From a virus: 64,000 nt of DNA. Both the position numbers and the translations under genes were made by a program. The stretch covers positions 1 to 64,000 of IMG/VR virus record IMGVR_UViG_3300044591_001745; one strand, given 5' to 3'. The notes beneath the pieces are model-generated. The model was not told the origin of the DNA, did not search any database, and saw nothing but the letters and a program-made list of their open reading frames with translations. Positions 1 through 64,000 of the stretch are shown in pieces (position 1 is the first letter of the stretch; every line of letters begins with the position of its first letter).

Positions 1-740
1 GGCGATATAGCGGTATTCTGTACAGTCTCGGAGTATTCTGTAATCTCAAATGTAGCCTTGATATTGTTTTCTCTACCCATATCGTAATATCTATACCAAA
101 ATAATAACCCTAAAACTGAGTTAGTTAAAAAATTCTCTTTGGGTATTCTCCAATTGACTCTAAATTGAGAACCCCCACTCAATGTCCAGTTTTTCAATGT
201 TGGATTAGTGATAGTTATAAAATTTTCCCATACCAAACCAGCCTCGTAAGGATTTTCTTGTGCAGATGCTGATCTTGTTAACCTGGTATTTTTTACGCTA
301 GAATTTTGCGAATCAATATACAAGAAGAAGGGCCTCCAAATACCGCTAATGTTTGCATTGAATGGAGTTAGTCCCCATCTAGGGTCAGGATCTAAAACAA
401 TTTGACTATCTTCTATACTGTTTATGTCTAGGTCATATTCTAAATCTGTAGCAAAAATATCGCAATTGTTATTGCTAAAAGATAAAAAATCTCCTTCTAT
501 TTGATTCTCAACATTAGCAACATAGGTATTTATGCTCTGACTTGAGGATATTGGCTGCGGTATAGGTCTAGGAACAAATGGTGGAGGTGGAGGAATACTG
601 GTTTGTTGAATATAAGTATTATATATATCTAAATTATATGGGGGATATGTATTGTATATATTTTGAGCCGCAATGTCTAATAACTCTTGCGCTGTTGCTA
701 CAAAAGCCTGAGCTTCAAAAATAACTGGAGATGTAGGCAT
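1..740 (-). CDS. Hypothetical virion protein, N-terminal part (runs off left edge; not in ORF track)
   Basis: ATG at 738-740 overlaps the TAA of the upstream gene (TAATG). Frame is open to the window edge: MPTSPVIFEAQAFVATAQELLDIAAQNIYNTYPP...; at least 246 codons. Confidence 0.85.
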   Translation of the reverse strand, partial: MPTSPVIFEAQAFVATAQELLDIAAQNIYNTYPPYNLDIYNTYIQQTSIPPPPPFVPRPIPQPISSSQSINTYVANVENQIEGDFLSFSNNNCDIFATDLEYDLDINSIEDSQIVLDPDPRWGLTPFNANISGIWRPFFLYIDSQNSSVKNTRLTRSASAQENPYEAGLVWENFITITNPTLKNWTLSGGSQFRVNWRIPKENFLTNSVLGLLFWYRYYDMGRENNIKATFEITEYSETVQNTAIS

Positions 741-1123
741 TATTCTAAGGTACTTATTTTATTGAGTAAAATATTTAATACTTGATATAATTCATTAGTA
801 ATCTTTTCATTTATATTAGTATACCATTGCATAGCAGTAGCCAGATTGGTCTTATTAGTAATGTCTGATAGGTGAGATAAAACGGCCACACCATGCTTAA
901 GGTCTGCGCGAAATTTTTCTATTAGTGATTCTAACTCATCAATCACTAAATCTCTGAATTCTAATTTTTGAGTTTTGTTGGTTTGAATGGCTATAGCAGT
1001 AATAACTTTAGATTTAATATTGTCAAGATCTCTATCAATCCTAATATGGGCTTGTCTAATAAAATCTTGATCATTTAAAAGTTCTATATTTTCATAACTA
1101 ATAGAATCAATATTCTCTATCAT
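740..1123 (-). CDS. Hypothetical alpha-helical protein (about 127 aa)
   Basis: ORF track gives 740..1150. Start reassigned to ATG 1121-1123 (MIENIDS), which overlaps the upstream TGA (ATGA coupling). Confidence 0.75.
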   Translation of the reverse strand: MIENIDSISYENIELLNDQDFIRQAHIRIDRDLDNIKSKVITAIAIQTNKTQKLEFRDLVIDELESLIEKFRADLKHGVAVLSHLSDITNKTNLATAMQWYTNINEKITNELYQVLNILLNKISTLE

Positions 1124-4100
1124 GGTTTGCCTACAGCCATTAACGTCCAAGCGCCATCCATATAAATGAATAATGCTCTATGATTAGGTTTAGCTTCTAA
1201 ATTTAGATTGTTAACGAATTGAACATTAATTTTAGTTACATCTTGCGTTCTAGTATTATTTGGGACAGCGTATGTTGAGAAAATAGTAGCACTAAATCCT
1301 TGCTGAATGACCCCAGAAGTAATAATCTGTTGTTTTGCAACAGGCTCATAAAACCCGGTATCTCCATTGTATTTGCAATATAGTTTAGCTCCACGCGGTG
1401 CTGTATAACCACCGTAATCTTTAACGAACACTACTCTCCTTAGTCCTGTTGGTAATGGATCTTTAGAGAATTGTAAATCATCTAAAAAGCCCCTTGCTGG
1501 ATATGTTGATCTAGAATTACGCTCCAACACTAAGTCTTCTTCAAGAACTACATAGACATTCTTGGGGGCTTGAGGAGCAACCCATACCCTACGACTATCA
1601 TCCCAACGAAGATCGACTGGGCCAACAGGCCACTTTTCTGGTGCCTGACCCCATTTTTCTGCAAATGCTGCTTCTTTATATGGTTTAGACCATTCTGATT
1701 TTTCTTCATCCCATACCTGATTTCGCCCAATAATAATATCTCCAGAATCAGCACTGTTAGGATCGAATGATCCATATGTTTTTAAATCTTTTGTTCTATG
1801 AGGACGCCCAAAACTATCGACCATTTTAGGCTCACCAGAAGCATTTGGCACAGGATACCCCTCTGTGTCATATCCCCAACCGTGCATAACCATAGGGCCT
1901 CTGAAACCCATAAATCTTTGATTCATCAGTGTAATTTGTGGCTCTTGATCGTCCTGAACTTGACTAACCTGTTTGATAGTTCTGCGGAATTCATAGTCTA
2001 TATCTAAGTAATCTTTAGGTAGCATTATACCGCTAAATGCAGCCGAATCTGCAACGAATTTACCTTGAGTGTCATTCCATTTATATAGTACGTTATTATT
2101 TGTTCCATTAACTACCACCTCTCCCGCAACTATATTGTCTACAACATCTAAAGCATTTTTAGGAGCTATCATACCTCTAGCTACAACTTCGATACCATGT
2201 CCGCTCATATCATTATCTAATGCATTGATATTGCGGAATTCTCCAGAAGCTACTATAATAGGATTAAGATTAAAAAGATTTATACTTCTACGACCAAAAA
2301 CCTCTAAATACTTTTTAGGATTACTAATTAAATTTTTATCACTTACATATTCATATATAATACTTTGTGTATTGGTAGAATTACCGGTCGGTTCTCTTAC
2401 TGCCAATCTCAAGCCAGAAGCTAAAATATAAGGAGGTGAACTTTCCGTAACGGTAAAGTTTTTCATATCAGGTATTTTACTTTTATCCTCACAGTATTCA
2501 CATCTTACCTGAATCTTCTGTTCTGGATAACCCATAGTTGGACTAATTTCTTTTTCGTATACTCCAGCACCTTTACAAATAGGACAAAATTTTCTGTCAT
2601 ATTTTACATAACTAACAGTAGATTGATGAGGAGTTGGATAAAATGATATTGGAGAGAAAAAACCATCAAGACTCATCATAGATTTAGAAGAATACGCAGT
2701 ATTTAACTCACGAGAAACTTCTTTAGAGTCAAAAATACCAACCTGTCCTCTATGTGCTTCAATAGTCCTATCTTTTAATGATATCCCCGATAGTGCAGGA
2801 TTCTTACTTACGTCTATTTCTTTACTGAATGCATTAAATGACCCAACCATAATCTCTACTGGACTATTACCGCCAGTTAATGTGTCATATAGATAATCTC
2901 TGAATGAAGTTTTAAATGTTTGCTCCTGCTTTTTCTTCATTCTATCATAAAGAGCTATGCTCAACTGGTGTTGCTCTCTTTGTCTTTTCCTTGATTCTCC
3001 AACTAATTTCTTTAGTCTATCCGAATTCTCTTTGTTGAATAGAGATAGTTTAGATTGATATGTTCTAAATGTATAGGTTGTCTCTGTTTGTTGTCCAACA
3101 GTAACTTGAATGTTAGAAATATTACTTGCAGATGGAGATCTAAAATCAGGATTACGATTAATTGTAATACTATTAACACCGCCTAGTGAATTTTGTATTG
3201 GTTGATATTTGAAAATACTAGATGTGCTTTCTGTTAAAACGTCTCCTAAGGCAAATGCGGGATATCCTGGAACACTTAGTTGTCCTGTTTCTAGGAATTG
3301 TTGATATGTTGCTTTTTCTTGTATTTTAAGCTCGACAGCAAGATCTAATGCGTACATACCTCCATAATTCCAAGGAGCTAAATCGTTATCCACCTCAAGA
3401 TGAACAGAGCCTATCATGTTTTCTATAGCTACTTTACGATTAGTATCATTTAATAAAAACGGAAAAATAGTTTGCATTTGTTTATCTGGATAGTTAATCC
3501 ACGGACCATAAACATGCTGATTAGAAACTAACGGAACAGCAGCAAACCCAGGCAACGCGGCCTTTGGAGATAAAGCCAAATTCTTAGAAGTGTGGAAACT
3601 TTTTGTAATCTGTTCTGCTAAGGATTTTGGAGGACCAGAAGGAGTAATTCTTCCTCCATCATCAAAAATATTTGCTGTTGCACCTAAACTTGCGGTACCA
3701 TTGCTATTGTTCTGCATATACTGTTTGCCCACTTGCAAGAATGATTCTTGTATAGGGGACATTAATTTCATCAGTATGTCTAGTAATCCAGATGCTTTTC
3801 CTGTATTGGTACCAAAATCTCCTAGTCTCGTAAATAATGCAAATTCTTCGGCAGCGGCGACAGGAACCATTTTTGATGACGGACTTGTATTGGAGTCTCC
3901 ACCAAGAGCGGCAGAATCATTAAGAGCAACCATACTATTAATACTTAAAATTGCTCTAGCATCTCCTAAATTAGCAGGATCCAAAAAAATCATTTCTTCT
4001 TCGACTTCAGCAGCAACAAATAATTTTCTACGCCTGTTAATTTTTTGACCAGATGTACCATTATATTCTGTTCCTACGTTTATTTCAAAAGCATCTAAAT

Positions 4101-4374
4101 GCCCTGCGTTTTGTACAGGAGATTCTATTAATATAGATTCGGTTGGACCAAATTGATATTTTAATGCAGGATACCAAAACTCTTGATGGTTGCAGGTTAC
4201 CCTTGTTATTTTTCTGTCTGCTGGTGGCGGAGTATTCGCAGCGGTTGAGTTGTCGCTCACTGGTGTTGACGATGCGCCGCTATCTTCAGCTACTGGAGTA
4301 TTAGAGCTAGGAGTAGGGGCCGGCGGTGTAGCCGGTTGCGGTCCTCTATTATCTGGTAAAACCGGAGCTGTCAT
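1120..4374 (-). CDS. Large putative tail-tip/baseplate protein (1084 aa) with CxxC...CxxC motif
   Basis: Perfect SD TAAGGAGGT 6 nt upstream. Pro/Ser/Thr-rich N-terminus, coiled-coil segment (RLKKLVGESRKRQREQ), CPICKGAG...CEYC putative Zn site. Position in tail module. Function inferred from context only. Confidence 0.6.
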   Translation of the reverse strand: MTAPVLPDNRGPQPATPPAPTPSSNTPVAEDSGASSTPVSDNSTAANTPPPADRKITRVTCNHQEFWYPALKYQFGPTESILIESPVQNAGHLDAFEINVGTEYNGTSGQKINRRRKLFVAAEVEEEMIFLDPANLGDARAILSINSMVALNDSAALGGDSNTSPSSKMVPVAAAEEFALFTRLGDFGTNTGKASGLLDILMKLMSPIQESFLQVGKQYMQNNSNGTASLGATANIFDDGGRITPSGPPKSLAEQITKSFHTSKNLALSPKAALPGFAAVPLVSNQHVYGPWINYPDKQMQTIFPFLLNDTNRKVAIENMIGSVHLEVDNDLAPWNYGGMYALDLAVELKIQEKATYQQFLETGQLSVPGYPAFALGDVLTESTSSIFKYQPIQNSLGGVNSITINRNPDFRSPSASNISNIQVTVGQQTETTYTFRTYQSKLSLFNKENSDRLKKLVGESRKRQREQHQLSIALYDRMKKKQEQTFKTSFRDYLYDTLTGGNSPVEIMVGSFNAFSKEIDVSKNPALSGISLKDRTIEAHRGQVGIFDSKEVSRELNTAYSSKSMMSLDGFFSPISFYPTPHQSTVSYVKYDRKFCPICKGAGVYEKEISPTMGYPEQKIQVRCEYCEDKSKIPDMKNFTVTESSPPYILASGLRLAVREPTGNSTNTQSIIYEYVSDKNLISNPKKYLEVFGRRSINLFNLNPIIVASGEFRNINALDNDMSGHGIEVVARGMIAPKNALDVVDNIVAGEVVVNGTNNNVLYKWNDTQGKFVADSAAFSGIMLPKDYLDIDYEFRRTIKQVSQVQDDQEPQITLMNQRFMGFRGPMVMHGWGYDTEGYPVPNASGEPKMVDSFGRPHRTKDLKTYGSFDPNSADSGDIIIGRNQVWDEEKSEWSKPYKEAAFAEKWGQAPEKWPVGPVDLRWDDSRRVWVAPQAPKNVYVVLEEDLVLERNSRSTYPARGFLDDLQFSKDPLPTGLRRVVFVKDYGGYTAPRGAKLYCKYNGDTGFYEPVAKQQIITSGVIQQGFSATIFSTYAVPNNTRTQDVTKINVQFVNNLNLEAKPNHRALFIYMDGAWTLMAVGKP

Positions 4375-4389
4375 TTCAGTACCTCCTTA

Positions 4390-7300
4390 TTAGCTGCATG
4401 GGGCACCGCCATTTCGTGTACCACCTGTAAACGCAGTATATCTATTAGCATTAGATAATGCATTAGATCTTTTAAGAATATCATAATAGTAAAATACATT
4501 TGGTCCAGTAACCAGCTTACAAACATTATCTCGTACCCATTCACAGCAAAAATACGCCTCGTGATCAAATTTGTCATCTGCTGGATATCCTAATATTGGT
4601 TTAATTTTTCCGCTGTCATCCGTAAAAGGAGACGCAGTATATGCTCCAACCATAATACAATCATCAATACTATTACCATATTCTTCCCAAGCTCCTTCTG
4701 GGCTAATACTATAATTAGAATATATTTTCCCAGTCCCCTCTGTTAAATATCTAGGATTGTCCGATGTGCCTATATTAATATAAGTAAATCCTGCTGTGGG
4801 AATAGTACCAGCATTAGGATTAGATGTTCCTCCAGTTGTACTACTATTGGAAGATCCTTGAGATGGGTTACTGGATGAAGGAGCAGTAGTAGATCCTATA
4901 TTAGCTGAATTAGGCGCTGGAGTAGGTGTTGGTCTAGGATCCAAATTTATCATAGCATCTCTATCTTTATATGATAAAATCATTGGCAATCTCACCATAA
5001 ATTTTTTACCATAATATTCATCAGCAATTTTTCTGAAAAAGGCATGTAGCGTTTTGAGATCGTCTTGTAAAGCGCTTTGCAAACCAGCATTACGATTTTT
5101 AGGAGTAGATGCGCCAGCGTTAGCACTTTTAGTTTTCTGATTTAGTCCTGTCTCAATCTTAAATAAAGCGCAGAATATAGCGCAAGCATCCCAATCATTA
5201 TCCGATGTTACTTGCCAATCAGATTTTGTGTCTTTTTGTTGTGGTTTATTATCTCCTTGTCCCGGATTCATATTAGCAACAGCGCCAACATCGGCAGAAT
5301 TAGGAGCTGTAGGTCCTGCTCTCCTAGATGCCTGCGGAGTAGGTTGAGGAGATGGTGTTATAACGCGATTTCCACAAACAGCATTTTTAACCATTTGTTT
5401 AATATGAGGATCATGTATTCTTGTACTAAGATACCCCATCCACGAGTCATATCCTACCAATGCTGCTCTTAGCTCTGTTTCGTGAACAATAAAAGTACCT
5501 CCATTAAAAATTCCTTCTAATTCTAATCTAGTAATTGGTAGTTCTTTAACATTAAATTCTATAGCTAAACCATTAAGCCAAGTATCAAACCATACTGGTC
5601 TGGGTTTTTTGGTTTTGTCTACTGTAGCATATTGAGTTTTTGTTTTGTCTATAAAGTCCACCGTACCAAAAAATGGACATACACTATGATAAAAAATAGG
5701 AATAAATCTCTTGGCTCCGTCATCTCTTGTCCAACCAAACTGAGCCAAATCATTGAATGTATACTTTAACCTATTCTTAAAATAATGAGTATTAGGATTA
5801 TACTTAAATACATTATACCCTATATCAGCTATAGCATCTGCAAAATTACTCAGTACTGTTGATTCTGTAGGAGCTGATCCTGGACTTCCTGTCCCTCCCC
5901 TAACGCTAACGCTTCCGACTCCACTACTCCATCCACCACCACCGCTGCCTACACTACTACTTCCGCTACCGCTTCCACTCCCACTACTGCCGCTGCTTCC
6001 ACTGCTGCTTGTACTATTGCTACTACTTCCGCTACTACTTCCGCTACTACTTCCGCTACTACTTCCGCTACTACTTCCGCTACTACTTCCGCTATCATTA
6101 CTAGCCGGGCTACTAATCCACCAGTTTTGTTGTTTATGCAAATCCCTATTTAGACTTTGATTAGCATTGGTTGATGACTTATCTAAAAACTTTGTATATG
6201 CCCAGTCAAATAAAACCTTCCCAATGTCTCTAATAAAAGTATCAGAATTTTTGATGCTAGGAGTACTTGACCCTTTAACCAAGGGACTATCTCCTCCAGT
6301 AGTTATTGTGGTTGTCGATGATACAGATTTAAGATAATTACCCTTAGCAGGAAAAGCATTATTACTGTGTTTGTTCCAAGATGTATCTATGTCATAAAAA
6401 TCAGCTTTTTTAATTTCATTTGGTGATGTAACGGATGTTTGTCTTTCTATAGCCAATAAGTCTCTTATAGACCCAGGATCTGGAATTCTATATGCATTAT
6501 ATGTTAAATCATTAAAAGTATCATAGTGGATAAACTTTTTTCTGGTAGTATGATAAATATAATTACTAGCTTTATATGCTAACGTATAATTTTTGGCTTG
6601 AAATAATCTTTGTTGTTTTGCCCCTATTAACATTGTGCGAGGCTTGGCCGCAGAGTTAAACTCTTTTCCTAAACTTACCGAACTCAACATTACTCCCTGC
6701 TCTCTCAATGTAGCAATATAATCTGATATCTTACGATCAGACGGTTGTACTTTTCTAGACACTGTTCTGAGTTTAATAATCTTTATCGATGGCATATTAG
6801 TATATACTTTTAGATATAACATTTCCCAAAAGAAATCTACGCCGGATTTATCGCAAACTTCTGTTATAAAAGAATTAAAATCCATTACAATTTGAGAACA
6901 GTCTGTTCTTAACTGCATTGGTACAACAGGAAGCTCTCCTAAGTCTATATAGTATAGCTGTTTGTATTGTTGGTTAGCAACCACCGTGTTTGTTCCAACA
7001 CCGCCGCTTATGGTCTGACTAGCATCATCCGGAGGAATTAATCCAAAATCAAAAATACTATATTGTTGTCCACTATCTGCGGTAGGTAAACTATTACGGT
7101 GTACACTGCCATCGTCTCCTAATTCTAAAAATGTACCAACAGTACCGGTGGTGGGTTTTCCTGTTGCAGATGACTGCTGAAGTCTACTATTCGGAAAAGA
7201 TAGGGCTGCTCCTGTACCACCATATGTTACGCTATCCTGTTTATTAAATGCTTTGGGTACATTACTACTGGTGGCATGGTAAATTTCCATGTTGGTATTT

Positions 7301-8667
7301 GTGGGGGCTGCGGATTCTGCGGTTGGTGACTTGGGTGTTCCTGTCATTGGAGATCTTCCAACCAAAGCTCCAAAAGTACTAAAAATATTACGTGTTGTCT
7401 GTCCGGGTTTGCTTGTATTGTTTACGGGTAGTCCTAATAAATAATTTAAAGCATAAATAATACTATTAGTACGAATACCACTATCGTTAATATTTGCTCC
7501 TCCAAACCCCCCTGGAGCCATGGCTTCTAAAAATCCATATACATTAATGATATTAGGAATATTTCCATTTAAAATATTCCCCTTAAATGCATTAGTTAAA
7601 TTGATTTTCTCAGACCAAACATCATTAGATGGTCCAGATATCTCACTATTATCACTCTTAGAAAAAACACTACCGGCATAGGTACTTAAAATTAATTGTG
7701 CTTGATTAATAATTTCGTTTGGTCCTTCAATATCAACTTGATACGTTCGTCCTCCTGTACCAGAATTTACAGATTTCCATGATTTGAGTATTCCACAAAA
7801 AGTAAAATCATCAAACTGGAAAAATACGGGACAACCTATAATATCTACTGGTGTGCCTAGTTCTATATTTTGTTTACCAGTGATAGGATCGGTGCCGACA
7901 TTAGTACGACCACTAGATTTAAAACTATTTTTTGCTCCTATAAAGCCAGGATCAGGTCCAAGCCAATATTTTTGTTGTATAGTACCAGTAGTTACATTAT
8001 AGTAATAAAATAATTTACCAGGAACAATAACGTTTCCATTAGAATCTAAAAATTGTTGTATTCTAGTCTTATATGCCTTAGCATCTTCATTAACATTACC
8101 TTGAGTATCTTTGTATGGCTTTAAAACGTTATAGTAATGATCAGAAGAGCTTTGAAGCCCCATTGCTGCGCTTTTATAGATTCCTCCATCATGGCTCATA
8201 ACATAATGAGGAGTAGTATCCTCCACCAAGGTTACGGACAGTTGAGAAGGCTGATTACCCCATCCTAAACTAACATTAAAATTAGCAACACTACATCCTA
8301 AAAATAGTGTTTGAGGAAATGGGCCGAATACATTAGTTGGCAAAGCCTTTCCGGTATCAATATCTCCACGAGCTAATATAGAATTAGGGGCGGTCGCAGG
8401 ATTGATACCCATTGCGGCCGTAGCTGTTTGAGTAGCTGTTGGAGTAACATTGGGCACAGGAGGATTGCGCTTATATGTTGTTGCTAACTGAGGAATATTG
8501 GGAGTAGGAGTAGGTCCAGGCAGAGCTGGAGTCCTAGTTGGACTAACAACAAGAGCATTCTCAGCAGCTGAAAAATTAGTTACTGTACGAAAATTACTAG
8601 TAGCGTCTCTTTTTTCCCCTAAAGGAATAGGGCTACACGCTGGATCTTCTGGGGGAATATATGGCAT
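4390..8667 (-). CDS. Large putative tail-tip/hub (Tal/gpJ-like position) protein (1425 aa)
   Basis: SD AAGGA. Beta-rich conserved-looking blocks (FNVSLGWGNQPSQLSVTLVED, FTFCGILKSW, YQVDIEGP) separated by low-complexity S/G and P/T linkers. Function inferred from context. Confidence 0.6.
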   Translation of the reverse strand: MPYIPPEDPACSPIPLGEKRDATSNFRTVTNFSAAENALVVSPTRTPALPGPTPTPNIPQLATTYKRNPPVPNVTPTATQTATAAMGINPATAPNSILARGDIDTGKALPTNVFGPFPQTLFLGCSVANFNVSLGWGNQPSQLSVTLVEDTTPHYVMSHDGGIYKSAAMGLQSSSDHYYNVLKPYKDTQGNVNEDAKAYKTRIQQFLDSNGNVIVPGKLFYYYNVTTGTIQQKYWLGPDPGFIGAKNSFKSSGRTNVGTDPITGKQNIELGTPVDIIGCPVFFQFDDFTFCGILKSWKSVNSGTGGRTYQVDIEGPNEIINQAQLILSTYAGSVFSKSDNSEISGPSNDVWSEKINLTNAFKGNILNGNIPNIINVYGFLEAMAPGGFGGANINDSGIRTNSIIYALNYLLGLPVNNTSKPGQTTRNIFSTFGALVGRSPMTGTPKSPTAESAAPTNTNMEIYHATSSNVPKAFNKQDSVTYGGTGAALSFPNSRLQQSSATGKPTTGTVGTFLELGDDGSVHRNSLPTADSGQQYSIFDFGLIPPDDASQTISGGVGTNTVVANQQYKQLYYIDLGELPVVPMQLRTDCSQIVMDFNSFITEVCDKSGVDFFWEMLYLKVYTNMPSIKIIKLRTVSRKVQPSDRKISDYIATLREQGVMLSSVSLGKEFNSAAKPRTMLIGAKQQRLFQAKNYTLAYKASNYIYHTTRKKFIHYDTFNDLTYNAYRIPDPGSIRDLLAIERQTSVTSPNEIKKADFYDIDTSWNKHSNNAFPAKGNYLKSVSSTTTITTGGDSPLVKGSSTPSIKNSDTFIRDIGKVLFDWAYTKFLDKSSTNANQSLNRDLHKQQNWWISSPASNDSGSSSGSSSGSSSGSSSGSSSGSSSNSTSSSGSSGSSGSGSGSGSSSVGSGGGGWSSGVGSVSVRGGTGSPGSAPTESTVLSNFADAIADIGYNVFKYNPNTHYFKNRLKYTFNDLAQFGWTRDDGAKRFIPIFYHSVCPFFGTVDFIDKTKTQYATVDKTKKPRPVWFDTWLNGLAIEFNVKELPITRLELEGIFNGGTFIVHETELRAALVGYDSWMGYLSTRIHDPHIKQMVKNAVCGNRVITPSPQPTPQASRRAGPTAPNSADVGAVANMNPGQGDNKPQQKDTKSDWQVTSDNDWDACAIFCALFKIETGLNQKTKSANAGASTPKNRNAGLQSALQDDLKTLHAFFRKIADEYYGKKFMVRLPMILSYKDRDAMINLDPRPTPTPAPNSANIGSTTAPSSSNPSQGSSNSSTTGGTSNPNAGTIPTAGFTYINIGTSDNPRYLTEGTGKIYSNYSISPEGAWEEYGNSIDDCIMVGAYTASPFTDDSGKIKPILGYPADDKFDHEAYFCCEWVRDNVCKLVTGPNVFYYYDILKRSNALSNANRYTAFTGGTRNGGAPCS
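6019..6094. repeat. Perfect 12-bp tandem repeat (GCTACTACTTCC, about 6.3 copies) encoding (GSSS)n
   Basis: Six exact units at 6019-6090 plus GCTA, inside a Ser/Gly linker of the 1425-aa protein. Confidence 0.95.
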
Positions 8668-8681
8668 GTCTTGTCCTTGAA

Positions 8682-10730
8682 TTAAGCGTCATAAACCCAC
8701 GTTATAGTCTTAGAAAAACGTCCTTCTATGGGATTCCAGGTTTCATCATCTGATTTAATATACACCTGACCAGCATATGAACCATTAATTAGAGTTATGC
8801 TTGGATCTTTTGATCTTAGATCAGCAAGTTTGGTGGGAATCCAAGTGTCTGGCAATACTGGTCTAAGCATATCTATTATATTTAATAAGTCTTTATAAAC
8901 TATACCTCCTGTCCACATAGGACAAGCATTGTATCTTGTATCAAATTCTCCCATATTACGAGGTATGGTGGTTTGTATTTCTATGCTGACCTGACGTGTT
9001 TTAGCCGTTTTGCTACCAGTATCTTGTAAAATTGGTCCACGTTTTCTTCCCATAACAAACATTTCAGCAATAACATCGGCCGGTTTAGAGTCTTGTACGT
9101 TTAATGATAAAATGGTTGCTCCTTTTATCTGGTTAGCTCCTCTGCGATTATTAAATTCACAACTATATGTTATAGTCCCACGCGTTGGATCGCTACCTAT
9201 AGTTTTATTAACAAATCGCGTATCTAAAATAATGTTTTCTCTTTTATCTAAATAATCACAAGTACCAAAATTAGTTTGAGGATACCTTATCTGAAAATTT
9301 CCACCATCACTTACTTGCGGTATGACTCCTCCCCAAACTGATCTATTTAATTCTCCATTTGTATTATCTAAAGTATTATTAGTAGCATTTATTTTAGTTG
9401 TCTGACCCTGCACCATATACATAGCTAAACTATTACTTCTGGCATATAATAATGGTTCAACAAAATTTCTCCAAGCCTCTAAGGCATTATTATATTTAGC
9501 ACTATAAATAGCTCCTTCATTAATATTTTGTAAATCTAATTTACCTCTATCCAATCCCACTCCAGCTGGCGGTAAAGAATTATAGGCATTATGTGTAGTG
9601 GTCTGCTTTAATGCTGATCCTTCGGTATATCCAGCTTTTTTGATTTCTAGTCCTTGTACAGTACCATTAATCCTTACGGTAACATTAAAGTTATTGTCTT
9701 GAGTAACCTCTACGCTGTAATCTTCTAAGTAATGAGTAGGCTTGCTAAGAGCTAACCATGTATCCGTAATATCGAAAGTACCATTAGACTCACTAACATT
9801 AGTGGCTCTTACATGATTATACAAATAAATTTCTTCGTTTTGAGTTTTACTACCAGTAGCATTATTTTCATTAACATAGCTATGTTGGCCAAATCCATTA
9901 TTATTATATGCTAAAAATACATGATTAATATTATTGTGTGGCATCTTAATGTGTTCTTCAACAAATCGTTTAGCATTATACCATGCAGAATCATTAAAGT
10001 TACGGGAAAGACCAGCAGCTTCTCCAGCATTGTATTGTCCTGTTGGTGCAGATAGTCCTTGTGCTCCTACTCTGTGAGTGATTCTGAATTGTATTAAATT
10101 ATCTAACTTATTTAGTCCGGCTGGCCAGTCTTGGACTGTTGCGTTAGGATTATTATTCAATACATTTAAATGATAATATGCCGCATCTTCTACTGGCTCT
10201 ATAGTCCACTCATCTGTGTAGCTACTAATGGTATAAGAATGAGCATGTGGTAAGGTAGCATTCTTTGAATGATTGCATTGTAGTTCCACAGTATAGTCTA
10301 TTGTTTGAACCCAATTGTCTTCTGTTTTAGATATGTTATAACTCATCACCTTGCACATAAAACCTTTACCTAACCCATTTGGTGTCTGAATAGTATCATC
10401 CCACCAGAATCCAAACTTGCCATTCGAAACACCATTGGCTAGAGCTTGGCTATTATTAGCAGAACATGTGACGGTTAGTAGGCCATCTCTACTAAAAAGA
10501 TGTCGTAATTGTTTTTCATCTTCTAAAAGACGATCTAATCCGGGTTTATGAGCTTGTTCACTTACTCCTTTTTTATATGCTGTGATTTTTCCTTCTAGTG
10601 TAATATTAATAGTTTCAGATAAGATATGTACATTAGCACTATCTCTATTGGTAGTTTTACTCAGATTAATGAATGGGGTTGGACCAAATTTATTTAGGTC
10701 TATCCCATCATACCATATCTTTGCTCCCAT
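8682..10730 (-). CDS. Putative distal-tail/tail-tip structural protein (682 aa)
   Basis: SD AAGGA. Alternating beta-strand patterns (INITLEGKI, IDYTVEL, VTVRINGTVQG, ITYSCEF) resemble tube/Dit-type folds. Lies upstream of the tip proteins. Inference only. Confidence 0.5.
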   Translation of the reverse strand: MGAKIWYDGIDLNKFGPTPFINLSKTTNRDSANVHILSETINITLEGKITAYKKGVSEQAHKPGLDRLLEDEKQLRHLFSRDGLLTVTCSANNSQALANGVSNGKFGFWWDDTIQTPNGLGKGFMCKVMSYNISKTEDNWVQTIDYTVELQCNHSKNATLPHAHSYTISSYTDEWTIEPVEDAAYYHLNVLNNNPNATVQDWPAGLNKLDNLIQFRITHRVGAQGLSAPTGQYNAGEAAGLSRNFNDSAWYNAKRFVEEHIKMPHNNINHVFLAYNNNGFGQHSYVNENNATGSKTQNEEIYLYNHVRATNVSESNGTFDITDTWLALSKPTHYLEDYSVEVTQDNNFNVTVRINGTVQGLEIKKAGYTEGSALKQTTTHNAYNSLPPAGVGLDRGKLDLQNINEGAIYSAKYNNALEAWRNFVEPLLYARSNSLAMYMVQGQTTKINATNNTLDNTNGELNRSVWGGVIPQVSDGGNFQIRYPQTNFGTCDYLDKRENIILDTRFVNKTIGSDPTRGTITYSCEFNNRRGANQIKGATILSLNVQDSKPADVIAEMFVMGRKRGPILQDTGSKTAKTRQVSIEIQTTIPRNMGEFDTRYNACPMWTGGIVYKDLLNIIDMLRPVLPDTWIPTKLADLRSKDPSITLINGSYAGQVYIKSDDETWNPIEGRFSKTITWVYDA

Positions 10731-10757
10731 AAATTAAATCCTTAGCGAAAAATCACA

Positions 10758-13700
10758 TTATGTGAATATTCTGTTTGGTACAATTAGTATATGATTAGCC
10801 AGATGTCCTATTCCTATATTATCTATTACACTAATATCATTACTTATATTGATAGATCCCCATGGTCCATTTGCACTAATTGGCATTTCAAAAGGAACAA
10901 TGGGTAGATTAATAACAGATGGTATATTACGAATAGAACTAGATAAAGCATCTCTATTGGTAATATTGCCAGTTTGACCAAGATTACTTTCACCCCAAGA
11001 ATACATTTTATTATCTGTTGACTTTATGGCAAATGATGTTATTCTGCCAGCATAAACTCGTTTCCAGTAATTACGACTATTATCATTATTGACGAAACCA
11101 AAGTCTACTTCATTAATGTCTATTTCGTTAGGATCGGCATCAACGGTTTTTGGAGAAGTATTAACTCTAGCCAATTGTCCGAAACTATTATCTCCCCAGG
11201 CCCATAGAGAGCCATAAGTTTCTATACTACTAAATTCTTTCTTGATGGCTAAATTATGATATGCCCCAGCTGCTATATCTAACCAAACGTCTGTTTCTAC
11301 AGATCTGTTCTGTATATCAGAATAGTTATCTTGTAATACATACATTTTTAATGGTAGTGGAGCATATGGAATAATAACGCTCGACCTATTAGGAAGATCT
11401 TTTTCTGCAATGCTTCCTACAGACGGATAGCTTTCTTGTACAACAACTGCTTTGTACAATAGGGTCGAACTTTCTCCTAATCCAAGTTGTTTAAAGTCAT
11501 TATCTCCCCAAACCCACATTTGACCCATCTCGTCTAAACCAAGAGTATGGAATCTGCCCAATGAAATTTTCTTCCATGCGAAACCTCTATTATAGCAATA
11601 CCCGCGACCAGGAGGAGGATTAACTAATCTCATTTTGGTAGTCAGACCAATTAAAACTGTTGGCTTATTATTAACTATCACAGGCTCTTTATTATTATTA
11701 ACCTTTTGAATGATACCTAATCCTAATTGTCCGTACTTGTTACTTCCGCATACAAAAAGTCTGCCATTAGTATCTAGAGCCATTGAATGAGATTCACCAC
11801 CATATACCCTACTAAACTGCTCATATTCATAATTATTATCATTAGTAGACCATTCTGTATCTAAGAATCTAATAATAGATACATATTTGATGCTATTTAT
11901 ATCAATAGAATTAATATTTTCATGATCTATACGCAACTTAGTAACGCCATTGCTTGGTATCCATTCAACATTTAATACCTTAACTTTGTGTAATAATGCT
12001 GGACTAGAATTTTCAGTATATGCATCAAGCATTACTTGATTTTTATTAGTATTAGTCAAAATAGAACTAATATCTCCATAGATTGTAATTACAGAAAATG
12101 CTGCTTTAGTTGGAGTTACAGTAGGAGTAGCGGTGCCGGTATTGGTCTGTGTTGGAGTAACAGAACGAGTAGGAGTAACGCTAACTGTAGTCGAAGGAGT
12201 AGGACTATTCGTAGGAGTTTGTGTACGAGTAGCCGTTACAGTTACGGTCGATGTTGGAGTAGCCGTTAATGTACGCGTTGGAGTAGGTGTAGCAGTTGGT
12301 GTTGGGGTTTGATTTGGAGAAGCTGATGGTGAAGCAGTTATACTCACTGTCGGTGTTGATGTGAGTGTTGTAGTTGATGTTTGTGTGGCCGTTAATGTTG
12401 TAGTTGTAGTCGGAGTCGCTGTTGGAGTAGTTGTTAAGGTTGTAGTTGTACTAGGAGTAAAACTAATAGTGGGGGTCGGAGTTGGAGTTGCTAAGAATAC
12501 ATCATTATTGTCTACACAATATCTATATTCCTTATATGCCTTGATCTTTTTAGGAGTTGGATTAGCTAATAAACCAGGGTCTGTGTCAATTTTGGTCTTT
12601 GAAACTACAGTAGCAACAACATCAAAATCAATTGGCTCATAATCTTCCCATTGTATTCTGATGGTAGTAGAATTAAAAGCAGTTAAAGAGGGAGCATTGA
12701 TCCATACTTTCGCAACACTTCTCTTATGAATATTTCCATCATAATAATCAATAAAAATTTCATCATTAACGGAGAATTCACTTCTAACGTCACCAGGAAC
12801 AATGATATCATATAGGTCCAAATCACTAGAAAAAGTACCAATGCTATAGATAGGACGCTCTAAGTAATGATTACCTAATTGTCCATCAGAGTTTCTACCC
12901 CATGTCCAAATGTCTCCGTTAGAATCAAGAGCTATACCGTGCATGGCTCCTAGACTAACCTGTTCGAATGTTACTCCGGCCACTCCGGAGACTCTAGTGA
13001 ACATAGACTTACTTTCAAAATTACCAATACCCAATTGTCCCCAGGCATTAACGCCTATGGCATGTAATGATCCGCTAGTATCAATAGCAACTGTAAAATT
13101 AGAACCAGCAGCTACGCTATCAAATTCAACAGTGTTATTGGTATTGTGATCTCTATAGTAAAGAATATTTTGATAATTGACTAATTTTTCATTAGTTTGT
13201 GCTGCAAGACGCGGTGGATCTAAAAATCTTTCATTCAATAAATGACTCATACCCAATTGACCATAAGAATTATCACCCCACACTAATGTATTAGATACTA
13301 ATGCTGTAGGAGTTGGGGTTACTGTAGGTGTTCTTGTTTGGGTTGGAGTAAGTGTAGCAGTTATGCTTGGTGTGGGCGTTACTGTTGAAGTTAGGCTCGG
13401 AGTTAATGTAACTGTAGATGTTGGGGTGGGAGTGCTAGTTTTGGTTGGAGTAACAGTAATAGTTGAAGTTTGTGTTGGAGTAGGAGTTTGCGTATTTGTA
13501 GCGGTTAATGTCAATGTACTAGTTGGGGTCCTAGTATTTGTTGGGGTTTGTGTTTGTGTGCTAGTTGGTGTTCTTGTAGGAGTACTAGAGTATGTTGGCG
13601 TAGTAGTAGGAGTGCGTGTAGGATTAGGTGTTCTAGTAGGAGTTTGTGTTGGAGTAGCACTTAATGTTTGCGTTGTAGTCTGAGTTAATGTTGGAGTCTG

Positions 13701-14213
13701 TGTCGGTGTTTGTGTGGCCGTTGGTGTTGGGGTTATCAAAACAGACTGGCTAATATATGAATATGGTTGTATATTATTAAAAGGATTAGTGTTATTGGTT
13801 TGTCCCATAACCCAATAAGAACTAGGAGCATAGTTGCTATCTAATTGAGGGAGATAACCAAAAGTAATAGTGGCTCTATAGCCCAAGCCGGTAATATTGG
13901 GATTATTTGTGCCATTATTATTTGTAGTTAAATAAGCTACAACTCTATTATTGGCATCCAGCATGACTAGTTCTAATTCAGCATAAATAAGTTGACTATT
14001 AGCTGGAGTAGTATTAATAGCTAGTGAAATAATATTTTCATATGAATAAGTATAATTGTCATGAGTATCTGTAACGGTACCAACTAATGCGGTGCCCAAT
14101 GACTGAGAAGCAGTTGTTCCAGTATCTGGATTCCTAAGAGTAAATTTTCCACTTACTCTGTAAATCTGTAATGGATATTGAATTAATTCATTGTAATTTG
14201 TTGCTATTCTCAT
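10758..14213 (-). CDS. RCC1/BLIP-II beta-propeller virion protein with two long Pro-Thr linkers and inserted domains (1151 aa)
   Basis: Repeated WGxNxxGQLG and xxAGxxHxxA blade motifs. (TP)n blocks at about 12110-12490 and 13300-13735. Confidence 0.85.
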
Positions 14214-17200
14214 TATTCATCCTTTAAAACTATAAAATACCCAGCTGTTATATCTGGTACAACAGCTTTGAAACGCGACCTTACGGCACTGTTAGGAGTG
14301 GTTCCTGTTCCCCAACCTGTACTGGTGCTAGTATACAATGCTGCTATTGTCGATCCATATTCATAATACGAGATATTTGTTGAATTTAATGTTGTTGCTA
14401 TAGCAACATTAGTCGGCACACTGCTTGGGACAGTACCTATTATAACGGGGCCATTTCCAGCATTGCCTGATCCTCCAGTACCTAATAGTATGTCCTCTAC
14501 GCCAGTCCAATTGGTTGGTAGATTTTGAGCTGTGTCTATAAAAGGATTCATGTGTAATTTATTATTAACATCATAAGCTATAAGCACACTACTACTTGCT
14601 GATAGCTTAGAATATGCCGTACTATTATCAATTAGTACAGGAGCAACAGATGATCCGCTTAGAGTCAATGTGCCCGTATTTACTTTGATGGTACCTCCAA
14701 CCCAAACATTGCCTCCTCCCCAATAGCCAGATAAACGATATAATCCTCCGTCGCTCTTTATTCCATAGAAACCTCCAGCATTACCGGCAACTGATTGCCA
14801 AGAGTCGGTACTAACTCTAACAGGAGCAGTAGAGAAAGTAAAAGTACCGGCCGATCCAGCACCGGTTACTAATCTATTGTCTCCCCAAGCCCATAACGTA
14901 TTATCTGATGCTGAAATCATATACAGAGTAGAAGTATATAATGTATTAGAATCGTATCCCCATCCTGCTACTGATGTAGCCTGAAGATTAACAGACGTGC
15001 CTATTCTGTTCCATGTCGTAGTTGATCCCAAAATAGAACTAGATGATATACCATATATTTTACCAGATTGAGATATGGCAAATAAATATCTTATTGCACC
15101 GGCAGATGTTTGTGGCGATCCAGGATTACCTATTAATTTTACAATGGTTTCACCAGCAGGATTGTTAATTATAGACGATCCTCCAAAAGTATTTGCTGAT
15201 GAACATACTACTACGCCATTGGATAATAAAAATGCAGTATAGAAACGATCAACATAGACAGCCTGAGTAACTTTTGTATTTTGATTACCCGATCCTGTTT
15301 TAAGTGTCCCGACTGAGCCATAATTAAACTCATTCCATTGAGTCCAAATAGCTCCTGGCGTGGTTGGTATAGTTGATGAAACACTACTACGAGTACCTCT
15401 ATAAAAGACTGCTGCTGATTTATCTATTAATGTAGCAGCTGCGGTGACTATGGGGTAGGCGTTATACGATCCAGAGACTATGCAACGATATCTATAACTA
15501 TCAAAAGTAGTATTTAAGTTTGATAAATATAAAATATTATTTGTAGATCCATTGATATTGGACCAATTTATGCCACTGTCGGTTGAGACTTGCCATTGAT
15601 AAGTTATTTGAGCATAGTTCGTGGCAGAAGCCGAAACGCTGAACGAAGCTGCTCCGGCTAAAGATTCAACGCTTTGGGGATTTGCAGAAATTGTTAGAAT
15701 AGCACCACTCCTAATTGCAGCAGAACTATTGCCTCCAGCATATACAGACTCCCAATACGTGTCTCCATTTGCACTAATTTGAACAGGACTTGAGCTGTTA
15801 ATATTTGTTCCATTTCCTAGCTGTCCTTGTAAGTTATTCCCCCATGCCCATAATGAACCATCAATTTTAATGCCTATTACGTGCGTGTTACCAGCACTAA
15901 TGTCTAACCATGTTCCTGATAGTTGATATGGACTATTACGAGAAGTTGTTGTAGAATCTCCTAATTGACCAACGGCATTATTTCCCCAAACCCATAGTGA
16001 TCCATTGGTTTTTAAAGCGGCAGTAAAACCTGCTCCGCAGACAACTTTTGACCAATCGCTACCAGCTACAGCAGTTGGAGCCGATGTATTTGTGTTGTTT
16101 CCTAAGCCCAGTTGCCCATCAGTATTTTGTCCCCATGTATATAATGTTCCACTATTATCAATGGCGGCCGAATGATTCTGCCCACATGCTACACTAACAA
16201 TGTTTGTGGTTATCGTAACAAAAGTATTTTGAGAAGTATTATTGCCTGTACCTAATTGACCATTAGAGTTTAATCCGCAAGCAACCAAGGTTCCATCTGT
16301 TCTAACTGCTAAACTGTGATTTTCTCCAACAGCTATATCTTTGTAATCATTAGTATCCGATATTGCAGTCAATGAGGAAATGACTGTTGACGATGTTCCG
16401 AGTCCACACTGTCCATTAGTATTGTTACCACACGCATATAAGCTATTGCCATTACTATCAGATATAATAAACAAATTATGATTATATTTAGTTACTGCTT
16501 TTACTGCATTTAAAATATTGTTAGCAGAAGCTTGACCCTGGGTATTAATGCCAAAAGAATTAAGTATGCCACTAGCATTAATTAATATCGTATGGTTTTG
16601 TCCTAATGAAGCACTTCTGTAAATATTTGATGGATTGTTTCCGAATCTAGGAAGATTTGAAGAGCCAGTATAGCTTAATTGATCGTTATTATTAGAACCC
16701 CATAACAATAAACCACCAAAAGTATCGGCCACATTTAGTGTGGCGGCGTTACTCGTTACAGGATTTGCTGCTGTATTGGACGAAACAACTACTCTATATT
16801 GATCATTATCAGATGATCTGGTCAAATTAGTAATAGTTAATGTGGTAGAGCTACCAACTCCGGGAATATTAGTGAAAGTAGCTCCGCCATCAGAACTTCT
16901 TTGCCATGTATATGTTAAATTATATAGAGTGGAACCAAGAGAAGGTATGGATGCTAATGTATAAAAAGTTGCACTAGCATTGAATGATGTGACGTTCTGT
17001 GGTTGCAAGGAAATAACAATTTGTGGAGCCGTGACAATGAGTGTTCCAGCGGTAGTGGTTTGGCTAGTAGCTCCGCCATTTCCAGAGACTATTACACGAT
17101 ACATACTACCACTATCTGCTACTGTTAAATTACTCAAGTTTAGCGTACTACTATTAGCTCCGGATATATTGCTATAAGTTGTTCCGCTATTAGTACTTTT

Positions 17201-18547
17201 CTGCCATTGATAAGATAACGTGCAATAATCTGGAGATACATTTGCTTCTACACTAAATGCTCCTGATGTTCCTGATGTAGTCAAATTTTCCGGATCGCTA
17301 GTGATTGTTATCTGGGCTGTTGTAACAGACAATACAGAATTACTACTGTTAACCGGGGTCGGAGTTGATCCTCCACCAGAGGCTACTCCACTAATACGAA
17401 CTCTATAAAAAGCTCCGTTATCAGATAGCTGGGGGTTTGTAATGGTATAAGATGAGGTTACAGCACCAGAGATATCGTTCCAATTACTACCACTATCGGT
17501 GCTTTTTTGCCATTGATACAATAAAGTTATAGATGATGGTACTGCTACGGCGGTAACACTGATTGTTCGATTAATACCTATAGCAGTGAAGATGTCTGAT
17601 ACTGGTTGACTTGTAATATTAATACCAGCTGGTAGCGGAGGTCCGCTGTTTGATGGAGTCTGAGTGTTGGTGGGCGTTACGGTCGGAGTGGCGGGAATAC
17701 CGGCATCGAACCAGAAGCGAGCATTAGGATAATGATCTATACCGGGAGCCGGATAATTGTTACCAAATAATGGATATGAACCATCTTCTGTTGTGGATGG
17801 CCCTTGACGTCCTTTTGGCTTTCCATTGGCAATCCAATTTACATAGCGAGCTATATCACTCCAGCTTACATAGCTGATGGTTCTACTAAGATGTTCTGGT
17901 TGATTAGGAAAACAAGAAGTAGCACCAACAACACATCCATCTACGCTATATACATAAAAGAAACCGTCGTAATCTTTATTAATTCCACAAGCTTTATCTT
18001 TTTCCATTTGTGGTTTCCACAACATATGTGGATCATCGTATTGTGCTACGCTATTTAAAAATTCTACCCAGTCAGCAACAGTAATAGTTGTCCTATATGT
18101 ACCGAATGTTTCTTCGTCCCTAGAAACTATAGTATAGTTGACTATATTACGATGTCTATCAATATTACGAGGAGTAGGAGTAACTGTTGGAGTTGGAGTA
18201 GCAGTACACTGTAAACTAGAACATGATGTATTTTTAACGCAAATAATTTGTCTTCTTAACTTAGTAGTTGTCAATTCGCTATATGGACCGTCAGAAGATA
18301 TTCCATAAAATTCTAAGTTAATAAGATAATGGTTATTTGGATTGTCCCTTAAATGTACAATTATATTGAGCGTTTCAGAAGTGCCGTCGGCTTTAAATTC
18401 TCCTTGAGATGGATGGAATATGGCCTTCCCAGCATTCATTAGGCTGAGTTTATATTTGTAGGTTGTGCCAGGAACAAGATCAACCAAATCTATTATGGCT
18501 GAAACTTCAAATGGACACTCGCATTTGTTTACAGTAATTTCTTGCAT
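14213..18547 (-). CDS. Multidomain virion protein: N-terminal beta-sandwich, truncated FGE/SUMF1-like domain, Ig-like repeats, RCC1 propeller, degenerate second propeller (1444 aa)
   Basis: Four Ig-like units (YQWQxSTxxG...YRVxVS). Canonical RCC1 blades at about 15710-16720. FGE-like motifs [34 protein letters not shown]. Confidence 0.85.
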
Positions 18548-18574
18548 TTTTTAGAATCCTATGCTGTTATCTAA

Positions 18575-18583
18575 TAATACCCC
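18575..18583 (-). promoter_or_regulatory. Putative late promoter motif GGGGTATTA
   Basis: Instance of the recurrent intergenic GG(T/G)GTA + AT-rich motif, upstream of 14213..18547. Confidence 0.45.
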
Positions 18584-18585
18584 AA

Positions 18586-21288
18586 TCAGGGTGTTGGATT
18601 TTGACCACAATCCGGAATATAAACACACTCATATATCCACTGCCAACATTCCTGTCCTGGTCCAATGCTGACTATTTTTTTGCCAGCCAATAACGGAGTC
18701 ATACAGTCAGGGCATGTGGGAATAACTTCTGGCTGCCAGCAGTCTATAATTGGCTTCGTTGGACTAGGAGTGGGTGTTGGTGTTGGACTACTCCTAGGGG
18801 TATCTGTGGGCCTATTGGTTGGAGTAGGAGTCATCTGAGCCGTGGTGGTACTAGTTGGGGTTTGTGTTGGAGTAGCTGTACGAGTAGTTGTAGTTGTTGG
18901 GGTAGTGGTTATTGTACTAGTTGGAGTTCTAGTTGGTGTGCCAGTAGGAGTTCTTGTGATTAAGTCCTTAAAGCCTACCTCAAAACATCTGTCTAATCCA
19001 ACAGGAGGAGAACTAGGGGTTGGTGTTGGTAGTGGTTGAGATCCTGTGCTTGTATCTTTGATTGTGAAAATTTCTGATCTTGATATTAGACTTTGATATG
19101 CTGAATCAGAGAAAAATTCTATTTGCAATAATTCGCTACCTTCTGTTATCTGATCAGAAGATATCTTTAATTCTAAAGAACCAGTAGAAGACGTTAAATT
19201 AATCTTTCCTCCAATTATTTTTAAATCAGTATCCTGAGCCGTAGCAATAGATCCAGTAGCATTGGTTCCGTCATTAAGTCTAGGATTAGTAGCAATTTTC
19301 CAATATATTGCTGAGCTAGTAAAATTACGAGCTGTAAGATTTAGCGTTAAAGTTTGACCTTCGTTAATTTCATTCGATAATAAAACAGATGGAGTACCAT
19401 CAACAAATGATTCTACTTCTATGAAAGGTTGGGGCGCAGCAACCGTTAATGAGTACTCACGAAAAATACTAGTAGCATTAGCACTAGATATTATAACTTT
19501 GTACATGTTTCCATTGTTTTCCAATGTCAATCCGGTCAATGACAAAGAGCTAGATGATGAGCTTGGTATATCAACATATGTTCCTGAAGATGGAGTTTTA
19601 ATTTGCCATTGATAATTTAATGCTTGAGAAGGAGTTACATTAGCAGTAACAAACAAAGTGGGAGCGCTATTTCCTGTTTGATATACAATATCATTTGCAG
19701 AACCTCCTGTTATTGTAATAACTGGAGCGCCTATAGATAGCGTTATTTCTCTACTGCTAGATGTTACGGCTCCTGTTGAATCAGTTATCACAGCCCTATA
19801 TTTATCGCCATTATCTGCAAAGGTTATATTAGTAAGATTCAATGAAGCGGGACTGCTTGTTCCTGTAGCTCCATTAATGTCTGTCCATATAGAAGAACCG
19901 GCTTCTTGTTTTTGCCATTTATAAGATCCTGTACCATTAGTAATTGTCCAGGGCTCGTTGATAGAGACTGTTGTGCCAGACACTGGCAGAGAAATATCTA
20001 CCGTACCATTGGTCCAGTTGACCGCTGTTGGAGCTAAACCATCATCAGCATAAAATTCAGAAAGAGACATTGTAGAATTTAGAATATTATTACCAGTACT
20101 AGTAATGTTTCCCTCTAAGAATAATGATAAGCAGCCCTTAACTCCTCCCCATAGACTGTAATAGTATCCATAGTATCCTCCTCCAGCAGATGCTCCGCTA
20201 TAAACTCCTAATCTTATCTGTCCGGCAGTTACTGGCGTAGATAGTTGGTATATTCTAGTACCATCAATACTATCGCTGCCAGTGTTTGCAAGAGTATCAA
20301 TCAGAGTTAATGTTGGAAGAGTTATCCAGTTTTGGGCGGTTGGATCAACAGTATATTGTGCATAAGAGCTTGTTAGAATAGAGGTGTTGTTTCCTGGCTT
20401 TACTCCTATATAACTAATGAGTCGTGAATTTCCAAATGAAGTCTTTACATATGGTGGGTAGGTGGTCGTCGCGACCGCTGTTTTTAGCGCTGTGGAGCCA
20501 AAATTATTAGTAGCTGGATCTCCATACAAAATGTACATAGCTCTATTTCTTGGAGATGTTGCTTTGTAAGCTATATCATGTTGTCTTTGTGGTTGCGAAG
20601 TTGTTCCAATTAAGCTTAATTTAATGTAACGTATTTGTCCTATACTAGAAGGCATTGTAATGCTTAGGTCAAGATTTTTAGATAGTGGAGTATCTATAAT
20701 ATTGTCTTGAAAATCTAGAAAACCACCACCGGTTATACTATACTGTATTTTGTATCTTGCAGTAGGAGAGTAACCTAAAAATTTAGGATTATCTGACGGA
20801 ATCAATGATGGAAAACTATCCCCGCAATTATTATTTGGTTTTGAAATCAAATATTCTAGCTCTCCAGATGAGCTATAAAATCCACTATCTCCTGCAATCA
20901 ATTTGGTTGGTAGTGTTCCATTAACAGCTAAATAAGTAGGATCTGGAGATTCTGATGTTGAGAAATTATATATTCTAACAGAAGCAAATATGGAGTTGGT
21001 TCCAGCTAGAGAAATTATACCACCAGGATATTCTAATGCTGTTTGGCCTTTAATTCTTAAAGTTTGAACAGTTTTAAGTGATCCTAAGTCCATAATTATG
21101 CCGGTGTCTGCTGTTGCTGTATATGTTCTTGAAGATCCATTAAAAACAGCATTGGTTGTTCCGCTAAAAATCTTAGTTGTACTAGTTAACACACTAGAAT
21201 TATCAGACAATAACTCAAAAGATGGAGCAAGATATGCTGGGTCTACGCTTGTTCCCTGAGATAATGTATAAGTAGCATTAATTTTCAT
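18586..21288 (-). CDS. Virion surface protein with Ig-like and Calx-beta-like domains, PT linker and Cys-rich tail (900 aa)
   Basis: Two Ig-like units (YKWQKQ...GDKYRAVI; YQWQIK...GNMYKVII). INEGQTLT...DQITEGSE...TIKDTS Calx-beta-like pattern. IMDLGSLKTVQTLRI resembles a discoidin-type strand. Six Cys in the last ~52 aa. SD GGAG. Confidence 0.75.
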   Translation of the reverse strand: MKINATYTLSQGTSVDPAYLAPSFELLSDNSSVLTSTTKIFSGTTNAVFNGSSRTYTATADTGIIMDLGSLKTVQTLRIKGQTALEYPGGIISLAGTNSIFASVRIYNFSTSESPDPTYLAVNGTLPTKLIAGDSGFYSSSGELEYLISKPNNNCGDSFPSLIPSDNPKFLGYSPTARYKIQYSITGGGFLDFQDNIIDTPLSKNLDLSITMPSSIGQIRYIKLSLIGTTSQPQRQHDIAYKATSPRNRAMYILYGDPATNNFGSTALKTAVATTTYPPYVKTSFGNSRLISYIGVKPGNNTSILTSSYAQYTVDPTAQNWITLPTLTLIDTLANTGSDSIDGTRIYQLSTPVTAGQIRLGVYSGASAGGGYYGYYYSLWGGVKGCLSLFLEGNITSTGNNILNSTMSLSEFYADDGLAPTAVNWTNGTVDISLPVSGTTVSINEPWTITNGTGSYKWQKQEAGSSIWTDINGATGTSSPASLNLTNITFADNGDKYRAVITDSTGAVTSSSREITLSIGAPVITITGGSANDIVYQTGNSAPTLFVTANVTPSQALNYQWQIKTPSSGTYVDIPSSSSSSLSLTGLTLENNGNMYKVIISSANATSIFREYSLTVAAPQPFIEVESFVDGTPSVLLSNEINEGQTLTLNLTARNFTSSAIYWKIATNPRLNDGTNATGSIATAQDTDLKIIGGKINLTSSTGSLELKISSDQITEGSELLQIEFFSDSAYQSLISRSEIFTIKDTSTGSQPLPTPTPSSPPVGLDRCFEVGFKDLITRTPTGTPTRTPTSTITTTPTTTTTRTATPTQTPTSTTTAQMTPTPTNRPTDTPRSSPTPTPTPSPTKPIIDCWQPEVIPTCPDCMTPLLAGKKIVSIGPGQECWQWIYECVYIPDCGQNPTP

Positions 21289-21293
21289 TATAT

Positions 21294-22463
21294 TTACTCC
21301 ACCGATCTAACTATAGGTTGTGATAGCCTAAATGTAGGGGACTGAGGAGGCGAGTCACAATCAACATATATGCTTAAAATATCTTTATCAATATTTGTAG
21401 CACCAATATTTAATGAAGATACTATTGTAAAAATATTATTATTTGTATTATTAACAAATTTTACCTTAGCATAAATTGAACGATTAGGCAGTTGATTTTT
21501 ATTTAAATAGAAGTCTTGATTTACAAATATAACATTTGTATCTTCAGAATCTAAATGAACGTGGTAGTCTGTATTTTTTTTAAGATTTGTGAGGTTTATA
21601 ACCACGGAAACTATAGCTGTATAGTCTTCTTTGCATGTGCCGGGTTTTTGATCTAGTCTTATGGCCTTAACATTATTGTCTATAAAATTTACTTCCTGCT
21701 TGTTGATATTAAAACATTGTTCAATATCAAATGCTATTCTTTCGAATTTAGTTGATGTAGGAGTGCTTCCTGTAGAATACCATACAAAAGGAAGGGTTTG
21801 GTCTTGTCTGGGAATAACAATATATCCCTCTTCTCTTTTCAAATAAGAAATTTGATTCAGAACATCGTTTATGCGAACGTGTCTATTAGAGATGTATGCG
21901 CCATTACTAGTTGTTGTATAAATTTTATCTATTTTAGTAAATAGGTTGGTTAGGTCTTCTAAAAATATCCATTCATCATTTTGAGTAATATAGGCTCCTT
22001 TACCATCAATCCATACATAGACATTATTAGGCAATACCGATATAGGCTCAACAAATATATTTGGTTTAGGAAATACTACTTCTATTTTAGTTTCTGTACC
22101 TTCTTTGGAAACTTTACCTCCGGATAAAGTTATTACTGGTGCCGAAGTATATCCAGCGCCCTCGTTGGTTATTTTAATAGATTGAATAGTTTTAGGATCG
22201 CTATTTAAAGTTACAGTTGCTGTGGCTCCTTTGCCGCCCCCTCCAGTTATAGTTACTGAAGGGGCTTCGCTATACTCTACTGTTCCTAATGTAATTTTTA
22301 GATTATTATCAGATAAAGGAACTCCAACATCTTTTATGACAAAATCAGTTAGGCCACGAGGAGTAGACGAAGCATCAAGAATATAGGAAAATTTTAATGG
22401 CCTATCTTCACCAGTATATTCAACAATTTGTATGCTTTTTGATATGATTTCTTCGGTTAGCAT
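21294..22463 (-). CDS. Virion structural protein, paralogue of 22516..24072, with a GAGYTSAP-type repeat insert
   Basis: Start reassigned from TTG 22496 to ATG 22461-22463 (MLTEEIISK), which matches the paralogue start MLQTHYISK. Contains YSEAPSVTITGGGGKGATAT / GAGYTSAPVITLSGG. Confidence 0.75.
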   Translation of the reverse strand: MLTEEIISKSIQIVEYTGEDRPLKFSYILDASSTPRGLTDFVIKDVGVPLSDNNLKITLGTVEYSEAPSVTITGGGGKGATATVTLNSDPKTIQSIKITNEGAGYTSAPVITLSGGKVSKEGTETKIEVVFPKPNIFVEPISVLPNNVYVWIDGKGAYITQNDEWIFLEDLTNLFTKIDKIYTTTSNGAYISNRHVRINDVLNQISYLKREEGYIVIPRQDQTLPFVWYSTGSTPTSTKFERIAFDIEQCFNINKQEVNFIDNNVKAIRLDQKPGTCKEDYTAIVSVVINLTNLKKNTDYHVHLDSEDTNVIFVNQDFYLNKNQLPNRSIYAKVKFVNNTNNNIFTIVSSLNIGATNIDKDILSIYVDCDSPPQSPTFRLSQPIVRSVE

Positions 22464-22504
22464 TATAATATGGCCTATATTAAAAAATTTGTGCAACTAC
22501 AATT

Positions 22505-22514
22505 AGTATACCCC
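22505..22514 (-). promoter_or_regulatory. Putative late promoter motif GGGGTATACT
   Basis: Recurrent intergenic motif, immediately after the stop of 22516..24072. Confidence 0.45.
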
Positions 22515-22515
22515 A

Positions 22516-24072
22516 TTAGATGGGAGAAGCTGTTGGAGTAGGTGTTCGTTTAGGATACGTAATTCTTGCGTTTGTTGGTGTTGGTGTTGGCGTGGGATCG
22601 GGTTCACAGTAATTTTCATCACAAATACTTAATGTAATATAAGCTATAGATGAAATATTAGTATTCAAATTTGTTAGTTTAACATACACAGTAGAGCGTA
22701 CTTTGTGCTCTGTGGAAAAATATGTTCCAAATTTTTGTGTAAATTTACCAGTTGACAAGTATCCAACTTGTGGTTCAAAAAATTGATCATTTTGACCATC
22801 TGTATCTCTAGGAGATAGTTCTCCTTTATCAAATAATCCAAATTCATAATAATAGTCACCATCCAGCAATAATGATGATGCTGTGACCGATAGATATCTC
22901 TTAACACATCCTTCACATTCGTCTACTTTGAGATAATTACCATCATCAAATGCAACGCTATGAATTGCGGGAGTCGGAGTGACAGTGGGGGTTGGTTGAG
23001 GCATATTAATAACTTTAGTGAGATTGAAACAATAATTATCTTCAGAAACTACTACTCCTGTAGTAGCATCTGTTAGTTTAAAGAATATATCATAATGTCC
23101 ATTATAAGTAATGTTAATAATATGATTAATATATGATGAATCTGGCAAGCTGGCGACAGTTTGTTTTTTGGTTTCAATAACATACTTTTTATTTTTGATT
23201 GAATATTCTGATTTGTGTAATTTATCCAAACCAAGATATCCATTGTATACATATAGATCATCAATTGTATATTCAGAATTGACAATCCAAACTATAGAGC
23301 CCTCGCGCAATCCTCCAAACTTATTAGAAGCTACTGTTGATGATGATAATTGAAACTGAGATGGCCCACCAATAGTTTTTGGAGGAGAAGCAAAGTCAGA
23401 CTTAATAAGATTGATTTTTGCAGCAACATCTACGTATTCTGGATCTGGGCAGCCTATTATATCAAGCTCCAAGATATAATCTTTAGGGTCTGACGATGCT
23501 CCAAGTCTTGAAGTCAAGACCACAGGTTGATATGTTTTAGAATTTAGATTTAAAGAATATGCTGGTTCATTATGATCCGCATCTTCTACTGTCAATCCAA
23601 GATTAATAAAATTATGTTTAGTAATATTGCGGTCTACAACAATAGACGGTAACACATCATCATTGTATGTATACCAGACTAATGGTAATTGTGCTTGTGT
23701 TTTACAAACAATTATAACTCCTTGTCCCGGCATGATGCTATGTAGTTGATTTAATGAATTACCTGGCCCAAAAAAGCCTCGATATGATACTTCTCCATCT
23801 TTATCATCTATGGCATAAATCTTATCTACTGCATTTAAAAAGGCTGATTGATATCTAACTAAATTAGTTCCATTAAATAAATATAAGCCGTTTTCTTTCA
23901 CATCGGTTTGATTGTTTAAAAGAACCAAATCATTCGTTACAAAAGTAGCAAAATTACCAGCTACTAAATCAATATTTTTATCATATGTATAATCCGCAGA
24001 TAGTCTAAATGGCTCTGAACCTTTATATTTTGTAATTAATCTTGGTTTACTAATATAGTGTGTTTGTAACAT
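22516..24072 (-). CDS. Virion structural protein with PT linkers (518 aa)
   Basis: Contains NDLVLLNNQTDVKENGLY (GDRVLVKNQT..ENGIY-type fibre motif). Shares DKIY...LNQ...LPxVWY with the downstream gene. Cys-bracketed C-terminal beta domain. Confidence 0.75.
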   Translation of the reverse strand: MLQTHYISKPRLITKYKGSEPFRLSADYTYDKNIDLVAGNFATFVTNDLVLLNNQTDVKENGLYLFNGTNLVRYQSAFLNAVDKIYAIDDKDGEVSYRGFFGPGNSLNQLHSIMPGQGVIIVCKTQAQLPLVWYTYNDDVLPSIVVDRNITKHNFINLGLTVEDADHNEPAYSLNLNSKTYQPVVLTSRLGASSDPKDYILELDIIGCPDPEYVDVAAKINLIKSDFASPPKTIGGPSQFQLSSSTVASNKFGGLREGSIVWIVNSEYTIDDLYVYNGYLGLDKLHKSEYSIKNKKYVIETKKQTVASLPDSSYINHIINITYNGHYDIFFKLTDATTGVVVSEDNYCFNLTKVINMPQPTPTVTPTPAIHSVAFDDGNYLKVDECEGCVKRYLSVTASSLLLDGDYYYEFGLFDKGELSPRDTDGQNDQFFEPQVGYLSTGKFTQKFGTYFSTEHKVRSTVYVKLTNLNTNISSIAYITLSICDENYCEPDPTPTPTPTNARITYPKRTPTPTASPI

Positions 24073-24073
24073 A

Positions 24074-24724
24074 TTATGCAGCTTCTATTTTAAGGAGACC
24101 TAATGATTGATTATTGTATAATCCAGCCTTGAAGTTTCCAACTAGCGCTTTGAAGCCCGTAGAGTCTTTGAGAATAAATTCGAAATTACTGTCCATATAA
24201 TCTCCTACGATAGTAACTCTTGCTATTTCTGTAAACGTTGTGTTTGGCGATGGCGCATAAGAGAATGAGAAAGAGATAGGAAATCCTTGATTTATAGTTG
24301 TCAAAGGATTAAATCTTAATTCGTTTTCTTTATTAGTTGACAAAGTAATGCCAAATAACGACGAGGAGAATATCTTGTCTGGATATGTTTCTGGTACAGA
24401 AATAACTGCCGCAAATGTAGATGGTGCTGGCTTGCCTACGCAGACCATAGTCCCAGGATAATATACAACTTGACCAGAAACTAACTTGGTATATAAATTG
24501 CCGGTCATAGCATTAAGAACCAATTCTCCAACGGCAAGATCATCTGGACATGGATGATTGAGGGTGGTTTCGTCTCTCTTTAAGATAATTCTATTGGCAA
24601 ATGGGACAAATCCTTGTGCTACAGGAACATAGTCCGGTAGCGGTGGTGCAGTAGGTGGCTGTGGTTGAGTAGGGTTGCTGTTGTCGAACTTGGGAACTAT
24701 ATTTGTATATTTTGTAAATGGCAT
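24074..24724 (-). CDS. Small fibre/adaptor protein with Mtd_N-like motif (216 aa)
   Basis: RIILKRD...PCPDDLAVGELVLNAMTGNLYTK matches the IxLKR...LxxGELxxNxxxGxLY pattern of major-tropism-determinant N-terminal domains. SD AGGTGA. Confidence 0.6.
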   Translation of the reverse strand: MPFTKYTNIVPKFDNSNPTQPQPPTAPPLPDYVPVAQGFVPFANRIILKRDETTLNHPCPDDLAVGELVLNAMTGNLYTKLVSGQVVYYPGTMVCVGKPAPSTFAAVISVPETYPDKIFSSSLFGITLSTNKENELRFNPLTTINQGFPISFSFSYAPSPNTTFTEIARVTIVGDYMDSNFEFILKDSTGFKALVGNFKAGLYNNQSLGLLKIEAA

Positions 24725-24736
24725 AATATCACCTAA

Positions 24737-27700
24737 TTATTGTCCAGGGGTGGGTTGTGGTTCAACACATACGTTAGTGTTACTATTGCACGAGCCCCTA
24801 AACTGAACTACTCCTCCATCAATACTATTAAATCTATTCAATGTGTCAACATGCATTTGTTGAGCATAAACAGTTCCATACATACTAAAGTTTGCAAAGA
24901 TTGGCTGCAATTTTTCTGGATTAGAGGCGCTAATCGGTAGCTCTGGCTTATCTCTGTATTTAACCAGAGATAACGGACGAGGCATATCATTATTAAAGAC
25001 TAAATGTTTAGTAACGCTATTATTATTATTTAATGCTACTACGTCTACATAGCCAAGATTACTGCCAGAGACCAGTCCATTATCGCTGTATAACAATGAT
25101 TGATTTTTAATGATAACATTATTATTTTGGTCTTTTTCTCCCAACATTAAGCCATCAGTATATGTCAAACCTCTAATCGAAAAATCTGCATAAAGCGGCA
25201 CTTTATCCTCTGCCGTGACTACAACACCGCCTCCAACAACATCAACTTTCTTAGCTAGCTGTCTCTTAATAACTCTAAACTTGAAGTTACCATTACTGAT
25301 TACTCCTCCTGTGCTTCTTATTATGTTCCCAATTTTATCTTCAATCATACCAAGGTTAATAGCTTTGAAAGAAATTGTGATTACTTTATCGTCTATAGTC
25401 TGCACACTAGCTTTGATATCCTGATTATTATCATAAATAATCTCTATCACATCGCCAGTAACTACGTCTATATTGTCTTCGGCAACAGTTAATGTGTTGT
25501 CTTCTTCATCATATGAACCGTCTAGATATTGCCCATTAACATTATAGTTATAGTATAAAGAACTATTAATATTTTTTTCTAAAGACGGGCCTATATTATT
25601 AATACTTCTGGTTTCATATCCATATATGAAAGGCTTGTTGCTGTTAATCTGTATACTATTAGTTGTTGTATCTGCGTATAATAAAGTTGGCACCGCAGTA
25701 CCTGACTTGGCTCCGTTAATAGCAAAATTAGTAAATTTACCATTTGCATTAAATGTTGTATCAATAAATTCTCTATTGCTAATAACAATATCAGGATTTG
25801 TACCGGGGAAGTTAAATGTCAAATATCCACCGATACTCTGAGAAATTATGGCAACATTACGTAATTCATTGCTAGAGTCTAATAGATATGATGCTTCAGA
25901 GACATTCGTTAATAGTTTATCTAAAACGACACTAGTTCTCGAATATCTACCATTGATTGGTTCAGTCAATGCAACAGTATAAAGCCCTATGACTCTTGCT
26001 CTTTCTATGGTAGACGTGCGGACAATTTGATTCTGAACTGTTGTATCATACTTATAGTAAATACGAACTATATCATTGATATTGAATCTGCGAGTAGCGT
26101 CACCATCAATGACTACTTCTGTCGTTCCAGACTCTGGATTAACATCTACAATTCCCGCAAGGGCATTAGTATATCCATAATAGAATAGGTTCTCTGTACC
26201 ATCAATATTCATTTCGTTAGGATTGGTTGGCAGAGATGACTCATTGAAATCATTACTGAAATTGTCTGTTCTATTAGGCAAAGGATTCTTTGCGAATAAT
26301 AAGCTATTACGAGTTACTCCACGTAATCTTAGTACCGGATTGGCTATGGTAGTTTCATTAGAAACATTAACCGTGTCTCTGTATAGTCTAGCGCTATCTG
26401 ACTCTAGTCCTTCTAGTCCTAGATTCCCAACAGAACTAATTGGGTCGAGCACCCCCTCCGTTAGAACAACAGTAGAATCAGATGTTGACTGGGATGATAA
26501 TGTATCATTTGTTGTTACTGTACCACCTAATGGTGTCCATGTGGCAAAACCGTATGCATCGGACATCAATACCATGCCTGATGTAGTTTCATATATTGGT
26601 TTGCCTTGACTATCTACAGCTTCTACTAATTTCCCTTCATTGTTGGTAGTGTAAGCTCTGCGGAAACCTTGACCTATTCTAATACCGCTGGCTCCTATCC
26701 ATCCTCTTACGGTCAAATCAGCAAAATTTATACCGCTTTGTATTGGATCGCAAGGTTCACAATCAGCAGCTATTTTTGTTGGAATCCAAGCCGGTCTATC
26801 TGTATGAATCATAAACGATCCATTAGATGCATTAAAATAGAATGCTGGAACAGTTGTTAAGAACGGGAAGTTGGAGTCTTCTCTACCTAGTCCTGTTTTC
26901 TTCCACGAAACATACTGAGAAACATCGCCAAACAAGAACTTAGAAACTTTATCTTGTGGATACTTGGATCCTGTACCATAAATAACAAAATCTACTTCTT
27001 CTCTGTTCAAATTAAAGGCTGTCGGAACAGTTCTTTGAATAGTAGAATATCTGAAATCAATTGGCTTGGAACCTTGTCCTCCTGTAGTATCAGAAGGATC
27101 ATAATACCACCAGCTTTGATATGTCCTACTGATACTGACTCCGGGAACAGGAGCTGCCGTACCTCCTGACATCGGCCTTATGACATCATATTGAGCACCA
27201 ACTAATTCTTCGTCATATGGAGCCATATATGGAGAAACTAGCTCATCATAATTATACTTATACTTTGGTCTCAAATAACTATTTTGACCAGCAAGATCCT
27301 TTTTAGGAATTGTAGATAATACGATTTGAGGGGCAGATACTCCACCAGGAAATAGTTTATTATCGACATCAACATCCTCGCCCCTATCTAGTTGTACGGG
27401 TTGTGATAGTTCTGCTTTTCTTCTGCCGATAACAAATAACGACTGCTGGGCCTGTCCAGCTTTTTCTAGATTTAGTCTAAGGTTTGAGCTACTAGAAGCT
27501 AAAGCTAAATCAGCAGATGGTGTGCTGTATGCTGTGGATTCTGGTATAAAATATAGTGCATTATATTGACGAGGAATAAAATGACTATCATCAGAAATTT
27601 TCTTTTCTTTAGCTAGATCTATTAGTCTTTGAATATAATCTATCTTACCAGGATTAACCTGTGGAAGTCTCTGTACCTCTTCTAGAGGATAGCCCATTAC

Positions 27701-30700
27701 TGAACGTCTATGCTCATCAAGAGTCATGATAGCATACTTATCAACATTCATGTATTGGTCAAAAATTAATCCACTTCTACTGACATTACATCCTGATGGC
27801 TCATATGTGTATGTATTAACTTGCCACTCTTTATTTTGTACAATAGTTGATAAACTAATTGGTTGTACTTTTCCACCAGTAGCTGGGGTGCCACTATAAT
27901 ATACTAATGTTCCGGGATATCCGCTAACATCCACCCTGACACCAGCGACCCATTCGGCGTTACCTTCAGAATCGTAAGAAGATAAGAAATATCCAGGAGC
28001 TGCACCGCTACTCATTTGTAGATTTGATGCATAGACGCCGCTGGTTATAACAGAATCGGTTGATTTAATTATACCAGCCACGTCTAAATGATAGGATGGA
28101 TAGCTTTTGTTAATACCGATGTATCCGCTTCCATTTGAAATAATAGATAATACAGGCTCTTTCTCTGTACTGTTGTTAAGAACATGTAAAGAATTATCAA
28201 TAGTATCTGCATTAAATATTAATCCTCTTAGATAAACACCAGTACCTATTTTTTCTCCTACTGTTGTTACCGTTTCTGGAGGAGTAACATTGGGATCAAC
28301 TACTATAGATGATGATGCATCTTTTTTGCCTCCCAAGTCAAAAATTTTGATAATGTTTTGATCATATCCTATCTTGATAGAATTAGGATCTGCATTCCTA
28401 ATATCAAAACCAATAGCTCCCTGGAATAGTCCTGAAGCATCTGGATATAAAGGCTCAATGCCTACAACTGTACCATTAGCATTTTTAATGAATCTTAAAG
28501 GATGATATGTTTGATTATTATGTCCCACTAACAATCCAGATACTGCTACAACATCTTTAGGATTCTTCCAATCGATACCCATTTGATTAGAATTACCCAT
28601 AACTACGCTGTACGGAGAACCGATAACTAAATTACCACTACCAGCTATAACGGTAGAACCGTCTATTTTATGCTGAATGGTAAATTGTAACGTCTCTGGA
28701 GTTTGTGTTGGGAAATAGTTTTCAATAAATTGATTGATGGAAACTGGATTAACTAAAACTTCTTGTTGATTAATGGTTACTGTATTATCAAAAAATACAG
28801 CCTTAAAGCCATTAACAATTTTTGGATCATTGGTAATTCTGCCAATATATGTTGATAAAGGTATATCATTATAATACAGTTGGACAGATGCCTGATTGCC
28901 GCTTGAGAACTGCCAAGTCACATCGTTGTCTAATAATAAGCACTGATAAGCTAGACTATAATATCCACTGCCAGTTGGGTTGCTTGAATAACCTGTAAAG
29001 TCTAGTCTGTTTTTTGTGTCATAAATATCAGAGATGTCACCTAGTTCACGTTGACCTTTTCCTAGTACGGTATTTCCTCTTCCAACAACAGAGGAATCTC
29101 CGTTCATCAATTGGTTGTCATTACCAAAAACATCAGTATCTCCTGCGCTTACATTATTTATACCAAATATATTATTTTGAAAGCCTATACCAATATTATT
29201 TTGTCCTAATGTATTAGCTCCAGATAATCCTCCTACATTATCAAAACCAATATTTACTATGTTATTAAAACCACTACCCGCAAATCTTTGACTAATAACT
29301 ATAGAATTATCTCCTCCATAAATATTATCGCTGCCTATGATAGTATTATTATATCCGCTGATAGAATTATTATGTCCAACAACAACTCCAGAAAAACCTA
29401 TAATATCATTTTCATTACCTATAACAGATACTGGTCTAGAATAATTGTTGATAACTTCTTGCTGTTTAGTTTGAGATAAGATAATAACAGAATTATTATT
29501 TGTAGATAATGCCGCTACCGGCTGTATAATCAAATCCGTATCGCTATCGTTTGGAATGTATACTGACTGTATTACTCCGGATCCCAAAAGGGTCCCGTCA
29601 TTTCCATAGTATAAAATAGTATCACTAACTCTATAGTTATTAATTTGAGTAGCAAAATCTACTCCTACAAATTTAGTTCCATTATCCGATACATTAAAAC
29701 TAACAGATGGGAGCGTAAAGTTATAACGATTTTGTATAGTATTGTTTGTTCCAACCAACAGATTATGCAGTGTTCCTGATGATAGTGAATTATTTTGTCC
29801 AAAAAGATTAGCATAATAAAAATCAGATTCATCTAAGGTATTTTTGGCCCCATAAATAGTAGTATTTGACAGCTCTCCAGAAACTGATGTATTAGAACTA
29901 ACAATCACATTTCCAGAGCCAGATATTTGATTATTATTACCTAGTAAGAAGTTATCATTGCCTTCAGATACTAAATTGCTACCCACAGAAATAGATGAGT
30001 TGCCACTGCTAACAATGTTTGTGCCGAATACAAGATTATTGATTCCCGATGATTGTAAATCTGAACCATGCAGTATGCTATTAAGGCCTGTGGCTATAAT
30101 ACTATTGCCAGAAAGAACATTATTTTCTCCACTAGCATTTATGTTGGAGCCAATAACTGTATTTTCTATTCCATAGATGGTATTGTTGGTTCCAACTATT
30201 GTTGACAGTGTTTGTATTCCAAAATTACGATTGCCGATAACCACACCACTGATAGATGTTAATTCATTATTATTCCCGATAATAACGCTATCCAAAGTAC
30301 CTGAACCAATAGTATTTAATGAACCATTTAACATTAATGCCCTAATACCGCTTCCCGCATTACGATTACCGAATACTACGACTCCGCTCGCGTCAAATGT
30401 GTTAACATTGCCAATAACTGTAGAATAGTCTGGTCTAAAGTTAGTATTGATAATATCAGAAATAGACTGTGTACGAATATTATTGAAATTACCAAAAACA
30501 GATAAATTATTGCCACTGGCATTACTGTTACTGCCAATAGCGATTAAATTATTACCAGATATGGTGCTATCACTACCGATGATAAAATTAGCATTGCCAA
30601 AATAACCCACAGCAACATTATCTTCAACCTTTATCCAGTTTGTTGTTTGCGCAATATAGTACCCATTTATTGTAGAGTTATTAGTAACCTGTACAATGTC

Positions 30701-32203
30701 TCCAGCTTGTAGATCATCTAGATCATTCCACTCCAAACCAGACAGAGTACTTATATTGGGTTCCGATAGAGTATATCTCACACTATTTTTGATAAAATCA
30801 ACACTATTATCAGAACCGATAACATATACATTGCTAACACTATCTATAGTATTATTGTTGCCTAATACTTTGCCTCCAGACATAGATATGAGTTCATTAT
30901 TCTTGCCTATAACAGCAGAATCTATAGATTTCTTGATGTCGTTATTACCGATAACTAAATTTGCTAAATCAAGAGAGGTCACATTGTATGGAGAACCAGA
31001 AACATCAACATTAACCAAAAATTGTCCACTAGAAACTCCTTTATTTGGATTCAAAATTTTAGATTGAACCTGAGCATAGTTAACAACATTTCTATTACTA
31101 TTTCTAGCAGACATATTAAAGCTGCCACCGACACTCCCAACCTGAGGCACAACATCAGGATTATTAAATAATGTTAAGGCCACTCCAGCAGCGCCGCAGT
31201 TGCCTTCGAAAACAGCACATCTGCCAACCATATGGAAATTAGGTGACGATTCATACAATGGTAAGCTTTGAGTATTTATAGATACTTTACCGTCTTTAGT
31301 TAGGGCAAAAAAGTTTCCATTATTCAGCCTAATGTAAAACGGATAGATTCCAGAAGCCTTGTTCTGAGAAGCGCTAACCACCAGATCAGCATTAAGGACA
31401 TTATTAGTATCTCCGAAATATAATGTCTTAGAAGGATCATCCCAATATACTTTCCCTCCAGATATAGATCCGGCATTATTAAATTGTACTGCTTTATTTA
31501 ATCCTCCAACAAAAGAAGCTGTTCCTTCACCACCAAATAATTCTGTAGAAAATAATTTATACCATTGTCCACCAGATGTTCCCACCAATTCCACATATGT
31601 ACCTACTCCTGTTACAGAAATAGACGATACGGTATTATTGCTATTTAGAACAATAGAGTCAGTGCCAGAAGCGGCTATTGTTAATGAGTCTAATCCATTA
31701 TATTTACTAGATAATAAAAATCCATACTTGACATTTTCTGTTAATATATTTGCTAATGGCAATCTTACGGTTCCATTACCACTTAACGAAATGATATAAT
31801 CTGATGTTTGTAATTCAGGAGTAAATAATGCTGTATTCGGTTTAAGCAGTAGCTGGTTAGCAGAAACGCTATGGTTGATAGATATGTCGTTGAATACTGA
31901 AGCTTCGGCGTATACTCCAGAATTAAGTGTCCCATACTTTGAAATGGTGCGTTCAACTTCGAGAGATCGTACGCCAAATTCATTAATAACATATCTAGCT
32001 ATAACAACTGCAAAAGCCGACTGTGCCGTTTGTTGTAGTTTTACATACAGCCTATCGTTATTAGTAACATTATTTAAAAATGGCTTGTAGCCAGATAGTT
32101 CTAAACCAGATTGTGTAAACGAAACGTTAGTGGGGTTGTTGGACGAATCCAATGAAACTATTCCAAGTTCTCCAACTAAATCATAAAATTTGATAATGCT
32201 CAT
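24737..32203 (-). CDS. Giant tail fibre / host-attachment protein with YadA-head-like IGxxN repeats (2488 aa)
   Basis: Dozens of ~14-aa [IV]GxxN repeats at about 28500-30960. GYIGINKSYPSYHLDVAG and GYFLSSYDSEGNAEW fibre motifs. Directly downstream of the TMP. Confidence 0.8.
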   Translation of the reverse strand: MSIIKFYDLVGELGIVSLDSSNNPTNVSFTQSGLELSGYKPFLNNVTNNDRLYVKLQQTAQSAFAVVIARYVINEFGVRSLEVERTISKYGTLNSGVYAEASVFNDISINHSVSANQLLLKPNTALFTPELQTSDYIISLSGNGTVRLPLANILTENVKYGFLLSSKYNGLDSLTIAASGTDSIVLNSNNTVSSISVTGVGTYVELVGTSGGQWYKLFSTELFGGEGTASFVGGLNKAVQFNNAGSISGGKVYWDDPSKTLYFGDTNNVLNADLVVSASQNKASGIYPFYIRLNNGNFFALTKDGKVSINTQSLPLYESSPNFHMVGRCAVFEGNCGAAGVALTLFNNPDVVPQVGSVGGSFNMSARNSNRNVVNYAQVQSKILNPNKGVSSGQFLVNVDVSGSPYNVTSLDLANLVIGNNDIKKSIDSAVIGKNNELISMSGGKVLGNNNTIDSVSNVYVIGSDNSVDFIKNSVRYTLSEPNISTLSGLEWNDLDDLQAGDIVQVTNNSTINGYYIAQTTNWIKVEDNVAVGYFGNANFIIGSDSTISGNNLIAIGSNSNASGNNLSVFGNFNNIRTQSISDIINTNFRPDYSTVIGNVNTFDASGVVVFGNRNAGSGIRALMLNGSLNTIGSGTLDSVIIGNNNELTSISGVVIGNRNFGIQTLSTIVGTNNTIYGIENTVIGSNINASGENNVLSGNSIIATGLNSILHGSDLQSSGINNLVFGTNIVSSGNSSISVGSNLVSEGNDNFLLGNNNQISGSGNVIVSSNTSVSGELSNTTIYGAKNTLDESDFYYANLFGQNNSLSSGTLHNLLVGTNNTIQNRYNFTLPSVSFNVSDNGTKFVGVDFATQINNYRVSDTILYYGNDGTLLGSGVIQSVYIPNDSDTDLIIQPVAALSTNNNSVIILSQTKQQEVINNYSRPVSVIGNENDIIGFSGVVVGHNNSISGYNNTIIGSDNIYGGDNSIVISQRFAGSGFNNIVNIGFDNVGGLSGANTLGQNNIGIGFQNNIFGINNVSAGDTDVFGNDNQLMNGDSSVVGRGNTVLGKGQRELGDISDIYDTKNRLDFTGYSSNPTGSGYYSLAYQCLLLDNDVTWQFSSGNQASVQLYYNDIPLSTYIGRITNDPKIVNGFKAVFFDNTVTINQQEVLVNPVSINQFIENYFPTQTPETLQFTIQHKIDGSTVIAGSGNLVIGSPYSVVMGNSNQMGIDWKNPKDVVAVSGLLVGHNNQTYHPLRFIKNANGTVVGIEPLYPDASGLFQGAIGFDIRNADPNSIKIGYDQNIIKIFDLGGKKDASSSIVVDPNVTPPETVTTVGEKIGTGVYLRGLIFNADTIDNSLHVLNNSTEKEPVLSIISNGSGYIGINKSYPSYHLDVAGIIKSTDSVITSGVYASNLQMSSGAAPGYFLSSYDSEGNAEWVAGVRVDVSGYPGTLVYYSGTPATGGKVQPISLSTIVQNKEWQVNTYTYEPSGCNVSRSGLIFDQYMNVDKYAIMTLDEHRRSVMGYPLEEVQRLPQVNPGKIDYIQRLIDLAKEKKISDDSHFIPRQYNALYFIPESTAYSTPSADLALASSSSNLRLNLEKAGQAQQSLFVIGRRKAELSQPVQLDRGEDVDVDNKLFPGGVSAPQIVLSTIPKKDLAGQNSYLRPKYKYNYDELVSPYMAPYDEELVGAQYDVIRPMSGGTAAPVPGVSISRTYQSWWYYDPSDTTGGQGSKPIDFRYSTIQRTVPTAFNLNREEVDFVIYGTGSKYPQDKVSKFLFGDVSQYVSWKKTGLGREDSNFPFLTTVPAFYFNASNGSFMIHTDRPAWIPTKIAADCEPCDPIQSGINFADLTVRGWIGASGIRIGQGFRRAYTTNNEGKLVEAVDSQGKPIYETTSGMVLMSDAYGFATWTPLGGTVTTNDTLSSQSTSDSTVVLTEGVLDPISSVGNLGLEGLESDSARLYRDTVNVSNETTIANPVLRLRGVTRNSLLFAKNPLPNRTDNFSNDFNESSLPTNPNEMNIDGTENLFYYGYTNALAGIVDVNPESGTTEVVIDGDATRRFNINDIVRIYYKYDTTVQNQIVRTSTIERARVIGLYTVALTEPINGRYSRTSVVLDKLLTNVSEASYLLDSSNELRNVAIISQSIGGYLTFNFPGTNPDIVISNREFIDTTFNANGKFTNFAINGAKSGTAVPTLLYADTTTNSIQINSNKPFIYGYETRSINNIGPSLEKNINSSLYYNYNVNGQYLDGSYDEEDNTLTVAEDNIDVVTGDVIEIIYDNNQDIKASVQTIDDKVITISFKAINLGMIEDKIGNIIRSTGGVISNGNFKFRVIKRQLAKKVDVVGGGVVVTAEDKVPLYADFSIRGLTYTDGLMLGEKDQNNNVIIKNQSLLYSDNGLVSGSNLGYVDVVALNNNNSVTKHLVFNNDMPRPLSLVKYRDKPELPISASNPEKLQPIFANFSMYGTVYAQQMHVDTLNRFNSIDGGVVQFRGSCNSNTNVCVEPQPTPGQ

Positions 32204-32221
32204 ATTATTAAACTTTCAATA

Positions 32222-35200
32222 TCATTTTGGTTTAAAGTTGAAACTACCTTCTGACTGCTTATTCATATTCTCAAAGGCTCTATCTACTTCACCTCTAACA
32301 AGCTCCTTAACTTTTTCTTCCATATTATTGAAAGTAGCGGTTCCATTAATATTCACGTTTACCTCATGTTTTCCTGTAATGTTAATAATTGGTGGAACAT
32401 TAAGCTTGGATAAAGTTTCCGCAAATTGAGTGAACTTGGTGGTAAAATCTCCTAAAGCTGTTAAGGCGGTTTCATCCAGTGTAATATTGCCAATATTTAA
32501 TCCACCTAGAGCTTCTCCAAAAGCAGTAACGCTAGTTTCAAACTGTTTAATAGCGGTCAATGTAGCGCTATCAAAGCCCATACTATATGAACTAGATACA
32601 CCGCCAGAGGATCCACCACCTTTATTTTCTCCACCACCACTAAAATACTTGGGATTAATTACTCCTCCGCGACTAGCATAACTAACAATCTGACCAGTGG
32701 TATTATTTCCATTATTAATGGCTTCTAAAATTGGCAAGTATCTTTGAGTGGAGTCTCTATTGATAACAAATTCGCCGGGGGTTAACATGGCTGGAACAGT
32801 ATCTGTTCCTTTAGGAGACCAATTTACAGGAGCAGCGCCTCCATCAGCACGATAAATAAGCCCTCCCTTGGCTTTATTGACTGCATTTCTTGTTTCTTCT
32901 TCTGTGCGTGGAGCTTCTGATGGAGGTACCTCAGCTTGATTAGGAGCATTTTTTGCTGCCTGATTAGCTACGTCTTCTGCGGTTTGCGGTTTAGGCTGAG
33001 ACGCAGCCTGAGCTTCTTTTTCTTGAACAGCCTTTTCTCTCAATAATGCCTCAACAGTATTTGTAGTGCCAGCTTTTCTATTCTTATTATAATAAAATCC
33101 ATACAAAGTGGGTTGTGCATATGGCATAAGATTTTCATCGTATATTTCCTGTAATCCAACCATTCCTGGACCACCTTCGCCATCGACAGTTAGGCCAGAG
33201 AAATTAGTAAATGCTTTATTAGCTGGCTCATAATTCATCTTCATTTTATTCCATAATTCATTACCTTTCTCAGTAAATACTCTTGGTAATGCATCAGGAG
33301 ATAAATTATTATCGTAAAAATCTAAAACTTGTTGTGCGGTAGCTTTCATCTGATCGCGTTTTTCAAAATCTTCTGGTGCTGTCGGAGATACGCTACCAAC
33401 AAATTGATTAACAAGGCCAACGAAAGCATTTTTATCTTTTAATGCCCCTATAAATGTTTCAGCATTAACGTCTGTCGGTGGAGTGATTTTTGCTTGGGTA
33501 GCCATAGCCGTTAAGGAAGAGATCAAACCATTCACTGATGGAACTACAGCAGGTTCAAATAGCTGCTCTCCTTCGCCAGCAACTGGACGCATCAAAAGAT
33601 CATCTCTATCCGTTAAGAAATCTCTTAGTGATATTAATTGTGGAGAATATTCTTCCCACAAACCAGCCCACCCAGCTGTTCCCGGATCTTTACTTTGTGT
33701 CCACTTTCTTGCATAAGTATCTGCATTTTTCCATAAAATATTTCCCAAAGTTTCTCTATATTTAGGTTCATAAACTTTACTGTCGTCTAAAAATTGAGTT
33801 AATATATCGTCTATTGTTTCTGGAATCTGTATGTCTTCTGTTCCTGTTGCTGTAGCAACCTTCATCATCATCATGTCAGGATCTGCTGTTTTTCCAGCCA
33901 TAAACTCTGAAGCTTTTTTCTCTGATCCAAAAGCAGCGAAGTTAGATTGTAATAATGCCATTTGTTCAGAGCTTATTTTGGCTAAATTATTGCCTGTCAC
34001 TAATTGTTTAAAGCGTTGTGCTGTGCGTACTTGATTAGCAAATCCTAAGATATAATCAACAAATTTTGGATCCCTAACAACTTCTGGAACATTCCAAAAC
34101 TTTTTAACTAGCTCTTTGCCTGATCTTTGATCTGTTTCTTTTTCTTTGAGTAGATATTTTTCTAGATTACCAGATTTAGAAAATAACGTATAAAGTCTCG
34201 TGCTTGCTTGTCCAATAGATGTTCCTTCTGATATTGGTCGTTCAGCATCAGATGCTAGTTGACTAAAAAATCTGCCAGCGCTCATATATTGACCAAGCGC
34301 TCCTTCAGAAGCTAAAGTCTCAACTTTTTCTCCTTGATTTTTATCGTAAGCTTCCTGTTCCAATTGCAAAGCTTTTCCTTTAACCCATGAGATATAATCA
34401 ACGGCTGCCATTAGATCGTCTTGAGTGCTGATACTTCCCGGAGGAGCTACTCCATCATTAGAAGCAGCCTTAGCCCAATCGGCAGCACTAGATAATGAGC
34501 CCATAGGAATATTAATATTTTTAATCTTGCTCCAAACAGGAGCAGCTAGCATAGGAATTTGTTCAGACTTAAAGTGAATTAAACTGGCTTCTTTTTCCAT
34601 CTGGGCCTGTCTAGTCTTTCTGTCTGTCAAAGCTTTCCTAGCTACAATTCCTTGAACTAGTTCAATAATATTAGGAATTTTAGCTAAAATAGGATTCTTG
34701 GCATCTTCATAAACCGGATTAAGACCCGACAGGAAACTATCGGTATAGAACAAAGCATTTTGTCTTAATAAATATGCAGCAGCACTATCCTCAGCATCTG
34801 ACCCTTGAGCTTGATCTTGTCCAGGCTTGGCTTTTCTGCTGGTTCTAGCACCTCTGACATATTCAGCTGACTGCATAGCAGCCTCTGCCATAATAGGCTG
34901 ATATCCACCAGCTAAAGTCATGCCAAGAATACCCCAATCTGGAATATTAAAATTAGCCAAGGCCCATTCATTGACGGCAGCTTCCATTGCTGCTTCACTG
35001 CTATAATATGGCAATAATTTTTCTGCTCCTGGTCCCATAGATTGAAAAGGATTAATTCCTCCTTCTGCTTTATTGCGACCAATAATGTGGACACCTTTCA
35101 TTGGAGTGTCGGATGGCTCAAAAGGAGGTCCGGGTAAAAATTTAGTTTTGGTTTGACCATCTATATCTACCGTGGCAGGATCTAATAGAGGAATTTGTTC

Positions 35201-38200
35201 GAATGGTCTATATGAAAATTGAACTGGTACAGGAAATTTTGAATTAGGTAAATCTATAAGTTTATCAAATGTTGCCGCTGTCTTGACTTTTAATCCTATT
35301 TGAGAGGCCATTGCAGCTTCTTGTTGTGCTTGAACAGATTTTAGCATATCGTCTGGAACTATATCTATCGTACTCCAAGGAAGCGGATCATATTGATTAG
35401 AAGGTTTGCCTTCTTGATATATCTTAAATCCATTCTCTGCTGTATAGTCCCACATTTTCTTTTGCTCAATAGCATTTTTAATGGCTTCGTTCGTATCTTT
35501 TGCTGCTACAAGACTCTTCCACGATGGCCTCATTGCAGTACCATAAACTGTCAAATTACCTGAACTTTTACCAGTAGCTCCTTCTCCTGGCTTATCTGAT
35601 GATCCAGCAGACGAACTCCAACCAAATGAAGAACGAACACTATCTTTAATTTCTGATTGCTTAAAGTCGTACTTTAGTCTTGTTCCAGATTGTAAGGCTC
35701 CAAGAATCTTAGAATATCTGCCTTCTTTGGCTTTTGACGGGGTTTCTCTTGTCCAATGAGCAGAATTAAAATTATCTGGGGTCGTAGTTTCGGCCTTTAC
35801 TTCCTTAAGACTGTCGTAATAACTTTGCAAAGCATCTTTAACAACGGAAAAATCTTGAACATTAGTGTTTGCAGCAGAGTTATCAATTTTTACTGCTTCA
35901 GCTAAATATTGTTCTGTAATTGCGCTTTTCTTTGGATCATTTTCATCCAGAGTAGGATAGCCATCAGTTCTAAACTGTAATAAACCTCCTGCTGAATTTC
36001 TTTTTGGAAAAGCATCCTTAGGAACTTCTTTTCCTTGACTTAAATAAGCATACATATATTCTTTATCTTTAGACATTGCAGTTGGCCCAAAAGAATAAGT
36101 AGTGTATGCTCCGCTACCTGATGTAGATACTTGGGCTTCTGGTGGGTCGGTTCTTAGCTTCCATTCATCAGCCTTAATAAAAGAATCAACCCATTGTTTT
36201 AGTGCTTTTTCTTGAGCTTTGGCTTCTGTTAAAGATATATGATCTACACTACCTTCTCCATCAATCAATCTTAAGGCAGTATCCTTATCCCTAAACTGCA
36301 TAGGATAAGAAATCCCACTATCTACTGCTAGCTCTTGTAATTTTTGACCTATGCCTTTAACTTCTACGGGAGTAGCTCCATCGTATATAGCCTTGCCGGC
36401 TCCTACTACAGCGCCAGTTGCAGCTAGTCCCGGAACAGCATTTCTTGCTGCCGTCCTAACTCCTTGTTCTAAGGTCTCTCCTCCCATTCTAATCGCTGCT
36501 TTTTCGGATACTCTGGCAGTCATGCCTGTAGCAGCTGATGTTGCTTCAGCAGCAGCTTTAGCAGAAGACATTCCTAGTTTTTTCTTTATGGAGTTGGGAA
36601 TAAATCTCATAAGAACATCTACAGTGTTCCCGTTCAAGAATCCTGCCATCTTATCATATAGACCTGGGGCAAATTTTTGGAAAATACCAGGAATTAATTT
36701 ACCGCCAGCGGATGCTAATCTTTTAAAGCCAGGTACCCATTTTAATGCCCAGCCAAGAGCCTTTGTAACACCCTTTCCTACTACTCCAGCGCCAGGAATA
36801 GGAACTAAATTAAATACAGCGCTCAATCCTTCTAGGGCTGCTCCCAAAATATTTCCTTTAAATAGTTCTCTTACGGCGTCTATTCCGGATACAACAGCAC
36901 CCAAACCAGGAACAAATTTCATAGCCTCCCATATCCATCCTCCAACATTGCCTCCAATTCCCATAGGAGCACCATCAACTTCACCACTATTATTCGCTGC
37001 TGTTGTGGCAACAACCTGTCCTAACCTTCCTGCTGCTGCATTTTTTGCGGCAATACCGGCGGCGGCCCCGAGACCAGCCCCCTCTAATGTTTTATTTACT
37101 ATTTGCCTAGATAGATAAAAATCTGGCAATATTCCCATTTCTGCCTGATTACCCTTCATAGACCCTGTTCCTATAGTTCCAGCACCAAGAGCATTGGCTA
37201 CATCAGCAGAAGAACCATTAAAAGTAGGATATGAATAAGGCTTATAGAATTGCAAGCTACCTTTATCTGCATCTAGCCCAGCAATATTTTTGATAACATC
37301 ATTTCCAGAACCAAATTTAGAAAAATCATTCCATGTTGTATATAGCTCTCCTGGTTTACTATCTGTAAATCTATCTTTTTCTGGTTGAAGCATATCGCTC
37401 ACCCAACCACCCTCTGCTAAATATTTTACGGGTCCTCCTTTTGCGTATCCATTATTAATAGCTGTTAACAATGACTTATTCGACGATGCGGCTTCTTTGT
37501 TTACAACAAATTCTCCTGGCGTTAACATTGCCGGAACTGTGTCTGTTCCTTTTGGTTTGAATATAGATCCGCCAACAGCTTTATATGTAACTGTTCCTCC
37601 TCTAGCGAAAGGCATGGCTTCCCCGCCTCCTGCTGCGACATTAGTTACTTTGGTAACTCCATTTTGTAAATGGGTGTTGAGAGTGTTAATTCCCTGGCTG
37701 ATATCTTTTAGATTAGCATTTGCAGATGCTTGTTGTACGCCATTAAGCGCATTCTGGAAAGCTTGCTGAGAATTAGCTCCTATTTGTTGAGCAAGATTGC
37801 CATCCAACATAGCTAAATGCTCATTAGCTTTAGCTTGTAGTTCTGTTGCTTGTTTGTATTGATTGATGGCTTCTGCCATCTGGGGGTCGCCTTCTGGATT
37901 TCTTAATCCTTCTAATACCTTATTGAACATGGGACTCATTTCTGTCCCTGATTCTCTCATCATAGACTCTAGCATATTGGCTTTCAACTGATTTTGATTT
38001 TCTCCCAACATAGGAGCCAACATCTTAAATGCTTCTAATGTATCGCTTCTGTCTTGTGCAGCAGCAGAATCAGCGGCTTCCTGTGCTTCTTTCATACTGG
38101 CACCGCTTTGTAAAGCCTCGTTATAGGCTTCTTGCACTCTTACGGACTCCCACATATTATTGGTTTGGCCGTTCATGTTGCGTTCTAAACGATCAAAAGC

Positions 38201-41200
38201 ACCGCTTAACTTGGCTTGGTCCTTGGGAGATGAGGACACATATCTTTCTAGTATATTTAGTCCTGCTTCATTCTTAGCTCTTAGTTCTCCAATTTTATTT
38301 AGAGCTGCTTGAGCTACTTCTGTGCTTTCTGATAGTCCTTTAAGAGCAGCATAATTTTCCCTTAAAGACATAGTTGTAGATGCTAACTCTCTGTTAAATG
38401 CTACTATATCCTTTTGATTTCTTGGTCCTCCTTGGGACGCATTGTTCATTGACGCTTGTTGTCCTTGTCTTAATTGTTCTAATCGTCCTATATTATTAAA
38501 TATCGCTTCTGGGTCTGTTGTTCCAGCCTGACTCATAACTCCAGCCCTAGCGTCTCTCTTACTAGCGGTAAAAGATATAGTTTTTCCTAGAGCTTTTGCT
38601 AGATCTGTTTCTCCACGAGCGCGAATATCAGAAGCTCTTCTGAATTTCTCGTTAGAAGAAATCTGAGTATTCACCATTTCATTTGTGGCTTGAGCATAAC
38701 TATTAAGCGACTCTTGGTAAAATTCTAATGCTTTGACTGCTGTTTCTTGTGCTCTCTTAGTGGCTTGAATAGTCTTGCCAAGAGCCGATGACTCATTAAA
38801 CAGCTGCCTAAAGTCTTTTTTATCATCACTGCTGGTTCTTGACGAAGTGACGTCCGCTGCTACTTGACGAGATAAAGTTTGTTTTAGCGCAGCATCAATA
38901 TTTAATTTTCCAAGTTCATCTTCTATATTTTTACCTATACGAGCTTCTATTTTCCCGCTACTAGCTTTTGGATCTTGTTCTATTGTGCTATTAATTGTTG
39001 ATAGTATTGTTTCTTCCAATTTTGGACCAAATTCTAATAAGCCCTTCATATTAGCGGCTTGACCACCAAAAAATTGTGAACCTACATTTGCAGCAGCAGA
39101 TCTATCTGTTTGACTAGAGACATTCGGATTTTGCAGAATATTGAGTGCGTCTATCCTAGCTGCCCCTACCTTAGCATCTCCAGTCATAGATGCTTGCATC
39201 AAATCTGTAGCATCGGCTAATTTGTTTAAAGAATGTGTTACAGAATTAATGCTCTGCTCCATATTACTGAGCATTCTTTCCAAGCCATATAATAAACTAC
39301 TACTTTGTCTGTCTGCCTGTTCACTATTTCGTTGTCTAATAGCTTGAACTTCTTGTTGTCTAACAGCATTAGATGCTGTAAATTGTATTAGTTCTTGTTT
39401 ACGCGCTTCTCTGACTTGTCTAGATACACTCAAATCTGCATCTATCAACCTTAAGCTTTCTTCTACTTTAGCATTAGATCTAGCCAGTACTTCTGCTTGT
39501 TGAGCCCAGCCCGGATCCTTCATTATGTCTGAGGATGTTTCTCCAGCCTTAAATCTAGCGGAGTTTTGCTGTTCTATCATAGAGGCTACTTTTGCAAATT
39601 GCTCCGATGATTTAGCTGCATTTTGTGGTGCTAGTTCTCTGGTATATTGCTCTTGTGTGCGGCCCGTTACATCTAAAAGAGACCCAAAATAAGCCATACT
39701 GCCTTTTTGACTTAATATATCTGCTCTCTGAGATCGTCCTTCTTGGGAACCTCCACCAAGAGCTAGTGTTTCTCCAATTACATTAGATGTACTCCATTGA
39801 GGATTAGTTTTGCTAATATCTGCTAATGTCTTTGCAGCAGATGCGGCTCTACTTATTTCCATTCCAGCCGATTTTAACTGATTGGCATTCTCTACGGTAT
39901 TTTGATTATAAGAAGCCAATGCTTCTGATGCATTCTTCAAACTATTTTCTAGAATCTGTGTAGCTCTTTCTAATTTATTCCTACGCAAAGTATCTGTAAT
40001 TGCTATAAAAGCAGATGCTGCTGCGTTAAATGCTCCGACGACCAAAGCAGCAGGACCGGCCAAAGCAGATAGTGAACCAGTAATGCCACTTATCACTTTA
40101 GGTAGATTGCCCGCTAACTTACCTACCATGCCTCCTCCAGTATCAAGTCCGCCACCTATACGGCCAACAATGTTCTTTAAAAATCCAGGACTCATTCCGT
40201 CTGCAAAAGTAGATACTCTTCTACTGGCATCGATTAATGTTGAGGAGAAATTTGATAATGTTTTGGATGCGTCTTCAGAAGTACCTGCCTTTGCTATGAA
40301 TTCTAATCCTTTATTAAATCCATAGAATAATGCCTGAGTATTTCCTATGCTTGTAGACAATGATGATAGTGTACTACCAACTAAAGTAGTAGAGCCGACA
40401 AATTGACCCAAAGCACTAGTAGCAACAGCAGCCGCGCCACTATACAACAAAGACTGTTTTGTCATATTCTGTATAGCTACTACATTATCTTGTATAGATT
40501 TAGCATAATCAGTATTATCTGGAACAGTGGTCGATCCTCTTGCTGTAGACTGAGCTGCTGTTCTCATTTCTCCAGAGGATAGTACTGCCCCTCCTCTAAC
40601 AGAAGCCATGCGACTCCTAGCCTCATTAATTGCATCAGCCTGATCGGCAGTTGCTGATGTTAGTCTATTCTGAGCAGCAGCTTGCACAGCAGCAAATGCA
40701 GCGGCGTCTGCTCTTGCTTTTGCTTCGCTTGCTGTAGCTCCTGCTAATCTTTGTTCCTGATATGTTTGTAGTTTCGTTGCTTTGGCTGCTTCTTCTAGCT
40801 CCATCATATATCTTTGTATCGCTGCTTCTGCATCTCCAGCAGGAGGACTGCCCGGTGGACCTCCACCAGCAGGAGGACTAGGAGGTGATGGTGGAGAAGT
40901 TGGTGGTCCGCTAGGAGCAGGAGTTGGTGCGGTAGAGGTAGCTGCCGAGCCGATGATATCATCTTTTGTTATACCGCTGGTAATTGCTAAAAATGCATCT
41001 AGAGCAGCTTTATTTTTACCAAGACTTTCTGCCATTGCTTTGGCACCGATATCTACAAGCTCAAATGATGGAATATTGTTTGCCTTGCCTCCTCTTTGAC
41101 CTCCTCCAGTTACCTCATATCCAACCATTCTTTGAACCATTTGCAATACCAATTTAGGATCTTGCATAGGATTACCCAAACGATATTTATCAGAACTCTT

Positions 41201-44200
41201 ATCTGGATTTTCGTTCATATGCAACTGTTTGCCAATATCCCACGTTGCCCAACTTTCGCTTTGACCAGCGATACTAGGAGCTTGTCCAATTCCTGACATA
41301 GCAGTAGAGAACATATCTCTCATTTGAGAAACTAAGGCATCGACTTTGGTATTGTCTTGTTTTGTTAACTCTTCTGCATATTTTTGACCGGAAGGGCTGA
41401 TTGCGGTATCTGTTTGTCCGCTAACATCGCTATAATTCATGCGTTTGCGATAATATTCAGTATCTCTTACTGGTAAAGGCGGCAATGGAGGTGGAGTGAT
41501 AGTAGGAGGAGATACTGATATTGGCTGTGGAGAAGTACCAACAGCAGCTTTCATAGCGTCTGATGCTGATACTGGATTTCCTGCATTTCTGTTGGCTAGT
41601 CTTGCCTGTCTAGCAGTTAATGTGTCCTCTTGCATTCTTTGGAGATCTTGTGAAGAATATCCTTCTGATTTAGCTATAGATTGTTCTTGAGTAGCTACTC
41701 TGGATCTATTAATTTTATCTAATTCTACCACTACTCCTGTAGACATCTGTCTAAAAGCTTCTACTATATCTGGACCCAAAGAATCAGTTTGTTTTCTAAT
41801 GCTTGACATAGACCTTTTGACAGTGCTCATAGCGGCATTCCATGATGATGTGTCTAATAGGACACTAGCATCAGATAATGAACCGATAGTAACACCAAAA
41901 GCATCTTTTAATTCTTGCGGAAATGACGATATGATACTGTCTATTCTATTTTGTATTTGTGCTAATTCTTTAGCATTAATTGCAACAGTTTCTACTCTTT
42001 GTAATTCTCCACCATCAGCAAACTTTTGTATTCCTATAGCCCCGCCCTTATTGAAGCCCAATGCTTCAGTGGCTTTTTTCCTAATAACAAAACTTCCTAC
42101 TGGCAATCCTACTGGACCAAAAGAATCAGTATTTCCACTACCAGGAACTATACCAACGTCTCCACCACCAGCATATCTACCCATGCCATTTTTATCGGCA
42201 TGATTCATACGACGCAACCTACCGTATCCTATTTTCTTAGCTAGTTTTGGACCAATTACAGCTTCTCCGGGAGTCAACAAAGCTGGAACACTACCTCCTT
42301 CGGCAAATCCTCCGGTTTGTAGTCCTTGAGCTTGACGTTGAAAGAATTGCATGGCCATTGTTCTAGAGTCTTGTTTCTGGTTTGCTCTAGTAACAGATTT
42401 GGGATCATTAATTAAAGAGGGACTCTTAGTATATCCGCTTTGTAGTACCCATGCTAAGTCTGTTGGGGGTGGCCAAGTTTCTCTTCTACCATAAAGTTTA
42501 GGATCTATAAGCGCGTTATTTTTTGTCCAATCTTCAGGTTCTAATGGGACTTTTTTAACGTCTGATCTATTTTTGAAATAATATTCCCATACTTTTTTTG
42601 CATCTCCACTAACCATAGCCCTATCTGATGTAAGCATAGCTCCTTGTTCTGTTGCTGCTTCCATAACAGCATCATATAATTTAGGACCACCGCCTCCAGT
42701 AGCTTTAGACAATCCAACAGTATACAGATTGTTTTTGGCTTTTTTAGCCATAACAAATCCCGACACTGTATCATTTTTAACATATCCAGCATTTATTGTA
42801 GATCCATCAGATGTTAGAGATATGCGTGGATATTGTTTTTCTTCTTTACGAGCTGGCTGCTGATTATTTCCATCTCCTAATATTTCTATATTAGATGGCT
42901 TTAATGGTGATTGTCCAACATACTTTAAAACTAAACCGTATGGTTTTTGGAATAGTTTACTCTCGAATTCATTAACTAATGCAGGGTCTCCGGCTGTTAA
43001 TCTCTGCATTAATTTGCCAATAAGTTCGCCCTCTCTAACATTCCCGTCGGTACCACTATAAAGCGTTCTTCTCGCACCGCCTTGAACTGTATATTGTTGC
43101 CCGTCATCTCCGGTAAGCGTTTGTGATCCTTCTTGTACTCTTATGCCAGATGACATAATTCCTTTTTCTAGGTTCTTATCAACTTTACCCAATAGGCTAA
43201 TCGGAGCATCATCTTTCATGGATAGCGTTGGCTGTATTTTATCAAAATTTTCAGTCATCCATTTAATGATTAAAGACTTTTGCAATTCATAGTCTAGATC
43301 ATAATTTTCTGGTGTAAGAGCTTCATTGAATGTTAACACCATCGGTTTCCCTGTTGTGTCCCCAGAAACAACGGTTCCAAAACCGCCGCCAGCAACTCTC
43401 ATTTTGGCTTGAGTAACTGCCCTGTCTTTTTCTGTGTAAACATAAAATCCTGCTCCTTGCCCATAGCCAGTAGCAATATTGCTTAATGCTCCTTTTTCTT
43501 TGAAGCTATTAAGGACACTATCATTAGTTCCGGTATTACTACCATGAAATAAACTAACTATTCCACCACCGGCAAATCTGGCGATATTTGGATTTTCTAA
43601 AAAATATCTTGCAAACTCATTACGTGCTCTTTCAAAAGCACTGCCATCTAATGTTCTCTTTATTTCTGTAGGCAGATCGGGATCTAACCCGAAAAATTGT
43701 GCAGCGCGTCCAAGCCCATTTGGGAAGTCGATAGCTCTATTCGATTCAAGTTGATCGATGGGTGGAAGATTAGCTCCTAAAAGTGCCAGGGCTTTTTCTA
43801 TAACTGCGCCTTCTATATTGCCCTGACCCATTAATTCATCTAATTCTGGTTTGGCTTTCGGCTCAGTATATAAGAATCCTTTCTTTCCACTCTTAGATAC
43901 GGCATTTAAATTATCTAGACTATCATCTATTAATTTTTCTGTTTGCGCTAAATTGGCTGCCTTCGCTGCTGCTATATTGGTAGATGCTCCTGAGCTTACT
44001 CCTGTAATATCTGATTCTTTGTATGGTAGTCCAAAAGTTTGCAAAGTTTTTGCGAGTAAATCGGCAGTTGCTTGTGGTCTTGCGGTCAATATACGAGTTT
44101 GTCTAATAAAATTAGGATCTTCATCTATAAGTGTTTTAAGTTTTGCTCCTAATCTAGTTAATTTAGCTTTTTTAAGAGCTTCTGCTACAGCATCCCTATT

Positions 44201-47200
44201 AGAGTATTGGGGAATATTTGGTTTACCATTAGCATCTAAAATGTCCCCACCAGAAACCAAAGTCTCATCGAAATCAAAAACAAGAGAACCACCATCAAAA
44301 ATATCTGCATATTGCACATTCTCCGCTAATCTTATAGAAGATTCAGAAGTTTCTTGTTGCATTTGACGAACAGCATTAAGGTATTTACCTTTGAATCCCC
44401 TAACATATGCATAAATATTTTTTGGATCTTTATCTGTACCGATATTCCACTCAAAATTTTTATTGTAATCTAAAGCATTATTAGAATCAACTAGTCCTGC
44501 TACAGCAACTTTCGGCAGTCTAGATATTCTTTCTACTTCGGCAGCACTTTCAATATTCCCAGCAGATAGTGCCCTATCGATTACTTTTGCCGCTTCTTCT
44601 ATTCTCCTGCCCTGTTTGAGATTACTAACTCTTAGCAAGCTATCTAATTCTCTGTCTCCACCGCCTACTCCTAGTATTTTTTTAACTCCAGCTATTTTAC
44701 CAAGAGCTTCTAATTCTTGAATTATAGTATCTTGCAAGCTTTGACCTCTTTGTTGCGCTAGTTCTGCAACTCCTCCTATAGAAAATTTTTGTATTAGTCC
44801 TCCTAGATTAAATCCTGGAATACCGGCCGCTCTTTGTTTTTCTATCCATTGATAAAATTGTTTCTTTTGATCTTCTGCCCAAAAATAATCTAAGGTTCCT
44901 AACATTGCTTCATCTATAGAAGATCCAGAAGACTGTTCTTTAAAATAGGAACCAATAGATTTTTTATCTATTCTGTATCTTAATAATTTGCTAACTAAAT
45001 CCATATCATCTGTTGGTATAGATCTAAATTTAGCTTCTCCAATAGCGTCTATAGAATTATCTTTAAGTTTTCTAACAAGATCTATAGGATAGTCAGATTG
45101 GTTGCTGGCACTTTCCCATTTGCCAGATAATTTGGCTGCCAATACTTCTTCATATGCTTTACCCCATCGGCCTTCAGCGCTCATTAGTTTGCCAACAGAA
45201 GATTCCCCTGTAGCTGGAGGAGCCTTCCTTCTTCGATCTGATTGTCTAATTTGTCTTAATCTATCTCTATTTTCTGGACTAACATCAACGCCTTCATAGC
45301 TTTTATACTTACCACCACCCATTGAAGCCGAGGCGTTTGCTGTGTCCCATATTTTTTGAAAATCTTCTTTTTCTGTTAATTTTACCGTTCTTCTATTAAT
45401 TCTAATAGCAGCTTTGTCTGCTAATCTATCATTCGCTGATTTTTCTATATTGGATGCTGGGAACAATACTGAATTAATTGTATTAGATCCGGAGCGACCC
45501 AGTAATTCATCTATTGTAAAATATTCCGTTAGTCCACCGGCAGCAAATTTTTTAGCTTGTCCTTTATTTATTGCAACAAGATTACCCTTACCATAAGCCT
45601 GTACTGCTTTGCGATTAACAACAAATTCTCCGGGTTCAAGCATGGACGGAACTCTATCTCCTCTGCCAGACCCAGGAACACTACCGCCCTTAGCAAACTT
45701 TAATATACGACCACCACTGTTAGCGGTAACAGTTCCTCCACCGCCTCCGAAATCTGTACTAGCAATAGTATTATTCAGAGCAACAACCTCATTGGTCAGC
45801 TGAGCAATTGCGCTATTTCCTAAATTATCTATGGATGCTTGTAGTGGAGTTATAGCCCCTGCTAATGCACCCATAGTTGAGCCCAAATTATTTAGCGCTG
45901 TAGTATTAGCGTCTAAATACCTAGAATTGTCTGTAACGTCCGCCGCTGCCCTATTATTTCTAGCAGATGATGCCGCTCCTCCTCCTTGGTCTCCTGGTTT
46001 AACTTTTTGCAGACCACCGACGAATCCTCCAACAAAACTTGTTAAAGCCTTAGCTCCTTTAATAGCTCCGATAGTAGCAAGAATAGGGAGTAGTGGTCTA
46101 GCAACATCAGCAACTTTGATAAAAGTGTTTGCTAATGTTAGTCCTAAGCTTACTAAGGTCTGAAAACTATCGCTTTTGCCAATTTCTCTGATAAGGGCTA
46201 CAAATGACTCTCTGGTTTTACTAAATTGTACTGCTAACGATGCTTGTGCTTTTATGGCATCAGCGGCTAATGAATTTTGTCCTCTTTGAGCAACGGTCAA
46301 GGCTTGTTGGGCTGTGCCGAACTCCTGAATTAACGGCAGCACCTTGCCAATCTGTCTAAATCCACCAAGTTCTTCTACTATTCTGGAAAAGCTAACATCT
46401 CTAGGATCAAGCTTGCCTAGACCTTCACTTAATAATTGTACAGCCTTATACGCCCCTACGAATTTACCTTGAACATCTAATAAATTAACTCCATACTCTT
46501 TAAGAGCTTCGATAGTATCTTCTCTTTGAATACGAGTAAAAATTGTTCTTAAACCGGTAGCGATAGTTTCCGCACTTTCACGAGTTGTAGCACGAACGCT
46601 TGTGAATACCGCGATGAATTCATTTAATGCGTCTGTACCTTCGCTTACTCCTTTACTGGCAGCAGCAAACACACCACCGGTACGTTGAATAGCAGTAATA
46701 ATATCACTAGCTTCGACAGCAAATCCAGCAGCAACAGCATTTATAGAACCTAGGGCATTATCCAAGTCTTCTGTACTAATTTTAAACTGTCTCATCAAAG
46801 CAATACTTCCTTCGACAGTATTATTCAGATCATCGAACGATGGAGCTAGAGCTGTCAATGCTAATGCTCTCAACGCTTGGTCTGTTTCTCTTGCGCTCAA
46901 ACCAGCCTGAGCCAATGTGTCTGATATGCGAATTAAATCACTGGATGCAACTCCAAGCCCTGTTGATAATCCGGTTATGGTATCTGTAATTCTATTTAAT
47001 TCATTATATGATTCGCCTGTAATTTGAGTTAATCTGACTAATTGTCTATCAAACTCTATAAATTCGGATGTAGCCTTGCTTACAGCATTATAAAGTCCAT
47101 AAATTACTGATGTAGCAGCATTAAACGCAGCAAATCTACGAACAGCCAGAGCAGATTGGCGACCAAACTCTTCCATTTCGTCTTTGGCTTCTACAGTATT

Positions 47201-47551
47201 TTTTCTTACTCTAGCTAATTGTCTTGATGTCTGTTCGGCAGAGCTTACAATTCTCTCCATAGAGTTATTTGAACCGCCTAAAGCATTACTTAATCCATTG
47301 AGAGCAGCAACTAAACCAGTGATATTATTTGTCGTTCTTGCAGAAGCGGTGGCTGTTATTTCAAGCTCTCTATTAAGTCTTCCCAGGGCTGTGGCATTTC
47401 CTAGAATAGACCTTTCTGCCGCTCTATCTATTTTAAGTTTAACATTAGCATCAATTGAACCTATTTCTCTTCTAATGGCTGCGGCAACCTGTTTAAGATT
47501 ACCTGGTCCTCTTAGATTAAGTTCAGCAGTAAGGTTGAAGGCTTTGGCCAT
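32222..47551 (-). CDS. Tape measure protein (5109 aa) with repeated GG/PGEFV modules and embedded enzymatic cargo domains
   Basis: N-terminal TP901-family (PhageMin_Tail-like) core (EFDRQLVRL...LAQAG...TRESAETIATGLRTIFTRI). Long helical Ala/Gln-rich tracts and hydrophobic segments. Follows tube and chaperone genes. DTVPAMLTPGEFV motifs typical of TMP C-terminal regions. Confidence 0.92.
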   Translation of the reverse strand: MAKAFNLTAELNLRGPGNLKQVAAAIRREIGSIDANVKLKIDRAAERSILGNATALGRLNRELEITATASARTTNNITGLVAALNGLSNALGGSNNSMERIVSSAEQTSRQLARVRKNTVEAKDEMEEFGRQSALAVRRFAAFNAATSVIYGLYNAVSKATSEFIEFDRQLVRLTQITGESYNELNRITDTITGLSTGLGVASSDLIRISDTLAQAGLSARETDQALRALALTALAPSFDDLNNTVEGSIALMRQFKISTEDLDNALGSINAVAAGFAVEASDIITAIQRTGGVFAAASKGVSEGTDALNEFIAVFTSVRATTRESAETIATGLRTIFTRIQREDTIEALKEYGVNLLDVQGKFVGAYKAVQLLSEGLGKLDPRDVSFSRIVEELGGFRQIGKVLPLIQEFGTAQQALTVAQRGQNSLAADAIKAQASLAVQFSKTRESFVALIREIGKSDSFQTLVSLGLTLANTFIKVADVARPLLPILATIGAIKGAKALTSFVGGFVGGLQKVKPGDQGGGAASSARNNRAAADVTDNSRYLDANTTALNNLGSTMGALAGAITPLQASIDNLGNSAIAQLTNEVVALNNTIASTDFGGGGGTVTANSGGRILKFAKGGSVPGSGRGDRVPSMLEPGEFVVNRKAVQAYGKGNLVAINKGQAKKFAAGGLTEYFTIDELLGRSGSNTINSVLFPASNIEKSANDRLADKAAIRINRRTVKLTEKEDFQKIWDTANASASMGGGKYKSYEGVDVSPENRDRLRQIRQSDRRRKAPPATGESSVGKLMSAEGRWGKAYEEVLAAKLSGKWESASNQSDYPIDLVRKLKDNSIDAIGEAKFRSIPTDDMDLVSKLLRYRIDKKSIGSYFKEQSSGSSIDEAMLGTLDYFWAEDQKKQFYQWIEKQRAAGIPGFNLGGLIQKFSIGGVAELAQQRGQSLQDTIIQELEALGKIAGVKKILGVGGGDRELDSLLRVSNLKQGRRIEEAAKVIDRALSAGNIESAAEVERISRLPKVAVAGLVDSNNALDYNKNFEWNIGTDKDPKNIYAYVRGFKGKYLNAVRQMQQETSESSIRLAENVQYADIFDGGSLVFDFDETLVSGGDILDANGKPNIPQYSNRDAVAEALKKAKLTRLGAKLKTLIDEDPNFIRQTRILTARPQATADLLAKTLQTFGLPYKESDITGVSSGASTNIAAAKAANLAQTEKLIDDSLDNLNAVSKSGKKGFLYTEPKAKPELDELMGQGNIEGAVIEKALALLGANLPPIDQLESNRAIDFPNGLGRAAQFFGLDPDLPTEIKRTLDGSAFERARNEFARYFLENPNIARFAGGGIVSLFHGSNTGTNDSVLNSFKEKGALSNIATGYGQGAGFYVYTEKDRAVTQAKMRVAGGGFGTVVSGDTTGKPMVLTFNEALTPENYDLDYELQKSLIIKWMTENFDKIQPTLSMKDDAPISLLGKVDKNLEKGIMSSGIRVQEGSQTLTGDDGQQYTVQGGARRTLYSGTDGNVREGELIGKLMQRLTAGDPALVNEFESKLFQKPYGLVLKYVGQSPLKPSNIEILGDGNNQQPARKEEKQYPRISLTSDGSTINAGYVKNDTVSGFVMAKKAKNNLYTVGLSKATGGGGPKLYDAVMEAATEQGAMLTSDRAMVSGDAKKVWEYYFKNRSDVKKVPLEPEDWTKNNALIDPKLYGRRETWPPPTDLAWVLQSGYTKSPSLINDPKSVTRANQKQDSRTMAMQFFQRQAQGLQTGGFAEGGSVPALLTPGEAVIGPKLAKKIGYGRLRRMNHADKNGMGRYAGGGDVGIVPGSGNTDSFGPVGLPVGSFVIRKKATEALGFNKGGAIGIQKFADGGELQRVETVAINAKELAQIQNRIDSIISSFPQELKDAFGVTIGSLSDASVLLDTSSWNAAMSTVKRSMSSIRKQTDSLGPDIVEAFRQMSTGVVVELDKINRSRVATQEQSIAKSEGYSSQDLQRMQEDTLTARQARLANRNAGNPVSASDAMKAAVGTSPQPISVSPPTITPPPLPPLPVRDTEYYRKRMNYSDVSGQTDTAISPSGQKYAEELTKQDNTKVDALVSQMRDMFSTAMSGIGQAPSIAGQSESWATWDIGKQLHMNENPDKSSDKYRLGNPMQDPKLVLQMVQRMVGYEVTGGGQRGGKANNIPSFELVDIGAKAMAESLGKNKAALDAFLAITSGITKDDIIGSAATSTAPTPAPSGPPTSPPSPPSPPAGGGPPGSPPAGDAEAAIQRYMMELEEAAKATKLQTYQEQRLAGATASEAKARADAAAFAAVQAAAQNRLTSATADQADAINEARSRMASVRGGAVLSSGEMRTAAQSTARGSTTVPDNTDYAKSIQDNVVAIQNMTKQSLLYSGAAAVATSALGQFVGSTTLVGSTLSSLSTSIGNTQALFYGFNKGLEFIAKAGTSEDASKTLSNFSSTLIDASRRVSTFADGMSPGFLKNIVGRIGGGLDTGGGMVGKLAGNLPKVISGITGSLSALAGPAALVVGAFNAAASAFIAITDTLRRNKLERATQILENSLKNASEALASYNQNTVENANQLKSAGMEISRAASAAKTLADISKTNPQWSTSNVIGETLALGGGSQEGRSQRADILSQKGSMAYFGSLLDVTGRTQEQYTRELAPQNAAKSSEQFAKVASMIEQQNSARFKAGETSSDIMKDPGWAQQAEVLARSNAKVEESLRLIDADLSVSRQVREARKQELIQFTASNAVRQQEVQAIRQRNSEQADRQSSSLLYGLERMLSNMEQSINSVTHSLNKLADATDLMQASMTGDAKVGAARIDALNILQNPNVSSQTDRSAAANVGSQFFGGQAANMKGLLEFGPKLEETILSTINSTIEQDPKASSGKIEARIGKNIEDELGKLNIDAALKQTLSRQVAADVTSSRTSSDDKKDFRQLFNESSALGKTIQATKRAQETAVKALEFYQESLNSYAQATNEMVNTQISSNEKFRRASDIRARGETDLAKALGKTISFTASKRDARAGVMSQAGTTDPEAIFNNIGRLEQLRQGQQASMNNASQGGPRNQKDIVAFNRELASTTMSLRENYAALKGLSESTEVAQAALNKIGELRAKNEAGLNILERYVSSSPKDQAKLSGAFDRLERNMNGQTNNMWESVRVQEAYNEALQSGASMKEAQEAADSAAAQDRSDTLEAFKMLAPMLGENQNQLKANMLESMMRESGTEMSPMFNKVLEGLRNPEGDPQMAEAINQYKQATELQAKANEHLAMLDGNLAQQIGANSQQAFQNALNGVQQASANANLKDISQGINTLNTHLQNGVTKVTNVAAGGGEAMPFARGGTVTYKAVGGSIFKPKGTDTVPAMLTPGEFVVNKEAASSNKSLLTAINNGYAKGGPVKYLAEGGWVSDMLQPEKDRFTDSKPGELYTTWNDFSKFGSGNDVIKNIAGLDADKGSLQFYKPYSYPTFNGSSADVANALGAGTIGTGSMKGNQAEMGILPDFYLSRQIVNKTLEGAGLGAAAGIAAKNAAAGRLGQVVATTAANNSGEVDGAPMGIGGNVGGWIWEAMKFVPGLGAVVSGIDAVRELFKGNILGAALEGLSAVFNLVPIPGAGVVGKGVTKALGWALKWVPGFKRLASAGGKLIPGIFQKFAPGLYDKMAGFLNGNTVDVLMRFIPNSIKKKLGMSSAKAAAEATSAATGMTARVSEKAAIRMGGETLEQGVRTAARNAVPGLAATGAVVGAGKAIYDGATPVEVKGIGQKLQELAVDSGISYPMQFRDKDTALRLIDGEGSVDHISLTEAKAQEKALKQWVDSFIKADEWKLRTDPPEAQVSTSGSGAYTTYSFGPTAMSKDKEYMYAYLSQGKEVPKDAFPKRNSAGGLLQFRTDGYPTLDENDPKKSAITEQYLAEAVKIDNSAANTNVQDFSVVKDALQSYYDSLKEVKAETTTPDNFNSAHWTRETPSKAKEGRYSKILGALQSGTRLKYDFKQSEIKDSVRSSFGWSSSAGSSDKPGEGATGKSSGNLTVYGTAMRPSWKSLVAAKDTNEAIKNAIEQKKMWDYTAENGFKIYQEGKPSNQYDPLPWSTIDIVPDDMLKSVQAQQEAAMASQIGLKVKTAATFDKLIDLPNSKFPVPVQFSYRPFEQIPLLDPATVDIDGQTKTKFLPGPPFEPSDTPMKGVHIIGRNKAEGGINPFQSMGPGAEKLLPYYSSEAAMEAAVNEWALANFNIPDWGILGMTLAGGYQPIMAEAAMQSAEYVRGARTSRKAKPGQDQAQGSDAEDSAAAYLLRQNALFYTDSFLSGLNPVYEDAKNPILAKIPNIIELVQGIVARKALTDRKTRQAQMEKEASLIHFKSEQIPMLAAPVWSKIKNINIPMGSLSSAADWAKAASNDGVAPPGSISTQDDLMAAVDYISWVKGKALQLEQEAYDKNQGEKVETLASEGALGQYMSAGRFFSQLASDAERPISEGTSIGQASTRLYTLFSKSGNLEKYLLKEKETDQRSGKELVKKFWNVPEVVRDPKFVDYILGFANQVRTAQRFKQLVTGNNLAKISSEQMALLQSNFAAFGSEKKASEFMAGKTADPDMMMMKVATATGTEDIQIPETIDDILTQFLDDSKVYEPKYRETLGNILWKNADTYARKWTQSKDPGTAGWAGLWEEYSPQLISLRDFLTDRDDLLMRPVAGEGEQLFEPAVVPSVNGLISSLTAMATQAKITPPTDVNAETFIGALKDKNAFVGLVNQFVGSVSPTAPEDFEKRDQMKATAQQVLDFYDNNLSPDALPRVFTEKGNELWNKMKMNYEPANKAFTNFSGLTVDGEGGPGMVGLQEIYDENLMPYAQPTLYGFYYNKNRKAGTTNTVEALLREKAVQEKEAQAASQPKPQTAEDVANQAAKNAPNQAEVPPSEAPRTEEETRNAVNKAKGGLIYRADGGAAPVNWSPKGTDTVPAMLTPGEFVINRDSTQRYLPILEAINNGNNTTGQIVSYASRGGVINPKYFSGGGENKGGGSSGGVSSSYSMGFDSATLTAIKQFETSVTAFGEALGGLNIGNITLDETALTALGDFTTKFTQFAETLSKLNVPPIINITGKHEVNVNINGTATFNNMEEKVKELVRGEVDRAFENMNKQSEGSFNFKPK

Positions 47552-47565
47552 AAATTTGTCTCACT

Positions 47566-47606
47566 AAAAAATAACACCAACAGACCATTGATCTGCTGGT
47601 GCTATT
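47566..47606 (-). terminator. Intrinsic terminator-like hairpin just upstream of the TMP gene
   Basis: Minus-strand RNA AAUAGCACCAGCAGAUC-AAU-GGUCUGUUGGUGUUAUU-UUUU: 17-bp stem with three G-U pairs (fully paired only on this strand), 3-nt loop, U-tract. Confidence 0.75.
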
Positions 47607-47642
47607 TGCTTCGAATCAATACAGATACTAACTAACAAACTA

Positions 47643-48563
47643 TCAAGAGTTGGGAGCAGTCTGTGGATCTGCAACGGTAGTTGTAGTTTCTGAAACCACA
47701 GGGGTTTCTTCGACTGCTGGTGTTGGAGGCACTGATTGTTCTTTTGTTTCATCTTTTTTATCTTCATCTAGTACAATAGGATTTCCATCATCATCCAAAA
47801 ACGGTTGTGTTTCAACTAAATATTCTCCATCTTTATCAACCCTATTACCAAACTTATCCACAAAATTTCCTTGCTCATCAACGTACCTACCATTTTCATC
47901 GACCAGCCTACCATCAGCATCTGTTAATTTTCCTTCTTTATTAATGTAACGTAATTTGTCATCAATGAATTTATACTTTTTCAAGAATTTATTTTCTGGC
48001 AAATTCAGTTCATAATCATTATCTAAACCATATAACATAGAGGCCAAATGTTGTGCTCCAACAATTGCGACCTCTTCATTAGACCTATTTAGATAGTCCT
48101 CCATACTGCTGAAATATGGCTGTTTCTCGCTATTATTATACACCAAGCATACTGAGACCAGATAATTAAATCTGGCATTATCAGCCTGGCCTTCTGCGCT
48201 ATGATTATCTAAAGACGTTCTTACTGCGATAAGAGAACGAATTTCATCTCTATCTCTTTTCATTTGAATAGCTATAGATCTGGCTTCTTTTACTGAAATA
48301 CCGCCTTTTGCTAGCTTTCTTTCAGAATCTAGTATATCCTGTTGCAGCTTATTGAACTTGATCTGTTTGTCTTGGTTCCAAAGGCCTTGTTCTTCTAATA
48401 AGTCATCCATTTTAGCTCTTACTACACACTTAGATTTAATGGCGTCTGTGAAAGCCTGATTATAAATCTTTTGAGCTTCTCTCTGGTCGTGTATGGTGGG
48501 TGTTTTCACCATGAAATCCACATCTTTACCGTCAATCTTAATCTTAAAAGTCTTAGCCTTCAT
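47643..48563 (-). CDS. Tail assembly chaperone-like protein (306 aa) with C-terminal VDxxG repeats
   Basis: Lies between tube and TMP. Helical. SD AGGAG. 7-aa repeats DADGRLV/DENGRYV/DEQGNFV/DKFGNRV/DKDGEYL. Acidic tail. Confidence 0.65.
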   Translation of the reverse strand: MKAKTFKIKIDGKDVDFMVKTPTIHDQREAQKIYNQAFTDAIKSKCVVRAKMDDLLEEQGLWNQDKQIKFNKLQQDILDSERKLAKGGISVKEARSIAIQMKRDRDEIRSLIAVRTSLDNHSAEGQADNARFNYLVSVCLVYNNSEKQPYFSSMEDYLNRSNEEVAIVGAQHLASMLYGLDNDYELNLPENKFLKKYKFIDDKLRYINKEGKLTDADGRLVDENGRYVDEQGNFVDKFGNRVDKDGEYLVETQPFLDDDGNPIVLDEDKKDETKEQSVPPTPAVEETPVVSETTTTVADPQTAPNS

Positions 48564-48870
48564 AGTCTTCTCCTGTTTCTGGATAGTTTGGTTTTACGTA
48601 GAATTTGTAATTATATCTGTATTTTGATCTAATAAATTTGGTTATTTCTGAAATAGCCGAACGCATCTGATGATTACCATTATTTAATATAAGCATCCTG
48701 GTGCGTTCCCACAAGTCTCTAAAATCTAATTCTTTTTCTGTTAATTCATCTTCGTTTTTTGTATGTCCCCATAAATGACCAAAAGCATCTTCAAATTTAG
48801 CTAATGATCCTATCATGGTGGTTTGGAATCTTTTTTCTATATTATAATAGATTTCATTTTCATGGTTCAT
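48553..48870 (-). CDS. Hypothetical helical protein in the tail chaperone region (105 aa)
   Basis: SD AGGA. Tight coupling to neighbours. Confidence 0.75.
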   Translation of the reverse strand: MNHENEIYYNIEKRFQTTMIGSLAKFEDAFGHLWGHTKNEDELTEKELDFRDLWERTRMLILNNGNHQMRSAISEITKFIRSKYRYNYKFYVKPNYPETGEDYEG

Positions 48871-48872
48871 AA

Positions 48873-49928
48873 TTATTTCCTATTTAAAGAGCTTCGTTTT
48901 TCATTTAACTGTTGAATTAATTCTCTTTGAACATCTGGCAATTGAGCTTCGCTAATACCATCTTCATTAGTTGAATTAATTGCACTAAATTTTTCTTTCA
49001 TCCTGTGTCTAGCTACAGGATCATTATTACTCAAAATTTCTTTGGTTTCTTCAGCAGAACTACTAACAAAAAAGACCTCATTGGCTTTTTTCATCTTTGG
49101 ACTATTCAATAGACTATCAGTTTTTTGTTTAGTTTTGGCTTGATCATTTTTACGTTTTTGGAATATCATCCAGCCATCCAAAGCGTCTTCATCATCTATA
49201 ATATTATCTGGTGGACATTCTGGATGTTCATAAACAGAATCAAACATTTTAGATAGATTTACTAGTGCTCGTTGCTCGTCAGTCCACTCAAAAACAGTAC
49301 CGTCAAATATTTTTTGTTTATTAGCAGCAGACCAGTAAGACTTCCACATTTCTGATCTAGCAAGAGCCCTTATCTCACTCAGTGTTGGTAGAGAAGAGGC
49401 TATTTTAGCTGCGATATTGTTAAGAAAGATAGAGTTTTGGGGATTTTTCCCCTGAAATACTTTACGTTTTTTATGATACAAAGTATTCATGATAATAAAT
49501 TCATTCCTTATTCTTCCAGCATAAGCTTCCAGTGTGTATTGATCCAAAGAATGCTTAGTGCTTAATGCCCTGTCTTTTTGAGTATTAATACTGCTAATCT
49601 GTTTCTTAATATCCTTCTTTTTTTGTGGCTGAATAAAATTTTGGTATAATTCAACCTTAAGATTGTCCAGTCTTGTTTCCATTTGTTTCAATACTTCATT
49701 ATTTTCTAATTTCCAAATTCCATTGTCAATTAAAATATATTCTGTATCTTGCATTAAAATCCAATCACTATAAAGGTGTTCTTGATACACCCTGTTATAT
49801 AGTAAGTCTGCCTTATATTTTAAAGAGACGGAAGGTCTTTTTAGACTATAAAGCTTATTCTCATGCTCAATATACAGAAAGCCGGCGACAATTCTGGATA
49901 ATAATTTATCATTATCACTGCGTATCAT
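48873..49928 (-). CDS. Tail assembly chaperone-like protein (351 aa), paralogue of 47643..48563 with extra C-terminal domain
   Basis: N-terminal ~150 aa align by eye with the 306-aa protein (KxP...AxxxYN...LxxxG[IL]W...SLDxxxxExxAxxxR). C-terminal EIRALARSEMW...EWTDEQRAL domain. Confidence 0.6.
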   Translation of the reverse strand: MIRSDNDKLLSRIVAGFLYIEHENKLYSLKRPSVSLKYKADLLYNRVYQEHLYSDWILMQDTEYILIDNGIWKLENNEVLKQMETRLDNLKVELYQNFIQPQKKKDIKKQISSINTQKDRALSTKHSLDQYTLEAYAGRIRNEFIIMNTLYHKKRKVFQGKNPQNSIFLNNIAAKIASSLPTLSEIRALARSEMWKSYWSAANKQKIFDGTVFEWTDEQRALVNLSKMFDSVYEHPECPPDNIIDDEDALDGWMIFQKRKNDQAKTKQKTDSLLNSPKMKKANEVFFVSSSAEETKEILSNNDPVARHRMKEKFSAINSTNEDGISEAQLPDVQRELIQQLNEKRSSLNRK

Positions 49929-50085
49929 CGCTAGGGTACGAAGAATCCTTAGAAAGTTTCTTCTTTAGTTCCTGTATTTCCTGATCTTTTTCTTGTAGTT
50001 TTTTTTGAAAAGTTTCCAAAATCTTCTGTGCCTGAACAACATCTACATACAATCTTCCGATTGTTAAAAATAAATCATCCATCAT
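49915..50085 (-). CDS. Small coiled-coil protein (56 aa; below ORF-track cut-off)
   Basis: SD AGGAG at 50091-50095. MMDDLFLTIGRLYVDVVQAQKILETFQKKLQEKDQEIQELKKKLSKDSSYPSDDTQ*. Fills the gap after the tube gene and overlaps the next start. Confidence 0.8.
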   Translation of the reverse strand: MMDDLFLTIGRLYVDVVQAQKILETFQKKLQEKDQEIQELKKKLSKDSSYPSDDTQ

Positions 50086-50141
50086 GTAATCTCCTAAGTC
50101 TTAAATTTAATTCCTTAATCTAACCGATATTTTTAAACTAA

Positions 50142-51410
50142 TCAAACTGTACTGCCAGGACCGCCTCCGGCAGTACCGGTTCCGCCAGTGCTGAATGTCG
50201 GAGTCGTACCTTCAAGACCACTTGCTGTTCTACCGCAGGTGTTAAAGCCTCTGCCACTATAAGGAGCAGCTGTAACAGTAATCTTAGCACCTTGATCAAC
50301 ATAGAAGTTATTATATCCGGTGAAGCTGTAGGTTACGGTAACGTTACCACCACCAGTATCTCCACCACTATAGTTAACACTTGTTAATCTGTTGTTCTTT
50401 CCTAGATAGAAATTCATACCTTTGGCACCATTGGAATCGCTAGCCGATGGTCCGCACAATCTAAGATAAATTTCTCTGGCTTGAAGATTTCTAGTATTGG
50501 CAGCACATGCACTAGCACTACCGAAATTACTTGCACTAACATCAAAGTCAGTAGCAATTACTTCAAATTCACTAGTAACTTCTAATGGAACATTAACGAA
50601 TCGAGTATAAGGATTTCTGCTACCTAGTTCAAATAGTGGTTCACGACCAAGATCGCAACTAACAGTTAGACTTGTGATATGGGGAACAACATTCTTTGCG
50701 CCATCATGTGGCATGATTATGCCGCCATCCCAAGATGTTAAGCCTGATGGTAGTACCGAATCACCAAGGTTAATGTTCCATCTACGAGCAATACCTGTGG
50801 CCCTTAAGTTATTGAAACCTTCTGTTTGAGCATCACTTGGATGTACTTGTTCACTAGCAGTACTAGCTGTTAGATTCGGAGAATCGGTAACACCAGCGCC
50901 AGTATACCATACTTTGTTATTTCCTACTAGTGTTGCTTCTTCTGTAAAATTACCGTCGGTAGCAAATGTATATGTAATAGATGACAAATACATACCTGTC
51001 ATCTTTACAGCATACTTGAGTGTACCTGTAGCATTTTGATTGTCGATATCACTACCAACTAACAAGCGAACGTTGCATCTACGGGAAGCAAGCTCAAGAA
51101 TATTTTTGCCGGTTGTGGAGTAGGAACTACCGCCGCAAGCCAACTTATATATTGGATCTGTATAATCAATAACTTTATTTAATGTTACTTCAATTTCGGG
51201 ATTATCATCGAGCACGTCATATTGATCAAATTCACCGAGTTGGAAGACGTTTTCAAGGTTGAAGTTGGTGGAAATGCCTACGCTCTGAACGCCAAACACG
51301 CCTTTCCAAGTACCAACAGCTTCAGGATTAGCAGCATCGATACCAGGACCATTAACGCCTTGCATTTGAACAGCTTGTACGGCATAATAAATTCTATTTG
51401 CACTTGCCAT
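50142..51410 (-). CDS. Major tail tube protein (422 aa), internally duplicated tube fold
   Basis: Strong SD GAGGTGA and own promoter-like motif. Position between terminator and chaperones/TMP. Two similar halves (VQSVGIS..NLENVFQLG / ITSLTVS..GREPLFELG). Confidence 0.8.
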   Translation of the reverse strand: MASANRIYYAVQAVQMQGVNGPGIDAANPEAVGTWKGVFGVQSVGISTNFNLENVFQLGEFDQYDVLDDNPEIEVTLNKVIDYTDPIYKLACGGSSYSTTGKNILELASRRCNVRLLVGSDIDNQNATGTLKYAVKMTGMYLSSITYTFATDGNFTEEATLVGNNKVWYTGAGVTDSPNLTASTASEQVHPSDAQTEGFNNLRATGIARRWNINLGDSVLPSGLTSWDGGIIMPHDGAKNVVPHITSLTVSCDLGREPLFELGSRNPYTRFVNVPLEVTSEFEVIATDFDVSASNFGSASACAANTRNLQAREIYLRLCGPSASDSNGAKGMNFYLGKNNRLTSVNYSGGDTGGGNVTVTYSFTGYNNFYVDQGAKITVTAAPYSGRGFNTCGRTASGLEGTTPTFSTGGTGTAGGGPGSTV

Positions 51411-51479
51411 TTCTCACCTCATAAAAAATGTTATTGAGTTTGTATTGTTATTTGAAGTAGTCTGTTAGAGAACTAGATA

Positions 51480-51489
51480 ATTGTACACC
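51480..51489 (-). promoter_or_regulatory. Putative late promoter motif GGTGTACAAT
   Basis: Recurrent intergenic motif upstream of the tail tube gene. Confidence 0.55.
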
Positions 51490-51501
51490 AGATGATTAAG
51501 T

Positions 51502-52452
51502 TTACAAAATAATTTTGACGCCCAATCTTATTGTACTATAATACACCTTATTATTCAAAGATTCCATATCCATTACAGTAATATTATCAATATGGCCTAT
51601 TCTCCATAAATATTCGCTAGAGTCATCGACCAATTGGTTATAATTTTGACCATATATATTTTTAGAGCCATTGGGATTCAACGGATAAACTTTATTAGCT
51701 ACAACTTTATTAATATCATACAGTCTTATTTCTTTGTCTTTTTGCAGTCTAATTATGTCTATAATGTTATTTTTATCAACATAATTTTCTGTAAAAACAT
51801 GCAAAAGTACATCTTGATCAGCCCAGTACTTTTTAGTGCCTAGCTCATATGGCTTAAAGTTGGATTCTGCGACTGGTTCTATAACTACACACGGCATCTG
51901 GATCCTATGGTTAGACGGAATAGCAGCATCAACATCTCCTCGCTTGTAGGTCAATTGCTGTAACTCTTTCCAATCATTTAGATTATCATTAGCTTTGTAT
52001 GTTTGTATAGTGCGAAAACAATAATTCATCTCTACTGAAGCATTGGCTGGTAAACCACTAGGGAACGTTACCCTACCCAATTCATAATTGAAAGAATAAG
52101 GGTATTGAGGATTTCCAGTAGGACCAGGAACAAATGTATTGTTCACGTATACGCCACTGATAGCTATTGGAGCCGATCCATTAAAATTAATCCCGGATTC
52201 ATACACCCATTGTTTTTTAAAGGTTTCCCAAACTCTGTTCTTTTGCAAAGATGGGTCTTGTCTAAGGGCTAATTTATGAAATGCTGCTGTACTGTTAATA
52301 TTGCTGGATGGTCGAGAAATATTGACAAATCCACCAATATTAATAAACCCCCAATCTAAAAAGCTTTTTAAATTATGCTCTAGTTGAGTATATAAATAAT
52401 AGTTGCCAATACTTTCAACATTTTGAAAATTTGGATTAAAATCACAACTCAT
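51502..52452 (-). CDS. Putative tail terminator/completion protein (316 aa)
   Basis: Directly upstream of the tube gene. MPCVVIE...QDVLLHVFTE...IIDII pattern resembles gpU/gp17-type terminators. Confidence 0.55.
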   Translation of the reverse strand: MSCDFNPNFQNVESIGNYYLYTQLEHNLKSFLDWGFINIGGFVNISRPSSNINSTAAFHKLALRQDPSLQKNRVWETFKKQWVYESGINFNGSAPIAISGVYVNNTFVPGPTGNPQYPYSFNYELGRVTFPSGLPANASVEMNYCFRTIQTYKANDNLNDWKELQQLTYKRGDVDAAIPSNHRIQMPCVVIEPVAESNFKPYELGTKKYWADQDVLLHVFTENYVDKNNIIDIIRLQKDKEIRLYDINKVVANKVYPLNPNGSKNIYGQNYNQLVDDSSEYLWRIGHIDNITVMDMESLNNKVYYSTIRLGVKIIL

Positions 52453-53114
52453 ACAATAGCTCTTTCTATTTGCTGAATAATAATAGAGTTAATTTCATCA
52501 GATAATGAGTCTATGGCTCTAGTTACCCAGTTATTAGTTATGGTGCCGGCAAATTCTGGAGGAACTCTCCAATTAGAAGATGAATCACTTCTCATAATAG
52601 CATACCCCGTTCTAGAGTATGGATTTGGCCCTAATACTACCTTATAATCCTTAACCAAAACTTTACCTCCGTCTTTCAATAGCCATTGCAACCAAGGTAA
52701 TGAATATCCTCTATCGGTATCTATCATAGAGGCCTCAGCCAAAGACAAAACATCTTGTAGGTTGGATGCAATCATTCCTAAAGAAAAGCCTCCAGATAAT
52801 CCAGCATTATTTATTTTGATAGGCTTCATGTCAATATTAATATTATTGCTCCATGTATCTACTATTTTATCGGCTTGATTTTGACTATCATATAAGCCAA
52901 ATTCAAATTTTAATTGACCATTTAATAAAGATTGGTACTCAGGAGTATTTTTAATGGTCTTATTTATTAGCTCTTGTATATTTTTAGTTATATTGGGTAA
53001 TGCTTTACGGAATGTTTGTTCAACATCTTCTTGCAGAGCTTCTAAAATCAATTTTCTGATAGTAGAGTCAGATTCTATTAATCTAACTGAGTATTTCACT
53101 ACTTTTGGCTCCAT
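52449..53114 (-). CDS. Putative neck/tail-completion protein (HK97 gp10-like position)
   Basis: Sits between stopper and terminator. LPWLQWLL and NNWVTRAI motifs. True start may be GTG at 53097-53099 (GGAG SD 8 nt upstream, TAGTG overlap). Confidence 0.5.
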   Translation of the reverse strand: MEPKVVKYSVRLIESDSTIRKLILEALQEDVEQTFRKALPNITKNIQELINKTIKNTPEYQSLLNGQLKFEFGLYDSQNQADKIVDTWSNNINIDMKPIKINNAGLSGGFSLGMIASNLQDVLSLAEASMIDTDRGYSLPWLQWLLKDGGKVLVKDYKVVLGPNPYSRTGYAIMRSDSSSNWRVPPEFAGTITNNWVTRAIDSLSDEINSIIIQQIERAIV

Positions 53115-53602
53115 ATGGCAAATAAATAATTAGTATCTCCAAATCCCATAGGTTGTGGTGCTCCAGATAATGTATACGGAGTTGTATCATCAGAACCAAA
53201 TGTTATATAATCTGCACTAATTAATTTATTTAGCAATTCTGTCTTGCATAGTGTCTGAACAGTACCTCCATCAGCAACTCTTACAGTCTTAGAACCCCAA
53301 TCATACCACGTACTAGTATTGGCTATTACTCCTAAGTATACTGTCTCTATAACATTAGAGTCAATATATCCTTTACCTAAACATACAGGACACAATGAGT
53401 TTTCTTCAAATGGTTGTGGACCAACACCATTGTATATGTTCGATGATCTGTTAGTAATAGGATCCATTTCGCAGTTACCACAATAGATAGGCTTAGTGGA
53501 TCCATATTTAAGTTTGCATGGAATAGTTAGTGCATCTTTTAGCAATAGGGAGTCTATAGCTTGATTAAATAGTTCTTTCATCTGCGGAGTAATAAATTGC
53601 AT
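53099..53602 (-). CDS. Putative head-closure (stopper) protein with CxxC...CxxCxGxG motif
   Basis: CGNC...CPVCLGKG. Position in neck cluster. Start reassigned from 53614 to ATG 53600-53602 (GAGG SD upstream). Confidence 0.55.
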   Translation of the reverse strand: MQFITPQMKELFNQAIDSLLLKDALTIPCKLKYGSTKPIYCGNCEMDPITNRSSNIYNGVGPQPFEENSLCPVCLGKGYIDSNVIETVYLGVIANTSTWYDWGSKTVRVADGGTVQTLCKTELLNKLISADYITFGSDDTTPYTLSGAPQPMGFGDTNYLFAIWSQK

Positions 53603-53628
53603 ATAAAACCTCATAAGAAGATTGCTTA

Positions 53629-53638
53629 ATTATACACC
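53629..53638 (-). promoter_or_regulatory. Putative late promoter motif GGTGTATAAT
   Basis: Recurrent intergenic motif; this copy also contains TATAAT. Confidence 0.55.
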
Positions 53639-53649
53639 GTACCAAATAA

Positions 53650-54594
53650 TTAGCAATAATATGAATTTTCGGCTATTTTGTTGTATCTTTTCCAAAATCC
53701 ATTATATGATTTATGTTTCCAGTTAATAAGTAAATCATTAAAATTAGTTTTACAATATATACCACTGACTAGTATATTAGTGTCTAAATAGCATCTATTA
53801 TTATAACAGCATATTAAATTATAGTGTTTTTGTTGTTCTGTATTCAAAATACTTATAGTATCGGTATTGGTTCCATTCACTATATGTTTTGCAGACAATC
53901 CTACTATGTATCCGAACACTCTTTCTAAGGAGTGCTCATACGTTGGTCCGAATCTATCAGAAGCTTTTCCAGATATTAATAAAGCATATAAATTATCTAT
54001 AATCTTATCATTAAAATATTGCTGAAACAATTCTGTACGGGACCAAAAGATACTACCAGCAATGAATGTTAGATCTGTTCTCTGTGATTGATATTGATCT
54101 AGTCCTAGAGTGTCTTGTAGAATTTCTTGAATTAGTAATTGATTAAAACCCTCTTTATCTCTATTTAGCATTAATCCAGTATTTCCTATCATTCCAATAT
54201 TTTTATTTGAATCTATCATTTCTAGATTAGATAAAAAAATATCTTTATTACCTATTAATGAATGTACTAATAAAATTCTCCAATCAATATTTTTATGCTC
54301 TCCCCATAAGGATTGTTTAGAGTGCAATTTAATAAAATATGGATATTCAGAACTGTCAATATTTTTAAGTTGTAATAAGAATGGTCCGATATCTGAACCC
54401 TTATTAGGAAGTATAGTCAGGTCATAGAAAAAATTTTTTTCTAATTTGAATCTGACAGATTCTTCTTTTTTAGTGATGTGATCGCATATTGCAACGCACA
54501 ATTTTATGTAGGAACTGATGGGCTTTAAAAGAGAAATATATTCATCTAATAATGAATCATCATACAAATACAACAATACTAATACTTTTGTCAT
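53650..54594 (-). CDS. Rhamnan synthesis F (RgpF)-like glycosyltransferase (314 aa)
   Basis: Motif order NKGSDIGPFL, KLHSKQS, WRxxLxxxLIG, FIAGSIFW, HSLERVFG matches the RgpF family (NxGRDxxPF, KxHxKKS, FxAGxMFW, HAxER). Confidence 0.8.
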   Translation of the reverse strand: MTKVLVLLYLYDDSLLDEYISLLKPISSYIKLCVAICDHITKKEESVRFKLEKNFFYDLTILPNKGSDIGPFLLQLKNIDSSEYPYFIKLHSKQSLWGEHKNIDWRILLVHSLIGNKDIFLSNLEMIDSNKNIGMIGNTGLMLNRDKEGFNQLLIQEILQDTLGLDQYQSQRTDLTFIAGSIFWSRTELFQQYFNDKIIDNLYALLISGKASDRFGPTYEHSLERVFGYIVGLSAKHIVNGTNTDTISILNTEQQKHYNLICCYNNRCYLDTNILVSGIYCKTNFNDLLINWKHKSYNGFWKRYNKIAENSYYC

Positions 54595-55136
54595 ATCTTA
54601 TTAATAAATACTGTTCCTGTCCATATAATGTTTTTTGAATTTATCCCATTTACAGCAAAAACTATAGTCCCAGTATTGCTATCTGTATTGATCGCAACAA
54701 CAAGACTATTCATTCCGCTATCAGAAAAAATAAGTCCAGAATTAATCCAAGAAGACATAACTCCAGAGGAATTTCTTTTAACTGCTCCTTGTATATTAAA
54801 AGCTGCGGCCAAGTCATCAGTAACATTATAAGCAGAAACTGCCGCATAAAAAGATGATATAGATTTTTGAGGAATATACAGCGCAGTATTAGAGTCTGTA
54901 TTTAAAAAATATGTATTGCTATCAGTTGTTGCTCCGCTCAACTTAACGATCTCATTCGGCTTGCTAGGAGGTGCTGCCCTTCCTCTAGGTCCACGAGCGC
55001 CAGGAGGTCCGGGAGGACCATCTTTACCAGCAGGACCAGGAAAGCCGCTTGTAATTTCTATTATATTAGACTCAATAAAATTATCTATGACAGATAACCT
55101 ATCTCCATCATTAATGGCAATAATTTCTGCCATCAT
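54591..55136 (-). CDS. Short collagen-motif fibre protein (181 aa)
   Basis: Eight Gly-X-Y triplets GFPGPAGKDGPPGPPGARGPRGRA. C-terminal beta domain paralogous to the C-terminus of 57181..60387. Confidence 0.8.
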   Translation of the reverse strand: MMAEIIAINDGDRLSVIDNFIESNIIEITSGFPGPAGKDGPPGPPGARGPRGRAAPPSKPNEIVKLSGATTDSNTYFLNTDSNTALYIPQKSISSFYAAVSAYNVTDDLAAAFNIQGAVKRNSSGVMSSWINSGLIFSDSGMNSLVVAINTDSNTGTIVFAVNGINSKNIIWTGTVFINKI

Positions 55137-56563
55137 TGACCTCCTGATGTGTTGTATTTAATAAGTTTTGGATTATTAACAGTTCCAGTAATAGAGCTTT
55201 CGATATTGAAAGAAGTGGTATTCGTCACTGTACTAAAAACAGGTGTGCTAGATATTGTTCTTGTTGTTGCGACCGTACCTGTTCCATTATCATATTCAAT
55301 AATAATGATATCTCCATTATCTAAATTATATGTTGAATCACCACTTATGGTAACTGATGTTCCGGATAGAGTTATGTCTCTATGAATATCTCCACAGGCA
55401 TTAAAATTAATGGCACTATTCGATGATTCATTTTGGAAATATACTATTAGTTTTACTCCTCCTATCAGTCCAGAATCTTTTTCATTTTCATCAATAGAAT
55501 ATAGTTTCCAATCACCAAAAACATTCATTCCCTCAAATGTCTTAAGCCCACTACCATATACGGTAATATTTTTATTAGAATCTGATGAATTAAAAGCACC
55601 ATAGGGTAGAGGAAATAATAGAGATGCTGGATTTGTACATCCTGGTAAAGCAGATGCTAAATTTTTATTCGCAATAAGCGTATTATTATAATCCATAACA
55701 TTTGCAACTGTAGGTGCAGACCCATCAGGTCTAGTTATAGCATAGTCTGATAAAATAAAATTCAAATTTTTTGGTAAATTGTTATTAGAGAACTTATTTT
55801 TATCTAGCAATAAAACTCCACTACCATTATGTGCTAATAACATGCGAACATCAGTAGGGTTAGAATGAGTAAAACCATCAAAGAAAACGTCTATACGTTC
55901 TATTATTCTTGACTCTGTGACAGTAACTCCTATAGGAAATGGACTGCTCTTTCCGTAGGGATTTTCATTATTAATAGTTACTCTATCTTGTAAATAAACA
56001 ACTGTTGAATCTGTAGATGTATTAACTAAAGAATATATAACAGCATTTCCTCCTATAAATTCGCACGGAGAACCTACACAACTATCCAATATACTATAGC
56101 TTGAAAGGTTTAACTCTGACCCAAATACTGGTTGAGATGATTCCTCTGTTATTGTGCAGCTCGGTATGGTCTCGGACGGTATTAGTCTGCGTCTCAATGT
56201 GATGGTTCCTTGTAATAGTCTTTTAACAACCCTGGACCCTCCCGTATAAAATAAATCAGGAGAGGTTACTTCTAATTCATAACTAGCAGTATCCCACGTA
56301 TAAGCATTTGTGGTTTCTGCTGGTAGTCTAAGCTTTATCAGTCCTTGATTTGGAATTATACTAAAAGAATAATTGGGAGTAGTAGTATTGCCAGTAGTGC
56401 TAAATGTAATCAAATTGGTATTAGAGCCACTGAGAGGCTGAATTCTCATAACGACACAATAATTAGAAATATCAATAGGTACTTGAGACGAATTAAGATA
56501 TTTAAAATCTATAGCAAAAATTGTTCCTTGCTCTATAGCAAAATTATATTCTGTAGCTGCCAT
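55133..56563 (-). CDS. Fibre-attachment beta-sandwich protein fused to a proprotein-convertase P-domain (476 aa)
   Basis: N-terminal YNFAIEQG...PIDISNY...YELEV...RLLQGTITL (BppU/LtfC-like adaptor). FTHSNPTDVRMLL...FEGMNVFGDWKL.SID...DSGLI matches the P/Homo-B domain pattern. Confidence 0.7.
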   Translation of the reverse strand: MAATEYNFAIEQGTIFAIDFKYLNSSQVPIDISNYCVVMRIQPLSGSNTNLITFSTTGNTTTPNYSFSIIPNQGLIKLRLPAETTNAYTWDTASYELEVTSPDLFYTGGSRVVKRLLQGTITLRRRLIPSETIPSCTITEESSQPVFGSELNLSSYSILDSCVGSPCEFIGGNAVIYSLVNTSTDSTVVYLQDRVTINNENPYGKSSPFPIGVTVTESRIIERIDVFFDGFTHSNPTDVRMLLAHNGSGVLLLDKNKFSNNNLPKNLNFILSDYAITRPDGSAPTVANVMDYNNTLIANKNLASALPGCTNPASLLFPLPYGAFNSSDSNKNITVYGSGLKTFEGMNVFGDWKLYSIDENEKDSGLIGGVKLIVYFQNESSNSAINFNACGDIHRDITLSGTSVTISGDSTYNLDNGDIIIIEYDNGTGTVATTRTISSTPVFSTVTNTTSFNIESSITGTVNNPKLIKYNTSGGQ

Positions 56564-56578
56564 TTAAAATGCCTTATA

Positions 56579-57094
56579 TTATGAAAATAAATCTCTACCA
56601 CGATCTTCAACATATGGAATAGAGGATGGATTAAATCTGTTACCAACGAATGGACTGAGTATAGCTCTAACTGCGGTAGCCTCTTTAACGTCCCAATGAG
56701 ATGTTAATTCATCATAAGCTGCACATGGACCTTTCTCTAGAATTAGCCTTAATCCTTCTAAACTTCCACCAATACTCAAGCTGGCAGGACCAAGGGCCGC
56801 CCTTATGCCTTCCATAGCTGCTTTTGTTCTTAATGCGCTTTGATCTATTATACATGCTGCCTTAAGAGAAACCAAACTAATAAATATTTCGTCTCTATCT
56901 TCGGTTGGATCTGGACTCATAGATGTTGTAGTAACATCAACCTCATACTTATGATCTAAAACAACATCAAATTGTACATATTTTGCAGCTACCGATATGA
57001 CCTGTAGAAGCCTCTCATCGCTATAAGTGGGCTGCTCGGACATATCGTTGATCAGAGTTCGTACTATAATGGGAAGCTCTATCTGCCAACTCAT
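56579..57094 (-). CDS. Putative head-tail adaptor (SPP1 gp15/HK97 gp6-like) (171 aa)
   Basis: IVRTLINDM...YSDERLLQVI N-terminal pattern. Helical. Position at the head of the neck cluster. Confidence 0.6.
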   Translation of the reverse strand: MSWQIELPIIVRTLINDMSEQPTYSDERLLQVISVAAKYVQFDVVLDHKYEVDVTTTSMSPDPTEDRDEIFISLVSLKAACIIDQSALRTKAAMEGIRAALGPASLSIGGSLEGLRLILEKGPCAAYDELTSHWDVKEATAVRAILSPFVGNRFNPSSIPYVEDRGRDLFS

Positions 57095-57136
57095 AAGTAA
57101 TATGGCCTTTCTTAAATAATTATATGTTTATACCTC

Positions 57137-57146
57137 TAGATACACC
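57137..57146 (-). promoter_or_regulatory. Putative late promoter motif GGTGTATCTA
   Basis: Recurrent intergenic motif upstream of the adaptor gene. Confidence 0.5.
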
Positions 57147-57180
57147 TTAACTAACTATCCTCAAAATTTATCTAATTGAC

Positions 57181-60100
57181 CTAATAACTAACTTGACTAT
57201 AATCTATCACAGCTATCCAACGAATATTGGTACTAGCTAGTCCAGTAACGTTAATTTGCAAAGCTTCATTTGTATCATCTGCTGTAACAGTAGCTACTAA
57301 TCCATTCATAACTCCTCCATCTGTCCAGCTAGTGGTAGTACTTCCCAATAAGGCTGTGCCATTCGCCCCATTCCTTCTTATAGCTCCTCGTATATTCCAT
57401 CCCATACCTAAATTGCCAGTATCATTATATGCACTTAATTTAATATCAAATGTCCATGTAGTTTTTGCTGGAATAGTTATTCTATTAGAAGAACCAGCTG
57501 CGGCCCCATCTAATGTCAAAATAGTAGCTGTAGCATTAGACGTTTGCATTCTAGCAACCAATACTGAGTGTTGAGCATCGCCAGCTGTCGCAAAATATCC
57601 GGCTGCATGCGCAAATTCTCCATGCTTATCTGTTTTAGCCTGTTTTCCTCCTGCGATAAAAGAATTATTTCCAGATACATTATTTTCTTCACCAGCAGCT
57701 ACTCCATAGGAACCACTAACAATGTTTTTAAAGCCACCAAGAATAGAGCTATGCGTACTAGTAATTGTATTACTTTGTCCTCCAATAATTGATCCATAAT
57801 TGCCAGCAGCAACCTGAGTACCGGTGCTTCTGATAGCTTGCCAATCTATAGAGTATTGACCACGAGGATCTCCATCTTCAGTTCTTTGTACTGCTCCATA
57901 ATTACTTGGTTGTATTATTACAGGACCATTAGAATTAGTACTACTAAGACTATTGCCGTCTAATCTTAGATTGTCTACGTTTATTCTGCTGCTTGAACCA
58001 CCAAATACGGTAAACGCCCCATCTCCAGATAATGTTGCTATATTTGTAGCTCCAGCATACCATTTAAAGCTTTGACTTGATCCTGGAACTGTTTGCCATA
58101 CAGCATTAGTCTCTATACCAAAAGCATAGTCTCCACTAAAGGTACTGGTACTAGGTCTTAAAATTATTTTAACTCCGTCGCTACGACCACCAAAGTTTAG
58201 TGTAGGAGCACCTACTCCAGAAGCATTGAAAGAAAGGAAATTAGAATTAGGATTATTAAAATGTAAACTTCCAGTATTATTAAATGAAGACGTATTCGAC
58301 AATCCGGTTATTGATATATTTGATAAAGAGAGACTTTCTGGAATATCAGAAGACTGTATTGTAGATGAAACAAACCTTGTCCCATTCCCTCTCAAGTATT
58401 GTCCAGAAGTTGCGGTATTATTTACTCTAAACCCGAAATTATTGCTAACATTAATGTCTCCAACTACATGAAGAAGCTGGTCAGGAGCGGTTGTCCCTAT
58501 CCCAATATTTCCATTATTTAAAATACTTAATCTTTCTGTTCTATTATTAGTGCCGTCTCCATTATGCATTAAAAATGCGAACCTAGAAGATAAATTAGTC
58601 GTAGTCGATGCCGTGGATGTGATCGCATTACCAACACTTACCTCAGCAGAACCTGTCCAGAGCCCATTAAACATAATAATAGAGTTAGTATTACTTTGAG
58701 TTGCTGTGCTTGTTGCTGTGGCCGACTTCGGAAAGGTTAATGTGCCATTAACGTATGTACTCTGCCCATTTAGCCATACAAATTGAGTACCTAAATATGT
58801 ATTAGAATTTGTATATGTATTAGATCCAATGTCTATTCTATTTGTTGTGCTGGTATTGAACTGAATAAAAGTATTGCCACTAGGACCGATAACAATACCA
58901 TTAGTACTACTGTCTCCTACCATAATACCGCTACTGAATATCCCGCTCCCTATAACATGAAGCCTGCTAGTGGGTGTAGATATACCAACACCTAAATTGC
59001 CAGCATTGATATAAGAAGCTGAATTTATATCGCTAGTTAAAAAGATATCAGTATTATTACTTCCATCTATAAGAGAGAATGTGCCATTACCACCACTATC
59101 TAATGAAAACTTTGCTTTCTCTACAGAATTACTGTTGCTAAAATGAGCTATATCACAGCTCACTGTTCCTGTCGCTGCTACCTCTAGTCTGGTAGATGGA
59201 GATGCGGTACCTATTCCAAGATTTCCCGCTCCTGTCAGCCTCATTCTTTCAGTGTAAGAAGCTAAGAATATAAGATTGGCCTCACTGATATAGCCTATGC
59301 GCATATTAGCAGATGTTGCTGGAGATGCTGCTTGTTGTAATTCTATAAAAGCATTAAGGTTATTGTAAGAATTAAATTGTTTAGTAGCAAATAAACTAAA
59401 GTTTTCTAAGAATACTCCCCTATTTGTTGTATCGATGCCAAAAACATCTGTGCCATTCCTTCGTATAAAAAAATGATCCTCATAATTCCCAGTCGAGCCA
59501 ATCCTAAAATCAACAAATGTTCTCTGTCCTGGATGACCATTCTGAATTCTTAATATGTTGCCAGTAGAAGGAATATTTCCACTGATATGGACCAGCTGTT
59601 GAGGAGCGGTAGTCCCTATTCCTAAGTTACCAATACTATCTAATCTTAATCTTTCTGCTCCGTTAGTACTAACACAAACAGTATTAGCAGAAGGAGAAAA
59701 AAGCCCAGTATCGGAATCTCCAACAAATTCAAAAGATGGTAAAGACGCAGTGCCAGAGCCTGCTACAAATGACCCGGTTGCGCTAATGTCTCCATTAAAT
59801 ACAGAGTTACCAACGACATGAAGTTTGACGGATGGTACTCCTGTGCCTATACCTATGTTGCCTCCGCTGGTCATAATAAAATCGTTTTGATTAAATCTAC
59901 CTGCAACTATTCTATCATCACTAAATACTTCAAATACTGGTAACCCAGCATTATTATTAACACTCATCAGACTACCACTAAGATTATCTGTAACACTAAA
60001 AAGATTTCCATTAGTACCAACAACATTAATTAGTGTTGAACCACTAACAGAATTATATATATCTAATGGAATATTACTTAAACTATTTTGATTAATTCCT

Positions 60101-60387
60101 ATTTTAGTTGCTAATATATTAGTGAATGCTCCACTTGCACCTATTGTCAGAGTTTTAGATGGCAGTGCCCTAATTTCGCCATTTTGTTCGAATACTATAT
60201 CTACTTCGCTGACACCATTGCCGATATATACATCTCTGCTAGCATCTCCTATAATTAGATTGCCACTTGTTGTGGATAGTGCTAGATCATTAGTGTTAGT
60301 AAGCTCTATCTTTGCTAATGATGAAGCTCCAAGATCTTGATAAAAATCTATCTTGCCGCTTCCTGGAGTTATAATAATATCGCTCAT
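57181..60387 (-). CDS. Trimeric fibre protein with N[IL]G[IV]GxxxPxxxL[HE][VI] repeats (about 1068 aa)
   Basis: Five to six GNIGIGT..P...LHV repeats, YadA-like GGxxN repeats, C-terminal beta domain. Start reassigned from GTG 60396 to ATG 60385-60387 (AGGTGG SD). Confidence 0.8.
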   Translation of the reverse strand: MSDIIITPGSGKIDFYQDLGASSLAKIELTNTNDLALSTTSGNLIIGDASRDVYIGNGVSEVDIVFEQNGEIRALPSKTLTIGASGAFTNILATKIGINQNSLSNIPLDIYNSVSGSTLINVVGTNGNLFSVTDNLSGSLMSVNNNAGLPVFEVFSDDRIVAGRFNQNDFIMTSGGNIGIGTGVPSVKLHVVGNSVFNGDISATGSFVAGSGTASLPSFEFVGDSDTGLFSPSANTVCVSTNGAERLRLDSIGNLGIGTTAPQQLVHISGNIPSTGNILRIQNGHPGQRTFVDFRIGSTGNYEDHFFIRRNGTDVFGIDTTNRGVFLENFSLFATKQFNSYNNLNAFIELQQAASPATSANMRIGYISEANLIFLASYTERMRLTGAGNLGIGTASPSTRLEVAATGTVSCDIAHFSNSNSVEKAKFSLDSGGNGTFSLIDGSNNTDIFLTSDINSASYINAGNLGVGISTPTSRLHVIGSGIFSSGIMVGDSSTNGIVIGPSGNTFIQFNTSTTNRIDIGSNTYTNSNTYLGTQFVWLNGQSTYVNGTLTFPKSATATSTATQSNTNSIIMFNGLWTGSAEVSVGNAITSTASTTTNLSSRFAFLMHNGDGTNNRTERLSILNNGNIGIGTTAPDQLLHVVGDINVSNNFGFRVNNTATSGQYLRGNGTRFVSSTIQSSDIPESLSLSNISITGLSNTSSFNNTGSLHFNNPNSNFLSFNASGVGAPTLNFGGRSDGVKIILRPSTSTFSGDYAFGIETNAVWQTVPGSSQSFKWYAGATNIATLSGDGAFTVFGGSSSRINVDNLRLDGNSLSSTNSNGPVIIQPSNYGAVQRTEDGDPRGQYSIDWQAIRSTGTQVAAGNYGSIIGGQSNTITSTHSSILGGFKNIVSGSYGVAAGEENNVSGNNSFIAGGKQAKTDKHGEFAHAAGYFATAGDAQHSVLVARMQTSNATATILTLDGAAAGSSNRITIPAKTTWTFDIKLSAYNDTGNLGMGWNIRGAIRRNGANGTALLGSTTTSWTDGGVMNGLVATVTADDTNEALQINVTGLASTNIRWIAVIDYSQVSY

Positions 60388-60388
60388 A

Positions 60389-62923
60389 TTATCCACCTAA
60401 TATTGTTTTAAGTTGCGTGATTGAATTTCGGACCACAACATTATTTTTTGTGTTATTATAATTAACCAAAGAGTTAGTTTCAATTAGCCCATTACTATTT
60501 TCTATACTAATATCGAGATCCTTCTCCCACCAACCCAATCTGCTGTTACTACCACTATCCAAACAGCCTATGCCAACAGTTAAATAATAGTCAAATGGTA
60601 ATTTTGGTAAAGTTAGTGTTCTATTTTCCCAGATATTTGAGCTGTTGGTGAATCTTACGCTAATGTCCCTAAAGCCAATTCCTGGAGTAACATTAGAGCT
60701 ATCAAATGTTGTAACTGTTTCATTATTATTATGAAAAATACCATTATTGTATCCATCTAAATAATGTCTAGCATATATATATGGATAATTAGTATTACCA
60801 GAAGCTGTTTTAACACTGGCTTTAATAAAAACTCTAGTATTGGCCGGAACATAAACGTCATTGGTAAAGCCCATCCAACCGCTCTGGTCTCTATCAGGAT
60901 AAACTCTCCAAGCAGATTCATTAAAATCATAAACTCTTAAAGCTCTTCTATTCCAATTAATACTATTACCTTGTTTAAAATTATAGCCATGACAAACAAA
61001 CTGCTGCATAAAAGCTGATCTTCCGTCCATTCTGCCTTGTGTTCCATCAGCAAGGTTAAGACCATCGCTATAAGCACCAAAACCATTGAAGTTCGTTACA
61101 TCCCAACTGTTACCAAGATAGCTATTATTAATAAGAAAAATGCTCGAACGTTCTCCATATGGCCAAAGTATAAAATAATCTATATAACAATTATCTACAT
61201 AGCTTAAACCATTTTGATATTGTACAGTCATAGGATAAGACGTATTGAATACTGCATAATTTTGTCTGAACCTAGAAGATGGTTCATACCATTGACTAAA
61301 CCCATATGCAGTATTACCAGATCTTGTAGCAAAGTTATATGATACTTCGGTACTGTTGTTGTACATGCCTTCTAAATATATCTGATCGGCATATCTTGCA
61401 GCTATATTATTAAAAAATCCATGATCATTAGCATATCTAGCAAATGCCCAGCTATTAGTATTATAACTAACACAATTTCGAATATTCAAATTATGATGAT
61501 CCCACCAATAGCCACAATTACGACTTATTCTATTAGTAGGATAAATAACTATACCATCAAAATAGCTAGTATAACTTGTTCCTATTCCACTTGCCGTAGA
61601 GTTTTGATAACTAAAACTACCTCTTAATCCTATACAGCCATAATCTGCACTATTACTATTTGCTCCAACATTAATGAGACAATTAACTATTCTCATTCTT
61701 CTTGTATAGTTTCCCGGCAAATTACCAGAATAAATAAAACTAGTTTGATCTGTACCGTATGCTGTGCCTTCTGGAGCTTTTATTTTAGTATCTCTATTCA
61801 AGTTAACAACAATACCTCCAATGCCAGCTTTAGCATTTTTTTGCAAAGTCGTTGTTGCGGATGACGAGAATCCGCCTGTTAACGTAATGACCTTTGTTTC
61901 GGTATTGATGGCAGATATCGTATAGTCCATAACATGATCCCAACTATTAGCATTGCTGTAGACGGGGTCATTTACTGGTACCATTATCAAGTCCCCAACA
62001 TTAAATCCATTTGTATTATTAACTGTTATAGTATTTGTACCAGCATTACTATCAGTCGTTAATACAGCTGCTATTCGCAAAACGATATCTCCGGATATAT
62101 GACTTTTTTCTAGTCCTGTTCTATATATCGTTAAACCAACTATTGTTCCAGAAGGAACTCCAGATAAAGTAATGAGATTTGTAACATAATTAATATCAGT
62201 AATAGTAAGTATATTCCTATTGGCTCCAGTTCCAAAAATGATTTTGTATCCTACCCTCATAACTTTGGAATCAGCGACAGTAATCGTTGAACCAGATGTG
62301 CTCAATATGGTTGTAGAAGGACTAACAAAATGTCTGAAATATATAGTATTCCCACTAATATCATGAATCCACATTCCTTCATCGCTTTTATAGTATCTAA
62401 AGTCTTTATTCAGATAATCATTACGATAAACTGTGATCCAATCCCCAGTAGCAAAATTTGTTGCATTAACCACTGAAAGAGATGTATCATTATTATTGGC
62501 ATTTGCAGATAGGGTCGTCTGAGGATTAGGATTAGTTCCTTCTATTTCGCATGTAACGTATTGATGAGCTTGAATTTGTAATCTGTGTTGTTCAGCATTT
62601 GATCCTTTAAATTCCAATAAAGACCCAGGATCCATCCTAAAAAACGCAGCACTATTCACACCCTCAGTGAACCATGTAGTATATCCAGCATTATTATCTA
62701 TATATAGAATGCCATTCATTCTTAATTTACCAGAAGACGTTATAGTCAATTTTCCTCTCACTGTACTGTCATTAAATCCATTTGTTGTTCTTCTGTCATC
62801 ATTAATGGTAACAACATGACCATAATTCACTATAAATATGTCGCCATCCACAGGAACTGGATTTCCGCCCCATGTTGATGTGCTATTAAAATTTCCACTT
62901 TGTGTGCTAGTTCGTGTTGCCAT
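60389..62923 (-). CDS. Putative tailspike/depolymerase-like protein (G8-like N-terminus, parallel beta-helix, C-terminal CBM-like domain; 844 aa)
   Basis: SGNFNSTSTWGGNPVPVDGD...GHVVTI N-terminus. Asn-rich 20-25-aa coils (NIRNCVSYN, FFNNIAAR, VSYNFATR, FRQNYAVFN). Three inserted TITV...FxxGD modules. Confidence 0.6.
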   Translation of the reverse strand: MATRTSTQSGNFNSTSTWGGNPVPVDGDIFIVNYGHVVTINDDRRTTNGFNDSTVRGKLTITSSGKLRMNGILYIDNNAGYTTWFTEGVNSAAFFRMDPGSLLEFKGSNAEQHRLQIQAHQYVTCEIEGTNPNPQTTLSANANNNDTSLSVVNATNFATGDWITVYRNDYLNKDFRYYKSDEGMWIHDISGNTIYFRHFVSPSTTILSTSGSTITVADSKVMRVGYKIIFGTGANRNILTITDINYVTNLITLSGVPSGTIVGLTIYRTGLEKSHISGDIVLRIAAVLTTDSNAGTNTITVNNTNGFNVGDLIMVPVNDPVYSNANSWDHVMDYTISAINTETKVITLTGGFSSSATTTLQKNAKAGIGGIVVNLNRDTKIKAPEGTAYGTDQTSFIYSGNLPGNYTRRMRIVNCLINVGANSNSADYGCIGLRGSFSYQNSTASGIGTSYTSYFDGIVIYPTNRISRNCGYWWDHHNLNIRNCVSYNTNSWAFARYANDHGFFNNIAARYADQIYLEGMYNNSTEVSYNFATRSGNTAYGFSQWYEPSSRFRQNYAVFNTSYPMTVQYQNGLSYVDNCYIDYFILWPYGERSSIFLINNSYLGNSWDVTNFNGFGAYSDGLNLADGTQGRMDGRSAFMQQFVCHGYNFKQGNSINWNRRALRVYDFNESAWRVYPDRDQSGWMGFTNDVYVPANTRVFIKASVKTASGNTNYPYIYARHYLDGYNNGIFHNNNETVTTFDSSNVTPGIGFRDISVRFTNSSNIWENRTLTLPKLPFDYYLTVGIGCLDSGSNSRLGWWEKDLDISIENSNGLIETNSLVNYNNTKNNVVVRNSITQLKTILGG

Positions 62924-63110
62924 TTATATTTTCCGAAATATTGTATAGCTTTTCAAAGCTTGTAGTGTTAAAGGCTATTTCAAATTTTGTTGTATTATCG
63001 TCATTTTGTACCGTAGATGAAGATATTTCTACAACATCGGTATTTGGATACATATCGTTGTTAATTGATATTTCTCCAGTATTTTTATCAATATTCACAT
63101 ATATTATCAT
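62907..63110 (-). CDS. Small hypothetical protein (67 aa)
   Basis: SD AGGA upstream. Fills the gap and overlaps the next start. Confidence 0.65.
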   Translation of the reverse strand: MIIYVNIDKNTGEISINNDMYPNTDVVEISSSTVQNDDNTTKFEIAFNTTSFEKLYNISENINGNTN

Positions 63111-63126
63111 AATATTTCCTCAATAT

Positions 63127-63136
63127 CATATACACT
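63127..63136 (-). promoter_or_regulatory. Possible variant late promoter motif AGTGTATATG
   Basis: One-mismatch copy of the intergenic GGTGTA motif. Confidence 0.3.
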
Positions 63137-63137
63137 A

Positions 63138-63998
63138 TTATAAATATTTATATCTCATAGACTGATAATTGGCCATAATTTCATTAGCAGATAATATTCT
63201 ATTATAAATTTTGGCACTATATAAGTATCCATAAGCAGAATGATTACCGCAGTGATTAGTATTGCCCATCAAATTAAAAACTAATGTTGGATGAGAATAA
63301 CTCTGAGAAATGCTCCCACTAGCAACCAAAACTCCATTAACATATAATAATAATGTTTGAGTATTACCAACAATAATTTGTTGCATGGTATATAGGTATA
63401 CATTATTTAAGAGCGTTCCTTCATAATAGATATTTAAAGATGAGGAGCCTGCAATATTAAGGTAGAGTCTTCCTGATGTGGTATCATACCCTGCTCTTAG
63501 CCCTGTGTATAAGGGGCCGTTTGGGCCGTTGAATCCTCCTTGCTTACTAAACAGAGTATATCCTGTAGTCCCGCAGGCGCTATTAACATTTAAAAAGCTT
63601 GTCGGCTTATACCAAATGTCTATTGTCATTAAATCTGTAAATGGAACACTATTAACAACATTCTCATACGCATTACTATTGCCACTGGTATACAACAAAG
63701 CCTTATTGTCTTGAAATCCTCCACCAATATTAAAATGTCTATTATTTCCTGATAAGTCATATAATATATTAGAATTAGGAGTTAATATTTCTTTTATACT
63801 AAGATAGTCTATATCAAAGTCTGCTCCAACATTGTCAGCATTTAATACAAATTGGCCTGTTGTATTGCATGTAAAAGTTCTTGTGTACGTTCCTGGAGCA
63901 AGAGCCATCGCGCTTTGAAAATTCGGTGTTAAGCTATAAGGAGGAACATTGGGGCTAAAACTAGCTGAGGTAGAGCCTCTCTTGGCGGTAATGGTCCA
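63138..63998 (-). CDS. LamG/concanavalin-A-like lectin domain protein, C-terminal part (starts beyond right edge)
   Basis: Frame stays open upstream of ATG 63908 to the window end. LYDLSGNNRH...TIDIWYKP...LYVNG...KIYNRILSANEI..NY is the typical phage LamG pattern. Confidence 0.8.
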   Translation of the reverse strand, partial: WTITAKRGSTSASFSPNVPPYSLTPNFQSAMALAPGTYTRTFTCNTTGQFVLNADNVGADFDIDYLSIKEILTPNSNILYDLSGNNRHFNIGGGFQDNKALLYTSGNSNAYENVVNSVPFTDLMTIDIWYKPTSFLNVNSACGTTGYTLFSKQGGFNGPNGPLYTGLRAGYDTTSGRLYLNIAGSSSLNIYYEGTLLNNVYLYTMQQIIVGNTQTLLLYVNGVLVASGSISQSYSHPTLVFNLMGNTNHCGNHSAYGYLYSAKIYNRILSANEIMANYQSMRYKYL

Positions 63999-64000
63999 TA

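Follow-up and report, generated by a model that had tools for sequence, protein, structure and literature searches.

The 5,109-aa protein encoded in the window, which is the whole 64,000-nucleotide stretch of viral DNA analysed here, is by its sequence the tape measure protein (TMP) of an uncultured aquatic long-tailed phage. It is read here as a cassette-carrying ruler with joints of the lambda gpH type that delivers enzyme-like cargo to the host, and this reading as a whole is given a probability of about 0.62. Comparison of related sequences shows that phages exchange the cassettes at these joints, and the tail of the phage probably carries ready-made enzymes into the host. The expulsion of TMPs into the host is already known, as are fusions of a TMP to a single enzyme (T5 pb2, P23-45 gp96). 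The present family goes beyond these in using the ruler as a chassis, with a slot into which a changing set of enzyme-like cassettes is spliced at a conserved joint. The tail lumen would be a second route, beside the head, for the delivery of pre-made takeover or anti-defence proteins. Searches of the literature found no description of cassette-bearing TMPs, although single-enzyme precedents and a paper on Sle1-type effectors were found.

The window belongs to a record of 85.2 kb with a CheckV completeness of 54%. Its features are listed in Table 1. Identity as a TMP, claimed in the first-pass annotation, is confirmed by Pfam, in which aa 190-384 match PF10145 (PhageMin_Tail) with 84.6 bits (cut-off 33.2, E 1.1e-23), and by the PHROGs matched by aa 1-615, 8 of 9 of which are TMP families (best E 3.3e-25). 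Annotated TMPs of SPbeta-like and other phages are also matched in tblastn, and aa 1-610 are 53-83% identical across 80 IMG/VR loci. From IMG/VR, 449 of 469 candidate stretches, on 449 contigs, were accepted as TMP relatives. There are 196 related proteins of at least 2,000 aa, each with at least one module of the kind described below, and 113 giant relatives of 2,876 to 7,724 aa from independent samples. The neighbours of the TMP gene are large ORFs on the same strand, one with a tail-fibre PHROG and two with RCC1 propellers. Upstream, ORFs of 105 aa and 306 aa overlap in the manner of chaperone pairs; neither has a PHROG or Pfam match.

Table 1. Features of the giant tape measure gene, with positions in the window
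Feature	Position	Strand	Basis
Whole TMP gene	32222..47551	-	one uninterrupted ORF, 5,109 aa + stop
N-terminal TMP core, aa 1-610	45722..47551	-	PF10145, TMP PHROGs
Module M1, aa 612-673 (GG joint, D...PGEFV core, FAAGG joint)	45533..45718	-	module HMM
Cassette S1, aa 676-912, PD-(D/E)xK-like (motif level only)	44816..45526	-	homology block q3-255; conserved pattern
Bare GG pair FNLGG...FSIGG, aa 914-927	44771..44812	-	motif; breakpoints
Cassette S2, aa 928-1325: helical part, HAD phosphatase-like part, PD-(D/E)xK-like end	43577..44770	-	conserved motifs
Single joint FAGGG, aa 1326-1330	43562..43576	-	motif; breakpoints
Cassette S3a, aa 1331-1560, H-Y-E ADP-ribosyltransferase-like	42872..43561	-	invariant H/Y/E
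Degenerate joint ILGDG, aa 1557-1561	42869..42883	-	intact GG pair at homologous place in P0006; breakpoint q1561
Cassette S3b, aa 1562-1744	42320..42868	-	stand-alone homologues
Tandem double module M2a (aa 1745-1797) + M2b (aa 1800-1848)	42008..42319	-	module HMM
Segment S4, aa 1850-3305, Ala/Ser/Gln-rich, hydrophobic stretch aa 2486-2522	37637..42004	-	conserved in close relatives
Module M3, aa 3317-3382	37406..37603	-	module HMM
Segment S5, aa 3385-4890, hydrophobic stretch aa 3567-3591	32882..37399	-	sequence
Module M4 + its GG joints, aa 4895-4974	32630..32869	-	module HMM
C-terminal tip segment, aa 4975-5109	32225..32629	-	conserved ending

The family shares one plan. The ruler core at the N-terminus and the tip at the C-terminus are conserved, a run of cassettes that varies sits between the first and second module, and long segments of helical or hydrophobic character complete the chain. 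The tip segment is 26-40% identical in relatives, and the same ending is present in 18 of the 19 loci, among the 80 from IMG/VR, in which the end of the TMP lies inside the locus. Segment S4 matches no Pfam or PHROG family. In the relative P0014, S5 is swapped out whole between modules. A PT-TG-like domain that had been proposed within S5 has no Pfam match at E<=0.1 and is not retained.

The full module is about 60 aa long and consists of an [FY]AxGG joint, a D...PGEFV core and a second [FY]AxGG joint. Five copies are present in the TMP, beside three bare GG joints that have no core. Strict [FY]AxGG motifs number 8 and looser [FYK][ASNL]xGG motifs 16; 1,000 residue shuffles gave means of 0.28 and 1.81 and maxima of 3 and 8, respectively. 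The first-pass count of about 20 such motifs is reached only if degenerate forms (NSGG, QTGG, LAEGG, ILGDG) are admitted. The six sites at which the motifs had been said to cluster are found where they were placed (M1, the bare pair, FAGGG, M2a with M2b, M3 and M4 in Table 1) and hold 14 of the 16 loose matches, the other two being at aa 1616 and aa 4161. An HMM built from the TMP copies recovers the five modules at aa 612-673, 1745-1797, 1800-1848, 3317-3382 and 4895-4963. Four of the five PGEFV-type cores reported are indeed PGE[FA]V (aa 640, 1761, 3345 and 4925), but the fifth reads PVGSFV. When all six frames of the 85.2-kb record are scanned, the HMM finds modules in the TMP frame only (i-E 4e-13 to 2e-23), and [FY]AxGG is absent from the 12 other reading frames of at least 600 aa in the record.

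The module is a family trait. Its HMM finds 606 copies in the giant TMPs, with all 114 proteins having it. M1 is matched by 12 TMP PHROGs, near their C-termini, and M3 was found by tblastn in 126 phage records. In 46 aligned copies the residues G13, G14, D23, E33 and N53 are invariant. Both the core D and the core E are present in M1, M3 and M4, and both are kept in 658 of the 676 single modules of the family. In the tandem, M2a has the E and has lost the D; M2b has the D and has lost the E. The same division is found among 116 tandem pairs in the family, in which E alone is kept in 97 of the first halves and D alone in 101 of the second, a split that may derive from few ancestral events. The median distance between the last module and the C-terminus is 160 aa.

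The boundaries of the cassettes each bear an [FY]AxGG joint, degenerate in the case of ILGDG, and it is at these joints that homology between relatives begins and ends. Comparison of P0001 with its relatives gives homology breakpoints at about aa 670, 925, 1335, 1561 and 1745. Of the 14 relatives listed, 12 have breakpoints at q922-938, at the bare GG pair. At FAGGG they fall at q1332-1335 in 8 of the 14 listed and at q1320-1346 in 9. That variable domains are swapped precisely between GG motifs had been put forward as a test, and the result is positive family-wide: among 414 breakpoints in the cargo region of the family, each supported by at least 40 HSPs and drawn from related sequences, so that they are not independent events, 49% are within 10 aa of [FY]xxGG against 6% in the null, and 75% against 19% are near any GG. 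A breakpoint lies within 15 aa of 469 of the 606 internal joints.

The behaviour of the ADP-ribosyltransferase (ART)-like cassette S3a agrees with this. It is cleanly missing in four relatives (P0004, P0005, P0008 and P0009). In IMG/VR the ART-like domain is found as 14 stand-alone ORFs and as 14 copies embedded in giant ORFs. Every embedded copy is immediately preceded by xxGG, and [FY]AxGG immediately follows 13 of the 14; none of the 14 stand-alone ORFs has the joint. Over the family, the cassettes occur in 151 distinct orders in 168 proteins and fall into 146 clusters, which leaves hundreds of uncharacterised cassette families to be mined.

Several cassettes are autonomous enzyme-like domains, as their stand-alone homologues and invariant catalytic motifs show; that the inserts are globular enzymes is a prediction from sequence. 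Cassette S1 preserves an E..PD..ExK pattern in 8 aligned relatives, and the end of S2, a cassette whose cluster is found in 136 of 168 relatives, preserves E..D..ExK in 61 sequences. The nuclease-like segments proposed earlier are PD-(D/E)xK-like at the level of the motif, with no family or fold match. The middle part of S2, about aa 1075-1238, is well supported as HAD phosphatase-like. Its motifs DxDxT, T, K and DD (D168, D170, T172, T231, K272, D284 and D285) do not vary in 17 sequences, nor in a second set of 13. The query itself has no Pfam match and the link to Pfam HAD families is transitive. The S2 HAD profile reaches two small proteins, P0245 and P0246 (E 2-3e-4), which match LNS2_PITM1-3 at E 2e-6 and 5e-6; with 28.3 and 27.0 bits respectively against a cut-off of 27.7, only P0245 clears it. 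Their matches to HAD and HAD_2 are weaker (E 8e-4 to 5e-3, below the cut-offs). The HAD-like segment of the first-pass annotation is upheld by its motifs.

Cassette S3a begins 6 residues past FAGGG, as had been noted. All 17 sequences compared share its H17 (HGS), Y51 (GFY) and E103 (DYE), whose order agrees with the Hx[ST]-Y-[EDQ] definition of the H-Y-[EDQ] ADP-ribosyltransferases. That definition is given in a source that also lists DUF3990 in the Pfam ART clan (PMC7955679). Among 43 S3a members, DUF3990 is matched in 6 (best E 0.017) and PARP in 1 (E 0.055), all below the cut-offs, and S3a of the query has no significant match to an ART-clan family in Pfam. The ART-like assignment thus holds at the level of the H-Y-E signature, but its Pfam matches are weak. 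A profile search of proteins with S3a returned two proteins, neither with a Pfam label, and PF13151 and PF18760 gave no candidates in the phage's own record.

The suggestion that S3b is a GNAT domain was not borne out in Pfam or PDB: there were no GNAT families among its 14 members at E<=5, and the PDB profile search gave only chance-level matches. Across the cargo of the query Pfam identifies no families, a PDB sequence search with aa 600-1760 gave nothing significant, and neither did PDB profile searches with the S3a, S2, S3b and HAD profiles. Of 46 cargo regions of relatives, 7 match ADPrib_exo_Tox significantly in Pfam (E down to 7e-10), and the 46 together contain just 2 Pfam families at E<=0.001; SNase and EF-hand labels and nucleotidyltransferase-like cassettes are also present in the relatives' TMPs. 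The identity of the enzymatic cargo first proposed is partly confirmed, by the HAD-like and ART-like signatures and by ADPrib_exo_Tox in relatives; the GNAT and PT-TG assignments found no support.

The closest known counterpart of the module is in lambda gpH. As stated in the first-pass annotation, gpH carries one such module near its C-terminus, flanked by FATGG and YATGG, at aa 732-782 (HMM i-E 2.4e-8; NC_001416). Pairwise comparison with this copy gives z of 6.0-8.3 for M1, M2a and M3 and 2.4 for M4, and the assignment to the gpH type is confirmed. The lambda module lies outside the two Pfam domains of gpH, TMP_2 (54-256) and Tape_meas_lam_C (627-701); it is preceded by a hydrophobic and Gly-rich stretch and followed by a short tip-binding C-terminus. 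Unlike the giant TMP, gpH is 853 aa long, has a single module and no cargo, and has TMP_2 rather than PhageMin_Tail in its N-terminal core. It is cut into gpH* and a gpHC of about 14 kDa, 'from the glycine-rich region' in the words of the source, which gives the exact cut site and the protease as not known (PMC12617516). From the mass of gpHC the cut would lie near aa 712-726, directly before the FATGG at 733-737. D, E and GG, the invariant residues of the module, offer a handle on the old question of how and where gpH is cut.

Pseudomonas phage JBD30 gp46 (1,158 aa) likewise has one module near its C-terminus (aa 1015-1084) and differs in being cargo-free. The module region overlaps a 'hook' (aa 1022-1066; two helices with a beta-hairpin) that the authors predicted with AlphaFold2-multimer. 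They speculate on a cut at 1066, and both hook and cut are predictions (PMC11445458). Thermus phage P23-45, which has an extremely long tail, has a 5,002-aa TMP, gp96, fused to a virion RNA polymerase that works after ejection, and gp96 is full-size in virions (PMC10770324). It resembles the giant TMP in bringing a working enzyme into the host, but has one N-terminal enzyme instead of a swappable array. Considered as a member of the family, gp96 was rejected, having neither the module nor [FY]AxGG. T5 pb2 and other TMPs with cell-wall hydrolases also have an enzymatic part and a cut that separates it, in pb2 after R1127, the C-terminal piece staying in the tip (PMC10038345). There, however, the part is a single fixed wall-degrading domain, as opposed to exchangeable enzymes of intracellular type. 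T5 pb2 was not accepted as a module-bearing relative: the HMM has no match and 5 of 6 pairwise scores are at shuffle level, with one of z >3. The sequence AEGG follows its mapped cut.

Two further systems are comparable to the giant TMP. The polyvalent proteins of phages and conjugative elements are single giant chains that combine many unrelated enzyme domains, ART, GNAT and nucleases among them, and that are proposed to enter the host together with the DNA; their release into separate units is postulated, and processing is ascribed to an embedded zincin-like peptidase (PMC5512222). They share with the HAD-like, ART-like and nuclease-like cassettes the presence of several unrelated enzyme-like domains in one phage protein, but are packaged in the head or delivered by conjugation and have the zincin-like peptidase, whereas the giant TMP has no peptidase match in Pfam. 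The term 'tape measure' does not occur in the text of that paper (Iyer et al. 2017). Sle1-type TMP-related effectors of actinobacterial contractile injection systems, by the abstract of the source (PMC13277306), too are a TMP-derived chassis, with diverse and exchangeable functional domains loaded in a tail-like tube, although in a bacterial nanomachine and with a single C-terminal functional domain.

By analogy with other TMPs, the giant TMP would fill the tail lumen and be expelled C-terminus first. It is likely that the HAD-like, nuclease-like and ART-like cassettes would then enter the envelope or cytoplasm shortly before the DNA and serve as ready-made enzymes for takeover or anti-defence. 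There is about an even chance that the module core is a small hook docking the chain inside the tip or tube, with D and E acting jointly; joint action is suggested because tandem modules divide the two residues between their halves. Cutting beside at least some full modules, as in lambda, might release aa 674-1744, the complete cargo block of about 118 kDa, in the form of a single polyvalent protein, an outcome given somewhat less than even odds. Separation into single enzymes by cuts at all the bare GG joints would be less likely. An extension of this scheme, doubtful at present, makes the gpH-type module a docking-and-release unit, in which Asp and Glu would form a composite site (in trans in tandems) that cuts beside the GG joint once docked in the tail tip. 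Multiplied, such units would give a cartridge belt leaving C-terminus first, with membrane-inserting segments, exchangeable enzymes and then DNA. If true, the unit would be a programmable protein-injection system and would explain the mechanism of gpH maturation in lambda.

The strongest competing explanation, tentative and credited with rather more than a third of the weight, is that there is no internal cutting. The chain, or all of it but a lambda-like C-terminal piece, would stay intact and its enzymes would act from the entry pore while still attached, as has been proposed for P23-45 gp96; the joints would be hinges or docking hooks and recombination splice points. No peptidase family was found by Pfam in the TMP or in the 29 other ORFs of the 54% complete record, and in none of the 19 loci (of 80) with the TMP end inside the locus is the gene split into separate genes at a module. 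The number of modules increases with TMP length (Spearman 0.70, n=187), which is expected of periodic structural elements. The codon of the joint Ala is biased (GCT 74% against 50%) and hints at nucleotide-level conservation useful for recombination, the Gly codons differing little from background (p=0.03). The full-size gp96 indicates that cargo can work uncut; gp96 has no module, however, and hence says nothing about it, whereas lambda has the module and is cut nearby. Tethering would also hinder enzymes with different targets, an argument made for polyvalent proteins (PMC5512222).

At the other extreme, every GG site, bare pairs included, would be a protease or self-cleavage site, and the TMP a polyprotein that falls into some six to eight separate proteins, including single free enzymes of 21-44 kDa. 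Joints do flank every cassette, the lambda cut maps near the lambda module, and the computed fragments (27.5, 43.6, 24.9 and 21.2 kDa) are of normal enzyme size. In Rhs and CdiA, conserved motifs at the boundary of the toxin function in release as well as in exchange, and among large DNA viruses some process structural polyproteins by a cut after Gly-Gly. Position -3 of GG is enriched 4-fold in F/Y, but the second residue after GG is enriched 4-fold in V/I, and a joint constrained on both sides would suit a structural strand-turn no less than a cleavage site. Only full modules, moreover, have the conserved D and E, the bare pairs being without a core, and the failure to find a protease weighs against this explanation too. 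It is unlikely. The polyprotein reading is partly supported, and the earlier label of 'processing module' exceeds what is established.

It is improbable that the inserts are not effectors and serve as spacers for tail length or lumen filling, or as envelope-crossing helpers, their enzyme-like motifs being relics. TMP length normally sets tail length, and most cassette families are without recognisable function, as the Pfam results for query and relatives indicate. The catalytic residues are, however, invariant over 13-17 diverged sequences, a sign of selection on activity. Other phages encode the same domains as free genes, and the fast combinatorial turnover of cassettes is like that of conflict systems and unlike that of rulers. 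A chimeric or read-through ORF, for which there is nothing but the unusual size, can be set aside, as the frame is unbroken, there are 113 relatives of similar size from independent samples as well as 80 IMG/VR loci, and the C-terminal tip and the order of the parts are conserved. Matches in genome collections are on 8 MAG contigs with six different lineage labels, which are therefore probably binned phage DNA.

The window contains a series of very large ORFs on the same strand, the largest of which (32222..47551, minus strand) is an unbroken frame of 5,109 aa. By its profile matches this is a tape measure protein (TMP), in agreement with the first-pass annotation: Pfam PhageMin_Tail matches aa 190-384 (E 1.1e-23) and eight TMP PHROGs match aa 1-615. 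A Pfam search with ten overlapping segments of the protein found nothing significant beyond PhageMin_Tail; there were two sub-threshold chance matches. The source is an IMG/VR virus record of 85,200 bp with linear ends, its first 64 kb being the window, and has a CheckV completeness of 54%. A tblastn search of 50,697 phage records found distant TMPs only, in 40 records, all at less than 60% identity and mostly from SPbeta-like Bacillus phages.

Eight [FY]AxGG motifs and 16 of a looser form are present in the TMP, compared with means of 0.28 and 1.8 after shuffling, and 14 of the 16 fall at the six sites where such motifs had been reported to cluster. Five segments align as one module of about 60 aa, made up of a GG pair, VPGSGxxD-TVPAMLTPGEFV-INxxA...L..IN and a second GG pair; the GG pairs are the joints, which also occur bare, without a core. 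A six-frame scan of the whole 85,200-bp record with the module HMM identified exactly five places, all in the TMP and none elsewhere, and [FY]AxGG is absent from the 12 other long frames of the record.

Modules and joints of the TMP, and neighbouring genes
Feature	Position	Observation
Module M1	aa 612-673	
Bare joint without core	aa 914-927	motif scan
Bare joint without core	aa 1326-1330	motif scan
Decayed joint	aa 1557-1561	the GG pair is intact here in relative P0006
Tandem double module M2a/M2b	window 42008-42319	one half has Glu without the Asp loop; the other has Asp, with Ser for Glu
Module M3	aa 3317-3382	
Module M4	aa 4895-4974	
ORFs of 105 and 306 aa	window 47643-48870 (-)	adjoin TMP upstream
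2,488-aa protein	window 24737-32203 (-)	directly downstream of TMP
RCC1-repeat proteins, 1,151 and 1,444 aa	window 10758-14213 and 14213-18547 (-)	E 4e-62, 1e-97
Laminin_G_3 and Mtd_N proteins, two each	whole record 63138-68399 (locus L120, 139-5400)	partly past window
RgpF-like protein	window 53650-54594	E 2e-14
Other sugar-metabolism genes	whole record 77332-78324 and 80772-82535	

The joints coincide with the places at which related TMPs cease to align. Between the query and its closest relatives, homology breaks near aa 670, 925, 1335, 1561 and 1745, and aa 1336-1560 are cleanly missing from P0004 (s2172 to s2175), P0005, P0008 and P0009. Breakpoints were collected by comparing, all against all with BLAST, the stretch from the first to the second module in 168 proteins; the sequences are related, and the breakpoints counted do not represent independent events. 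Where at least 40 HSPs end together (n=414), 49% of breakpoints lie within 10 aa of [FY]xxGG, against 6% in the null (9% at most in 100 randomisations), which bears out the expectation that domains are swapped precisely between GG motifs. For any GG the values are 75% and 19%. All 1,352 breakpoint clusters taken together give 25% against 6%. Of 606 internal joints, 469 have a breakpoint within 15 aa. Cutting at the joints yields 821 segments in 146 clusters (72 of them singletons), arranged in 151 orders among the 168 proteins. Some replacements between modules involve large, non-enzymatic segments, such as S5 (aa 3385-4890) in P0014. The ART-like domain of the query (cassette S3a) is embedded in giant IMG/VR ORFs in 14 copies, with xxGG just upstream in all 14 and [FY]AxGG just downstream in 13; another 14 copies are stand-alone genes, coding for 229-436 aa and lacking joints. 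The joints are therefore part of the TMP chassis and not of the domains. That the TMP is a giant, cassette-built protein with the joints as its exchange points is firm.

Codon usage at the joints was compared in 81 TMP genes, that of the window and those of 80 IMG/VR loci (L003-L082). The Ala of [FY]AxGG is encoded by GCT in 74% of 346 instances and in 50% elsewhere (p 9e-17), while Gly codons barely differ. The GCT bias may reflect nucleotide-level conservation at the exchange points.

Some of the cassettes between the first and second modules are clearly enzyme-like in their conserved residues. The commonest, S2 (aa 928-1325), is found in 136 of 168 proteins; four HAD motifs in its middle are all invariant and an E..D..ExK pattern is kept at its end. 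Its profile reaches small proteins, one clearing the Pfam LNS2 cut-off and one narrowly missing it, both with weaker, sub-cut-off matches to HAD. In S3a (aa 1331-1560) a His, a Tyr and a Glu are invariant, in the contexts HGS, GFY and DYE; they form the H-Y-[EDQ] signature of ADP-ribosyltransferases given in PMC7955679, where DUF3990 is placed in the Pfam ART clan. Weak matches to DUF3990 were obtained for 6 of 43 S3a members and to PARP for one, none above the curated cut-off. DUF3990 is known as an Rhs toxin tip (PMC4524185). S1 (aa 676-912) keeps a nuclease-like E..PD..ExK pattern in eight sequences, and S3b (aa 1562-1744) has stand-alone homologues. Of the enzymes claimed as cargo, HAD stands on invariant motifs, ART on a signature with weak matches and the nucleases on a pattern; GNAT in S3b found no support. 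In relatives, 7 of 46 cargo regions match ADPrib_exo_Tox (best E 7e-10) and two a nucleotidyltransferase-associated family. Ten cassette representatives include one resembling ADPrib_exo_Tox and one resembling a cytidylyltransferase, the other eight being dark, and SNase and EF-hand labels are carried by proteins from a length-matched search. The long segments S4 (aa 1850-3305) and S5 are rich in Ala, Ser and Gln, with one hydrophobic stretch apiece. It is likely that the cargo, as predicted, reaches the host on ejection.

The length-matched search found 113 proteins of 2,876-7,724 aa, a HMMER scan with the query cargo region gave 776 matches, and in IMG/VR 449 of 469 candidate stretches proved to contain relatives. 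All 114 proteins of the length-matched set have 2-9 modules, and each of the 196 proteins that reach 2,000 aa has at least one. Longer TMPs have more modules (rho 0.70). From the last module to the C-terminus the median distance is 160 aa, similar to that in lambda gpH. In 19 of the 80 loci the TMP ends inside the locus; all but one of these share the same tip sequence, and none has the gene split at a module. Matches in genome collections are eight MAG contigs with inconsistent labels, and the sample names suggest lake and sea-water origins.

Judged by its distribution, the module is old and TMP-specific. M1, M3 and M4 are matched by TMP PHROGs at near-C-terminal profile positions, and tblastn with M3 matched 126 phage records; among the 40 matches listed, 38 lie over an annotated TMP and two have no annotation. 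Some Gordonia phage records are matched at two places each. Single copies are present in lambda gpH (aa 732-782, outside both of its Pfam domains) and JBD30 gp46 (aa 1015-1084), and none was found in P23-45 gp96 or, by HMM and pairwise comparison, in T5 pb2. The cultured Baltic cyanophage vB_NpeS-2AV2, a Nodularia phage, has a 3,404-aa TMP (12983-23197) whose two modules, around aa 986-1110, are over 2,000 aa away from its C-terminus. This phage could be used for experiments on internal modules.

Of 908 module copies 676 are single, and both Asp and Glu are present in 658 of these. In the 116 tandem pairs the first half has only the Glu in 97 and the second only the Asp in 101, the reverse order occurring in a minority (14 and 12). 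Since singles keep both residues and tandem halves split them, there is one Asp and one Glu per unit, single or double. This suggests that the two work together and that neighbouring modules can supply them. The tandem pairs may stem from few ancestral events.

On one reading, given a probability of roughly 0.4, the chain would be cut beside the full modules. According to PMC12617516, lambda and T5 are the only TMPs shown to be cut; gpH loses a C-terminal piece of about 14 kDa 'from the glycine-rich region'. By mass this piece would start at about aa 712-726, and one starting just after the first joint (G737) would have 12.2 kDa, so the gpH cut is near the module and not demonstrably at it. 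For JBD30 gp46 the authors predict a hook at the module position and speculate on a cut inside it (PMC11445458). T5 pb2 is cut after R1127, separating an enzymatic piece (PMC10038345), and the 43 residues before the cut anchor in the hub after ejection. AEGG follows directly (aa 1127/1128); the region was rejected as a module, having no significant likeness apart from this. A chain with no internal cut has a comparable claim. Only one enzyme-bearing giant TMP has been studied, P23-45 gp96: virions contain it at full size, and its enzyme is proposed to be active while fused (PMC10770324); unlike the query family, it lacks the module. No peptidase was found by Pfam in the TMP and 29 other ORFs of the record, which is 54% complete. 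Self-cleavage with an Asp/Glu pair occurs in the appendage protein of phage phi29. Cutting at every joint, bare ones included, is unlikely.

Literature searches gave no account of a TMP with an array of swappable cassettes or of the repeated module, and the polyvalent-protein paper (PMC5512222) never mentions tape measures. Already published are TMP fusions to a single enzyme (PMC10770324) and effectors of injection systems that derive from TMPs (PMC13277306).

The two ORFs upstream of the TMP have no family match and overlap by 11 bases, as is common in tail-chaperone pairs. In the downstream 2,488-aa protein there are three antifreeze-type beta roll-like stretches (E 2e-5, sub-cut-off) and no other match. 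Two further giant downstream proteins carry RCC1-repeat beta-propellers, one also with an Ig-like domain, and are probably host-binding tail parts. The Laminin_G_3 proteins are lectin-like and adjoin the Mtd_N proteins; in other phages, diversity-generating retroelements act on Mtd, the major tropism determinant. The RgpF-like gene is of the rhamnan synthesis type, and the other sugar-metabolism genes encode a GDP-mannose 4,6-dehydratase (E 8e-114) and an amidotransferase that resembles GlmS and has SIS domains.
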